NCBI GenBank assembly: GCA_010093745.1
Contig: MU006029.1
Span: 1 to 58,931, forward strand
Length of the DNA stretch: 58,931 nt
Origin: Piedraia hortae CBS 480.64
Taxonomy: Eukaryota
Reading direction: 5' to 3'
Part shown: piece after piece, positions 1 to 58,931 of the stretch
How positions within the stretch are numbered: position 1 is the first letter of the stretch
How the letters are laid out: each line of letters begins with the position of its first letter
Made by a program: the position numbers and the translations under genes
Notes under the pieces: model-generated
What the model saw: the letters and a program-made list of their open reading frames with translations, nothing else
Told to the model about the DNA's origin: nothing
Database searches by the model: none

Positions 1-130
1 CTGCAACTGGTATTTTGACTTACATACATCTACATCTTTCCTGTCCCTGTTTCCGTCTATCGCTCCGCCCTCTTCGGGTCGCTGTGCACTCTCACCCACG
101 AGAGCTAAATACCTACACAAATTGCAAAAC

Positions 131-3100
131 ATGCGAATAGTGCGGGGGGGAACCACGGCAAAAGCAGAAATGGTTGTGGCTGGTCTTCATCGTCTCAGGA
201 ACACAGATGCTGCACTTGCGAGTTCAAAAGCGTTACCTCTAGGGTTAATTTGGGGGTCCATCAATGTGCTTGTTGTGGTAAGTTGTGGACTTGGATAGGA
301 TGAGATTTAAGGCAATCTAAGCAGTGATCCATAGCCAGCAGTCGAGCGCAAAGCCAGGCGAGGCTCCGTCATTGATGCTCCCGATACCGTCACGTACATT
401 TGCTGCCTGTTGACCATGTATCATGATTGGTTTTGCAAGCTCCCCTCCGTCGAAGCGGCTGAGAGGCTGGCAGATGATCTGGTCGACCTCTTCGCTCAAT
501 TTTACCGCATCATGGCTAATGCAATGCTATCGCAATCAGATGATGCCTGGAAAAGATTATGCAATACAGTGAAGAACGAGCATAACCTCAAGAGCATGCT
601 ACAGCGCTGTAGGAATCTGCACATAGGGTGCGAGATAGCATAGCCATGTGCGATCGCGGAAGTCATGGTGGCTAGGGGGAGGGTCTGGATGGTCAATTAG
701 TCCAGTTGGAGACGGAGCTCAGGGGGGATGTTTTGCAAGTGGCAATTTAAGTAGAGTCGGCCAACTTGAGATTGAAGCTGAAGGATCTTAAGGAGGCAAA
801 GGGAGCTGTATACGATTTGCAGTATTCGTTTTGCTGTGGAGGGACGCGAGTGGCACTCTTGCGGGAACTCATCTTTTGGGCCAAGAACCAGCCCCAAGGA
901 AGAAGGACTCTGTGGTTGAAAGGATAGGCTGGGACTGGCAAAACAACACTGGCTCGCACAATTGCCAGAAGTATGGACTCTGGTGGTTGGTTCTTGGTTG
1001 CAAGTTTCTTCTTTAACCGCGGAGTTGGTGACTTGGGCAAGCTCTCGTTATTGATCCCACCATTGCCAAACAACTGACGAGTGAGGTACGTAGTGTTGCT
1101 GAGGCCATAGCGGCTATTCTTGAGAAGGACTCAAAAGCCGCTGAGAAGCATTTAGGCAGTTAGTTTGAGAAGCCTCTGAAAAAGTCTCTTGAGGATGCCT
1201 CAGACGAGGATTCAAAGACTGCACTGTTCTTCGCCATCGACTCTTTGGACGAGTGCGATAATAACGACAACACTAAGACCTTCCTGTACCATCTTGCAAA
1301 GCTAGTTGAATACCCTCGATCAAGCTGCGAGTGATTGTTACAAGCCGGCCGGATTACGTAAAGATGTTCGGATTTTATATTGAAGATTGCTACATTCATA
1401 AAGTGTAAGGTGTAGAGCAGGAGTCGACAACCGCGGGTGACATCCACATTACCTTTCAGGAAACTTTCCGGGAAATTCGTGAACGGGACAGCATGGACGA
1501 TAGTTGGCCGAGGCAAACTGTTATTGACGTTGGTGTCAAACTCTCAGCCACTCTTCATTGCAGCAGCAACTGCTTGCCAAATGCTAAAGCAAGGCGACCC
1601 AGAGCTGCAGCTTGAAGACCTGTTGGAAATGGATTTCGATATATCCTTCGAAAATAGCATAGGATCAATGTATCTTTCAATGCTGAAGCAAACAGAACGG
1701 TATGCCGGAGGTGCCCAAGGGCCTACCTGAGCAAAATCATTCAAGGAAATCGTCAGGCCCCTTATCGTTCTGCGCAATGCTCTTTCAGTCAGTGCATTGG
1801 CCGAACTGCTGCATTGCCCAGCAAAGAAGGTCAACCAGATTCACAATACTCTACAGCCGGTAACCCACGTGCCGGCCAAAGATTCGGAACCGATTACCAC
1901 TTACCATCTCTCCTTCGGCGATTTCATGATCAACCTCAACGGCGAGCACGAAGCCAAGTTTGGAATTGATGTAAAAGTGCAAATTGTGTGTTCTACGGGA
2001 AATTTCTGGAGTTGTTCGAAGCAGTCTACCAGAGACGTGGCATGGGTGATCCAACCAATGTGCTGGAAGGAGGCATGTACGGAACGACGTGTCCTGGGGT
2101 TTATGTCGGCGGAAGACAGGTTGGAGATCATATCTCACAGGCCGAAAGATATGCTGCCCGCTACTGGATCTAGTCACCTGACCGAAAGTGACCTAGACTG
2201 GGCCGGCTTTAAACGAGCTGATGACTTCTTCAAAGAAGCACTTCCTGCAATGGATCGAGATGGTGTCTCAGCTTGGTAGAGTAGATAAAGCGTTTGTCAG
2301 CATCAAGAGTCTACGAGCGGCGTTCGAAATGAGTCAACGTGAACAGGAGATGGCTAAGGTTATCGAGACCGAGGCCTTTAACGATTGCCTCAACGGCGCA
2401 CTTTGTTGAATGCTGCGCTTCTGGGACATCATAGCTCAGATGCCCCTCCAGACTTACGTTGCAGCATTGGAGTATGCACCACCCAAGAGCATCGTTAAAA
2501 CTCGGTTCAAACGTGTGGTTGACAAATGTCTAGAAGTCATTTCACAGATGCAGACCATTGGGATGCGGAACTTCAAACTTTCCACTATCCCGAATTGTTT
2601 TCAGATATCGCTGTGTCTCCCGACGGAACAACTATAGTGGCCAAGATCAACAGCCAAAACGTTCTAATCTGGAACACGAAGATAAAAACGCACAAATTTC
2701 TGGCCGCTGCTCTCAAACTCCGTACTAACTAATTTACGTGCAATTCCTACCTAATGACGAAGAACTGATCAGGGCTAGTCCATCCGGTGTTGATGTTTGC
2801 AATGTTAAGACTCTCACAGTTAGACCACTGTTTTAGAATTAAGATGACGGTGAATATGGACGTTTATTCAAGTGTCTTGTTGTCTCGCCAAATTTGCAAA
2901 CCATCGCTATATTTGACGATCGCAAGGATACTTTTCTATTGTACGACGTGGCATCTAAGGCAAAGACAATTTGTATGAGCCGCAAGAAAAATTCTCCGTA
3001 CCGCCCCAAATTCTCCCTAGATAGTGAGGCTATTGCGGTTTCGTTGGATTATGGATTCGTGAGCCTGTGGCTTTCAAGTTCGGGGACTGAGGAGGCACGT

Positions 3101-4269
3101 TTGACTGGACACTTGGGCCCAGTCAAAGCCTCATCGTTCGCGGAAAACGGGCAACTCTTGTTACCGGTGCCCTTGGATGGAACAGTGTGTATTTGGGACA
3201 TACCAACAGAGTCATTCAAACGACAACTGGAATTCAGCTCTTCAAACTATATGCGGCTTTCCTTCTCGCCCGGAGCGAAGACTTTGGTTGGGCTGTCCAA
3301 GGACTGGGAAGTTTTTATTTTGGCCCTTGATACGAGATAAGAGGAAATTCTACGCGAGGTCGAGGTGGTTTTAAACTCACAGATCCGGTCAGTGCCATAT
3401 AGTGTCAAAGCGGTCACAACCTTGGATTCATTGCTTCAAATCTGGAACACTAAAGGTAGCAATGCACAAACAGGTTGTTTCAGAAGACGGCTTCGTTGCC
3501 GATTTAGTGCTTCTTCCTGATGAATACAGGTTGGCACTTGCAACAAGAGAAGATCCATTGCAGTGATGGGACATGAGAAAAATAAAGGTTTCTTCGATTT
3601 ACATGGATCGCGCTGATAGTTTTGAAACTGTCATCTCACAAGATGACAAATATTCGCTACAGCGTCATCAGAAGGCCTCGTGCAGCTTTGGGATGCGGAG
3701 ACGGAAAAACCATCGACGAGGAGTTCAATGGTAATAAATGGATTACTGTTGCTTGGCTTCCCGCAAGATGACGCAAGACACCTTTGCATAAAGTCTGATA
3801 AAAAAAAATGGGTCTGTGGGATTCACAAACAGAGTAATTGCGAACCGTTGACTGTGGAAAGGGGTTTGACCAAGCGGGTCCCATGACAATCTCGCCCGAC
3901 GAGAAGGCGGCCATGCTGTCGGTAACGGGTGGAATAATGGCGCTCTATGATACAAGAACGGGGAAGTGTATGTTCGAGTGTGAACGATTGGTCTGTGTAG
4001 CGAACGCTTCGGACACGATTCGTGCCAGTACAAAGATTTAACATATGCCTTCTCCCCAAACGGCCAGATCGTGGCCATTGCATCGTTCAATTATGCATTC
4101 AAGCACTGCGCTGTTAGAGTTTTTAACGCGAAATGTGGCCAACTGCAGTACGCCCATTGTGAGAACATTGAAAATCAAAGGGTTGTACTTTTCCCCAGAT
4201 GGCCTTGTTACAGTGCCAGCCTATTGGGCCGGATATAGTGTGGAGTCACTTGAGCGATTTCTTACGTGA
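131..4269 (+). pseudogene. Decayed NACHT-WD40 (HET-E-like fungal NLR) pseudogene; boundaries approximate
   Basis: Hand translation of 901-1079 gives RRTLWLKG*AGTGKTTLARTIAR...VASFFFNRG...LIPTIAKQL, a Walker A with a TAG at 925-927. It is followed by FAIDSLDECD (Walker B), SQPLFIAAATAC, YHLSFGDFM, PLQTYVAALEYAPPKSIVK and WD40 fragments (LTGHLGPVK...DGTVCIWD) in changing frames with many stops. The order is collinear with the intact gene at 45352-49999. Confidence 0.9.
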
Positions 4270-4535
4270 GGGATTGCATGTCGTAGACCTCACACAATAG
4301 CGTTGGAGAAGCGTGTGCATGCCAAGACAGATGTCCTAATAGTAATCATCTTGCCTTCTCCACCTTTTGGCCTTTAGGCAGAGAAGATTATTTACCACCT
4401 CGACGCGTAAGTCATCTGATCAGAAAAGTATATCCCCAACCCACCCATCAAAGCCCACTACTACAAGCCCTCTCACCCACTCGAACCCCGCATCCCCAAC
4501 ACTCTTAACCGCAGCAACCTCTTAATAGTTTCCAT

Positions 4536-6260
4536 CTATCTCCCCACATCCCAAATCTCATCCCACCCCTCCCCCTTCACCCTCAACGGCTCCTCCAAAA
4601 CTCCCATCCTGGGCTCCTTCCCCGTCCCCGGCTCCGGCAGGGTAATCCACTCCTTCACACAATCGGGCACGTCCTCTTTTGAATGACTGATAACCACGAG
4701 TGCCTGGTGGGGAGTGAGTCCTCGAAACTCCACATTCGCGAAGCGGGTGTCATTGTCTTCCCGGGTGAAGCCATGAGAGAGGAACAGCATCGCAGCATCC
4801 CTCACGCGTGCATCAATGCCCGAGAGCGCCTCGTCAAGGATGACCAGATCAGGGGAGTGGATAACCGCTCGAAGAAAGAGGAGCAGCCTTTGACTCGAAA
4901 AGCTCAGTTCCCCGAAGGGAGTCTCCCTCGCCCAAGCAATATCAGCGGGTTGGGTGGCATCAACGCCGCCCTCAGGATCCAGCGCCCACGCAAAATACCT
5001 CAGCACCGCATCAACGCGTCTTGTTTGCTCCTCATCAAGAACCGGCCTCGAAAGCGGCGCATCCCCCCACGCCGACTCCAACGCCCTCCTCACGTGCAAA
5101 TGCTTCGGAAAGAACGCATGTACTTCGGGGCTGGAATGCCCAATTCTTCTCTGCAGATCGAAAACACTTATCCCCCTTTCTCCTTGAGCGGGGAGCCGTG
5201 ACCGGCCGAAGACTTTTATGGGTAAGCTGTAAGTTTGGGGGTGGTCGGATGTTATCAGGCTGAGGAGGGTTGTTTTCCCGCTTCCGTTGGGGCCGAAGAT
5301 GCCGTACCGTTGGCCGCGGTGGAGGGTCCACCATAGCCCGTTGCCCCAGGCGCCGAGGACGGTGTTGGTGCCGTAGGAAACTTTCACGCCGCGCATTTCG
5401 ACAAGGGGTTCACCGAGAGGGGGGGCTGGGAGAGTGGGTTTGGGGGGTTGGGTGGGTGCGGGTTGGGTGGGTGTGGTTTTCGAGATGATGCCTTTCTTGC
5501 CGAGTGAGACGATGCGTAAGCCGTCGTTGACGAGCACAACATGGGTTACCCATTCGGGGATTTTGTCTTCTGGTCGTAGGCTCATGACTAGCCTAGGAGT
5601 TTGTTGCTCAGAGACCTGCTTGAGGACGGATGACATTTTCAAGGACGTGTTCGGATCAAGACCCATGAATGGGCCGTCTAGTAAGAGAGCCTCCGGGCGA
5701 TCTAGGAGAGATCTTGCAATTCTCGAGCGTCTTGTCTGGCCATTGCTGAGATTCGAAAAGGGCATTTGAAGTAAGTTCTCAAGATTAAGCAGTTTTACGA
5801 CTTTATCGAGGAGTTCCAGGCTCTCGTCTGATACTGGTCGATCAAGAGGATTGAGCTCTGTATGGCCCAAGAGGTAGTCGAGTACGGAGAAATCAGTTTC
5901 TTCTCGTCTACTTTCGTAGCGAGCACTTAGATATGCTCCACGGACGCTGTTGCCGCCTCGATCGGTGTCGAAGCCAACGTAACGGATTGCTTGTGGCAGG
6001 GACTTTGTAACGGAGGGATACGTCCTCGCCCGTGGAGGTGAACAGACATAGTGCCCGGCCAGTACGCGGAGAAAGGTCGTTCGGGCTACCGAGGATGGTG
6101 ATATGACGGACCAACAATCCGAATTTCTTGAGAGGGTGAAATTCAATCCCGGGAATATGGCTTCAGAAGTGTCTGCGGATTGTCTGTAGAAAGTTGCGTT
6201 GGAGATCTGGATGATTGGTTGTTGAAGAGTTTGATATGTTCTGGTCCAGGATCTTGACAT
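4536..6260 (-). CDS. Soluble ABC-family ATPase with two NBDs and no TMD (YDR061W/ModF-like)
   Basis: 574-aa ORF with LSNGQ signature and LLLDGP in NBD1 (Walker A degenerate), and GPNGSGKT, LSFSSQ and VILDE in NBD2. No membrane segments. Arg/Ser/Thr-rich N-terminus could be a mitochondrial presequence. Confidence 0.85.
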   Translation of the reverse strand: MSRSWTRTYQTLQQPIIQISNATFYRQSADTSEAIFPGLNFTLSRNSDCWSVISPSSVARTTFLRVLAGHYVCSPPRARTYPSVTKSLPQAIRYVGFDTDRGGNSVRGAYLSARYESRREETDFSVLDYLLGHTELNPLDRPVSDESLELLDKVVKLLNLENLLQMPFSNLSNGQTRRSRIARSLLDRPEALLLDGPFMGLDPNTSLKMSSVLKQVSEQQTPRLVMSLRPEDKIPEWVTHVVLVNDGLRIVSLGKKGIISKTTPTQPAPTQPPKPTLPAPPLGEPLVEMRGVKVSYGTNTVLGAWGNGLWWTLHRGQRYGIFGPNGSGKTTLLSLITSDHPQTYSLPIKVFGRSRLPAQGERGISVFDLQRRIGHSSPEVHAFFPKHLHVRRALESAWGDAPLSRPVLDEEQTRRVDAVLRYFAWALDPEGGVDATQPADIAWARETPFGELSFSSQRLLLFLRAVIHSPDLVILDEALSGIDARVRDAAMLFLSHGFTREDNDTRFANVEFRGLTPHQALVVISHSKEDVPDCVKEWITLPEPGTGKEPRMGVLEEPLRVKGEGWDEIWDVGR

Positions 6261-6371
6261 TCTCCGAGACTAATCCTCCATCAACATTTGGATCAACGTC
6301 TAGATAGGTAACTAGGGTTCGGTTTATGTTAGGTGACCCGACCTCGGCAGGAATCAAGACAACCATCAACA

Positions 6372-6689
6372 ATGCTGCCGTCGCAATCAAAAAGGCCCAA
6401 TGTATGGATATCTTCCTCATGGATGTGTCTCTTACTCAGAGATATTACATAGGCTCAACAAATAACCCCTTCAAATCCCCTGTTCCAACAACAAATTCGA
6501 CCGACGAGCAGCAGCAGCAGCAGCAGCAACTCGTTCAATCCAGCCATGGTTCATCCCGTTTTCTTTGCAGAATCATGGAGTAAGAGTCCTGTGTTGATGC
6601 ATAGCAACCAGAAGTTGCTGGGAGGTCTGAGTCCCGTGGCAATGGGCTACACGTTTGGCAATGCGAGGTTATATCCTACAAAGTTGTGA
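6372..6689 (+). CDS. Small two-exon hypothetical protein (88 aa), not in the ORF track
   Basis: Exon 6372-6401, GTATGG...CATAG intron 6402-6452, exon 6453-6689 in frame. Product: MLPSQSKRPN|AQQITPSNPLFQQQIRPTSSSSSSSNSFNPAMVHPVFFAESW...GYTFGNARLYPTKL*. Confidence 0.6.
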
Positions 6690-6843
6690 ATAAGCCGTGG
6701 ATAAGGTATCTAATGACTACGAAAGCCATGGTGTATGATAATCGCAGCGTTTGTGCATGTGATTGCTACCGTTATTGTTCCTTTCGTTCGCGGACGGCGG
6801 AGGATGGCCAACGTCACTCCGCCCCAACGTAGTCGGGAAGAAG

Positions 6844-8664
6844 ATGGTTCAGCCATCGCAGGATGAAACCACGTTCGTTTCCTTCCCCAAGGCCGAGTTT
6901 GCCGACTCACCAGAGTCGCAGCGGCAAGGGGGACAGTTGAATCTGCTCTTGGACCGGTCTGAGCCGTCCATGTTTGACGAGACCAACGTGGACGCAGTAA
7001 ATGATCCCCAGACGCTCTCTACAGCCTCTGCTGAAGTGATCCAACACGTCGTAGACCACCATGGCGTTGTCAGCCTCATCAGACGTCTGGCCGCGCTGTT
7101 GGCTGAGCGAGATGCCCATGTCACGGCCCTGACTCGGCTGGCAGAAGACCATGGTGTACCCAGGTCTCGCATCGCAGAGACTTCTAGCCGGGTCCGTCAA
7201 GCAGAACAGCGACGTCTGGCGTTGCAGACGGCCATGAACGACGACGCACCAGCGACGCCGCTGGACGAGAATGTACGTCAAACAACCCACCCACCAAACA
7301 AGATACTCACCTCCCAGCCCGAAAAAGCAGTAGAAGACACCACATCAGGCGGCACGGTAAGAGGCCTAACGCGTCTCTTCGGCGGAACTCTCAAAGCCCG
7401 ACGAGCAACGCTCAAAGAAAGCGCAGTAACAGTCGAAACACCACCATCAACCTACATAACCTCCTCCGCCGCATCCTCCCACTCCTCCCTCGCAGCCGAA
7501 CCAGTCAACATCGAACCCACCGATACCCGCAGTCTCCACAGCGTCCAAAGCGCCGACAGCGGCGGCGTGAGCAGCTGGTTTGCACGACGCCAATCCCAAC
7601 CCACCAAACTTCCAGTCGAACTCCAACTTCAAAGAGACAAACACCAACTCCCTCCAACCCTCTCGACCCTCTCCCCCTCCGAACCCGGCCCCCGTGCGCT
7701 AGCATGGAATCGCTTCCTAACCCAACTCAGCCGGGCGCGCGCCGCGCGGGGCTCAGACGACGAAGCGAGCGGTCTCGGCGCCATCGGGGCCGCACACTGG
7801 GGCGAAGAAGGCGAAGCCGGCAAAAAAAAACTCAAACGCCTCACCGAACTAGTCGTCTGCGGGATCCCCATTTCCCTCCGTCACGAAGTCTGGATGGAAT
7901 TAACCAATACCAACTCCCTAAAGGTACCCTCCCTCTACCAAACCCTCAGCACGCAAATCGTACCTGCCCACGAACTCGAAAGTATAGATAAAGATGTACA
8001 TCGCACGTTGACGAGCGTATACGGGTACTATAACCGGCAAGGCGCGAAGCGGCTTACAAAGGTACTCACTGCGTTCGTGGCAAAGTATGCGGATATGGGG
8101 TATACCCAGGGACTTAACACGATCGCGGGGTCGATTCTCTTTGCGGTTCCCGATGAAGAGGATGCGTTTTGGTTGCTTTGTTGTATGGTTGAAGAGTACT
8201 TTCCTCGGGGGTATTTTTCAAAGGTGCAGGCTATGAGGGGACCGTTGGCGGATGGAGTTGTGTTGAGGAGGTATATTGCCGAGTTGATACCCCATGTGGG
8301 AGCGCATTTGGATGAGTTGAGGGTTAGGGCGGAGAATACGCTCCCGTTGAGGTGGTTTTTTACTGCGTTTGCGGATGTGTTGTCGCAGGAGCTGGTGCTG
8401 AGGGTTTGGGATGTGTGGTTGTGTTTGCCGCAGCAGAGGAATTTTTTGTTTCAGGTTGCGTTGGCGATTGTGGTGGAGAACTCGGGGAGGATTTTGGCGT
8501 GTAGGTCTGAAGGGGAGTATCTGGGTTTGATTGAGGGGGGTGGTTTGGTGGCGAATGAGGATGCGTTGATTACAAGGGCGTCTCAGCTGAAGAAGAGGTT
8601 TGACGGGGTTGAGGGGAAGAGAAAGGAGGCTTTGGATAGTTTGGAGGGTTACTTTGTGAGTTGA
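6844..8664 (+). CDS. TBC-domain Rab GTPase-activating protein
   Basis: GIPISLRHEVW, IDKDVHRT (IxxDxxR arginine finger), GYTQGLN (glutamine finger), EEDAFWLL and VLRVWD. N-terminal coiled coil. First ATG at 6844. Confidence 0.92.
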   Translation: MVQPSQDETTFVSFPKAEFADSPESQRQGGQLNLLLDRSEPSMFDETNVDAVNDPQTLSTASAEVIQHVVDHHGVVSLIRRLAALLAERDAHVTALTRLAEDHGVPRSRIAETSSRVRQAEQRRLALQTAMNDDAPATPLDENVRQTTHPPNKILTSQPEKAVEDTTSGGTVRGLTRLFGGTLKARRATLKESAVTVETPPSTYITSSAASSHSSLAAEPVNIEPTDTRSLHSVQSADSGGVSSWFARRQSQPTKLPVELQLQRDKHQLPPTLSTLSPSEPGPRALAWNRFLTQLSRARAARGSDDEASGLGAIGAAHWGEEGEAGKKKLKRLTELVVCGIPISLRHEVWMELTNTNSLKVPSLYQTLSTQIVPAHELESIDKDVHRTLTSVYGYYNRQGAKRLTKVLTAFVAKYADMGYTQGLNTIAGSILFAVPDEEDAFWLLCCMVEEYFPRGYFSKVQAMRGPLADGVVLRRYIAELIPHVGAHLDELRVRAENTLPLRWFFTAFADVLSQELVLRVWDVWLCLPQQRNFLFQVALAIVVENSGRILACRSEGEYLGLIEGGGLVANEDALITRASQLKKRFDGVEGKRKEALDSLEGYFVS

Positions 8665-8718
8665 TACCCGATACGATTACTTTGTGAGATGATATACCCG
8701 AAAACGATTACTTGATCT

Positions 8719-8752
8719 CACACACACACACACACACACTCTCTCTCTCTCT
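8719..8752. repeat. Compound (CA)n(CT)n microsatellite between convergent genes
   Basis: cacacacacacacacacacactctctctctctct read directly from the sequence. Confidence 0.9.
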
Positions 8753-8799
8753 CCCTATTTCTACTGTTTGGGGTTTTGGTTATTACGACTCTGACTCTT

Positions 8800-11700
8800 T
8801 TATATGGACATGGCAAACGCTGCAATCATCACCGCGCTCGAAGAGAGCAGGGACTTGATGACCTTGACGCCATGCGAGGTGGCAGATGAGACATGGGGCT
8901 GAGCTGATGGTGAAGGTGCTGCTGGAGAGGATGTCAGTCTGGGAACGTCACTTGTTCGTAAAGACTTACCAGTCTCCTGTGGCTGTTCAGGGTGCTCTTC
9001 CTCGGTGCCTTCTTCGGCCCCTTCTTTTGTACCCTCTTCATCTCCCTCCTCAGCACCCCCCTCTGTTCCCTTTTCAGCACCTTCCTCGGTGCCTGCTTCG
9101 GGCTGCTCCTCTGGACCTTCTGCAGGCGCTTCGGCCCCTTTTTCGGGAGATTCGGTAGGCGCGGGCTCGGGCGAAAGGGTTGTGGGCAGCGGAGCATCTG
9201 GCGCTGGCGTCGTCGACGGATGATAAGCTGTGGGCGTTGGTGTGCCCTCCACAGCGGCTTGAGACACCGGTGCTTCTGGGGCAGTGCCCTTGGATGTTTC
9301 AGATGCCGGTGTCTCAGGCTCGGGAGATTCTGACACTGGGGCTTCCGGAGTAGAGGCAGGATAACCCTTGGGCGCTTCGGCCGTTGGGCCCTCCTCCACG
9401 GGAGATTGTGACACCGGTGTCTCCGGAGTAGATGCAGCAGAGCCCTTGGGGGCCTCGGCTGGAGACTCGGCGGGAGTTGCAGGCGTCTCTGGAGTCGATG
9501 CTTGGGGATAGCCCTTGGGTGCTTCAGAGGTCGGGGTCTCAGCCTCGGGAGGCTGTGAGACAGGTGCTTCTGGAGCAGAACTCTTAGGTGCTTCAGATGC
9601 CGGGGTCTCAGCCTCAGGTGATTGAGATACCGGTGCCTCCGGGGCAGATGCAGGATATCCCTTGGGCGCTTCAGACGTCGGTGCCTCCTCCACAGGTGAT
9701 TGAGACACTGGTGCTTCCGGGGTAGACACAGTAGAGCCCTCGGGGGCTTCAGCTGAAGATACGGCCGGAGCTGCAGGCGTCTCGGGAGTGCTCTCTACTG
9801 GTGATTGAGGATATCCTTTGGGACCTTCAGACGCCGGTGTCCCTGCCTCGGGTGCCTGAGAAACTGGCGCTTCTGGAGTAGATGCAGGGTAGCCCTTGGG
9901 TGCTTCAGGTGTCGGTGCCTCCTCCACAGGTGATTGAGATACCGGTGCCTCCGGGGTAGATGCAGGGTAGCCCTTGGGCGCTTCAGACGCTGGCGCCTTT
10001 GCCTCAGGAGCTTGGGACGCTGGTGCTTCTGGAGTTGATGCAGTAGAGCCCTTGGGTGCCTCAGCTGAGGACGCAGCTGGAGCGGCAGGAGCCTCAGGAG
10101 TGCTCTCTACCGGTGCCTGGGGGTAGCTCTTAGGAGCTTCAGCTGAAGCTGCTGGTGCCTCAGGCGCTGGAGCTGGCACATTAGGATAGCTCTTAGGGCC
10201 TTCAGCCGGAGCTTCGGGTGCCTGAGGATAGCTCTTGGGGGTTTCGGGTGTGGCAGCAACAGGCGCTTCCGGCGCCGGTGCAGGGACCTGTGGATAGCTC
10301 TTAGGGCTCTCAGGGGTAGCAGCAACTGGTGCCTCTGGTGTGCTCGCCTTGGGTGCCTCAGGAGCTGGTGCAGGAGCCTGAGGATAGCTCTTGGGGCTTT
10401 CGGGGGTAGCAGCAACAGGTGCTTCAGGTGCCGGTGCAGGAGACTGAGGATAGTTCTTGGGAGCCTCGGGAGCAGCAGGGACTGGCGCTTCGGGGGTGCT
10501 CGCCTTTGGTGCTTCAGGAGCTGGAGCGGGCGCTTGGGGATAACCCTTCGGCCCTTCAGCAGGAGTCTCAGGCTTGGGGGCTACTGGAACTGGAACTGCA
10601 GGAATGCTATTATTTGGTGTCTCAGGCGCAGGAACGGATACCACGGATGAGCTCTTGGGGGCCTCTGGTGCCTGAGGATAGCTCTGTGGGAGTGGTGCTG
10701 AGGATTCCGGCTGAGGTGCAACTGGCACAGCTGCTGGGACCGAAGGATAGCTCTTAGGACTTTCCGGTGTAGCTGGAGCCGGGGCAGACGGTGGGCTCTC
10801 AGGACTCTCTGGAATCGGCTCATGAGTGGTATGATTAACTGGTGGGCTAGGTACTGATGGTGCCGCTGGCTGAGAGGCTTCACTGGAAGGCTGCGCCGGG
10901 GGTTCTGGCCTAGATCCAGATGGTGTTGATTTAACTTCGGCTGGCGAGGATGGCAAATCCACCGTGCTGTTGGCCGGTTCAGACTGAGGGGGCTGAGGAC
11001 TGAGAGTGAGCGTCTGCTTAAGGGTGGAAACAACAGTAGCCACAGACTCGCTGCACTTGGTCTTGGAGCACAACGTATGAGTCCTCGTTGTGCGAGTTGT
11101 GGTGGTCACAGTTGTTGTGCTGGGGACGCTGGTTGAGACGGAGGATGCAGCAGAGCTAGAGTTCACAGCTGGGCTAGGAGGTGCAGCTGAGCCAGATGGC
11201 GTCTCCAGGGGAGCAGTGTTATTCGGAATCGACTTGCTAGTGGTCGGAGTCTCGGTTGCCGCAGTGCTCGAGGCTGGCGAGGGACTGGCCTGAGACTGGG
11301 GGGATGCAGAAGACTCAAGCGTCGGAACTGAAGTAACCGGGCAGACGGTGGTACTGACAACCATCGTAGATGTTTCAAACCACACACGGGGCATGGAGCA
11401 CGACGGCTTCAGGTTCGGGCAAGACGTGATGGTTTTGATGCTTGTTGCCAGTATGGTCGACGTCGTCCATTCCTGTGGTTCTGTAGTAGCTGCGGATTCG
11501 TGGCTCTTTGAAACCGCAGATGACTTGTGGCTCTTGGGTGAAGTGCCGGATGGCTTGGCTGAGGACTTGTGAGGATGTGAGTGGGCCGAGCGAGATGATG
11601 AAGGTTTCCCAGAGGCACTAGTGGCCGGCAACGTTGAAGTGGTAAGTGTTGCAGGCACAGACGCTGTGGCACTGGCACTAGAGGTAACAACTGGTACTGT

Positions 11701-12141
11701 GGATGCCGGGATTGTGAATGTCTCGCAAGTTGACGAGGACACAACTGTGCTTGATGCTTTGGGGCATGACTGAAGCGTACTGGCGCAGTTAGAAACCGTC
11801 GAGTATTTCCAGTAAGTTGTGGTTATGTAGCTCGCAGGAATGGTAACATAGGCCGTCGTAACTCGGTCAGAGCACTCCGTGGTATCATCCGGAGTTGTAT
11901 CCTTGGGCTCGCCAGTGATCAGCGGGACAGGAGTTGTGATACTGCTGGATCCAGGTTCTGTGTAGCCCTTCAATGAGACTGAGGAGCAAGGGGTTGAGGA
12001 ATTGGTGTACATCCTGGGAAGGGCTAAAATATGCTGTTAGTTGCTCCCTCTGGATTCAATGCTGGACAAGACAGTACCATTGCCGCTATGGGCATTGATC
12101 AAGGTCAACAGCACAGCTGCTGGAAGAGCCTTGAGTTCCAT
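8800..12141 (-). CDS. Secreted, probably GPI-anchored Pro/Ala/Ser/Glu/Thr-rich repetitive cell-wall protein
   Basis: Exon 1 (12078-12141) encodes signal-peptide-like MELKALPAAVLLTLINAHSGN. GT-AG intron 12024-12077 with CTAAC joins it in frame to the 1070-aa ORF. The ORF has Cys-containing TTST...ITSCP motifs, a long PEAP/K[SG]YP repeat region and a hydrophobic C-terminal tail (VKVIKSLLSSSAVMIAAFAMSI). Confidence 0.85.
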
Positions 12142-13092
12142 CCTTGGCGACAGGTGCTAGAGAGAGAGAGAGTGGAATGCAGGGAAAGCGAAGAAAAAGG
12201 GCTCCTTTTAAGATATAGTTTTACTACGGCTTCTCCAACGCCGCCCCAGGAGACGCGGCAAGCTTACCAGGACTGTGGGCCACATAGTGTGGTCTATCCA
12301 TCCATGTCTCGACCGCAAAGACCATCATCGGGTTGCGGAAAGAGGCTAGGAAACTCCAGTGCCCGACGAAGTGGACCTACATCCGAGCCAATGAATTCAA
12401 TTTGAAAGGTAGCCTGCCAAAGCTGCGGCCAGCATTTCGAAGCTACTGGGGAGAAGCTTCGTAAAATACGGCACCGGTTCAATCATCCAAGGAATTTTAC
12501 CACGGCTGGAGTGACAGGTGCTGACTCGTGTAAAGGTAAAAGGTTTCGATCGTTGATAGTCATCTGTCACAAGGGCCGTAACGCCCTCGGGTACTGTTGA
12601 AGACCAATGATTTGGAGCAATCATCAGCTGCGTTTTGGAATTCCGTTATCGGTGGCAGGATTGGGTTGCTCTACGCCAAGGGCTTGGGATCTTTTAATCA
12701 CAGGGGAGGTATTAGATGAATGTCCAAGACCTCATGGCATCAGTCAAAGTAATGTTAATGTCAATGTCACATGGAATGTTGATTGAGCCTAAAGGCACAA
12801 CTATTTGATAGCTCGGATGTTTGTCAGATTGTTGGGAGGGAGCTTTGGAGCTTTCTAGCGCGTCATGGCGCCCATGACAGGTAAAACGCCACCGAATCTC
12901 TGCTCACCTACGGGTAATGAGATACCATTTCTAGACCCTGTCTGGCACTTTTTCACATCTCATCCGGAGTTATGTCCACCGTTTAGCTGTCCAGATGTCG
13001 GGGCCGCAGGGTCGTGGACGTTAACGATCACTAGCGGGAACTAGCGGACACTAGCTATTTTTGGCAAATCGTAACGTCACTGGATGACAACC

Positions 13093-13103
13093 ACGCGACG
13101 CGT
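13093..13103. promoter_or_regulatory. Overlapping ACGCG/ACGCGT (MCB-like) motif upstream of NUF2
   Basis: acgcgacgcgt lies about 40 nt before the NUF2 ATG. ACGCGT is the MluI cell-cycle box bound by MBF in yeasts. Function here is inferred. Confidence 0.35.
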
Positions 13104-13143
13104 CTGTCAACACGACAACCTGCTCCCTTGACTGTTGCCGAAT

Positions 13144-14660
13144 ATGGACTATAACCCTCGCTCCAGCATGTTTAATGCTCGTACAAGCATGGCGCGCAGT
13201 TCATCGCAATTCCAAAGACAACAGCAACAACCGCGCAAGGAAGACGATGGCAACGCGTTTATGACATTGGCACGTCCAGAATGGCTCCTGTAATAACATA
13301 TGCTAACAGTTGCAGCCAGATAAGGAGATTGCCGGCTGCATCTGCGACATTGGCTTCAACTTCACCGTAGATGACCTGCGTAAGCCCAATCCTCAGCAAG
13401 TGCAGAAACTGTTTGAATGGTTTCTGGTCATCTTGACCGGAACCACGCGCGAGGTGGTTGCGCCAGCTATGCACGAGGCAGCAATAGAGCATTGTGGCGA
13501 GGACATGGCAGACCGGGTGTTCCCGCCAGAAGCGCGTGAACTGGCGGGATTCTTCGTGACGTTGCGTACGGTACTTTCAGAGTGCGGAGTTAAGGACTTC
13601 TCAACTTCAGATGTGTACCGGCCAACTCATGGTCGATTAGTCAAAACTTTCAGCTATCTCATCAACTTCATTCGTTTCCGAGAAGGCCTGACTGACATCC
13701 TTGACGCTCAGTACGCAGCGAGCGGGAAGACAAAGGCGGATATAGAATGGCTTTCTCAGGAGAATCAATACAATGAAGAAACACTGCGCGAACTGCAGGA
13801 GAATCGAAAGAACGTAGAGAAGACTCTGAAAGAGAAGGAGCAACGCAGCATGGAACTCAAGACGCGTCTTTTGGAACTGAAGAAGGTGCAGGAAGGGGTT
13901 TCGGAGAAACTAGAGCAGATCAAGGGCGAGCAGAACCGGTTGAAGCATTTGTTGGAACAAAAGACAATGGCCATCTTGAACCAAAAGGCCGAAGCCAACA
14001 GAATCAGGCCATATACAGAGCAGTCACCAGCCAAGCTGGAAGAGTCTCTGCAAGAACTCGGTTCGCTTCTCACTCGTGAACGGGAGGAAATCGACCAGAT
14101 GGAAAAACGCACCCGAGATCTGCAATTAAGTCTGGACTCTTTTACTTCAGTCCATACCGACATCTCTCACCTCTTGACCCTGCTCGAGCAAATCCAATCT
14201 GAACAGGCTAAGGAAAAACAAGAGGCACACGTAGGCGCACGCAACCGTGAAGCCCTGGCAGAGAAAATCAACAACGTGCGAGAGCTTGAGCGGCAAGAGA
14301 AATTGACTCGCAAGCAACTCGAACAATTGCAAAAACGCACAGAAAAAATTCGCAGCGATACGGAAGCAAAATCCGCTGCAGCCAAAGAAAGAATGGAAGA
14401 GCTTAGAAAAGAGCATCGAGAACTGATAGAGCAAAGGCGTGGCCGAGGCGAAGAGGTTGAGAGGAGAAGAATTCGGATCGAGCAAACGGAGAAAAAGGTA
14501 TGGTCTTAACGTCAAATCTTGGTACATTTGCTGATATCTGTGACAGATGGCCGATCTCAAGGACAACATTGAGAGCGAAGTCAGCAGGGCTCGACAGGAA
14601 TACAGAAAGCTGGAGAGTCACATCAAACAGTACATGACGGAGATGGAGCAGGGGTTCTGA
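13144..14660 (+). CDS. NUF2: Kinetochore Ndc80-complex subunit Nuf2
   Basis: Exons 13144-13269, 13316-14497 and 14547-14660. [20 protein letters not shown] and [12 protein letters not shown] mark the Nuf2 CH domain, followed by a long coiled coil ending [13 protein letters not shown]. Intron 1 has a GC donor. Confidence 0.93.
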
Positions 14661-14875
14661 CTTGGTTCTGTGAAAGCTTAATGTCTAATGAGATACCCAT
14701 TTGCTTGAATTTTCATAGGGATGGGAAGTACAACAAACTTTTCAGTGGGGTTCGTTTCAGGCCCTTGCACGGGTCGTGCCGGGTTCGTCATGCTCTTGGC
14801 TGTTGTGGAGCCTGTCACCTGTTCAGATAGCGTCATACAACGCCTTCAACATCAGCATCCAATTTAGTCCCAGAA

Positions 14876-16042
14876 ATGGCCACAATGCAATCAGAACAAT
14901 CCAGATTTCTCCTCCTCCTGCCAGCGGATCTCAGCCTGTCATCCATCCAATCAAATTACGGCGAGACAGTAACGAAAGTTCTCAAAGAAGTTGCCAGTCA
15001 GTCTGCTGAATCTCAGAGAGGTCCCATTCTAGAGATAGCACTAGCATGTCCACATCTCGTGGATTCAGAGCAGACCCCACGGGCACAGTTATTTGCCCAG
15101 ACCGAATCACTTGTGTCAGCGGTATATAGATTGGTCTGCGTTGTTGCCGCACGGGACAAGATTGATGTCGAGGACTACCAAGGTGTTGATGTTCGGGTGC
15201 TGCTTGTTGCTTGGTCTCCAGTGAAACCAGATCGACTAGGTTCGGGGCCCTACGGGCCTATTGTCACTTTGCAGGCTTTGGCTCAATCGCGCCGGCAGTG
15301 GAAGAATGTGTTTTCGGAGGAATCTGATGCAGGCAGGACATTGTTCAAGGCGTTTGATACTGCTAAAGATGAGACAGGCAATGTGCAGCAAAACAAGGAG
15401 GGACAGCAATCATCAATCAAAGTCGGGTCTGCTCGACGTCACTACCACACTGCTGTTGGAGGGACATTCGATCATCTACATATCGGTCACAAGCTCTTAC
15501 TTACGATGACGGTTTTTGCGATTGACAATGAGGAAAGCACATCCCCTAAATCAATGTCAAGATCTGCAACGATAGGAATCACGGGTGATAAGCTGCTTAC
15601 CAAGAAACAGCACGCTGAATTGCTAGAGTCTTGGCGCGACCGTCAATGCTCTGTTCAAAGGTTCGTGGATAGCCTTGTGAACTTCACACAGGATCCGCCC
15701 AAGGTCACGCATCGTGACGAACGCGGACCTAATGGAAAGTCCGTGGATCTGCATTATCCTTCCGGACTCACTGTGAAGTGTACTGAGATACAGGACCCAT
15801 TCGGGCCGACAATTACAGAAGAGCAGATCTCGGCATTGATCATCAGTGCCGAGACCAGAAGTGGGGGAGCTGCAGTAAACGACAAACGAAGAGAGAAAGG
15901 CTGGAAAGAGCTTGAGGTATTCGAGATTGGTGTTTTGCAAGCGGATGAGAAAGAGGCTGCTGGAGATGGGTTCGAGGGCAAGATCTCAAGTACTGCCATA
16001 CGCGCAAAGTTGGCTCGGCCCACTAAACCGGCTTTGCAGTAA
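14876..16042 (+). CDS. CAB4: Phosphopantetheine adenylyltransferase (cytidylyltransferase family, Cab4-like)
   Basis: AVGGTFDHLHIGHKLLL (HxGH), IQDPFGPT, ETRSGGAAVNDKR and KISSTAIR. Confidence 0.88.
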   Translation: MATMQSEQSRFLLLLPADLSLSSIQSNYGETVTKVLKEVASQSAESQRGPILEIALACPHLVDSEQTPRAQLFAQTESLVSAVYRLVCVVAARDKIDVEDYQGVDVRVLLVAWSPVKPDRLGSGPYGPIVTLQALAQSRRQWKNVFSEESDAGRTLFKAFDTAKDETGNVQQNKEGQQSSIKVGSARRHYHTAVGGTFDHLHIGHKLLLTMTVFAIDNEESTSPKSMSRSATIGITGDKLLTKKQHAELLESWRDRQCSVQRFVDSLVNFTQDPPKVTHRDERGPNGKSVDLHYPSGLTVKCTEIQDPFGPTITEEQISALIISAETRSGGAAVNDKRREKGWKELEVFEIGVLQADEKEAAGDGFEGKISSTAIRAKLARPTKPALQ

Positions 16043-16422
16043 GTGAACGTTTTCAGATCTCCTCCGGCTGGTTCGTCTAATCGAGCCGGAATACAAGCCA
16101 CTCACTCGGCACAGTGGCAAGAGGATATCCCCATCTGGAGTAAGGCCCTGAAGCTCTCCAATGGTGGCAAGGACGTTGAACGCCATAGCTTCAGCACGAC
16201 CACTACTTTCTCCACGCATCGGACCCCTTTCAGTGGTGCCCGTGTGCGGAAAATGAGCCCAGTGGGGAAGTAGCCGCGGCTCATCCGGGTGGTACAACCA
16301 ATCACGTGTAGCCGACAATCATGCCTCGGTAAACAGCTAACGGATGGGATGAATACTTGAGTCGTCGCAACCCTCTTTTGCTCACTTTGGTCTCCTTTTG
16401 GCGATTGATCTACACTGTCAAA

Positions 16423-18205
16423 ATGTCCAAAACCTTCAGTTCCGGTGACGTGGCGTCGCATAACAAGACCGATAGCCTCTGGATCATTATCGATGAAGAC
16501 GTTTTCGATCTGACTCAATTCCAGGATGAGGTAAGTTCCTTGAGCTTCTTAGGTTAGTTATGATCAAACCTGACAATTATTGATAGCATCCGGGAGGAAA
16601 GAAGAGTAAGCCACATGCTTGGGCCTGAGGAGCCTGGCACTGACGTTGAGGATTACAGTCTTGCAACGCGTTGCGGGTAAAGATGCCAGCAAGCAGTTTT
16701 GGAAATACCACAACGAGGGTATCCTGAAGAAGTACAAGGGCAAGCTCCAGATTGGCTCGTTGGACTCCAAGAAGGCGGCCGCGCCTCCCACTCCTCCTGC
16801 ATCCCCCAAGGCAGCAGCGAAGAAAGAACAAGTCAAGCCCACTGCTGAGTCTGGTGTTGTGGCTCCAGCTCCCACCTCCGCAGCTGTGGAACAAAAAGAA
16901 GCTTTGGACCCGTTCGGTGATCTCATTCCCTACGCGGATCCCTCGTGGTATCAGACCTATTACTCCCCGTATTTCAACGAGACCCATGCTGCACTGAGGG
17001 CCGAGGTCAGGCAATGGATGGAGGATGATATCATTCCTAATGTGACCGAATGGGACGAGGCCAAGAAGGTTCCGGATAGCGTGTACAAAAGTATGGGCGA
17101 GCGAGGCTACCTCGCTGGTCTCCTTGGCCTTCACCCGTATCCTAGCCACCTCGTGGGTGGCAAGTCGGTCAGCTGCGTTCCGCCGGAGAAGTGGGATCTG
17201 TTCCACGAGGTGCTGATCACGGATGAGCTGTCCCGGTCCGGCTCTGGTGGATTTGTTTGGAACGTTATTGGAGGGTTCGGTATCGGCTGTCCTCCTCTTA
17301 TCAAGCACGGCAAGAAGGCTCTTGTCGATCGGATTGTCCCTGGCATCCTGGCCGGGGACAAGCGCATCTGCCTTGCCATCACAGAACCTGACGCAGGCTC
17401 CGACGTTGCCAATATTACGTGCGAGGCCAAGCTGAGCGAGGATGGCAAGCACTACATTGTCAATGGCGAGAAGAAGTGGATCACCAACGGTATTTGGAGC
17501 GATTACTTCACAACTGCCGTCCGCACTGGCACACCAGAATCGGGCATGAACGGCGTCTCTGTCTTGCTCATTGAGCGCGACATGGGTGGCGTCAGCACGC
17601 GTCGCATGGACTGCCAGGGTGTCTGGTCTTCCGGCACGACCTACATTACGTTTGAAGACGTCAAGGTCCCGGTTGAGAACCTCATTGGCAAGGAAAACCA
17701 GGGCTTCAAGGTGCTCATGACGAACTTCAACCACGAGCGCATCGGCATTATTATCCAGTGCATCCGCTTCTCGCGTGTGTGCTACGAGGAGAGCATGAAA
17801 TACGCGCACAAGCGACGGACGTTTGGTCAGAAACTGATCAACCACCCCGTCATTCGGTTGAAGCTTGCGCACATGGCGAGACAGATTGAAGCTTCGTATG
17901 CATGGCTGGAGATTCTCATCTACCAATGCCAGAGCATGAGCGACACCGAGGCCATGTTGAAGCTCGGCGGCGCCATTGCCGGCCTCAAAGCGCAGTCGAC
18001 AACGACGTTTGAATTCTGCGCGCGAGAGGCCAGTCAGATCTTTGGGGGTCTGAGCTACAGCCGCGGAGGCCAAGGCGGTAAAGTTGAGAGGCTCTACCGC
18101 GACGTCCGCGCCTACGCCATCCCCGGCGGTAGCGAGGAAATCATGCTTGACCTCTCCATCAGACAGGCATTGCGCGTTCACAAGGTTCTTGGCATGAAGC
18201 TTTAA
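16423..18205 (+). CDS. Cytochrome b5 domain-acyl-CoA dehydrogenase fusion
   Basis: Exons 16423-16530, 16587-16605 (HPGGKK) and 16659-18205. Cytb5 motifs LWIIIDEDVFDLT and HPGG. ACAD motifs CLAITEPDAGSD, NGEKKWITNG and IPGGSEEIM. Confidence 0.93.
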
Positions 18206-18342
18206 TGTAGTTTGCTGTATAGTTTGGATGGCAGGTAGCTTCAAATTTGATACATGTACCATACAAGATCCCTTGTCCGCCAAGCTTCGTAGCGTCACAC
18301 AAACACCACATAATCCAACAACACAAACACTACAAAAACACC

Positions 18343-18996
18343 ATGGCCCACGAAATCAACCAAACCGAAGCACTCAACCATCTCCGCACGAACCTCAAGC
18401 AAGTCGCCGGCGCTCTCTCCTCCATCCGCCATGACCTCGACCAAACCTCCACCATCCCCAGTTGGGACGACATCCAACGCGGAATCGAAAACGCGCTCCA
18501 ACATCTAAGTAACTACCACCACATCATGGAACAATACCGTCCCTTTTTCACCGCTGCGCACGCGTACCCCCTTCCTACCTTCCCTGGTCATGAGAAGGAG
18601 GCGGTGCTGGGGATGGTTATGCGTAAGAAACTTGAACCGCGCGTTGAGGAGTGGGTTGATACTTATGGGAGGCTTCGCGGAGAGGAGGGCGGGGATGGGA
18701 CGGAGGGGGCTGGTTTACCGATGGGGGAGGCGAGGGAGTTGTGGTCTTGGGCGGGGGGGAAGGTTAGGGAACTTGCGACGGAATTTGCGGATGCGTTGGA
18801 GGAGAATTTTACGATAAAGGAGATGGAGGATGGGGTGGAGAATGTTAGGACCGGGATTAGGAGGAATTTGGCGAGGGAGGAGTTTGAAGACGTGGAGGAG
18901 GAGGTGGAGGTGGAGGAGGATGAGAAGAAAGGGAAGAGGGTGCCGGAGCTGTCGGTGGAGCAGATGCTTAGGTTTATGCAGACGGGGAGTTTGTGA
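18343..18996 (+). CDS. MED8: Mediator subunit Med8
   Basis: PSWDDIQ, AHAYPLPTFPG and MRKKLEPRVEEWV motifs, acidic tail, ending LRFMQTG. ATG at 18343. Confidence 0.8.
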   Translation: MAHEINQTEALNHLRTNLKQVAGALSSIRHDLDQTSTIPSWDDIQRGIENALQHLSNYHHIMEQYRPFFTAAHAYPLPTFPGHEKEAVLGMVMRKKLEPRVEEWVDTYGRLRGEEGGDGTEGAGLPMGEARELWSWAGGKVRELATEFADALEENFTIKEMEDGVENVRTGIRRNLAREEFEDVEEEVEVEEDEKKGKRVPELSVEQMLRFMQTGSL

Positions 18997-19062
18997 TTTA
19001 CAGCATGGGTGGGTTATGGAAGGGCGCAGGGTGGTGGTCATCATTGCTTTAGCGTCAACGGT

Positions 19063-19971
19063 CTAGACTCTACAAAGCAAACAGCTTCTTGACCAACTCT
19101 TCTGTATCCTCAGGCTTCGTGACTGTATGGCCGATAGTACGTGGGTCTTCAAAGATTTCGTAATCGTTGCCGCCCTTGTACGTCTTGTCGCCGAAGAAGT
19201 GGATCTTGTCAAACTTGACACCATCCGGAAGCTTCTGATCCGCTTCAATGTGCTGGAGACAGTACGTCTTGTCCCACCCTTTGGGGAAGACGTCAAATGA
19301 GATCTGGCCGCCAATCGAATACCTGTCATGGCATTAGCAGATCATTCGACGTCACGTAATACATACGTAAGGCCGAGATCTGGAAACTTTTCCTGAATCT
19401 TCTGGATAAACGTCTTGCGGATGTTATGTTCAAGGTCAAATTTTTCGTAATCGATCCGTTCCTGCACAGATGCGTTCCTGCCGATGGGAGAAACATTAAT
19501 CATGCCGTTTCGAAACTCCACAAACGTGCCCCTCTTGACGGGAATATCAAGGTCTGCAATGTAGTGCAGGATAAACTTGACAAGCTCCTTGTACTTGTCC
19601 TCACCGATCCATTTGATAAAGCTGTGGGAAGCCAGGGGCTTGCCCATACGGATGGCCGTGAGGCCATTCTCCGCAAAGCAGAAATCGAACAGCGATGAAA
19701 CGGGAATGGAGGGGGTGCCAAGCTGTTCTTGCTGCTTGATCAAATCACTGCCGCCAACGAAACCAATGGCCACTTTGTGTCGTAGCTGGGACAACAACGC
19801 GAGCATTGAAGGGTCTACAGTCTGTCCATCGTTTAGTTGCGGAGGGATGGGGATTTACAGTCTACTTGCTCTACGCGCTGGGGTCAAGGTCCCGTCGACA
19901 TCGAAGAGGCATATTGTGTTTTTGTACGGGCGTTCGTTCAATGGCGGGATGACACTTGCTGCTACAGCCAT
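19063..19971 (-). CDS. SEC53: Phosphomannomutase (HAD family)
   Basis: [55 protein letters not shown] and FFGDKT. Three exons. Confidence 0.96.
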
Positions 19972-20148
19972 CTTGATATCCTTGACAGCTGTCTGGTTGT
20001 TGTTCGCTTCCACCGAGGATCGAGTCCCCCCCGCATTGCGTCACGCTAGCGCCCATTCTCCGAAGCTGTCTCGTGTCTTCAACTGCTCAACACGTGGATA
20101 GCGCTCAGTATCGTAAGAACCGCCTGCAGTATCTTGTAGACGCTCAGC

Positions 20149-21037
20149 ATGGAGGCCGTAGAGTCCGCCCTCCGTCCGCTTCTTCGACCAATCACACACA
20201 ACCTCCCCTTGCCCGTCCTCGAAGCAGCAACTCGCCTCCTGGGTGAACAATGCACCACATCGCTAGTCCAAAACATCAACCTAGCCGACATCCCTTGCCT
20301 AAAACTGGCGATATCCAAAGCCCTCGGACTCAGCATCATTGCAGCAAGCTCAATAGTCAAAGTCCCGCAAATACTCAAGCTCCTCAACTCGCAATCAGCC
20401 GCAGGCCTCAGCTTCACCAGCTACCTGCTTGAAACAATCTCCTACCTTATCACACTCGCCTATAACCTCCGCAGCGGCCATCCGTTCAGCACATATGGCG
20501 AAGTCGCCCTGATTGCTGTGCAAAACATGGCTATCGCGGTGTTGATCTTGCAATATTCCAGGAAGCAGGGCTTTGCTGCCGCTTTTGTTGGTGGCATTGC
20601 GGCCGCTAGTTATGCACTGCTCAATGAAGGCATTGTGGATTGGGAGATGATGAAGTACCTCCAAGCCGGCGCGGGTGTGCTTGGTGTCGCAGCCAAAGTT
20701 CCACAGATTTTGACTATTGCGCGAGAAGGTGGCACGGGGCAGGTGTCTGCTTTTGCGGTAAGTGAGTGCATATAACCCGGTGATGGATCTGATGAGTACA
20801 CAGGTGTTCAACTATCTCGCTGGCTCGTTGACGAGGATCTTTACGACGCTGCAGGAGGTTGACGATAAACTCATTTTGTATGGGTTCGTTGCGGGCTTCG
20901 TGCTCAATGCTATCCTCGCAGCGCAAATGATGTATTATTGGAACTCGAAATCGGTGGGTCCCTCTGTGAGGCAGGGTACAGGTTTGCCGAAATCAGGAAA
21001 GAACGTAGGTAGGAGCACTACGAGAAGAAAGGCTTAG
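20149..21037 (+). CDS. MPDU1: Mannose-P-dolichol utilization defect 1 (Lec35/MPDU1) PQ-loop protein
   Basis: CLKLAISKALG, two PQ motifs (VKVPQILK, AKVPQIL) and GTGQVSAFA|VFNYLAGSLTRIFTTLQEVDD. Intron 20758-20803. Confidence 0.9.
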
Positions 21038-23094
21038 ACGTGTTCGTGCTGAGGTATGGCTTAGTTGTTACACAGAAGAAACTTAATGAAAGTTGTCATT
21101 CTTCATGCCACATCCATTGCTGGTACAGACTTCAGTACAGGAATCAAATGTTGCCGATTGCTCGGCGGTAAGTTGTTCTTTTTGGCAAGGAACTTGTCCC
21201 AACCTTTCGTTGGACTTATCCAGTTGCTAGGACATATAATAATTCACTACCCATGTTGCTTAGTTGGGACATCTCATCTGGTGTAGACACGCTAACGACA
21301 CACTAATCGTACGCAGAACGGCACTCGACAAGGTCTTCGCGATTGCAGGTAATGTCATCCTTTGAAGCGACATGTGAAAGACCAGACAAGTCCCGATTGG
21401 ATGGTGATACTTCCGACTTCACGACGCAGCCTCACAAGACCTGGCACGATCCATTCACCAGATCCGGCCTGATGGTCTCGAGTGCCGAGTACGCACTGCA
21501 GTCGACGGTGTGTCGAACCGTTGGCTATGTATCATTCCAATGAGCCACCACCATAGGAAGAGGCTGAAATCGGTGGCTCCATGTCCTGCAGATTTCCGTT
21601 TTTAGCCCCCTTGGTCGGGTCACTTACATTCTCACCAATAGCAAAAGTACATCGTGGTTTGTATCTATCTTGCGTCAAGATGACTCCGTACGGCGGACTT
21701 GTCAGTGCGAATGGGGCCTTGTTCAGGGTTGGAAGCTACATTTCTTTCTAAAATAAGACTTGGCGTCTGCTGTGAGCCCGGTTGGGCACCACTGAGAAGG
21801 TGGGGCTAATGCGGGGCAAATCCTGGGAACTGGTAACATTCTCCTGTCAAAGAAGGCTGTTTGCATTCCTGGTAACACGGTAACGTGAAGTGTCGGTAGA
21901 TCTGCACCACCGCTCTTAATTGCTGGCGTTGAAATTTCAAAATACCTAGGAACCATCATGACCACTGAGCGCAAGGATGATCCAGCAAATCAGTCACATG
22001 ACATCCGCCAGGCTGGACAAATCTTGATATGACAAACAGGTTGCATGTATTGCGAAACTGATGAATACCTCCATGTATTCCGTTATGGGGACTAAGCAGT
22101 TGCTGAGTGGAATCATCTAAAAGAATAGCTTTCTGCCGGGCTGACAGAAAAATGCAGGTACATGATCCTAAAAAAAGCGTTAACAAGCCTCAATCGCTTT
22201 CAACTGTACATCAAAATATTACAGATGACTTCCGAAACGTGCAGAACAATACACGTACTTCACCCTGCAGCTGTTTCGCTAACATCACACAGCATGACAA
22301 AGCCTTTTACGCTCGATTTAGAGAATATCATCCGAACTATGCCTAGGTGTGTGTTTCATCTTTGTGTGCTATCTGATGACACGACTTTGCGGCTTCGAGT
22401 GCCAACACCCAGATGGGTGAGTTTACCTTGCATTTGTACGATACGGGTGTGACCTTCCTCCAAACGGGCCCTCACATATATGCTGTGTGATTGGGCATGC
22501 CATGGAGGGTGTCACTAAGCCTCGCGACAAGGCCTAGATGAGAGCAACAGAATATCTCGCTAACTTGCAGAACAATGGCCCGGTACTAAGTTTTGCATGC
22601 TGTTTCACAGGACAGCAGGCTGTCAGTAAAACACGAGCTATTCTCACCTCGATACAGTAAAGATTTTCACAAAACGCACAAAGCAATTGTTTCACATCTG
22701 CAGATCGTCTTCCATGACAGCTTCCTACCCCTTTGCGGGCCTAAATCTAGCAGTGGCAGGATCGATGGCACAACCTGAGTGACTCTATCGAATCCTCACA
22801 AACTGCTATTGTGCATGAATGGAGAAAAGAGTCAACGTTTCATGCCAAAGTCATGTCCAAAACGTACGCCGTACGACCAACGCTGTTTGGTATAGCACTT
22901 TACTGCTGCAGGTTGACTTGTCACTCATACGATGCCCTTCCTTTATATTCTTCTCTGGTTCTCTAGATGAGTTCCATATACTTCAACACACTTCAAGTTT
23001 TAACTCTACGCACGCCTACAAACAGCTGCTGGTCCAGCCCTTGACGATCTTGCTTACGACTTACGAACGTTACGAGACCATTCAGATACACGTC

Positions 23095-23403
23095 ATGCCC
23101 CGTTCAGATAACTTGCCTTCTGGCCAGTCCCGTGAGCCCAAAATCATTTCTTCGACTACCAATTCTACTTATAAGAGCTCCACGAATACCTTATCGGCTC
23201 CAAACGGGGGAGATCGGGGGAACTCGAAGAATGGAAAGAAATTTTACAACGAGCCGTCTTCGACTACCAATTCTACTTATAAGAGCTCCACGAATACCTT
23301 ATCGGCTCCAAACGGGGGAGATCGGGGGAACTCGAAGAATGGAAAGAAATTTAACAACGAGCCGTCGACCAAGGATGCTCAGTACGGGGGCTACAATCAG
23401 TGA
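23095..23403 (+). CDS. Small Ser/Thr/Asn/Gly-rich protein P1 (102 aa) with internal 36-aa duplication
   Basis: MPRSDNLPSGQSREPKIIS...KKFNNEPSTKDAQYGGYNQ*. Clear similarity to the ORF at 24975. TATA-like tttatat near 22942. Confidence 0.65.
   Translation: MPRSDNLPSGQSREPKIISSTTNSTYKSSTNTLSAPNGGDRGNSKNGKKFYNEPSSTTNSTYKSSTNTLSAPNGGDRGNSKNGKKFNNEPSTKDAQYGGYNQ
23149..23364 (+). repeat. 108-bp tandem duplication, two copies, one mismatch
   Basis: Units start at 23149 and 23257 and differ only at one codon (TAC vs AAC). Confidence 0.97.
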
Positions 23404-24974
23404 TGGCAAGACTGACGAGATACACGAATTTGTTAGGAAGCACTGTGCTGGACGCGTGCAATTCTTGCGGGCAAAAATGTAGCTAGCTGATTGCTCTTAT
23501 GAGAATGCGCTGGACTTATTGAAATTCTTGCTGGCAAAATGTGACTGGCTCATCAATGGTGATAAAAATTTTGAAGGTGGAGGCATTTTCTTTTACTGGG
23601 CGCACATTAAATTCACGTTCGCCTTCGTCATACAGGAGTGCCGTCCCACATGCACGTTTCCGTCTGGCTGACCCACAAACTTGCAAAAATAGGAAAGCGT
23701 CGACTGACCGCACACAGACCTTCTGTTAATCCACTTTCCTCTCAGATACTTCCCAAGCGATACCCAAAAGTGCAGCAGTAGGATAACAATATGCCAAGAA
23801 ATCTCCCACAAATAAGTCCATGCTGACTAAGATCAGATCTTAAGTGATGCGATTGGACCATTTTCGCCACGATCTCCGCCATGACCGTTCGATGGGTGGT
23901 TTGAACGACGGCGTTGTATGACTTATCATGCGTTGACACGCAACGATAGGAAAGCGAATGCCTTCTACTGAAATCTACCCTATTACAAGTTTCCAAGTGG
24001 TAGAGTAGGAAGCCACCTAAACAGATAGCTTCCTACGTAAGCTGTTTATTTCCTTCGCAACCTACCATGCCAAAATGACAAGGTGGCGCGCAACTGCGGG
24101 GTTGAAGGTAGTGGCATTTTTCCTCGTCAAACTAGACAAAAACAGCCCGTGGCTTGCAGGTCAAGATGGTCGCGTGGCAGCATATTTTCGCTGATGCTTC
24201 ATTTGGCATGTTTAGTCATCTCGAGCATGCTCATGTTTGATCTCCCGTTCACCAAGCAGGCTCGATCCTGATGCATTGTTCCAACATTAGATTGTGAAGA
24301 ACGCGCTATACCGTAAAGAGCATATGATGTCAGGATCTTGTCGATCACCCGTAGTGCAACTCGGATCAGCGAACACTGACTCACTGACAATCGCAATGCG
24401 ACTGGAACTCCCAATTGCAGCTGTGGAGGGGAACAAATTCTGGCAGCATAGTCCAGCCAGTAAGATCGCAGGTACCGTCGTATTTTAGCTCGGCAGGTGA
24501 GCTAAAAACGTCGCGCTATACCGTAAAGGTACGGCAGCCGTTTCTACCAGCTCACATGAAGGCTGGAAACAACAACCTGCGCCTCATCGGCAGAGTTTAC
24601 CACTGATTGCGCCATGTTCAAAAAAACGGCGTCGCTCTTGCTGGCGCAGTCGTGGCTTTCTCGCGGTATCGAAAATGTATGACTGTACGGGGTAAGAGTC
24701 ATACTCTATGTTCCCAAATCCTGTCATGCTGTGCTTGGACGAGCCAACCGCCATGGCCGGCGAAGGGCCACCCAGCAGTGTAAAAGCGGATCTGAGTCAC
24801 CATTCTTTACTCATCCGTTGGAAGACTCATTCGTTTCTTATAACTACTCTCTCGTCTGGCTGATCCTTTCTTCCATCTCAAACACATCCATACAACTGAA
24901 GACAATCGTTTAAGCTACTACTCGACTACTCCTCTTTGAATCACCCTACCAGTCTGCCGCAACTGAATTCTAAG

Positions 24975-25157
24975 ATGCCTTATCGACCTTCGTCAACTAC
25001 CTCGAGCTCAAGCGAGAAGATCAAGTTCGATACTCCTCCTAAGTCGATTGTGTACACAACACAATCAAAGACCACAAGCACGTACACCAGCTCTAAAAAG
25101 TCATACAACCTAGGTCCGTCAAGCACACAAGCTCAGAACGGCGGTTATTGGGGATGA
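24975..25157 (+). CDS. Small Ser/Thr-rich protein P2 (60 aa), paralog of P1
   Basis: MPYRPSSTTSSSSEKIKFDTPPKSIVYTTQSKTTSTYTSSKKSYNLGPSSTQAQNGGYWG*. Upstream tataa (~24839) and a C/T/A-rich leader. Confidence 0.65.
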   Translation: MPYRPSSTTSSSSEKIKFDTPPKSIVYTTQSKTTSTYTSSKKSYNLGPSSTQAQNGGYWG

Positions 25158-26588
25158 GATTTAACGAGACGATTTCTACTTGCATTTGCATTTTTGACGG
25201 TAAATGATTGATGATTCAAGCGAATGGACGGATGGGAATACATGGCATAGATTGTAAAGCAGGAGTATTGTAAAGTGGAATATCTGTATTGTTAGAAGTG
25301 GGTCGATATACAAGGATTTGGTGGATTTTGTCCATGTGAGATCTTCCTTCCTTTAGCCACATCCTCTATAACGCCACTCTTGCTGCGCATCATTCAGTGC
25401 AGTGACTCACCTATCCCATCTGACCTCTTTGCCCGTGCAGCGCACCGTCATTGTATGACTCGTAAACTTCACGCACCAATCAGCGACCTCCCCATGCTTT
25501 ACAACCACTCATTCTGTAACGAGGCTATGATACGTCATAAACGCCTTAACTCAACAGCTGGCATAAGGTCGGCCGGTAACGACCGATGTTAACAAGGTTT
25601 TGTCGCGCGGCCAGGGACATGGCGCAACGATGCCGACCGCGCCACGCTAGTACCTGGGCTAGCCTGCTGCGACCCTGCACCACATTCTGTGCGTGGCCCT
25701 GACATTAGACCGAGGTTCCAAAGCCAGGCACAAGAAAGGCGTGGCTGCAGTAGAACTATTTTCACCCATTATCGCGTGACGACATTTGAGACGGGTAACA
25801 CAACGATACAGTCACCAACAACCCCTGGAGGCGCTCCATGAACTTTACTATGGCTCTTCTGCTATGGACCTATTGAAGGCCATGGTAGGCTGCACTTTCC
25901 CCCGTTATAGACTTCGCTGCTGCATACGCCGCTGCGTTCTTGCGGCTTGGAGAATGCAGTGTTCAGCTTTGTTGCAGGCACACTGGTTTGACATGCTAAG
26001 TCGGACTTATGTACCTGACTGTGTGCATGTTGATGGTAATGTATCTCTATTAGAATGTATAGCTGACACCTCCGGACACATTTCATGTGTCAACTAATTG
26101 CTCTTCACCAGCCAATCTCATTTGAAGGGTCAATCCTGGTAGATTCATACTGATCTCAGCCATCCTCGAGCTGCCTATCAAACCAATCAATCTGTCAACC
26201 ACCCTCACTGTCAACCCCCGTGCTGTAACTCCAGTCGCAGCTGTTACCCAGACTCTTTCCAACCCCCTCCACTCACTCACCAACCCGTCATACCCATACA
26301 AACCCTGCACTCTCTCATTTATATATCTCCCTCTTTCTTCTCTGCCACCCAGTTCACTACATACTTATACAACTTCAACAGCATCTTCATTCATCTATTA
26401 CTCAACTCACTCTTCTTCCCCCAAGCCACCATCCTATCAGACCAACCACACACATTCAACTCAATCTTTTAAGTCATCCCATCAAGCCTATTCAACAGTC
26501 CTTCCACAACCCACCATCCCACCGAGTTATTCCCAACCCCTGAGTCAAGCCACATCACACCAAGTTATCCTAATTCCTTCCAAACTAA

Positions 26589-26729
26589 ATGTCTTCCTCC
26601 ACCACCTCCTCAGGCTCGGGATCCTCGAGCTCAGGTGGATCAGGAAATCCACCTAAAATCGTCTCAAACCCTAACCCACCGAGACCAAAGCCAATGCCAC
26701 CGAGAGATCACAATGGCTATCATCCTTGA
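26589..26729 (+). CDS. Small Ser/Gly/Pro-rich peptide P3 (46 aa), below the ORF-track cutoff
   Basis: MSSSTTSSGSGSSSSGGSGNPPKIVSNPNPPRPKPMPPRDHNGYHP*. ATG context taaATG. Upstream tttatatat (~26318), a C/A-rich leader and a G/T-rich trailer like neighbouring genes. Confidence 0.55.
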   Translation: MSSSTTSSGSGSSSSGGSGNPPKIVSNPNPPRPKPMPPRDHNGYHP

Positions 26730-27010
26730 TTTGGGGATGGGAGATAGAAGTGTAGATAAGATTGGGTTGCATTTGGATTGTATTGATAGCGTGGGGTTGC
26801 ACCAAGGATAGAAGATAAACATTGGGTATAGACTTCGGACTGATATGCATTGAATTTTCGACAAACTCACCCCTTCAGAATTTTTTTTGATGTGTAATTT
26901 GCTTCCGTTGTATAGTTGACATAACCGCACCGCCTTCGAGAGCTCTTGGCCGACTGATCTCCTCCGAGATGGCAACTCTGGTGAAGACATACCAACGTGT
27001 CCGCTACAAC

Positions 27011-27237
27011 CAAGCTGTCATTCGAGCTGTCATTCGAGCTGTCATTCAAGCTGTCATTCAAGCTGTCATTCAAGCTGTCATTCAAGCTGTCATTCAAGCT
27101 GTCATTCAAGCTGTCATTCAAGCTGTCATTCNNNNNNNNNNCATTCAAGCTGTCATTCAAGCTGTCATTCAAGCTGTCATTCAAGCTGTCATTCAAGCTG
27201 TCATTCAAGCTGTCATTCAAGCTGTCATTCAAGCTGC
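27011..27237. repeat. 12-bp minisatellite (CAAGCTGTCATT)n spanning an assembly gap
   Basis: About 18 visible copies, two with a CGAG variant. N-run at 27132-27141, so the true length is unknown. Confidence 0.97.
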
Positions 27238-27459
27238 CAAAGGTGTCGACATCATGCAAGCCATCAACCAACGACAGTCATTCCAGTCGACGCTGGTAGC
27301 TAACTGTGTTCCAACTTTCCGTTCGTGACATCCATCCAAGCAGCTACTTAACATCTCCTCTTTTCTCTCCTCCCTCCCTACTCTCACTTCACCATCTTCC
27401 CATTTTTTAGTCTACCATCAACAGAATCAACCTACCAAACCTCCATCCCTATAACAAAC

Positions 27460-27723
27460 ATGAAACCACCCCAACCACCAACCAATCCTTCCTTAACGGA
27501 CAACCTCAAACTCTCAAAATCAAGAGACATTTCTACAACCTCAAAAGGCCACAACCCGGGGCCCAGCGAACCACCGGAGAAATCCACCAATATTTCCAGT
27601 TCGACAGGAGCGACAGACCACAAAGCGGAGGCCAGTAAATCACCAAAGGAACCTGAGATTATCATCCATTCCAGCCCAAACGTGGTGAAAATTGAACGGC
27701 AGCATAGTAAGTATTATTCTTGA
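27460..27723 (+). CDS. Small Pro/Ser/Lys-rich protein P4 (87 aa)
   Basis: Ends KEPEIIIHSSPNVVKIERQHSKYYS*. ATG context aaacATG after a CT-rich leader, with a G/T-rich trailer. Confidence 0.5.
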   Translation: MKPPQPPTNPSLTDNLKLSKSRDISTTSKGHNPGPSEPPEKSTNISSSTGATDHKAEASKSPKEPEIIIHSSPNVVKIERQHSKYYS

Positions 27724-29763
27724 GATTGGGGTAGAGTGGGGTGAATCTATAGAGTTAGGAGGGAGTTGTGTTGGTAGCTTTGGTATTGAGTGGAAATGAC
27801 ATACACGTTGGCGTAAGAGTTATTCTTTTTGGTGTGAGCGGTGGGCTATCTACCGGGATTAACTGTGCTTCTAACAGCGCCTCGCTGGTAAATTTCGTCC
27901 GGGGTGTCAGCTGAACTGGAACTATAGCCACAATCAAGTTGGCCATCACAATAATCAGATGTCCACCACACTCATCCAAGTAGTCAACGATAGTCACTCC
28001 AGTGGAAACCGTTAGCTAATCACTTTCTACCTCTCTCTTGTTATTCCAGTCTAAGCAAAGTGGTTCACACCTTCTCCTCCCTTTCTACCCTCTTGGACAC
28101 ATCCTTCATCCAGCCCTAGTTAAGCGCAGAATAAATGCCCCAAGAATGCAAAGCCTGACCCCCCAAATCCTCGAAGTCAAAAGACTGTCCTACAGCCTCA
28201 ACAGCCAACTCGGGTCCAGTGGCTATATATTCAAAACCATCCTCCATCCCTACCCGAGAAACCGTCGTGAAGAAGGTAAGGCAGCATGCCAGCCATTTTC
28301 CCTAATCTGTGGAGTAGTTGGGGGATAGATTAGAGTGTGAGTGCATCAATCCCATCGGACGACATGAAATAAACTTTCGTAGAATATAACCCATGGGGTA
28401 TACTCATCGAGCTACACAACAACCTCAAAGAATGAAAGAGGGCAGTGAGTCAAAAGATTAAAAGACACATCTCTACCCCTGTCCTCCCAGTGGAAAGACT
28501 CCATCTATACCCAAACCGGCCTTGACATAACTTCCTAAAACCCAAAACCCACCGCAAACACATCTGGGTGCGAATGCATCCGCTCAACCCGACGCTATCT
28601 GTTCGTCTCTACTCTCCAAAAGGTGCCTACCCACCCTTCATCCCCTCCCCCTGTGCTCCCAAGCCNNNNNNNNNNNNNNNCTCCTCAGGGTCGCGAATCG
28701 GGGCAGGTCCATAATCAACCTCGCCAATAGCCCGTCCATCAAGTGCCCTCTCCAGCAACAAATAATAACCCGCTTCTTCAAACTTCCCAGCCTCGTTATT
28801 GCCAAGCCTCCCAGGCCAGGATGCGCATCCCTCCGAAACGCCCATTCGTCTTTTGAGCCGGCAGTCAGGGAACTCGACACGACATGATTCCGGATCCGGT
28901 ATGGCTGTGGAATCCATGATACTTAGCACGTACAGTGGCCCTTGGGCTCCACTTGTTGTGGGGGCGGGGTTTCACTTTGGTCCACCCTGCTGTGGCACTT
29001 CGTGCTCCTCCTGGCCGATATCATCTCTCGGACTCTGCTCGTCATTTGGGTAATGGTAGTCATTCGGACGGTTGCTTTAGTCGTTCAGCATGTACGTCAC
29101 AAATGGCCTTCGTTGGGCGTGGAGTAGCGATTTTCGCGGCTTGGTGGTATTTTGGCTGGGCATTCGAGAACGCCCAGGCAAGAATTTTAAGTTACCATTG
29201 GGTCCTTTCCGTGTACCATCGCCCAGCGGATGGCACGACACAGTGAGGTCGGCATCAGTCATGTTAATTGTATAGTCTTGCTCTCCACTGGGCCATTCTG
29301 GAGGACAGTGCTCTGGAACAAGTTCATCATGACTCGGAGACACCGGTGCGTTCGTGCCGGAAGTCTCATCTGCAATGGGGCATTCTTGCTTGAAAACCAA
29401 TAGCTCAGGTTCAGCAGGCATGGGGAACACCAGACCCAATAAAAGTGAGCCCCTGTATCTTTCAGATCATGTATATTCCGAAAGAGGTCTAACATGCGCT
29501 GCACCGCGTTGGTTAGCTCCATACACCGCGTGAACAGTTTTGTCCGCTTCCGGCTCGACCACAGACGGGGTATTTCAAGTCTCTCAAGTCAGTAATGGGG
29601 TCTGCACCAGAAGGGTTGGCACAGGAGAGCTGCTGTTGGTTGTCTCGTACCATCCGCAGCAAGTTTTAGTCAAGTTCTCCAGCTCTTGACGAGAGGGCTG
29701 AGTCGAGGAGGGCTTTGCATTGGGGGCGTGTAAAGCGGATGTCCTTGATATATTGGAGCATGG

Positions 29764-32700
29764 TTAGCTGCCTGGACTGATCCTGCAACAACTCAATTTA
29801 CAGGTTGAACAAGTATTTCCAGAGGACCGTGTTCTGGAGATGTAAGGTTCCAATGGGGATACAGGTTCCAGTATCTTTTGGTTCGAATTGAAATTGCCAT
29901 TCTCGCCTTTCTTTCTTGCTAATGCAAACAATATTGTTCGAGACTTCCGCCCTGCCATTTGGCGCCAACTGGACAGGGAGGTGATGGAGAGTGATTTCAT
30001 GTGATTGGAAAAAGTGGGGAAGTGCATTGCCCCCATACTCCCTGCTGCTGTCGAGGTGATAAATTGAGATTTCTCAACTCCTGAGCCGCCCCTTTCGTGA
30101 GGGGAGGGGTAGACGTGGCGATATAATATTGTAGAGTCAGTGATCAATGTCGTATGCTGCATAAAATTTTGCCCAATTGTCACCGATGTGACTGTATGGA
30201 GACAAGTCCGGAATCTTGAACCCCATTGCAGACGGATATTTGACACTGCGTAGCCTGAAAGTGACCTCTTCGCGAGATGTGCGCAATCAAAGAGATTCAT
30301 ACCGGTGGCTTCCAACAAGGGCTTCTCACAGTCTTTTGTCCATCCGTCCACTGCGAAGTATTTGCCGCCAATGCAAAGGCGACGGGAACCACCCTCCGCT
30401 TGCAGTGCCATTTGTGCCTTCGTTTTCCCCAGACGTCTGAGCTATACGGTTGATTGGCCGACTGGACTCTCCATTGTAACTCCTGCATCTCGCTAGGTGG
30501 TTGCCGGGACGTGCTGGGTGATTTGAGTCCATACGTTCTACTCTTGTTGCATCTCACTGGGTGCTGTCATTGCCGTCGCTTGACTGATGGAACAGTCGCT
30601 GTCGCAGAAATTCGGTATTAGTTTTGTTATGTAACCAGCGGCATGCACGAAACCGCGATCTTCTGTTGGCGTAATTAGTATGGGCCTATTCCTTATCGCC
30701 GCTATCTTTTCTTTCTCATGCAGCTTCTGGGCTCGACGATACCGAGAAGCTTCGATTGATTGTGTGGACATCGGCATTATACATCCGTCTCGGCTTCGAT
30801 TCTCCCGCACTTTCGGGGCTTGCTTAACGCTGACTGGAAGCAGCTGAAAATGCAGAAACGCAGGAAAGTATGGCCTGAAGCTCGCTGGATATCGTCAATG
30901 AAATTAGGTAAAGGATGTGCGTGCCTCTTGGTTATCCTGCCCAAAGCACAATTGTCACAGCAGATGCGGTATACCGACCGCCATGTACGTTTATTCTGTG
31001 GGTGAGGACCACGCCGCTCGTACTCTTATGAACGATTGTGCCCAGTCTGGCCTTTATGAACTCTTGCAACGTCCTCGCTGTAGAGGCTGCATTTCGTTGG
31101 CATGATCAAATGGTAAATGGGATTTACGCTTGGTATTTGCAGCCCGGACCAAATTGTCATGATATGCATCGCGCACGTAGATCACGCTTGCCTTGTCTAA
31201 TACTCTTGCACCATAAGTTATCTGATGTTTCAACTGAACTGGGACCACAAGCACGAGCGCTAATCAGCGAAGTCGAGCCATCTATTATGAAACCCGGCGA
31301 AGGGCGCCGGACTGGCAGAGTCCTCCCCATCATCTTCCTCCATTGGGCCCAGCTTGTCCATGCAATTGGCTTCAGCAGCCGTTCTCGCCGCCCACGATAC
31401 TAAAAACCTCATTCAGGCTTGAAATTGATCAGGATCTCACGAGCCAGCACGCAAGATGTGAGGTGCATGAAAAGTTCACTGGGTTGTGGACTTAGCGGAC
31501 CGACGAGACCCACGTATTGCTGTCCCAGAGCTCACTGTACGAGCCAGAGGACGCAATGTAGCGTGTGAGCAAGTCAACGGGGCTCAGGTAATAGATTGCA
31601 ACGTTGACTCATGATGACGAGGTGCAATGGGCTCCCACTTGATGCCGCGTTTTTTGCAGATGGAGCAAGAAGCCATGTATTCTCCAGCGTTGTGGGACCT
31701 GGACCTTTTGAAAACCACAAATTTCGGCTTTATCATCATCCTTCTGTTTGAGGAAATGAACCCAGGTGTAGCGGGTGACCGTAGCCAAGCGTTTGCAAGA
31801 TGTATTCTCTTCTTCACGTCATGTTGACTAGCTTCGCAAGATCGGCCATGCGCGGCACATACTAGCCCTCATACTTTGCTGTAATCAGAAGGCAAGTCGT
31901 ACTTAGCAAAGGAAGTTTCTCAGGGTAGATAACGCGCGTGGAGAGGCTGCATTCTCCAGGTTTGTTACGGCCTCTCCTCGCCCTACAACTCCGCTACAAG
32001 TCATTCTGCCTGACCTATCCCAGTCATTCTTGCGGCAGAAGTCGACCGCTCGCCTGCAATATATAGGGCTATCACGAAGCATCTATTCCCACGTTTCGCT
32101 TCGTCAGTCACAGTTTTGTGCAATTTCTGAAGGGAACTTGATCCAGAAGGCCATGGCATTAGCCTCCCGATCTTATGAACGGCATGGCACACTTTGTGCT
32201 TGGCAAGGAACGTCCGCAGCTGCTTTAACCACCCAGAGACGACTGAGCAAACTTTTCCTCGTTCTACAAGACAATGCGCCAATGGCACTAACATTCCAGG
32301 CCAACTTGTTCGGTAATTTGCGTCGATTACCAGCACATTGTGGTCATCTTACAAGGTGTCTACCAGTTTGGGGTGGGCCAAAAGCAATTGTCGTTGTGGT
32401 CGGCATCATCAGGCTCCCAGTTTTCCATGCCTGCTTCCGAAAACCTGGCGTCAGCGTCATCCGCACTTCTCGAGTTACCATAGTTGTTGTAGCGGTGCAG
32501 GAGAGTCTCTTCCTCAAGCCACTCAGCTGGTCCGTGGCGAGTAAAGATTCCTTGTGCCTCCTTGGTTGCTTGGCGCATCTGCGAGCAACAGAAAAATGGT
32601 TTATCCTCAGGCTTGAGCAGCCACCACCGCATGTCCTGGAGCAGCTCCAGGATATCGTGCTCGAGGTCAGGTGGGTCAACGCGAAATGCCTTTTCCAGCC

Positions 32701-34375
32701 AAAGCAGATTGGCCATCTTACCTAGGCTGGGATGATCGGGTGATAGTGGACTACGCTTTTGTAGGCCCTTGCATCGTCTGTAATCTCCAAGAACGCGAGG
32801 AAACACAGCATGGGTCTCCAGTAAAGCTTGTCGTTGAGAGGCCGGTCCAGGAGCTCGAGAAAGTGGACAAGGCAGGCATCTTCGAGTCTTCTCTCCATCC
32901 ACGTGTTGCTCCTGGCCTCCGGATTCGGCGACGACTGCATCTCAATTTCGTCTATGCGGGTCATTGTTTGACCTTCAAAGGTCTCAGGGGCTTCCACAGT
33001 CGGCGGTGGCTGTATGGTGATGTAAGAGGCATCGCCACTTTGAACAACGGGGATGGATATTTTCCATCTACCATCAAATAATTGTTGGATTTGGACCATG
33101 CTGATTATGCAGCATCTGGAGTACGATCTCCATAACAGTCGATCGATTAAGATTCTCACCGGCCATTTGCTGCCATCCGTTGTAAATGTCTCTTTGGGTT
33201 GGCGGTGGTGAGTTTTGCGAACATGCATGCAAGTGGATGCCAAGTGCCATCGGCGACGAACGAGTGAAGCACGGCTCACAATGCCAAGTCGGACAAGTCT
33301 GTTTCAATCAAGGAAAGTCCGTCTGGTCTGAAAAGTTGAAGCACAAGATCCGCAGTAACTACTGGAAAGTCGGCAAAGCTGCCCGTTTGCTATTGTAGCA
33401 GCAGCCATTTGACAGGATTCTTGTTTGGCTGATACAGGATGTTGTTGCCTCTATGTAGCCAGAACCCCATCTTTTTTATCAAGGCATGGCTTAGCTCTTC
33501 CGACGGTTTAGCCAGATTCTTGAAACCCGAAACCCATCGTCCGATGCAGCATGGGCAAGTCTATACTTATACACCCACATCAGTGGGAGGGCATCTTCGT
33601 ATCGCCCTGAGATCCACTAATATGTGCCATAATCATTGACCTCAAAAGGTTTATCGTGAGTCAAAAGTCATTTGTATATTATCGAGTGATCTTTCAAGTG
33701 GATCGAACGAGAGGCGCAATCTCCTCCCTAACCTCGTAGCAGACGGCTATGCCATTGTCCCAATATTACGACAATGAGGATGTAGAACCCAAATCTCGCA
33801 TCCTCTGTGCGGGGCTGGGTAGTACTGTACCCAGTCTCGCACGATGATTGGAGGACATTATGGTGGGTATACCTTGCCGAACCTTGCTGATTTTTTCCTC
33901 CAAATAATGTCTTTAATTCCCTTCCGAGCGGCGCGTCTAACGTAAAAGCATTGACGCGCTTGTGTAAAATTGAATTATCTCTTGTGCTGCGCTCGAGCGG
34001 ATCAAAGCCGGTCATGGCGTCCGCTCCCGCTCCTCACTTTCCACACGCCTGCACCAAGTATTAGAGAGCCTCCGATACATTAGAATTTAACCAAGCGAAT
34101 TACTGCCATGGTGTCGCTTTCTACGCTCTCAAGGAAATCTTCAGGTCGCGTTCCCGGTGGACGTCTTGGTGTGGGGTGGCATCCCTCGCCCAATCCCAGT
34201 CAGGCGCATCAGTATTCATCAGTGGGAAGAAAATCCTATGCTTCATGAACTGCACTGCGGGTTCGCTACGCTCGTAGAGCCGCAGAAACTCTCTACGGGC
34301 AAGTAGCCATGGGATAATATGCCGGGTATATTCGCCAGCATCGATGCCCCAACATGACACAGCTCGCCAAGCCAA
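29764..34375 (-). pseudogene. Heavily decayed telomere-linked-helicase (TLH)/RecQ-associated gene
   Basis: Collinear minus-strand fragments: LEDACLVHFLELLDRPLNDKLYWRPMLCFLAFLEI...YHPII (~32890-32730), GVVGRGEAVTNL...LRNFL (~31995-31910) and FITSTAAGSMG...SLSSWRQMAGRKSR (~30065-29940, resembling SF2 helicase motifs V/VI). They recall fungal TLH/DUF3505-type proteins from memory. Many stops and frameshifts. Confidence 0.5.
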
Positions 34376-34417
34376 ACAATCTGTACACCAATCACACCTT
34401 ACGCATAACTAACATTT

Positions 34418-35365
34418 TTAAACCCCCTCCTCCATCTGCACACCCTCATTCTTCTTCTTTCTCCCTTCTCGTCCCTTATCCGACCATGGGAAGTGAATCA
34501 CCGGAATCAAAAAGAACGAGTTGCTCCTATCAGCTATACCCGCTAGGGCATTGTACCTATTCCTCGTTAACCCTCACATTGGAGAATGAAGAAGGTTGAA
34601 CATACCAAGCCATAAAAGCGGCAATAATTCCAAACGCACCGCCAGCTTTGATACAGCTTGCACTAGGCTCGCCGCCGGAGTGGTTGAGGTAGCCGATTCC
34701 AAGGCACAGAAACGCCAGGTCGAGGAAGAAAAATAGCATGAAGAATGCCACCGTGGATTTCAGTGTGCATACCATCAAGATGGTGGTGAAGATGAACCAG
34801 CCCTGAGAAACCAATTAGTTGATGGGGGTGTTGGGTTTAGTCAACCCACCATAAGAAACAACCCAAACGAATCGAGAAACGGCCCGGGGCTCTCAGCCGT
34901 GAGGGTCGATTCGATTCGGAAGCCAGGCGTGAGGATGATGGCTGTTGCAATCCAGAACCCGCCGTAGGATGTCAACGCCGTTGCACCAAACGTGTTCCCA
35001 ATGGCCATCTCCCACATCCCCGCGAGAAGCTGTGCGAGGCCGCCATACGCAAACGCCGCGCCGATGACGATGTTGGGCTGGTGCAGACCGCGTGTGTTGA
35101 GGTTGATAAGTGAGAGGACAAAGGTTGTTAGGGCGAAGGCGGAGAGGCCTAGGGGGGCTGGGTTGGCGAATTTGCGACCTTCTTGGGGTTTGTATACTCC
35201 AGGCTGGAAGTCACCGCCAAAGGCTGGGAGGAGGGCGGTATCGCCGGTTGGATAGCGGGCGAGGGGGTTGCCGCCGTAGTCGTAAGCTCGACGTTGGGCA
35301 ACTGTCGGTTGAGGTTGCATGTCGGCCATCTTGATCTCGTCTCCGGGCTGCATTGGAGTCGCCAT
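34418..35365 (-). CDS. Gpr1/Fun34/YaaH (ATO/AcpA-type) acetate transporter
   Basis: FANPAPLGLSAFALTTFVLS signature, YGGLAQLLAGMWE and GNTFGATALTSYGGFW. Three exons, the last reading WYNALAGIADRSNSFFLIPVIHFPWS...EEGV*. Confidence 0.93.
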
Positions 35366-35514
35366 ATTTCACAAGACGTTCCTTTTTCCCGGGGATCTGT
35401 CAAAATATATATATATATATTCGGCGGGGGTGGCGTGCAGCGTGCAGCCTCGGGATATTTGGCGCAGCCTTAGAGTTAAGCTATGTAACGCCCGCCTCGT
35501 GGTCTGGTGACCGC

Positions 35515-36420
35515 CTAGCTGGCCTGCCAGCCATTATCGGCAGCGATGCAAGCTCCGTTGACTATTTCAGACTCTTCGCTGCAGAGGTAAGACACCAGCT
35601 TGGCTACCTTTTCAGTTTCTACAAAGATGGCGCTTTCGTCCGGGTCTGATGGTCAGCTGGGCTGGTAGAATTGGATCTGCAAAACTTACAGGCTTTCACC
35701 ATTGCCTTGCGGCCGTCCACATTTATGCCGTTGGCCAAGTGTGCTGCAATGTTTGTTTTCATGCCGCCTGATATCGTTAAATTGAAACTTGTCAAGAAGA
35801 ATTACTCACCAGCCATAATTGCATTACATCTGATGCCCTTTTCACCGTAGAAGTAGCCCGTGTTCTTGGTCAATCCAAGCAGGCCGTGCTTGCTAACCGT
35901 ATACGCAGCTCCTAGCCAGAGTTAGCCTACAACTCACGAAAGACTACTTAAATATCGAACCAGCACAAAAGCCTCGAACGGCAGCAATGGAAGAGATGTT
36001 CACAATCGAACCCTTGACATTGTTCTTCAACATGGAATTCACCGCCGCCTTTGTAATCATCGCCGGCGCAGTTAGATTAACAGCAATGATACGATCCCAA
36101 AGGTCTCTTTCCAGGTCACCTACGGGATCAAACTTATCCAAAATGCCGGCATTGTTAATGACAAAGTCGATTTTCTTAAAAATGCCTTCTGCGCGGATAA
36201 ACATATCGTCAATGGCATCCTGATGGGTAATGTCACGTTTCAAGACAATTGTCTTGCCCGGGTGCGCCTCGGAGACTTTTTCCCGAAAGTCGTCCGTGGT
36301 TGCTTCGTTCACGTCGCACACGACCACGTTGGCGCCACGTTCTAGGAACATTTCTGCAATGGCCCGTCCGAGGCCGCTACATCCGCCTGTTATAAGAGCT
36401 GTTTTCCCCGTGTGCGACAT
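35515..36420 (-). CDS. Short-chain dehydrogenase/reductase
   Basis: ALITGGCSGLG (TGxxxGxG), VINNAGI, IVNISS, AYTVSKHG (YxxxK) and C-terminal VNGACIAADNGWQAS*. Four exons. Confidence 0.92.
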
Positions 36421-36967
36421 GTTGTGCTGGTACAGAAGGATCCTCGAATGTAGGTGAACAATGGCTTTGTTGGGGCAATGCCGTGCATACCCGACGTTTA
36501 CCACCCCTTTCAAATTGTCCAACATCTCGTATCTCGACATAGCTAATTACAATCCCACTCCATTCAAACCGCAATGAGCCAACACCCTCATTGGTCTCTC
36601 GCTAACGGAAGCACCCGCTTGTTCTTCTTTGACGAAGACAAACCTGATTGGCCCAGATGATTTCACGCCAACGAAAGTACGCGTTCCATTTTTTGCACGC
36701 AGGTTTTCTGTATCATGACGTCACCCATCCACTTGCCCAAACCTCAACCGAGAGGCTCTCGAGCGCATCAGCGAGCGAATGCAAGTACATGGACGTTTTC
36801 TCAGTTCTATAAGATCAATCTTCGATATCGAACTTGTTCCTCTTACGTCGTATCACCAAAACCCTGTGTCAAGCAAGGACACCTTTGATTGGCTCCAAAC
36901 CTCCCCACGCTAACTGCAGTGCACAACAGACGCCCTAACATGGCCGGCTAAACCCGCGCCGACCTTC

Positions 36968-38396
36968 ATGCTCATCCTCAGACGCTACCTCTCAACGCGA
37001 AGCATCCTTACTCCCAACCTCCTAACCCTCCTCTCGGAGAGGGGTCTCATCCACCAATTCGCGGGGTAAGCCTTCCTCTCCATCCCTCTCCAACCAACTA
37101 ACCCTCTAGCGATCGGAATGTTCTGGTATCTGCCCTCCAAAAGCGTAAGGTAGGGTTCTATGCGGGTGTGGATCCTACTGCGCCTTCGCTTCATCTGGGA
37201 CATTTGCTTCCGTTGATGGTGCTGTTTTGGGCGTGGAGTTTGGGACATGATGTTGTGAGTTTGGTTGGGGGGGCGACGGCTAAGGTAGGCGATCCGACGG
37301 GAAGATTGCGTTCGCGTGAGAAGACGAGGGAGGGTGTTAAGAGACATGATGCGGATGCGTTGGGGAGGCAGATGGAGGGGGTTTGGGGACGTGTTGGGCA
37401 GTATGCGGATAGGCATGGGTATGCTGAGAGGGGAAGTTGGAAGTTGTTGAACAATGAGACTTGGTTGGGGGAGCTGAGCGTCATGCGGTATATGCGCATG
37501 TTGGAGAACGTGAGGATTGGGCCTATGTTGGGGAAGGAGACGGTGAGGATGAAGATGGAGAGGGGCGATGGGATGTCGTATCCTGAGTTCTCATACCCGC
37601 TGCTGCAGGCGATTGATTGGTGGCACCTCTTTGAAAGACATGGGGTGCAGGTGCAGGTTGGGGGTGGGGATCAGTATGGGAATATCACTGCCGGGATGCA
37701 TTTGGTTTCGTCGCTTGTTGGGGAGGGTGACATTGGGGACAGGCCGATGGGCCTGACGGTCCCTCTATTGACGACGGCGAGTGGAGATAAGTTTGGGAAG
37801 AGTGCGGGAAATGCGGTCTGGTTGGACGCTGAGATGACATCTCCGTTTGACCTTTACGGGGTGGGTATCTGGATTTATGCCTGTGATTGAGACTAACGGT
37901 GTAATAGTTCCTCGTTGGTTCGTCAGATGAAGACGTGGAGAGATATCTAAAGCTCTTCACCTTCCTTCCCCTCCACGACATCTTTGCTGTTATGGAAAAA
38001 CACAGGGCAGATCCTTCCAAGCGGAGAGCACAACACGTCCTCGCCTCGGAAGTTCTAGAACTCGTTCACGGGTCGGAAACGGCTCTCAAAGCGAGGCAGG
38101 AACACGAAGCTCTGCATAATCCAGCAAAACTAACACAGCAAGAGGGAATATTCCTTCCTGCACAAGTTGTGGAATCTACCTTTCCCCGTCTCCTCCACCG
38201 CGCGGGACTCGCAGCCTCGAAGTCCGAGGCCTCACGATTAATAGCCAGCGGAGGCGCCTACGTCGCGCAGCAAACTGTCGAGCCCGTTAAATTTGTTCCG
38301 ATCGGCAGCGAAGACCAGCCGTCGCAGTTTGTCCATAACAAGACTCTTGTACTGCGGATGGGAAAGTGGAAGACGAGAGTTATTCATTTACATTAA
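36968..38396 (+). CDS. MSY1: Mitochondrial tyrosyl-tRNA synthetase
   Basis: Presequence-like MLILRRYLSTRS, YAGVDPTAPSLHLGH (HIGH), QVGGGDQYGNI, KFGKSAGNAVWL (KMSKS) and an S4-like C-terminus. Two introns. Confidence 0.93.
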
Positions 38397-38445
38397 TCCA
38401 TCTGTACATTATAGTGCATTATCCTAGCTATACACTTAATGATGG

Positions 38446-38821
38446 TCACCCACCCATGTGGACATACCCTCTCATCTCATCAAACTGTCTTCGTCCCGTG
38501 GCGAGTAGGTAGCGGATATGTTCCTAACTTGTCAACTTAATACTCACCGCAGCAGGACATGGGGCCTACCAGGTCTTCAACATCACTATGCCGCTCAATC
38601 TCCCTGCGCGCGAAGGCGCAAAGTTCGCTGCGGTCGGATGGCGGGAGGCCTAGCTGCATTCAGCTTCCCCACGGGTAGGGTGGAAGACGTACGTCTCACG
38701 GTCCGGAGGATTTCGCGATACAGGCTTAGGACTCTGCTCCTTTGGATGAACTTTAGGCATTAGTGAGGCAGGGGCCTGATTAGGGGAGGGATACGTGGTG
38801 GAGGGAGAGGTATTTTGCCAT
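38446..38821 (-). CDS. LYR-motif protein (LYRM2-like, 80 aa), not in the ORF track
   Basis: Four exons (38795-38821, 38693-38750, 38570-38649, 38446-38523), all with GT-AG introns and in frame. Product: MAKYLSLHHFIQRSRVLSLYREILRTVRRLPPSDRSELCAFARREIERHSDVEDLEHIRYLLATGRRQFDEMRGYVHMGG*. Confidence 0.88.
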
Positions 38822-39097
38822 TGTTTACAGCAACCACCGTTTTAACTGGCTGGTTGAAACACACGTACATACAAACCACCACGCTCTTTACGCGTATCAC
38901 CCACGAGACTACGCAGCTCTTTTTCCAAGCCCATCACTTGAAACCCAAGCCCCTAACTTGTCATACCACACTGTTCGAAGGTCACAAGATCTACCACGCT
39001 CTTTGCACCGTATCAAGTCCAAGACTACACATCCCTTTACAACCTTGAAACTCTTACAGTCTGCGAAGCATCCCTGTCCTCCCCCAATCCATAAAGA

Positions 39098-39625
39098 ATG
39101 GAAAATTACATCTCCCCCTCCGGCAGGACCTACACCCTCTCGACCAAACTCCACCCCCACCCCTCCGAACTACATGAGTGTCTAAACCTCATCTCCCTCA
39201 CCAGCAAACACCACTACACGCACAGCAGCATAGGCTGGAGTCCCATCTCGAAGATGTCCGAACTCACACACCCCGAAATGACATTTACCCTCATCCACCT
39301 TGACTCGAAATTCGTCGGATTCGCAAGCTACCTCCCCACAATCGACTCCGACCCGGAGGTCGAGGTACTCTACCTCTACGAAATCCACCTCGTCCCATCC
39401 GTCCGCGGTGAAGGCCTCGGGCGCCTACTAATGCACACCGTCGAATCGCAGGCACGAAAGATGGGGAGAAAAAAGGTAATGCTAACGTGTTTCACCGCCA
39501 ACACCCCCGCGAAGCGGTTCTACGAGAGGAGGGGGTATAGCCCGGATGCGACCTCGCCAGAGGAAAGGGTGTTGAGAGGGAGGAAGGTAGAAGGCGATTA
39601 TCTTATCTTCGCAAAGGACGTTTAG
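39098..39625 (+). CDS. GNAT acetyltransferase, Naa40/Nat4-like
   Basis: HYTHSSIGW, VLYLYEIHL, VRGEGLG (acetyl-CoA motif A) and KVMLTCFTANTPAKRFYERRGY. Confidence 0.8.
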   Translation: MENYISPSGRTYTLSTKLHPHPSELHECLNLISLTSKHHYTHSSIGWSPISKMSELTHPEMTFTLIHLDSKFVGFASYLPTIDSDPEVEVLYLYEIHLVPSVRGEGLGRLLMHTVESQARKMGRKKVMLTCFTANTPAKRFYERRGYSPDATSPEERVLRGRKVEGDYLIFAKDV

Positions 39626-39634
39626 GTTTACGGA

Positions 39635-41599
39635 CTACTTTTTAGTGGATTCGAGTTTGCGTCGCTTGGCGCGCATCTGTGCTGCTTGAGCTTCACGCTT
39701 ATCGCGTGAGTGGGAGGCGCGTTCGTAGAGTTTTTGTTTGCTTCGTGGGAGGAGCATTTTTTGTTTTTTGCGAGTCTCGGCTTCTTCGCGTTCGGCGTGC
39801 AGACGTCGCTTTTTGGCTGCTTCGCGTGCGGATTTTTTGAGCGAGGCTTCGCTTTGGGTTGGGATGTGGAGACCTTGGGCTTCGGCTTCGAGTTCCGCCT
39901 GGTGTGGGTCGATTTCGGGGGCTTCCTCGTCGGAGGAAGAGAAACCTTCGAATTCGCTTGATGCGGCGCTGAGAGAGGCGTCAGCTTCGCCTCCGCCAAG
40001 GGAGACGTTCATGTCGGAGCCGGACGCGGACTTGGCTTCGCCGTTTTCGGGGGAAGCTTCGTCTTCGACGCTGTCTTCAAAGCCACTTCCGACGCTGTCT
40101 CCATCTTCGTCATAGGCTTCTATCTCTCGCGCTGTTTCTTGCTCCGCGAGGGAGATGGTAGGATCATATTCTCCCTTCTTCGGCTTGATCCACGGACTGA
40201 GATGTGCAGGCATCGAAGCCCCAGGGGCGTATTGATCCGCTGGCTGTAGTTCCCCAAAATTGATACTGTCCCAGACCCACTGCGGCTGCACGTAGATTCT
40301 ACCCGGCACACGTCGGTCATTGTCTGTGGGCGGACGATCGACAACCTGATGTGTGACGCGTTCGTCATCTTCAGAGCAAAATGCGCCCGGTTCGCCTAGG
40401 CTGGAGTCCCATCCTACCCGCTTGCACCCAAAGGCTTTCAGCAAAAACTCGAGAGGGTGACGGGGAGTTTCTCGCGAGAGGAAGAAAACAAATGGCTGGA
40501 ATAGGCGGCCAGCGGCGTCAGAAGATACCGGCTGCGGGACATCGTCCGCTTCGGCATCAACCTTTTGGAAACGATCCAGGAGAGTGTCGTAAACCTGGCC
40601 GTCCTCTTCCTTGGATTGCTCCTCTTTGTTTACGTCCTCAGGCTCCTTTATTTCAATCAATTTATCAGCCTCCTCCTGGGCAATGCGGTTTGCATCTGTC
40701 TGCGGAGCTTCATCAGCCATTTCAACATCGTCGTTCCCCTCCAGGCGATAGGCGCCCAGCTCGGCGCCCTGGTCCTCCCGCTTCTGGTCGAACTTGGGCG
40801 GATAGACCAGGCCGATGGAGGTATATAGGCGATAATTGACGAAGCCGAGGAGCTGCGTGTAAAACTCCACAAAGGTAGCCATGATGCGAAAATCCACATC
40901 GGCTGACGCCCGCTGCACGAATCTGTACGGCACAAGCCAGAGGATATCCTGACCCTGAATAGTTGCCTGGTAATAGATGCCCTTGATGGACAAAAACGAC
41001 TTGCGCAGACTGTGCGTCTGTATGAGGTAGTGTTCAAACTCGAGCGTCAGTCGCTGGCACTTGGCCACCGTCTTGGGCGGCACTTGTTCGCTACTGGGGA
41101 GGTTTGCAAACAGGAAAAGCATCGACAGCGCATCATCCAAGTCGCGCAGGGCGTCGACAAAGGTCGGGTAGCGTTCTCTGATGATGTGATCCAGTCGAAT
41201 GCGCGGCCGGTGGTTCCGTTCCAGCCGCACCGCATCGCCGACTTCGTTCCGCCCGAGTGCGTTGGCAACTTTCTTGGCAAGCGTCTTTTGCGCTCGGAAC
41301 TTGTTCAGCAGCGGCTCGTGCAGCAGATATTGGATGTCCTTTGTGTAGTAGTATGTTGTGCTCGGCGTCGACGACTTCGAAACCCGCCGGCGACTGCGCG
41401 GCTCTCTCGGGTAGATTCCCTTGAATATGCTGACTATTAGTTAGCTGGATAACTCCTGTAGTGTAGAGATTTCCCACCATAATCGTCGAAAATCCGGCAA
41501 ACTCAGCTGCAGCTTCCGCACCGCCTGCGAGCGCGTAATGTAGTTTCGCGCTGCGCCCTTCTTCTGCTCTTTCTTCGATCCTTTCTTCGTGCTCGGCAT
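39635..41599 (-). CDS. NOP7: Pescadillo / Nop7 (60S ribosome biogenesis)
   Basis: [66 protein letters not shown] and a BRCT region (YVQPQWVWDSIN). One intron at ~41430-41477. Confidence 0.95.
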
Positions 41600-41722
41600 G
41601 GTGTCAAAATGTGCCTGCAGAACCGGCACTGGAAAAAAGTGCGAACTGCGGTCCAACGGATCTATCCGTGTAGCGGATCTACCCGACGATCAATCCGACA
41701 ACTTCGATCTCATGAAGACGCC

Positions 41723-43088
41723 ATGGACAGCACAGCTGTATTCGCTGCCGCCGCTGTCCTCCGGCTAGCCCTCGCCTTGGCCTTTCCGTATGTGCGGATG
41801 TCTTGGCGGAACCGTCACTGATGCGAATAGAGGCCTTCCAGACCTCTTAACAGGCAGAGTAGAGGTCTCGGTCGCTACAAACTCCTTTAAACGGCTACAA
41901 GAGGGCGTGTTTCTGTACAAGAACGGACTGGATCCGTACGATGGCGGCGTTTTCCACCAGGTTTGTGTACAAAACTTGATAACCGTCTGCTGACGTCCAA
42001 GTCTCCTCTTTTCCTTGCCCTTTTCTCTCTCCTACCGCCATGGACGAGTCTAGTGCTGTATGCTGCCCTGGATCTGGCAATTGCTCACTGTCTTTGCAAG
42101 ATTGCCAAATCCGGAGCGGCCTACTCTTCCCGCCTTTACACATCTCCACGCAAAGATCGAAGCTGGAGCCCCATTTCAGTCGCTGCCGTTTACCTTTTTA
42201 ACCCTCTTACGTTGATGACATGTCTCGCCCGGCCAACTACCGTTTTTACAACCCTCTTCACACTTTATGCCGTTAGTTGCGCTTGCGATGCGCGTCCCTA
42301 TCGCGCAGCATTCTCCTTGGCCGTGGCGAGCTATATCAGTCTGCATCCCCTGCTTCTCGTGCCTCCCGTGGGACTTCTCTGCTATGATCGAGCAAAAAAG
42401 AGACCTGATGCGGTCGTGTTCGGGGCAAAATTCGCCAGTCTACTTACAGGAACCATCATGTTCCTGCTCCTCCTCTCCCGTTGCCTCCTCCCCTCTTGGA
42501 CCTTTCTCGAATCCGTCTACCTTACATCCTTGACGATGCCAGATCTGACGCCAAACCCAGGACTATGGTGGTACTTTTTCATCGAAATGTTCGACGCATT
42601 TCGCAACTTCTTCCTCGGAGTCTTCTGGCTGCACATGTTGTCCTACAGCGTGCCGTTGACCATCAGACTGAAGAAGCAGCCGCTAGCAGCAGTCATACTG
42701 ATGTTAGGCGTCATTGCCGTCTTCCAACCTTATGCCAACATTGCAGATACAGGTGCCTGGCTGAGTTCGCTGACCCTTCTCGGGCATGTTTTTGAGCGTG
42801 AGTGTGAGCCATCCTTATTATATCATACTGACTGTGATAGTTTCCTCTGCGCACAGGTACACCTTCCCCGCTCTGGCGACGCTGCTATATTGCATGTTCC
42901 TTGGCCCAGCCTTTCACCATTTGTGGGTGTATGCAGGGTCAGGTAACGCCAACTTTTTCTACGCCATTACCCTCGTCTGGAGTCTGGATCTGCTGGTCCT
43001 GCTTGCTGATGCAATTTATGCTGTTGTGAGGGACGAGTGGGAGCAGCAGAGACCGGAATGTAAGGGGAAGGAGAGTAGACAGATATGA
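41723..43088 (+). CDS. GAB1: GPI transamidase subunit PIG-U / Gab1 (Cdc91)
   Basis: RVEVSVATNSFKRLQEGVFLY...PYDGGVFHQ, DLTPNPGLWWYFFIEMFDAF and GSGNANFFYAITLVW. Multi-exon. Confidence 0.93.
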
Positions 43089-43682
43089 CCATGCTACATG
43101 TTAACCTCTTCTTCCAGTTTCACCTGCCCGAGAGGATGTCACTTGAAGGGTTGTGGTTAGTCATTGACAACCTATCATCCCCTGAACCTTTACATTCGCC
43201 CGTGTGGTTTCTCTTTCCACCACGCATTCCACCTCACAAGTCCCAGCTTTGAGCCCACATAAACGCACCGAACCTTGAAAGAAATGAACTTCTAGCTAGC
43301 TGGCGATATTATCTTCAGCAAAGCTGTCTGCTGGGTTTGATTGACGGCGAGGTTTGAGATGCTTGAAGCTCGGTTTGTCTCACGTGCAGAAATGTGTAGA
43401 GCGGAGAACCAACGGAGAAAGGGCCCTGCCATGAGACGGTCCTCCTAAAAGGGCGAGAAAAAGCTTCAACATTGCAATTTTTTTCAGAACCTCAGGCAGG
43501 AATGTCAAAGTGCAACACGCCAAGATTTCAGACACCACACAATTTCTCAAAATTGGCAATACACTTACCAGGATACCTATAGTAATCCACAGAGAGCTGG
43601 CACAGCTCACCCGATGGAAAATCAGGTTCATTGGGTTCCCACGTCTCTGTTGAGCGATATTCAGCCAACTGACTCGCCACAA

Positions 43683-43929
43683 TGTTGGAAGATAGTTGTT
43701 GCGTAGCATAGTCGTTCTGAAGATTGAGTTTTTACAAAGTTTTTTTCTTCTACTGTTCAGCAGCGAGCTTATGTGCAAGTAGCTTCTTTTTTCAGACAGT
43801 TTCAAATATCACTCCATTGCCTCACTGTCCTCTTTATTATGCTCTTTGAGCATTTTGCTATACAGGAATTTTCTGTGTATAGTCTTTGTTATCAGGCCGA
43901 GGTATGGCAGTGATACTTCTCAACAACAC
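43683..43929 (-). repeat. Repeat A, inverted copy of 52854-53099
   Basis: About 245 bp aligned by eye with high but imperfect identity; e.g. agtctttgttatcaggccgaggtatggcagtgatacttctcaacaacac is an exact reverse complement. Confidence 0.95.
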
Positions 43930-44328
43930 ACAATTCGTTTGCTGACCGCTGAGTTGGAATGCTCAGACCAAAGGAGAGTGTAGCACGTCTCACGCGCCAG
44001 CTCTGCTGTCAGTTCCAGTACTGCAGTGTCAGCTACGACGCTGCCGAGTGTCCCACACACCCAGAAATTGCCCATCAACTCGCCAACGCCAAGCATATCA
44101 TTGGCCATGTCGACTTCCGAGGCTTCATCGGCTCCCTGCCGCACGAGTTCTGCAATCTGTAAACGAAGGGGCATTATCGATACGGTCGACCGACTTATCA
44201 TAAGAGACAAGGAGGCTCGAGCCGACCCTCATGTCATTGAGCTAGCCCAATTGAGAGCAGTCAGTCTCACCTTGAAACTGGTGATAGTGAGATCTGCCGG
44301 TGCGATGCAGGCATCCTACCTGTTGTTC

Positions 44329-44792
44329 ACATCGGGATACGTGCAGCGTAATTTATCGAGCCTTAGACCGGGCGGTCAACATCCAGCAGCGAACCAGGGT
44401 CAGGAGGTGGAGAAAATTGAGCAAGGAGAACCGGACGCGGAGATCCTAAAGCATGAACGATCGAGGGAACTGGAATTGAAGGTCTTTGAATTGAGAGATA
44501 AACTGGAGGATGAAGTGTAAGGATCTGCTCTTACTGTTTGGGCTAGGCTGATCGTAATAACTTGAACGAGGATCAGATAGATATTCGCTGCAACCAGCTA
44601 CGCAAAAGGCTCCAAAGCGATGTCAGCCAGATTTCCACCAAGGAAACTGAAGATTTGAAAAGTCATCAAGTGCATGAAATAGCTCGGATGAAGAGCGAAG
44701 AGAGCGAGTGATTACCTCGTGCTTTTGGGATCCTTCGTGAACACGGAGAAGGCCAACATTGGAGGACGCAGCAGCGACAGGATCTGAGGTGA
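44329..44792 (+). pseudogene. CWC21: 5'-truncated CWC21 (pre-mRNA splicing factor) pseudogene
   Basis: TSGYVQRNLSSLRP...PDAEILKHERSRELELKVFELRDKLEDE|..DQIDIRCNQLRKRL...LKSHQVHEIARMKSEESE*LPRAFGI. Lacks the N-terminal GLxTPRGSG, has an in-frame TGA at 44709-44711, and the intron acceptor appears as AA instead of AG. Confidence 0.85.
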
Positions 44793-45351
44793 AGGACTAT
44801 ACCGTATGTGTACCGCGTAGAACTTCCGCTTATTATGAGTGGTACATTGAAACAGCGCGGTATTCTCGGAAAGGCACGGTAGATAGAGTTCCTAGAAGTT
44901 CAAGGTCCGTGCGATAATAGTACAAGAACCGTGTATAGAAAACTCTATCGCGCCAGAAGTTACCAGACAAAAACTGTGCGCGTTTAAGACCAAACCCAAA
45001 CCTACAATCTCCTCTCTAGGCCACCTCGACTTATGTCAGTAAGTCGAGCTGATCCAGGGGTGAGTAGGAGGTGTCTCGCTCACGTTACGCAAAGATGTCA
45101 TTCTATAGAATCCCACCACAAAACCTGGCCAGGATCCTGAAAGCTATTGGGTTTTTGGCCAGGGATTGATATTATGTCGCCCTGGTTAGTCCATTTGGGT
45201 TACTGTTGTGAGCGAGTCTCGGCGGCGAACGTCATCCGCTCCAATCACTTGCGCGTCGTCGATTGATTTATGCCTGCACGCCACTTTAACCCCGCCTCAT
45301 TCGACCTCAGCCTCCAGTTTCCTTTTCTCACCACCTTTCACCGTAAAAAAC

Positions 45352-48300
45352 ATGCCAGAGTGGGTGAGACGCTTGAAAGCAAAGGGAAAATCGAATATCC
45401 CACATCAGCAAGCTTCCACTGGAGATGCATCCACCTCCCGGGTTCCAGCTTCCACTGTACAGCCTTCGCTGCCCTTGCCGCAGCACACTCTGTCAGTTCA
45501 GACTTCAGCTCTAGCGCTAGCACCGCGAAACCCCTTTGAAGACAAGGGCAAGTTACTACGCGATGCCCTCGATGATCCCGACACTGAAGATCCCACGTTT
45601 GTTGAGGAGCAACTTGGGCCGAACAGTGATGTTGAGAAAGACGCAGCCAGAGTCGAGACCTTAAGAGGCCAAAACCAAGCTGAAAGGTCCAATCAATGGA
45701 TTGCGAGCATGAAGAAGATCGCTTGTCAAATCATGCAATTTGCGCCAGTAGTTGACGTTGCGACGAATGTCAAACCAGAGGTTCTTAGCCTGCCGTGGGC
45801 CGGCATCCGCTCTCTCTTGATGGTAAGCAGCAGTGCTGTGCAACTGCGACCCTGAATGACCCCATTTCTCTAGGTGGCCCAGAAAACTCAAGAGCAAAGT
45901 GAATCGATCCTGGACGGAATCAAAACGGTGCTGGACACAAGCCACCTGTTGAACGTGTATTTTGACATATACGGCCAGCTTGATGCGACGCCCGCAATTG
46001 GACATCTGTATCTCAACGTCGTTAAGCTCTACGGTCTCAATCTGACTTTCGTGGCCCACGCTCAGCACACATACGACATGAACAAGTTTGAGCGGATGAT
46101 ACAATCTCTGACTGGTCAAGTCATACCAAAGTTCAAGACTGATCATGACAGAATGCTGAGGACGGTTGAATACCATGCAAGAGCTGTCGATCGCGAGGTC
46201 TCGGAGGAGCAGCGGACATGGGTCAATGAAAAGCTCAAGAGGCTGGAGAAGACCCAAGCAGAGATCAATCAAGGAGTTAAAGGCGTTCAGCAAACGCTAA
46301 ATCTTAATGCTCTACAGGTAGCTGCTGGAGCAGCTTATGATTCGATGGACTACAGTGGTGACAACCAGGATGGTGACTTTCAGTTGTGTCTACACGGCAC
46401 CCGAGTCGATATCACAGAGGCCATACAAAAGTGGGCCACCACCAACGATGAGCAAAGGGTATTCTGGCTATCCGGGAAGGCTGGGACGGGTAAATCCACA
46501 ATTGCTCGAACCGTTGCCCACGAATTGGCGAAACAGGGGTATTTGGTGGGCAGCTTCTTTTTTAAGCGCGGCGGCGACAGCAAACTGAGAAAAGCTCAAT
46601 ATCTGTTTCCCACCATTGCCCATCAAATGGCTTATTTCACACCTAGCATCAGCGACAAAATCGCTGACGCCTCTCGCGACTCCCCTCCTGATGAAAATTC
46701 AAAGGCCCTGGAAAAGAAGTTCGAGATGCTCATCCAGGGACCGCTTTCAGGGTATAGCACGGGCTCAGCAACTGATGTCAGGGCGATTGTCATCGATGCA
46801 ATCGATGAGTGCGACGCCAGACGAGCAGTAGGGCAAGCCATGAAACTCTGGCCGAAGCTTAGTTCTCATACCTCTATGAACCTGAGGGTATTCGTAACGA
46901 GTCGGTCGGACAATGAGATCTGGGGCACGCTCGGCCAATTGGAGCCCAAGTATCTCCGGTACGAGAGGCTTGAAGACTGGCAATCGAGTACCATCGAAAA
47001 TGACCTAAGACGGTATTGCGGGAATGAGCTGAAGAAGATTCGTGAGGAGCGCAAGAACAATTTAGTTCCCGATGAATTAGGAGATGAATGGCCTGGCGAA
47101 GACGTCGTTGACAGGCTGGTTCAGATATCTCAGCCACTATTCATCGCGACTTCAACAATCCTTAGGGATGCCAGAAATGATCCAGGACATCTTCAAGAAC
47201 GGGTAAACGGGCTAAAATCTACCGGTACAGATGCGCTGACCGCAATCTATCTGGATATTCTGAACCAAGCTGCTAAGCTCGACATAAAGTGGCCGAATTG
47301 GTTTGGCCAGGTCATCAAGCCATTGGCCGTTCTTCATTCTTCTCTCACCATCTCGGCACTTACGGATCTCTTGGGAGGGAATACCATGGTTGTTGCTAAT
47401 GCTCTCAATCCCTTGAGTTCCGTAATTGAGTTTCCAAGTGGCAAGGAGGTCAAGGCGGGTTCACGGGCTGCGGTACGAGTTTACCACGAATCTTTTCGAG
47501 ACTTCCTCATGGATCCTAGTCTTAAGGATCATCCTGAATTCTGGATTGACCAAGGAGAAGTACATGGCGTGCTCATGAGTAAATGCCTAAATTTGCTCGA
47601 GAAGAAGTTAGTCCATGATGTTTGCAAGCAGAAACATCCTGGAACGGAACGCGAAGATGTGCCCGCCGAGTGTATCGACAGGCATATTCCCGAGTCAGTA
47701 CAGTACGCCTGCCGGTACTGGACCAGCCATGCAATCCATAGCAATGAGGCAATCGAAGATGGCGGACAAGTAGATCTTTTCCTACGCGCATTTCTTCTTT
47801 ATTGGACAGAAGCAATGGCCTGGCTGGGTAAGCTTGGGGAAATGGTAGTATGCCTAAAGCAGCTGCGAAAGGCCATCGACGTATGTATCGCTTCCGTTTC
47901 CGTCTGCCGAAAGTATGCCTAACCTTGCGCAGTCACAATCATCGCCCAGACTACACTCCTTTGTCGCCGATACTCTAAGATGGGTTCCGGCAATCCGAAA
48001 CCTGATCAGCGATACACCGCTTCAGACATATTCCTCAGCACTAGCCTTTGCGCCGAGCAACAGTGTCGTACGAAAGAGCTTCAGAAGTGACATGGAAGAT
48101 TTCTTGCAAGTTTGGCTGCCAGTCGCGACTGATTGGGGCTTTGAGTTGCAAACCCTGAGGGGGCATAGTCATTTTATACTGTCGATAACGCCTTCAATCG
48201 ACGGGAGACGGCTTGTCACCGTTGGCAGGGACAACACAGTGCGACTATGGGATGTTGAAAGCGGCACCGAAGAAAAACGTACGGAAATTGGAAGGTCATA

Positions 48301-49999
48301 TCGCCTTGGCTCCGACGTTGCTTCAGCGTTCCCTGAAGAAGACCTTGTGGTCATTGCCGGGTCTTCCGGAGAGCATTGGAGGTGGAACCTGGAAGACGAC
48401 GCCAGACGAATTGATCTCGAACTCCCAAGCGAGGCAAACAGCGTTTCCGTCTCTCCAAACGGCCGATATGCCGCTTGGGGCTTGGACACCGGCGAGATTT
48501 ACATTTGGGACGCCGAAAACGATGCCGGGCAGGTGGTTGAGAGTCACAGCTCTTCAGTGGAATGCATGGCGTTCTCGTCAGATAGTGAGACACTGGTGTC
48601 GGGATCCACAGACATCTGGAAATGGAGCCCACAAGCTGGGCCTGGAAAACTATGCCAAGTTGGTACTATTATCAAGTGCATCGCCATCTCGCCAAACGGC
48701 AAGTTCGTTGTCTTTCGCTCTGCGTCGATATATCACGGCACGATATCGGTGTTTCACTGCACCTCCCACGAAGTTGACCAGATCATGCAAATTTCTCAGG
48801 TCGATTCTCTCATGGTTACGCCAGACAGCCAGAAAGTCTTGACTGGGTACTGGGATAGTCTTTATCTCTACGACTTTCAAACGCAACAAGAGCCGATGAA
48901 ACTGCCCTTGGAAACCAGTGGAATCACAGCCATGACATCATCGCGCGACGGGAAGACAATTTGGGCGGGGGATTATTTTGGACTAATTAGACAGCTGGAC
49001 GTGGATCTACTCTTGAAGAGCCCGCAGCATCGGACTGGTCCCGCTACCATTGCACTGTCAACGGATGGACGATCACTCGCCTTATGGAGTCATGGAAACC
49101 AGCTCAGCCTTTGGAACATCGAAACGCGAATTTGCGAACCGCGGTTAACAGATCACAGGCTCTGGAAATCCCGTTATCGCCGGATCCTGATCTCATCGGA
49201 CAGTCGTTTTGTGGTTGTTGCGTGTACAGACAATCCCCCGGCAAATGTGGTGTTGATCTGGGATCTGGAAGCAAATGCTTTGAGGGAGCTAAAAGACAGA
49301 CCAAGCCATGTTACTACTGTTGAGTTATCCCCTGACAACAAAACACTCCTTTGCGGTTTCTACGACGGCCAGATATGGGCTGCTGATCTGGAACGTGGAG
49401 TTCTGCGAGAAAAATTCACGGGTCATACGTTATCCATCAATGATATAGCGATTTCTCTAGATGGGCAGAACTTTGCATCGGCATCATACGATAAGACAAT
49501 AAGGATCTGGGGACCGAAATCACAAACTCCGTCGGTACTGAGCTCTGAAGTGACAATGTATGGGGCATGTTTCTCAGCAGATGGTCGGATGCTCTACACT
49601 TATGACTTCAAGAATAGCATATGTGAATGGAACATTGAAAAGACGTGCATTGTGCGCACGCTCGCTGAGGGCCCTGAATATGGTTCGATACTTATCGATG
49701 GTCGCTTTGTGCCGTCAAGGTTCCTGCCTGTCATAGACAGGTTAGTAGCCAAAGAAGTCGACCAGCCCCAAACGCAGGTGGACTCTTCCGCCTCGACAAG
49801 CTCAACTTCGATGTTCCAAGACCGACAAATCTGCGCCTTGGACCGTACAAAAAAGTGGATCACTGTCGGTGGTCGGAAGATGTTCAAATGCCCTGATCAG
49901 CGAGGATATGATTGGTTCTCGTGCGGGCGAACAATGGTTTTTCCCAACAGAGAGACTGATTTTACTGTTTTGTATTTTACGGGCAAAGACTCCTTCTGA
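45352..49999 (+). CDS. NACHT-WD40 fungal NLR (HET-E/NWD-like), ~1514 aa
   Basis: Exons 45352-45822, 45874-47880 and 47933-49999 in frame with GT-AG introns. LPWAGIRSLL N-terminal helical domain, CLHGTRVDI, WLSGKAGTGKSTIARTVA (Walker A), IVIDAIDEC (Walker B), YHESFRDFL, QYACRYW and multiple GH...WD repeats. Confidence 0.93.
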
Positions 50000-50326
50000 A
50001 TGAAATTGAATTTGTTTAAATCTTCAACGGTCCCAATACATTCCCTGAGCGATGAAGTTAGTATGTGTCGACAGAATAGAAGCTTTTTCCTTGAATTTAC
50101 TGCGAAAATCTCCCCGAGGAGAACTACATTGCAATGTATGCTCTAGTAATCAAAATCGGATCATATGAGAAAGGGCCTTGTTGATTTCTTTTCCCAGAGA
50201 GCGGAAAATACCAGTCCACTGCCCGCGTTGCGATATGACAGTCTCGCCGCTCTTTGTAGGACTTGCTTAGACGTGTGCTGGATCGGTGGGTTGGTAAGCG
50301 AGCGATGATTATGAGAGGGAGGGAAC

Positions 50327-50524
50327 GTAATTTCAGGGCCGTGGTGGAGCGTGAATTGGACAGGTTGAGTAGAGACGTGGGACTGCGAAGAGGGTAGGTT
50401 TGCGAAATAAACTAGGATTGTCATTTTGCATGAGGGGATCTACTGGATGTTGCGCTTTTGTCGTGTGGGGAGGTGAATGGACATGCCTTGTGGAAAGGTG
50501 GGTGCGCCGGGATTCGAGGTGCAT
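50327..50524 (-). repeat. Repeat B, inverted copy of 51981-52178
   Basis: About 200 bp; gtaatttcagggccgtggtggagcgtgaattggacaggttgagta matches exactly in reverse complement. Confidence 0.95.
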
Positions 50525-51935
50525 TTCCTTCGACTTGGTTGTGTTTTTCTCTCTCTTTCTTCTGATGAGCTCTCTCCCTCATAGACGATCTTTCTGCATG
50601 CTGGCATAAAGTCTTGTTGCTATGAGTGTACGATGCCACTACGCGCCACCTCTTACACCAGCAGCTGCACCCTAGGTTTTGTCCTCACTGAGGTTTCCCT
50701 TAGGGTCATGTCGCATGCGACATGGTGAATGCATCCTGCTACTGTTTGAGGTGAGTTATGGAGTAAGACTGTATTCTGACGGTCTTACTGCATGTATGAC
50801 CACTTGCTTGCGGTCATACGATTCATGGCTCTTCATACTAGGCTACGCATGGGCATTCCAGCCCAGAATATATTCTCTGATATCCCCTCGTAGATAAACT
50901 TGTATTCACTTGTACACACATCTTTACTTTCCATCCATCGTTCTCATTCGCATATAGCATCTGTTTTTCACTGCAGGCGCCCTTCATTTGAGGAATTAAC
51001 GTTATTCGACCTGAATCATGGGCTCACAGCCTTGAATGGTGGCTACATAACGCTGAAGGCAGGCCATCATCTGATAAACGAGTCACAGCTGCGCGACGAC
51101 AACTTGATTGATTTGTTAATCGATACTTCCGAAATACTCTTTCCCCGCGCTGACGGCGTTATGATTCTTCTGAGATTAAGGCAGGGGCGAATGAGATAGG
51201 GTATCTGCTTCGTTCCTGCTTTCACAATAGATAATATGTCAGTACAGATCTGGCACCGGTCATTGTACAAGTGCCTCGTCTAGGAGTAGCATCCATACAT
51301 GTAAAGATTTTGTTGATAGTGGTACTTTAGCGTGGCGATGGACCGCAAGTGATATTAATCTACCTACGAAGCACGCAATTCTACGACATCTGCTTTGATG
51401 AGCGACACCGCGAGTGATAAGGGGCGTTTTTCTCCCTTCAAATATGTTTAAGGAAGCTTTAGTCACCATGTGGAAAGAAGGATAGAGTGGAAAATGTGGA
51501 AGGATTGCTTCTAGAGTCTATGGAACACGGGTTCTGTTTCAATCCGTTGAGGACATGCTGCACTCGGTTGAAGAGTTTCACGGTGTCATGCCGTACTGCT
51601 CAGCCTTCATACCGATCGCTGTACGGTCGTATGTGAGGTGGTATTGTCAAGTAAACAACACTGCTCACGATGTACCCGAGTTTGACAAGGCTTAGGGCGA
51701 CTACCTTATGTATAGCGTTGAAAGGCGGAATACTTCGTTCGCTCTTCTGTCATTCGTGCACAACGACTTTCCGATTAAAGTTTGAAGAACTAGTTATGCG
51801 AACGCCACTTGGAATCTGTATCCTCGTCCGTAAAGCTTTGATCCAACACTTCCCAAAGGGACAAATTTTCAAGCTCCATCAACTAGGGTTCCGGAAACTA
51901 TAGGGCGTTCAGACATGAAATTCTGGACGGAGCTC

Positions 51936-52178
51936 ACCACAAATCCCTCGAAATCTTCGCGCAGGTGCCGATCACGGGGGATGCAAATCAAATCCCGGCG
52001 CACCCACCTTTCCACAAGGCATGTCCATCCACCTCCCCACACGACAAAAGCGCAACATCCAAGGGATCCCCTCATACCAAACGACAATCCTAGTCTGTTT
52101 CGCAAACCTAACCTCTCCGCAGTCCCAAATCTTTACTCAACCTGTCCAATTCACGCTCCACCACGGCCCTGAAATTAC
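51936..52178 (+). repeat. Repeat B'
   Basis: 51981-52178 is the reverse complement of 50327-50524. 51936-51984 matches 58883-58931 in direct orientation (38/49 by hand alignment). Confidence 0.9.
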
Positions 52179-52853
52179 ACTGCCAAACCTTTCGCGTCAT
52201 GTCACATCATTTTCTCACTCTTTTCACGTCATGTAGCGAGATTGTGTACATCATGTGCGATGGTGTAGGATATTATGCAGCAAGATGCGCTACATGCCTT
52301 GCAAAGTCACGCAGCAATACTTGGAATGAGATGCTGCATAATGTGAATAATTCCGCAGCAAGATGTCAGGGACTTCTTGACATCACGCAGCGACATGAAA
52401 GACAAGATGCAGCATGATTAATAAAAAGCACTAACAAATGATCAAATTTTACACAGTTATTACCAAATGCTCGAGTATGCTGAGTATCCCTGAGACACAG
52501 TGGTCACCAGCGATGCCCGTACACTAGCCGCAACTTGTCCACCCTTATCTTTCTTTCTCAGCCTCCCAAACTCACCAAGGTCATCGCTCAGCATCTTGTT
52601 CCTGCGAAATAAGTTAGCAACGATGCAGATGCGGCCAAGGGTGTTTCACAACTTACCTTTGCGATGGGTCAGCGCCATGTACATCGAGTCTGATGCGTGA
52701 AAGAAATCCCTGAAATCGAGGGAGACATTCTTGGCTTTGTAACGCTGGGCTAGTTAGCATTCCATATGATGGAAATAATATTCGTCGCCACACAATGCTG
52801 GGCATGCCCAAACAGAAGCAGCCTCTCTCTGCGCAGCCGTGCACTGCTCCGCA

Positions 52854-53099
52854 GTGTTGTTGAGAAGTATCACTGCCATACCTCGGCCTGATAACAAAGA
52901 CTATACAGAGTACAATCCTGTATAGCAAAATGCTCAAAGAGCATAATAAAGAGGAAAGTGGGGCAATGGAGTGATATTTGAAACTGTCTGGAAAAAGAAG
53001 CTACTTGTATATAAGCTCGCTGCTGAACAGCAGAAAAAAAAAACTTTGAAAAACTCAATCTTCAGATCGACTATGCTACGCAACAAATATCTTCCAACA
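52854..53099 (+). repeat. Repeat A'
   Basis: Reverse complement of 43683-43929. Confidence 0.95.
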
Positions 53100-54446
53100 A
53101 GCTGTAAGGTCGTTGTCATCGGCGAGGTGCTCCGCCTGCAATGCAATTCTCGACCAAGATCGAGACTTGGTCTTTGACTTCGTGTAGCTCTTGGTGCAGC
53201 TCTGCATTGTCTCGGAGGACTAGTTGCTGCTCTCGCAGTATGACTGAATTGGTGGTCATGGGCGAATTTGTCCTCAGGAATGTCCTCATGAAGCCTGACT
53301 CCATCGGATTGGTGCCTTGCACGAATGCAAGGGCTTCCTTGGCAGAGGCACCGTTGTTTGGAGCCGCTGTTGGCACTTGAACATTGGAATCATTCACCAG
53401 TGTGTTGAGTCACATTTCACGGCCCTGAATCGGCCGAACACCTGCAACTTGCGACTGCTGATCAACCTCAACCTCGGCGTCTTAGTCTCCGAATCTATCT
53501 GGTCATCTTCTGGCATACATTCTGTGGTGCTGCAGCAGCGAGAGTCGTTCTCTGGAGCGTTAACGTGCCTGGGCAGAACGGGAGAATCGTCCGACCTGGG
53601 TGTCCCGCGAGTTCTGCCTCCAGTCCTTCGACTTTGCTGCGTATTCTTAGGTAGCTGCGCCCGAAGTTTGCTGTCGGGTGTTTCGCTAGGGAGGTGCACT
53701 TTCTGGTTGGCTTTTTGCGACGCGCTTGCCATTCCCTTTGCCCTTGACGCCTGTCTGTTTTGGCATAGTGTATAATGTGGAGATGATGTAAACGAGTTGG
53801 AAGGCAGTGAGAGAGCTGGCATCGAGGGTATTGTTTTCTGCAAGACTGATGAGGTTTGCTTTGTTCCCGTAAACCACCGTTTAACAAGGGGTGACAACGG
53901 ACCACCGCCACACGGTAGATCTTGGGGCGATTTTGGCTGCTCAACGGGTTCATCTTCACCAGGATGGGTGGCATTATCCTTCATCCATCACTCTTTTGTT
54001 GGAACTGTTCAAGGCCTCAACGTCTGTGCAAAATCATTTCTTCTCTGCCTTTCGCCACCGGAATGTAGCTTTCCAGTAGGCAGCATCACAAAAACAAATT
54101 CACATAGTCAGAACTCTAGTTGTTTCAAAATTATCACTTGTCGTTGATTGATCGAAATTCCCCGTGTCGTGGGTCGTCTCGATCAAACTTTTGACGTGTT
54201 GACGGGAGGCTTTGGGGAAACAACTTGATGATATGATCCATATATCAAAACTTCGAGAAGGTCCAACTCATACTGCTGCCTTCCATGCGAACTATCGATA
54301 ACTCAAAGCAACTCAATTGAAACGTCTGATTCTTTCACCATACAGAATGCTTTCCAAACGTCGTTAACCCAAATTTCCGCCAAGCAACTGCCCGCTCTGT
54401 CACGAAAAGGGCACTCATCCCACGCTGACCACTCGAGAAAAAGTTT

Positions 54447-57400
54447 TTGGGGAACATCTTGAAAGTAAGAAGCACTTGGAAAATGAACAGGACAAGCAGA
54501 CAACAGATCCCGAGCTTTACCAGGAGTACTTGGATTTTGCTGAAAGATATAACGCCGAAGTTGTTCGAAGAGTGGTCAGAGACCAATAGAGCGGTGGAAG
54601 CTGCAGAGGCTGCCGCAAGAATTGCGGAGCAAGCGGCGTCAGCCGCAGCACAGGGTCCTTCATGGGCAATAATCCATGCGGATACAGCGAACGATTTTGA
54701 AGGACTTGATGCTACGTACGCAGTAGACCAGCATGTTGAAGATGAAAGTGGTGCCAGTGCATATCATCAGATGAATCCCAAGCATAGCGACTAAGTTCGC
54801 AGTCCCTTCAACGGCGAATGTACCGACGATCAGATTGACGATAGTGGGGCATGTGAAGATTCGCGGGGGGAGGGGGAGGAGGGGGAGGGAAATGATGATG
54901 ATAAATGAGAAATTTTCATGTCATCCAACGCTTCTGTCGATGGAAGAAGATACCGAGGTTGAAGCGGAACCTATTCTTGAGGAATTGCGTAAGTCAATTG
55001 ACACATTCCCTCGGTATGGGCCTGACTGACCTCAGTTCAAAGCGGTTACGGAGACAGACGGTCCGAATCCTTCAATTTTCGTGGCTCCTGAGCCCGTGAG
55101 GATTTCTCAGCCGAGTAATATCTGGTTTCCTTTCCCCTCGGAGGAGTTCCTGCGGCTCTTTGTGTTCCAGCATAACCATAGTCGTTTGATAAGTGACAGT
55201 ATATGTCCACCGTCCTAGACCTCATTCGTGACATCCTGACGATGGACCACCCCATTGAGATCCCCTCGCTGAAAATTCTGAAGAAGTTTCGGGAGAAGAT
55301 GCCCCGGCCGAAGTTGGAGAAGAGGAAAAACGCAGAAAACAAACCTTTTTATCAATTCAGCATACCTGACATCGTCATTATGCAGGCTACGAGTGACTCT
55401 TGTAACCATTTGCTCAGCTTCTACAGGTGGTAGGCTCTCGAAACAGCTCAAGTACGACTGATCTTATCCAGAGCAATCGTTGCTCTGAAGTTTGGCATGC
55501 AAATAAGTGCAGGTGGGAGACTCGCTTGCTCCGCCCGATGGAAACTCTGGCCTTCCAGGGTCAAGAAGTTGACGTTTGGCTCGGCGATATTCTGCAGCTT
55601 TTGCCTGGTGACTCTGCAGAATTCGCCATGTTCTATGGCCGTGAAATCCACGGAAATACTAGTGTCGTACGTGCAATGAAATTGCGTGGGTCCATCGACC
55701 AAAGCGTGCGTCGTCCTGTCTTCATCGTCAGAACTTTAAACAGCTTCCCAGATATCGCAGAAGATACGATCCTATGAGTGCCAGAGTACACAATTCTCAA
55801 CGCTTTCCTCGGGTTTGATGTCATTCTGGTAGCCGAAAATGCGGAATGCCATGCTCCGGGGTTCGTGGAATTCATAACGAAACCACATCCTGCTTGGGCC
55901 TTCGTCACGAAATATGGAGTTTGAGTTTCCCAATTCAACATCAATCCTGGGCGGATTGCACAAGCGCCATAACCACTTCCAAATGGAACCCTCTGGAGGT
56001 TTGGTCATTTACCTTTTCCAGGAAGCCACGTGCAGTGAGTACTATTCTGCATTCGCAACCAATGCGGTACGGTCACTAATGGCTTTCAAGGAAAATTTCC
56101 ATACCTCTGCCAACCATTTCGTGGCTGTTGGGGCAAGGACGAAGGGCAATACAATGATTGATAGCCTCACTCCTGAGTTCGTCCGGCTCCAACGGGGAAT
56201 CGAAGCTTTTGATCCTCGGCGTAAGAGAGCGCAGGTCGTCTTTGGAGGGGTTACGCTCTCGCAGACATTCCTGCAGTTTCTGGTGTGATCTCCCATCAGC
56301 ACACGAGTAACTGCTCTTGCCGCAATTGCTTGTTCAACAAAGCAAGTGCTACGTCGTGGCAAGATGTGGTTTCGGTGGCAGCACCCAGATTGAAAGAGTA
56401 CTCTCGGGCAGTTTAGAGAACTGAGAATGGCATCAAGCCACCAATCTCCTCACTATACCACTTGAAAGGATTCAATCCGCACCAGGATATCCCATTTGAA
56501 ATATTGCATGGTGTGCCACTGGGGTTTGTCAGAAGCCTCTGGCACCAGTCGTTGGATGATTCGACGATCAAGTCAGACTTTAAGGAGTTGGCTCTCTGCG
56601 TAGCCTCCTCAAGCCGGGATGGGATGAACAGTTTTCTGGACGCGCAACAGATCCTGCTTTGGAGCAAGTCCTTTGTGGGCTCGGATTTTCGGGCCTTGAT
56701 CGAGATCTGGCCGGCAACTTTGGTCTCCCTCTATTCCTCAAGGGGACGGACGGGTCCGGTCAGTAGGCTCCTGCTGCTGTGGTGCGTCGCAGCCGATCTT
56801 GCCAAGGTGATATATTCTAGACAGATCGAACACATTAACTGGTGGGAAGCACTGTTCAGGCATCATTTCGAACGTATGCTTCAGCTATGGACCGACGTCT
56901 GGGGTCTGGACAGCATCAGAAAGAAAACAAAGCTTCATATGCTTGTCCATGTGCCTGAAATGGTGCGCAGATTTGGCCCACCGCAAGGAACATCCTCGGA
57001 GACCCCAGAGTCGCTCTATCAGCACCTGCGGAGTTACGTACGGCACTCAAACCATCAAGCAAATTCCTTTGATGCCGCTGGTCATGCGTCAATTGAAGCG
57101 GCTCAAAATTATCTTGCCAACCGGGGTTGGTGGTGTCATGATGGCACACATATGACACAGGACGGGGAGAAGTGTATCGAGGCTCTCAACCAGCCGAGGA
57201 TGCGACGTCTGCTGAGCCTTCCCGTTGAACCGGCTGCACCGACCCACACGGTGAGCATACAATTGCCGCCAGGAGGTTTGTCAGCTCATGATGGGCTTTT
57301 TACGAAGTTTGGCTTGGGCTGGTCCCGAAAACTCGCACAATGCATTTACCCGCTTGCATGCACCTGTCAAATGCAGTTTTGGGTCGTTTGTCAAATGTGG

Positions 57401-57765
57401 TGGTCAGACTATTTTCGGGCTCAGATTTCTCTTGAGACAGCTGGGCACAGCCAATCACGTCGCCCTTTGAGGAATTTTATACAACCATATTAGGAAACCA
57501 GCGTGGCACCTTTAGATTTCCTTTGTTGGCCTCCCGTGAGCGATTCACAACAGTGCATGTGGGCTCGATCTCCAATGTCCTAAACGTACAACACTTCTGC
57601 ACTGTGGAATGCCGAAATGTTTGGGTGCCTGATGCAACCAGGAGAGAATGGGAAAGCGTTGAAAGGTTTGCTTGGAGACACTCCACAGACGGCGTATATG
57701 GCAATCGCTGGATTGAAAATATCCACATGCTAACGCAAGATAATCGATCCTGCTGGGCTGTTTGA
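54447..57765 (+). mobile_element. Decayed DNA-transposon transposase, CACTA/EnSpm-Plavaka-like
   Basis: Collinear frameshifted fragments: SEVWHANK, LVIYLFQE, GIEAFD, ADIPAVSG...CSCRNC, FNPHQDIPFEILHGVPLGFVRSLW, VGSDFR, KTKLHMLVHVPEMVRRFGP...SETPES...HSNHQANSFDAA and LNVQHFC. The KxH...RFGP...E motif order is typical of CMC-type transposases. Start boundary uncertain. Confidence 0.72.
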
Positions 57766-57938
57766 GATTAATATATACAAGGGAATTGTAAGGGTGTTTA
57801 GTATTATCTGATTTTTCCGGTGGAGAATGTACTTTTGGCAAAACGGCCATGTTCTCTTTTGATATTTATCTATATGTGCTTGACTTGCCAATAGCCTTGA
57901 TATGTTCGCGATATGTCGAGATTAGTTGCCCAATCGCC

Positions 57939-57986
57939 GCATGATGCTGCGTCACGCAATCTACCCCGTGTGACGCAGCATCATGC
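57939..57986. repeat. Perfect 17-bp inverted repeat with 14-nt loop
   Basis: gcatgatgctgcgtcac (57939-57955) and gtgacgcagcatcatgc (57970-57986). Confidence 0.95.
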
Positions 57987-58882
57987 CGGGGGGTTGGTTG
58001 TGAACATCGCCTCTTTCAAGGCACGCAGAAATGCTGGACCCGCGTTTCGGCTTCAGGGATACCGGCGACATGCTCTGGTCTGGGATCGCAGAGGTGGCCC
58101 CGGAAGGAGCATGCCGCAAGAGCTAACTCGGCGGGCATTCCGGCAGAAGAGCAATTTGACATTTATGCTGCTCAGGGCGAAATGTCGGCCCTCATTTCGG
58201 GCGTGCAGTCGGAGAAAGGAAGTTCCTTCCATGACCGACATAAGGCTTTTCCCCCGGTGCCAGAGAACGGAAGCGTTGACGTGGTGGAAGACAGTAGGGC
58301 AACATAAATTTCCACGACGATCGACAGGGACATCCTCGCAGTACAAGCGACAAGCATGTCCTCGGAAAGAGTTTTTTCGCTAGGGCAGCCATAGCTTCGC
58401 CTTTCGTCAGTCAGATTGGTAATCGCTGGAACCGAAGAGCTGGGGCGTTTATCGTTGGTGGGCATGGAGGAAAAGGGCTAGGATGTCGGCTGTGCTAGAC
58501 AAGCTGGAGAGGAAAATGGGGGCAAGCCAACTGCCAGGACGACCGTAGAGCCCGAGCCCTTGTGGTCAGGAACTAAGGATATCAAGCCGACAGTTAAGGC
58601 TGGCTGAACCCCTGTGGCCTGAAGCCAATCTGGCAACCACCTGGAAGGAGAAGGAGACGAAGGTTGAGATCATGCCGTTGTTGGATGGTATTAGCGATTC
58701 CAATTTGATTCTATCAAGCGGCGGGCGGCTCTCGACTCGACGCGTCAACTAGTTTTCCGTAGAGACTTGTATGCATACTGGTACACATCTACTCACAATT
58801 CTAACGAATGGCCCTTTGGAACTTTGTATCGTTAGGCTGACCAATCCAGTGCTTCCCTTCAGAATTTCAGCAAAAACACATG

Positions 58883-58931
58883 ACCATAAATCCCTCCAAG
58901 TTCTTGCGCAGATGCCGGTCATGGGAAATGC
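58883..58931 (+). repeat. Start of a third repeat-B-family copy, cut by the window end
   Basis: accataaatccctccaagttcttgcgcagatgccggtcatgggaaatgc aligns without gaps to 51936-51984 with 11 mismatches, mostly transitions. Confidence 0.75.

What the first reader, a model, noticed from the sequence alone, without database searches (positions are those of the whole stretch)
23095..27723. Cluster of four small same-strand genes sharing a P-[KE]-(x)-I-[IV] motif and a Tyr at position -3: candidate undescribed peptide system
Seen: four intronless + strand ORFs of 102, 60, 46 and 87 aa at 23095, 24975, 26589 and 27460, in an otherwise gene-free stretch. Each has a low-complexity Ser/Thr/Pro/Gly N-terminal part and a hydrophobic motif (EPKIIS, PPKSIVY, PPKIVS, EPEIIIH). 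Each ends with Tyr third from last (GGYNQ*, GGYWG*, NGYHP*, SKYYS*). P1 and P2 are clear paralogs (TTNSTYKSS/TTSTYTSS and KKFNNEPSTKDAQYGGY/KKSYNLGPSSTQAQNGGY). All four have pyrimidine- or C/A-rich leaders, and three have a TATA-like motif upstream. None has Cys, a signal peptide or a CAAX box, so they do not fit a-/alpha-pheromone or KEX2-repeat RiPP precursors. Inference: an array of diverged micro-proteins whose C-terminal end is the functional unit, such as a processed peptide, docking/degron motif or amyloid-type signalling motif. No tailoring enzyme is visible nearby.
Basis: partly seen in the sequence, partly recalled or inferred. Interest (0 to 1): 0.8.

Follow-up and report, generated by a model that had tools for sequence, protein, structure and literature searches.

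The report
Orphan short ORFs, not peptide system
Four short reading frames in a gene-poor stretch of a fungal contig really share a small motif and a tyrosine near the end, but they look like young species-only or chance frames rather than a new peptide system.

Summary
All four + strand ORFs, the P-[KE]-(x)-I-[IV] motif, the Tyr at -3, the lack of Cys and the G-poor leaders are present as described.

As evidence for a gene family they are weak:
- **Similarity:** only P1 and P2 resemble each other beyond composition (p 0.002-0.009), and P1 ranks only 5th of 297 window ORFs against P2. The other five pairs have z below 1.
- **Motif:** if any 4 of the 11 local + strand ORFs may be chosen, 83% of shuffles give a motif as specific.
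- **Tyrosine:** a residue shared at one C-terminal offset arises in 51 of 130 shuffles.
- **Both in the same four ORFs:** rare locally, 1 of 130 and 0 of 140 shuffles.
- **Homologues:** none credible in any database searched.
- **Status:** P1 is an annotated orphan. P3 is not coding-like.
- **RNA:** a minus-strand spliced RNA lies over P2.
- **Context:** no tailoring enzyme, signal peptide, Kex2 site or adjacent NLR.

Best reading: young orphan ORFs, with P1 and P2 possibly paralogues and P4 possibly real, plus a chance frame. The system as proposed is not supported, and interest is low.

The parts
23095..23403 (+). P1: 102-aa ORF rich in Ser/Thr/Asn/Gly. It is an annotated orphan protein. The frame is open from 22819.
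   Evidence: ORF. The exact sequence is in NCBI/UniRef as a singleton cluster. Pfam gives only weak sub-threshold matches (best DUF6970, E 0.015, 15.5 bits against a cut-off of 27). No homologue by word search. The HMMER profile gave no credible one: itself plus two repeat-driven hits. The Atlas model has pLDDT 0.23. Codon test z 1.67. An RNA contig reaches 23178.
23149..23364 (+). Recent in-frame tandem duplication inside P1: 2 copies of 108 bp, 99% identical, adding 36 residues.
24975..25157 (+). P2: 60-aa ORF, possible diverged paralogue of P1. Not annotated.
   Evidence: ORF. Not in the protein collection. Similarity to P1 p 0.002-0.009, but only rank 5 of 297. Codon test z 2.3-2.4, 2nd of 55 local ORFs. 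No homologue.
24386..26111 (-). RNA contig that carries a minus-strand intron and lies over the whole P2 locus. It has no ORF above 74 aa, so it is a candidate non-coding or antisense RNA.
   Evidence: record 3 (1658 nt, joint 25342>25411). ORF scan of the spliced form.
25343..25410 (-). 68-nt intron of the minus-strand RNA, with GTGAGT donor and AG acceptor.
   Evidence: skips 68, ends CT..AC on the + strand. Sequence read.
26126..26588 (+). G-poor (4-15% G) C/A/T-rich tract upstream of P3. It holds CCAAT strings and a TATATA string at about 26319. All three + frames are open for more than 100 codons.
26589..26729 (+). P3: 46-aa ORF, most likely a chance frame.
   Evidence: ORF. An ORF this long arises in 57% of Markov simulations of the local DNA. 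Codon test z -1.36. Not in the collection.
27460..27723 (+). P4: 87-aa ORF, coding-like but unannotated. Its last codons overlap a GTAAGT at 27707-27712.
   Evidence: ORF. Codon test z 2.1-2.2, but the antisense ORF 27435-27665 scores z 2.2 as well. Chance ORF length p 0.06. No homologue. Sequence read.
26730..26850 (+). C-poor, G/T-rich tract directly after the P3 stop. A like tract follows P4 at about 27724-27860 and a weaker one follows P2 at about 25200-25300.
   Evidence: The skew switch ranks P3 1st, P4 3rd and P2 7th of 315 ORFs. It is strand-symmetric, since the ORF antisense to P4 ranks 4th, and the known genes do not share it.

Best explanation
The stretch from 21 to 31.9 kb is a gene-poor, lineage-specific piece of a filamentous-ascomycete contig, and part of it appears to be decaying. 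RNA contigs cover much of it, and at least one transcript is spliced on the minus strand.

Within it lie short ORFs with no credible relative anywhere else. My reading of each is:
- **P1 and P2** are probably diverged tandem paralogues. P1 is annotated and was recently lengthened by an in-frame 108-bp duplication. Both would encode small, intrinsically disordered, non-secreted proteins rich in Ser, Thr, Asn and Gly.
- **P4** may be a third, unrelated young ORF.
- **P3** is most likely a chance frame in a G-poor tract that is poor in stop codons.

I infer that the shared P-[KE]-(x)-I-[IV] motif and the Tyr at -3 come from two things. One is G-poor codon make-up (CCN, AAR, ATY, TAY). The other is that the four ORFs and the motif were chosen together. 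On this reading they are not the mark of a processed or docking peptide.

**Shown:** the ORFs and the motif; the absence of credible homologues; the absence of signal peptide, Kex2 sites and partner enzymes; the minus-strand intron.
**Inferred:** P1-P2 paralogy, the disorder, that these are young proto-genes, and that no peptide is processed.
For: - **Pairwise similarity.** P1-P2 has z 3.0, p 0.009. The other five pairs have z 0.12-0.98. With one P1 repeat copy left out, P1-P2 has z 3.4-3.9, p 0.002-0.007.
- **Motif.** With free choice of 4 or more of the 11 + strand ORFs in 22819-27723, the real set holds 4 motifs at least as specific. 83% of 150 shuffles do as well.
- **Tyr.** Some residue is shared by 4 or more of the 11 ORFs at one offset from -1 to -5 in 51 of 130 shuffles.
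- **ORF length by chance** in local Markov simulations: P3 0.57, P2 0.22, P4 0.06, P1 0.028 (0.20 without the duplication). All three + frames are open for 104-176 codons at 26126-26808 and for 63-123 codons at 27352-27720.
- **Codon test.** P1 z 1.67, P2 z 2.34, P4 z 2.20, P3 z -1.36. Real-gene chunks average z 2.81. The 52 other local ORFs average z 0.12, and 8% of them exceed 1.64.
- **Annotation.** Of the 5 sequences looked up (the four ORFs and P1's long form), only P1 is in the public protein collection. Of 10 control ORFs, 1 is.
- **Homologues.** No credible homologue turned up. P1 found only itself. P4 and P2 had no candidates. A P1+P2 HMMER profile against 1.84 billion representatives found itself plus two repeat-driven hits that I judge spurious. 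The metagenome scan confirmed 0 of 555 pattern matches. The Atlas gave no usable hit for P1 or P4.
- **Structure.** The Atlas model of P1 has pLDDT 0.23.
- **RNA.** RNA contigs cover the start of P1 and all of P2. The one strand-informative joint beside P2 is a minus-strand intron.
- **Region.** Pfam on 238 stop-to-stop fragments from 21 to 32 kb finds only a fumarylacetoacetase N-terminal relic.
Against: - The motif and a shared C-terminal residue falling on the same four ORFs is rare in shuffles: 1 of 130, and 0 of 140 at a slightly stricter threshold at which the real set itself did not score. For the four ORFs taken as fixed, 0 of 500 shuffles reach the motif. Chance is therefore a comfortable answer only after allowing for the many regions and windows scanned.
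- The pooled codon score of the four ORFs is above its composition-matched null (z 2.72, p 0.003). More of them may be real genes than I assume.
- P3 and P4 align collinearly and both end R-x-H-x-x-Y-x-x-stop (read). This could be a trace of common descent that the shuffle test (z 0.5) is too blunt to see.
- All four share a switch from G-poor leader to C-poor trailer. It ranks 1st, 3rd and 7th of 315 ORFs for P3, P4 and P2.
- The P1-P2 paralogy that I accept is itself weak. Four unrelated ORFs score higher against P2, and S/T-rich parts of other genes score nearly the same in tblastn.
Confidence: 0.5

Rival explanations
1. A real four-member family. P1-P4 would descend from one small gene by tandem duplication and fast divergence. 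They would keep a short hydrophobic P-[KE]-x-I-[IV] patch and a C-terminal Y-x-x end as the selected parts. These could be a docking or degradation signal, or a processed peptide, in small disordered cytosolic proteins.
For: - All four are on the same strand within 4.6 kb.
- Exactly these 4 of 317 window ORFs carry both features.
- The joint occurrence is found in 1 of 130 shuffles, and in 0 of 140 at a slightly stricter threshold at which the real set itself did not score. With the four ORFs fixed, 0 of 500 shuffles reach the motif.
- The pooled codon score is z 2.72.
- The tails form a chain of likeness: AQxGGYxx* in P1 and P2, NG(G)Yxx* in P2 and P3, RxHxxYxx* in P3 and P4 (read).
- All four share the leader-to-trailer composition switch.
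Against: - Five of six pairs show no similarity beyond composition, and none shows at the DNA level.
- The motif lies at different places: residues 15-18 of 102, 22-26 of 60, 22-25 of 46 and 64-67 of 87.
- MAFFT aligns P2's PPKSIV with the repeat junction of P1, not with EPKII.
- P3 is not coding-like.
- P4's Tyr sits in a possible intron donor.
- The minus-strand spliced RNA lies over P2.
- There is no credible homologue and no partner gene.
- The features were defined after looking.
Confidence: 0.2
2. None of the four is a functional gene. All would be chance frames in transcribed, decaying intergenic DNA. The RNA would come from non-coding or antisense transcripts, and the annotated P1 would be an ab initio over-prediction.
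For: - The spliced minus-strand RNA has no ORF above 74 aa.
- A pseudogene relic lies in the stretch.
- There are no credible homologues.
- The ORF lengths are reachable by chance: 0.028 to 0.57.
- The ORF antisense to P4 scores as high as P4 in the codon test.
- The composition switch is strand-symmetric and absent from known genes.
Against: - P2 and P4 rank 2nd and 4th of 55 local ORFs in the codon test, and P1 has z 1.67.
- For P1, P2 and P4 the ORF's own frame is the best of the six.
- P1 and P2 are similar at p 0.002-0.009.
- The 108-bp duplication in P1 kept the frame.
- P1 passed a public annotation.
Confidence: 0.3

Closest known systems
Lineage-restricted orphan ORFs or 'proto-genes' arising de novo from transcribed intergenic DNA. 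The concept is recalled from Carvunis et al. 2012; I did not read the paper here.
   Same: The ORFs are short. No credible homologue turned up in any database searched. RNA contigs cover two of the loci. Codon adaptation is weak to moderate. The composition is predicted to be disordered. The setting is a gene-poor stretch that also holds a gene relic.
   Different: De novo origin cannot be shown without the syntenic DNA of relatives. Translation is untested. P1 and P2 may have arisen by duplication of an older small gene rather than de novo.
[quoted passage not shown] Source: PMC7329392, abstract and passages read.
   Same: They are small fungal ORFs. P1 has an internal tandem repeat that contains Tyr. 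Several small ORFs are clustered.
   Different: There is no ER signal peptide and no KR or RR site. P1 has only two repeat copies, with no cleavage sites between them. No DUF3328, tyrosinase or other tailoring gene appears in any Pfam scan of the window.
NLR-associated amyloid signalling motifs, such as HET-s/HRAM and PP. Source: PMC5485727, abstract and passages read.
   Same: A short C-terminal motif with Gly, Asn, Gln and an aromatic residue (AQxGGY). A NACHT-WD40 NLR lies in the same window.
   Different: In that system the motif ends an effector protein such as HeLo, encoded by the gene directly beside an NLR that bears the same motif at its N-terminus. Here the ORFs have no such domain. 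The NLR is 18 kb away, with seven Pfam-supported genes between. tblastn of the four ORFs against the window finds nothing at the NLR's 5' region better than E 3.6.

Membership tests
Kex2-processed repeat proteins / ustiloxin-type RiPP precursors | N-terminal ER signal peptide (PMC7329392) | tested here: not met
   The highest Kyte-Doolittle mean over 11 residues in the first 30 aa is -0.38, 0.00, -0.43 and -0.59 for P1-P4. No dedicated signal-peptide predictor was available.
Kex2-processed repeat proteins / ustiloxin-type RiPP precursors | Highly repeated core sequences separated by Kex2 sites (KR/RR) | tested here: not met
   None of the four has a KR or RR dipeptide. Only P1 has a repeat, and only two copies.
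Kex2-processed repeat proteins / ustiloxin-type RiPP precursors | A DUF3328 (UstYa) or tyrosinase gene nearby, as for cyclised members | tested here: not met
   No such family appears among 35 large ORFs of the window or 238 fragments from 21 to 32 kb.
NLR-associated amyloid signalling motif pair | The motif is the C-terminal extension of an effector-domain protein such as HeLo | tested here: not met
   Pfam at E up to 10 finds no effector domain or amyloid-motif family in P1-P4. The only rows are two sub-threshold matches in P1: DUF6970 (E 0.015) and Peptidase_A2B (E 3.9).
NLR-associated amyloid signalling motif pair | The directly adjacent gene is an NLR with the homologous motif at its N-terminus (PMC5485727) | tested here: not met
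   The nearest NACHT-WD40 gene is at 45874-49999, 18 kb from P4, with seven Pfam-supported genes between. No tblastn match of the four ORFs lies there below E 3.6.
Ascomycete lipopeptide (a-factor-like) pheromone precursors | C-terminal CAAX box | tested here: not met
   None of the four ORFs has any Cys.
Orphan / proto-gene ORFs | No detectable homologue outside the lineage | tested here: met
   Searches found no credible relative. P3 was never searched on its own for relatives (exact look-up and Pfam only). Power is limited: no related fungal genomes were held, and earlier notes on this genome describe its relatives as distant.
Orphan / proto-gene ORFs | Transcribed on the ORF's own strand | tested here: inconclusive
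   RNA contigs cover the start of P1 and all of P2, but contigs carry no strand. The only strand-informative joint, beside P2, is on the minus strand.
Orphan / proto-gene ORFs | Translated | not testable with these tools
   No ribosome-profiling or proteome data could be reached.

The most novel reading that the evidence does not exclude
P1-P4 are a species-restricted, fast-diverging tandem family of small disordered cytosolic proteins. Selection would act only on a short hydrophobic P-[KE]-x-I-[IV] patch and a C-terminal Y-x-x end, which would be a new short-linear-motif or peptide module with no known partner. Three results keep this open. Both features fall on the same four ORFs in only 1 of 130 shuffles, and in 0 of 140 at a slightly stricter threshold at which the real set itself did not score. 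The pooled codon score is z 2.72. All four share the same switch from G-poor leader to C-poor trailer.
Probability: 0.2. Interest if true: 0.5.

Novelty: not a real feature. Interest (0 to 1): 0.15.

Why it matters
If the four ORFs were a true family, they would be an example of micro-proteins kept only for two tiny sequence patches, and a lead to an unknown fungal peptide or docking system.

As the evidence stands, the value is mostly cautionary. In G-poor DNA with few stop codons, short ORFs readily share proline, lysine, isoleucine and tyrosine features. A motif chosen after looking can seem significant: 0 of 500 shuffles for the fixed four ORFs, but 83% once the choice of ORFs is free.

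The stretch is still a reasonable place to study orphan-gene birth. It holds P1 with its very recent in-frame duplication, the possible P1-P2 pair and an overlapping spliced antisense RNA.

Tried and rejected
- **Whole genome.** None is held.
- **Sequencing runs.** No RNA holder was listed. The single run X1, labelled only as a guess, carries spliced joints when laid. It is kept as contigs, so it gives no strand, no transcript ends and no usable level.
  - The bins holding P3 and P4 have the lowest summed contig depth (2.3-5.3). I do not count that as evidence of silence.
  - 12 of the laid records were not shown.
- **DNA-level homology of the four loci.** My eye saw likeness around the stop codons (TTGGGGAT-type strings). 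ATTGGGGW occurs 3 times against 4.2 expected. Local alignments of tails, leaders and ORFs against dinucleotide shuffles gave nothing in 18 tests, best p 0.01. No direct or inverted repeat links the loci.
- **Hairpin or MITE.** I checked this as an explanation of the switch from C-rich to G-rich DNA. No arms were found.
- **P4 splicing.** GTAAGT at 27707-27712 and CTAACAG at 27871-27877 would replace the last five residues by four others and a stop (read). No contig shown supports or excludes this, so it stays speculation.
- **HMMER profile hits.** P0003 is an 1825-aa protein of Thr-rich repeats with 17 matched stretches. P0004 is a 423-aa tandem-repeat translation containing HKIISCNTNST. I judge both to be driven by repeats and composition, not homology.
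- **Pfam.** I then sent stop-free fragments. Weak single hits (YMF19_C, Cuticle_4, Cyclin_N; E 2e-4 to 1e-2 among 238 fragments) are taken as chance.
- **Other blanks.** Rfam and tRNA scans of 21-32 kb. Atlas look-alikes. The metagenome scan. Earlier findings of this scan near the place, by sequence and in relatives.
- **Scripts.** One threshold rounded too strictly made the real set fail its own test. This was corrected.

Full report
**Setting**

The window is a 58,931-base contig-like piece of a filamentous ascomycete. Earlier notes of this scan call the genome a small Dothideomycete genome.
- Left of the finding lie an acyl-CoA dehydrogenase, phosphomannomutase, Med8 and a PQ-loop gene that ends at 21037.
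- Right of it lie GPR1/FUN34, an SDR, a tyrosyl-tRNA synthetase, a GNAT, Pescadillo, PIG-U, cwf21 and a NACHT-WD40 NLR at 45874-49999.
- Between 21.0 and 31.9 kb no frame of 150 codons or more is open, except 22819-23403 and 29764-30441.
- No whole genome is held.

**The observation**

The four + strand ORFs, their motifs and their ends are as described.
- None has Cys, KR/RR or a hydrophobic N-terminus. Ser, Thr, Pro, Gly, Asn and Gln make up 52-74% of the residues.
- The 200 nt upstream are G-poor, at 0.06-0.16.
- Of 317 ATG-ORFs of 40 aa or more in the window, 17 have Tyr at -3, 6 have the motif and 4 have both. Those 4 are these ORFs.
- P1's frame is open from 22819 (194 aa). It contains a 108-bp tandem duplication, 99% identical and in frame.
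- P4's last codons overlap a GTAAGT, and a CTAACAG lies 165 nt downstream.

**Are the four related?**

- Against composition-preserving shuffles only P1-P2 stands out: z 3.0, p 0.009. With one repeat copy left out it is z 3.4-3.9, p 0.002-0.007.
- The other five pairs give z 0.12-0.98.
- P1 is only the 5th best of 297 window ORFs against P2.
- In tblastn, S/T-rich parts of other genes score about the same as the P1-P2 match: E 0.003-0.004 against 0.002.
- MAFFT aligns P2's PPKSIV with the repeat junction of P1, not with EPKII.
- At the DNA level, tails, leaders and ORFs show nothing in 18 tests, best p 0.01. No repeat links the loci.
- P1-P2 paralogy is therefore possible, not clear. P3 and P4 have no demonstrable kinship, although both end R-x-H-x-x-Y-x-x-stop.

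**Is the motif plus Tyr more than chance?**

- With the four ORFs fixed, no shuffle of 500 yields a motif of that shape as specific.
- If any 4 or more of the 11 + strand ORFs in 22819-27723 may be picked, the real set holds 4 motifs at least as specific. The best is E-[CP]-I-[AI]. 83% of 150 shuffles do as well.
- Some residue shared by 4 or more of the 11 ORFs at one offset from -1 to -5 occurs in 51 of 130 shuffles.
- Both on the same ORFs occur in 1 of 130 shuffles, and in 0 of 140 at a slightly stricter threshold at which the real set itself did not score.
- That is roughly 0.4-0.8% for this region and strand. With about 24 comparable sets per window, and many windows read, it is not striking.
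- The motif residues are encoded by G-poor codons (read), which the local DNA favours.

**Are they genes?**

- *Length.* Local Markov simulations give an ORF as long in 57% (P3), 22% (P2), 6% (P4) and 2.8% (P1; 20% without the duplication) of cases. Around P3 and P4 all three forward frames are open for long stretches.
- *Codon pattern.* Each ORF was tested against stop-free Markov copies of itself.

| ORF or set | z | p |
|---|---|---|
| P1 | 1.67 | 0.056 |
| P2 | 2.34 | 0.011 |
| P4 | 2.20 | 0.015 |
| P3 | -1.36 | 0.911 |
| All four pooled | 2.72 | 0.003 |
| Real-gene chunks (mean) | 2.81 | - |
| 52 other local ORFs (mean) | 0.12 | - |

  Of the 52 other local ORFs, 8% exceed z 1.64. The ORF antisense to P4 scores 2.23, as high as P4.
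- *Annotation.* P1 alone is in the public protein collection, as a singleton. Of 10 control ORFs only the 215-aa one at 29764-30411 is.
- *Homologues.* No credible one turned up. The two profile hits are repeat-driven.
- *Structure.* The Atlas model of P1 has pLDDT 0.23.

**RNA**

The one run found proved to hold spliced RNA. It has GT..AG and CT..AC joints in the flanking genes.
- One contig runs from 16837 to 23178 and stops where P1's repeat begins.
- Another covers 24386-25342 and 25411-26111. It skips 68 nt with a GTGAGT...AG intron on the minus strand.
- That contig lies over the whole P2 locus and reaches 589 nt upstream of its ATG. A minus-strand RNA is therefore very likely antisense to P2.
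- Its spliced form has no ORF above 74 aa.
- Contigs give no strand or level otherwise.

**What the stretch is**

- Pfam on 238 stop-to-stop fragments finds one credible relic. Positions 21735-21535 (-) match the N-terminus of fumarylacetoacetase: Pfam E 7e-4, and PDB chains align over residues 5-42 at E 0.07. There is no room for the rest of the gene before the PQ-loop gene.
- There are no Rfam families or tRNAs.
- No tailoring enzyme is present anywhere in the window.
- Each ORF sits at a switch from C-rich to G-rich DNA. The switch is strand-symmetric and is not seen at the known genes. I cannot explain it.

**Verdict**

- Most likely (0.5): a gene-poor, partly decaying, transcribed stretch with young orphan ORFs. 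P1 and P2 are perhaps paralogues, P4 is perhaps real and P3 is a chance frame.
- Rivals: a true four-member family (0.2), and no functional gene at all (0.3).
- Compared with known kinds, the ORFs fail every tested defining feature of Kex2-processed RiPP precursors, of NLR-linked amyloid motifs and of CAAX pheromones.
- They fit orphan or proto-gene ORFs as far as could be tested.

Noticed in passing
window 21535-21735 (-): A 67-codon open frame matches the very N-terminus of fumarylacetoacetase. Pfam FAA_hydrolase_N gives E 7e-4, below the curated cut-off. PDB FAH chains align over residues 5-42 at E 0.07. A GTAAGT follows the match, but there is no room for the rest of the gene before the PQ-loop gene, and no other FAH piece was found. 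It is probably a relic of a lost tyrosine-degradation gene.
   Followed up: partly
window 24386-26111 (-), intron 25343-25410: A spliced minus-strand RNA with no ORF above 74 aa lies antisense to P2. It is a candidate long non-coding RNA. A TATATAAA string on the minus strand lies at about 26328-26320.
   Followed up: partly
window 27011-27236: A minisatellite (CAAGCTGTCATT)n of about 18 copies is interrupted by a 10-N assembly gap. It keeps a 119-codon frame open (26969-27328) that reads AVIQ repeats.
   Followed up: no
window 28666-28680: The 15-N assembly gap is flanked in the RNA contigs by loose ends made of long C runs. The gap probably hides a C homopolymer.
   Followed up: no
window 19822-19869 (-): An intron of the phosphomannomutase gene has CT..GC ends on the + strand, so it is a GC-AG intron on the minus strand. 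The neighbouring intron at 19319-19362 is GT-AG.
   Followed up: no
window 26100-28400: Blocks of G-poor, C-rich DNA (200-460 nt, G down to 4%) are each followed by about 100-130 nt of C-poor, G-rich DNA (C down to 5%). The pattern recurs at 26.1-26.85, 27.3-27.86 and, more weakly, 28.0-28.35 kb. It reads the same on both strands, and I have no explanation for it.
   Followed up: partly
window 16577-18355 (-) and 16610-18205 (+): Two long overlapping frames lie on opposite strands. The + frame is an acyl-CoA dehydrogenase and has + strand introns just upstream, so the minus frame is a shadow ORF.
   Followed up: partly
window 45874-49999 (+): A NACHT-WD40 NLR gene. Pfam finds no domain in its first 180 residues or so, nor in the ORF upstream at 45190-45852.
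   Followed up: no
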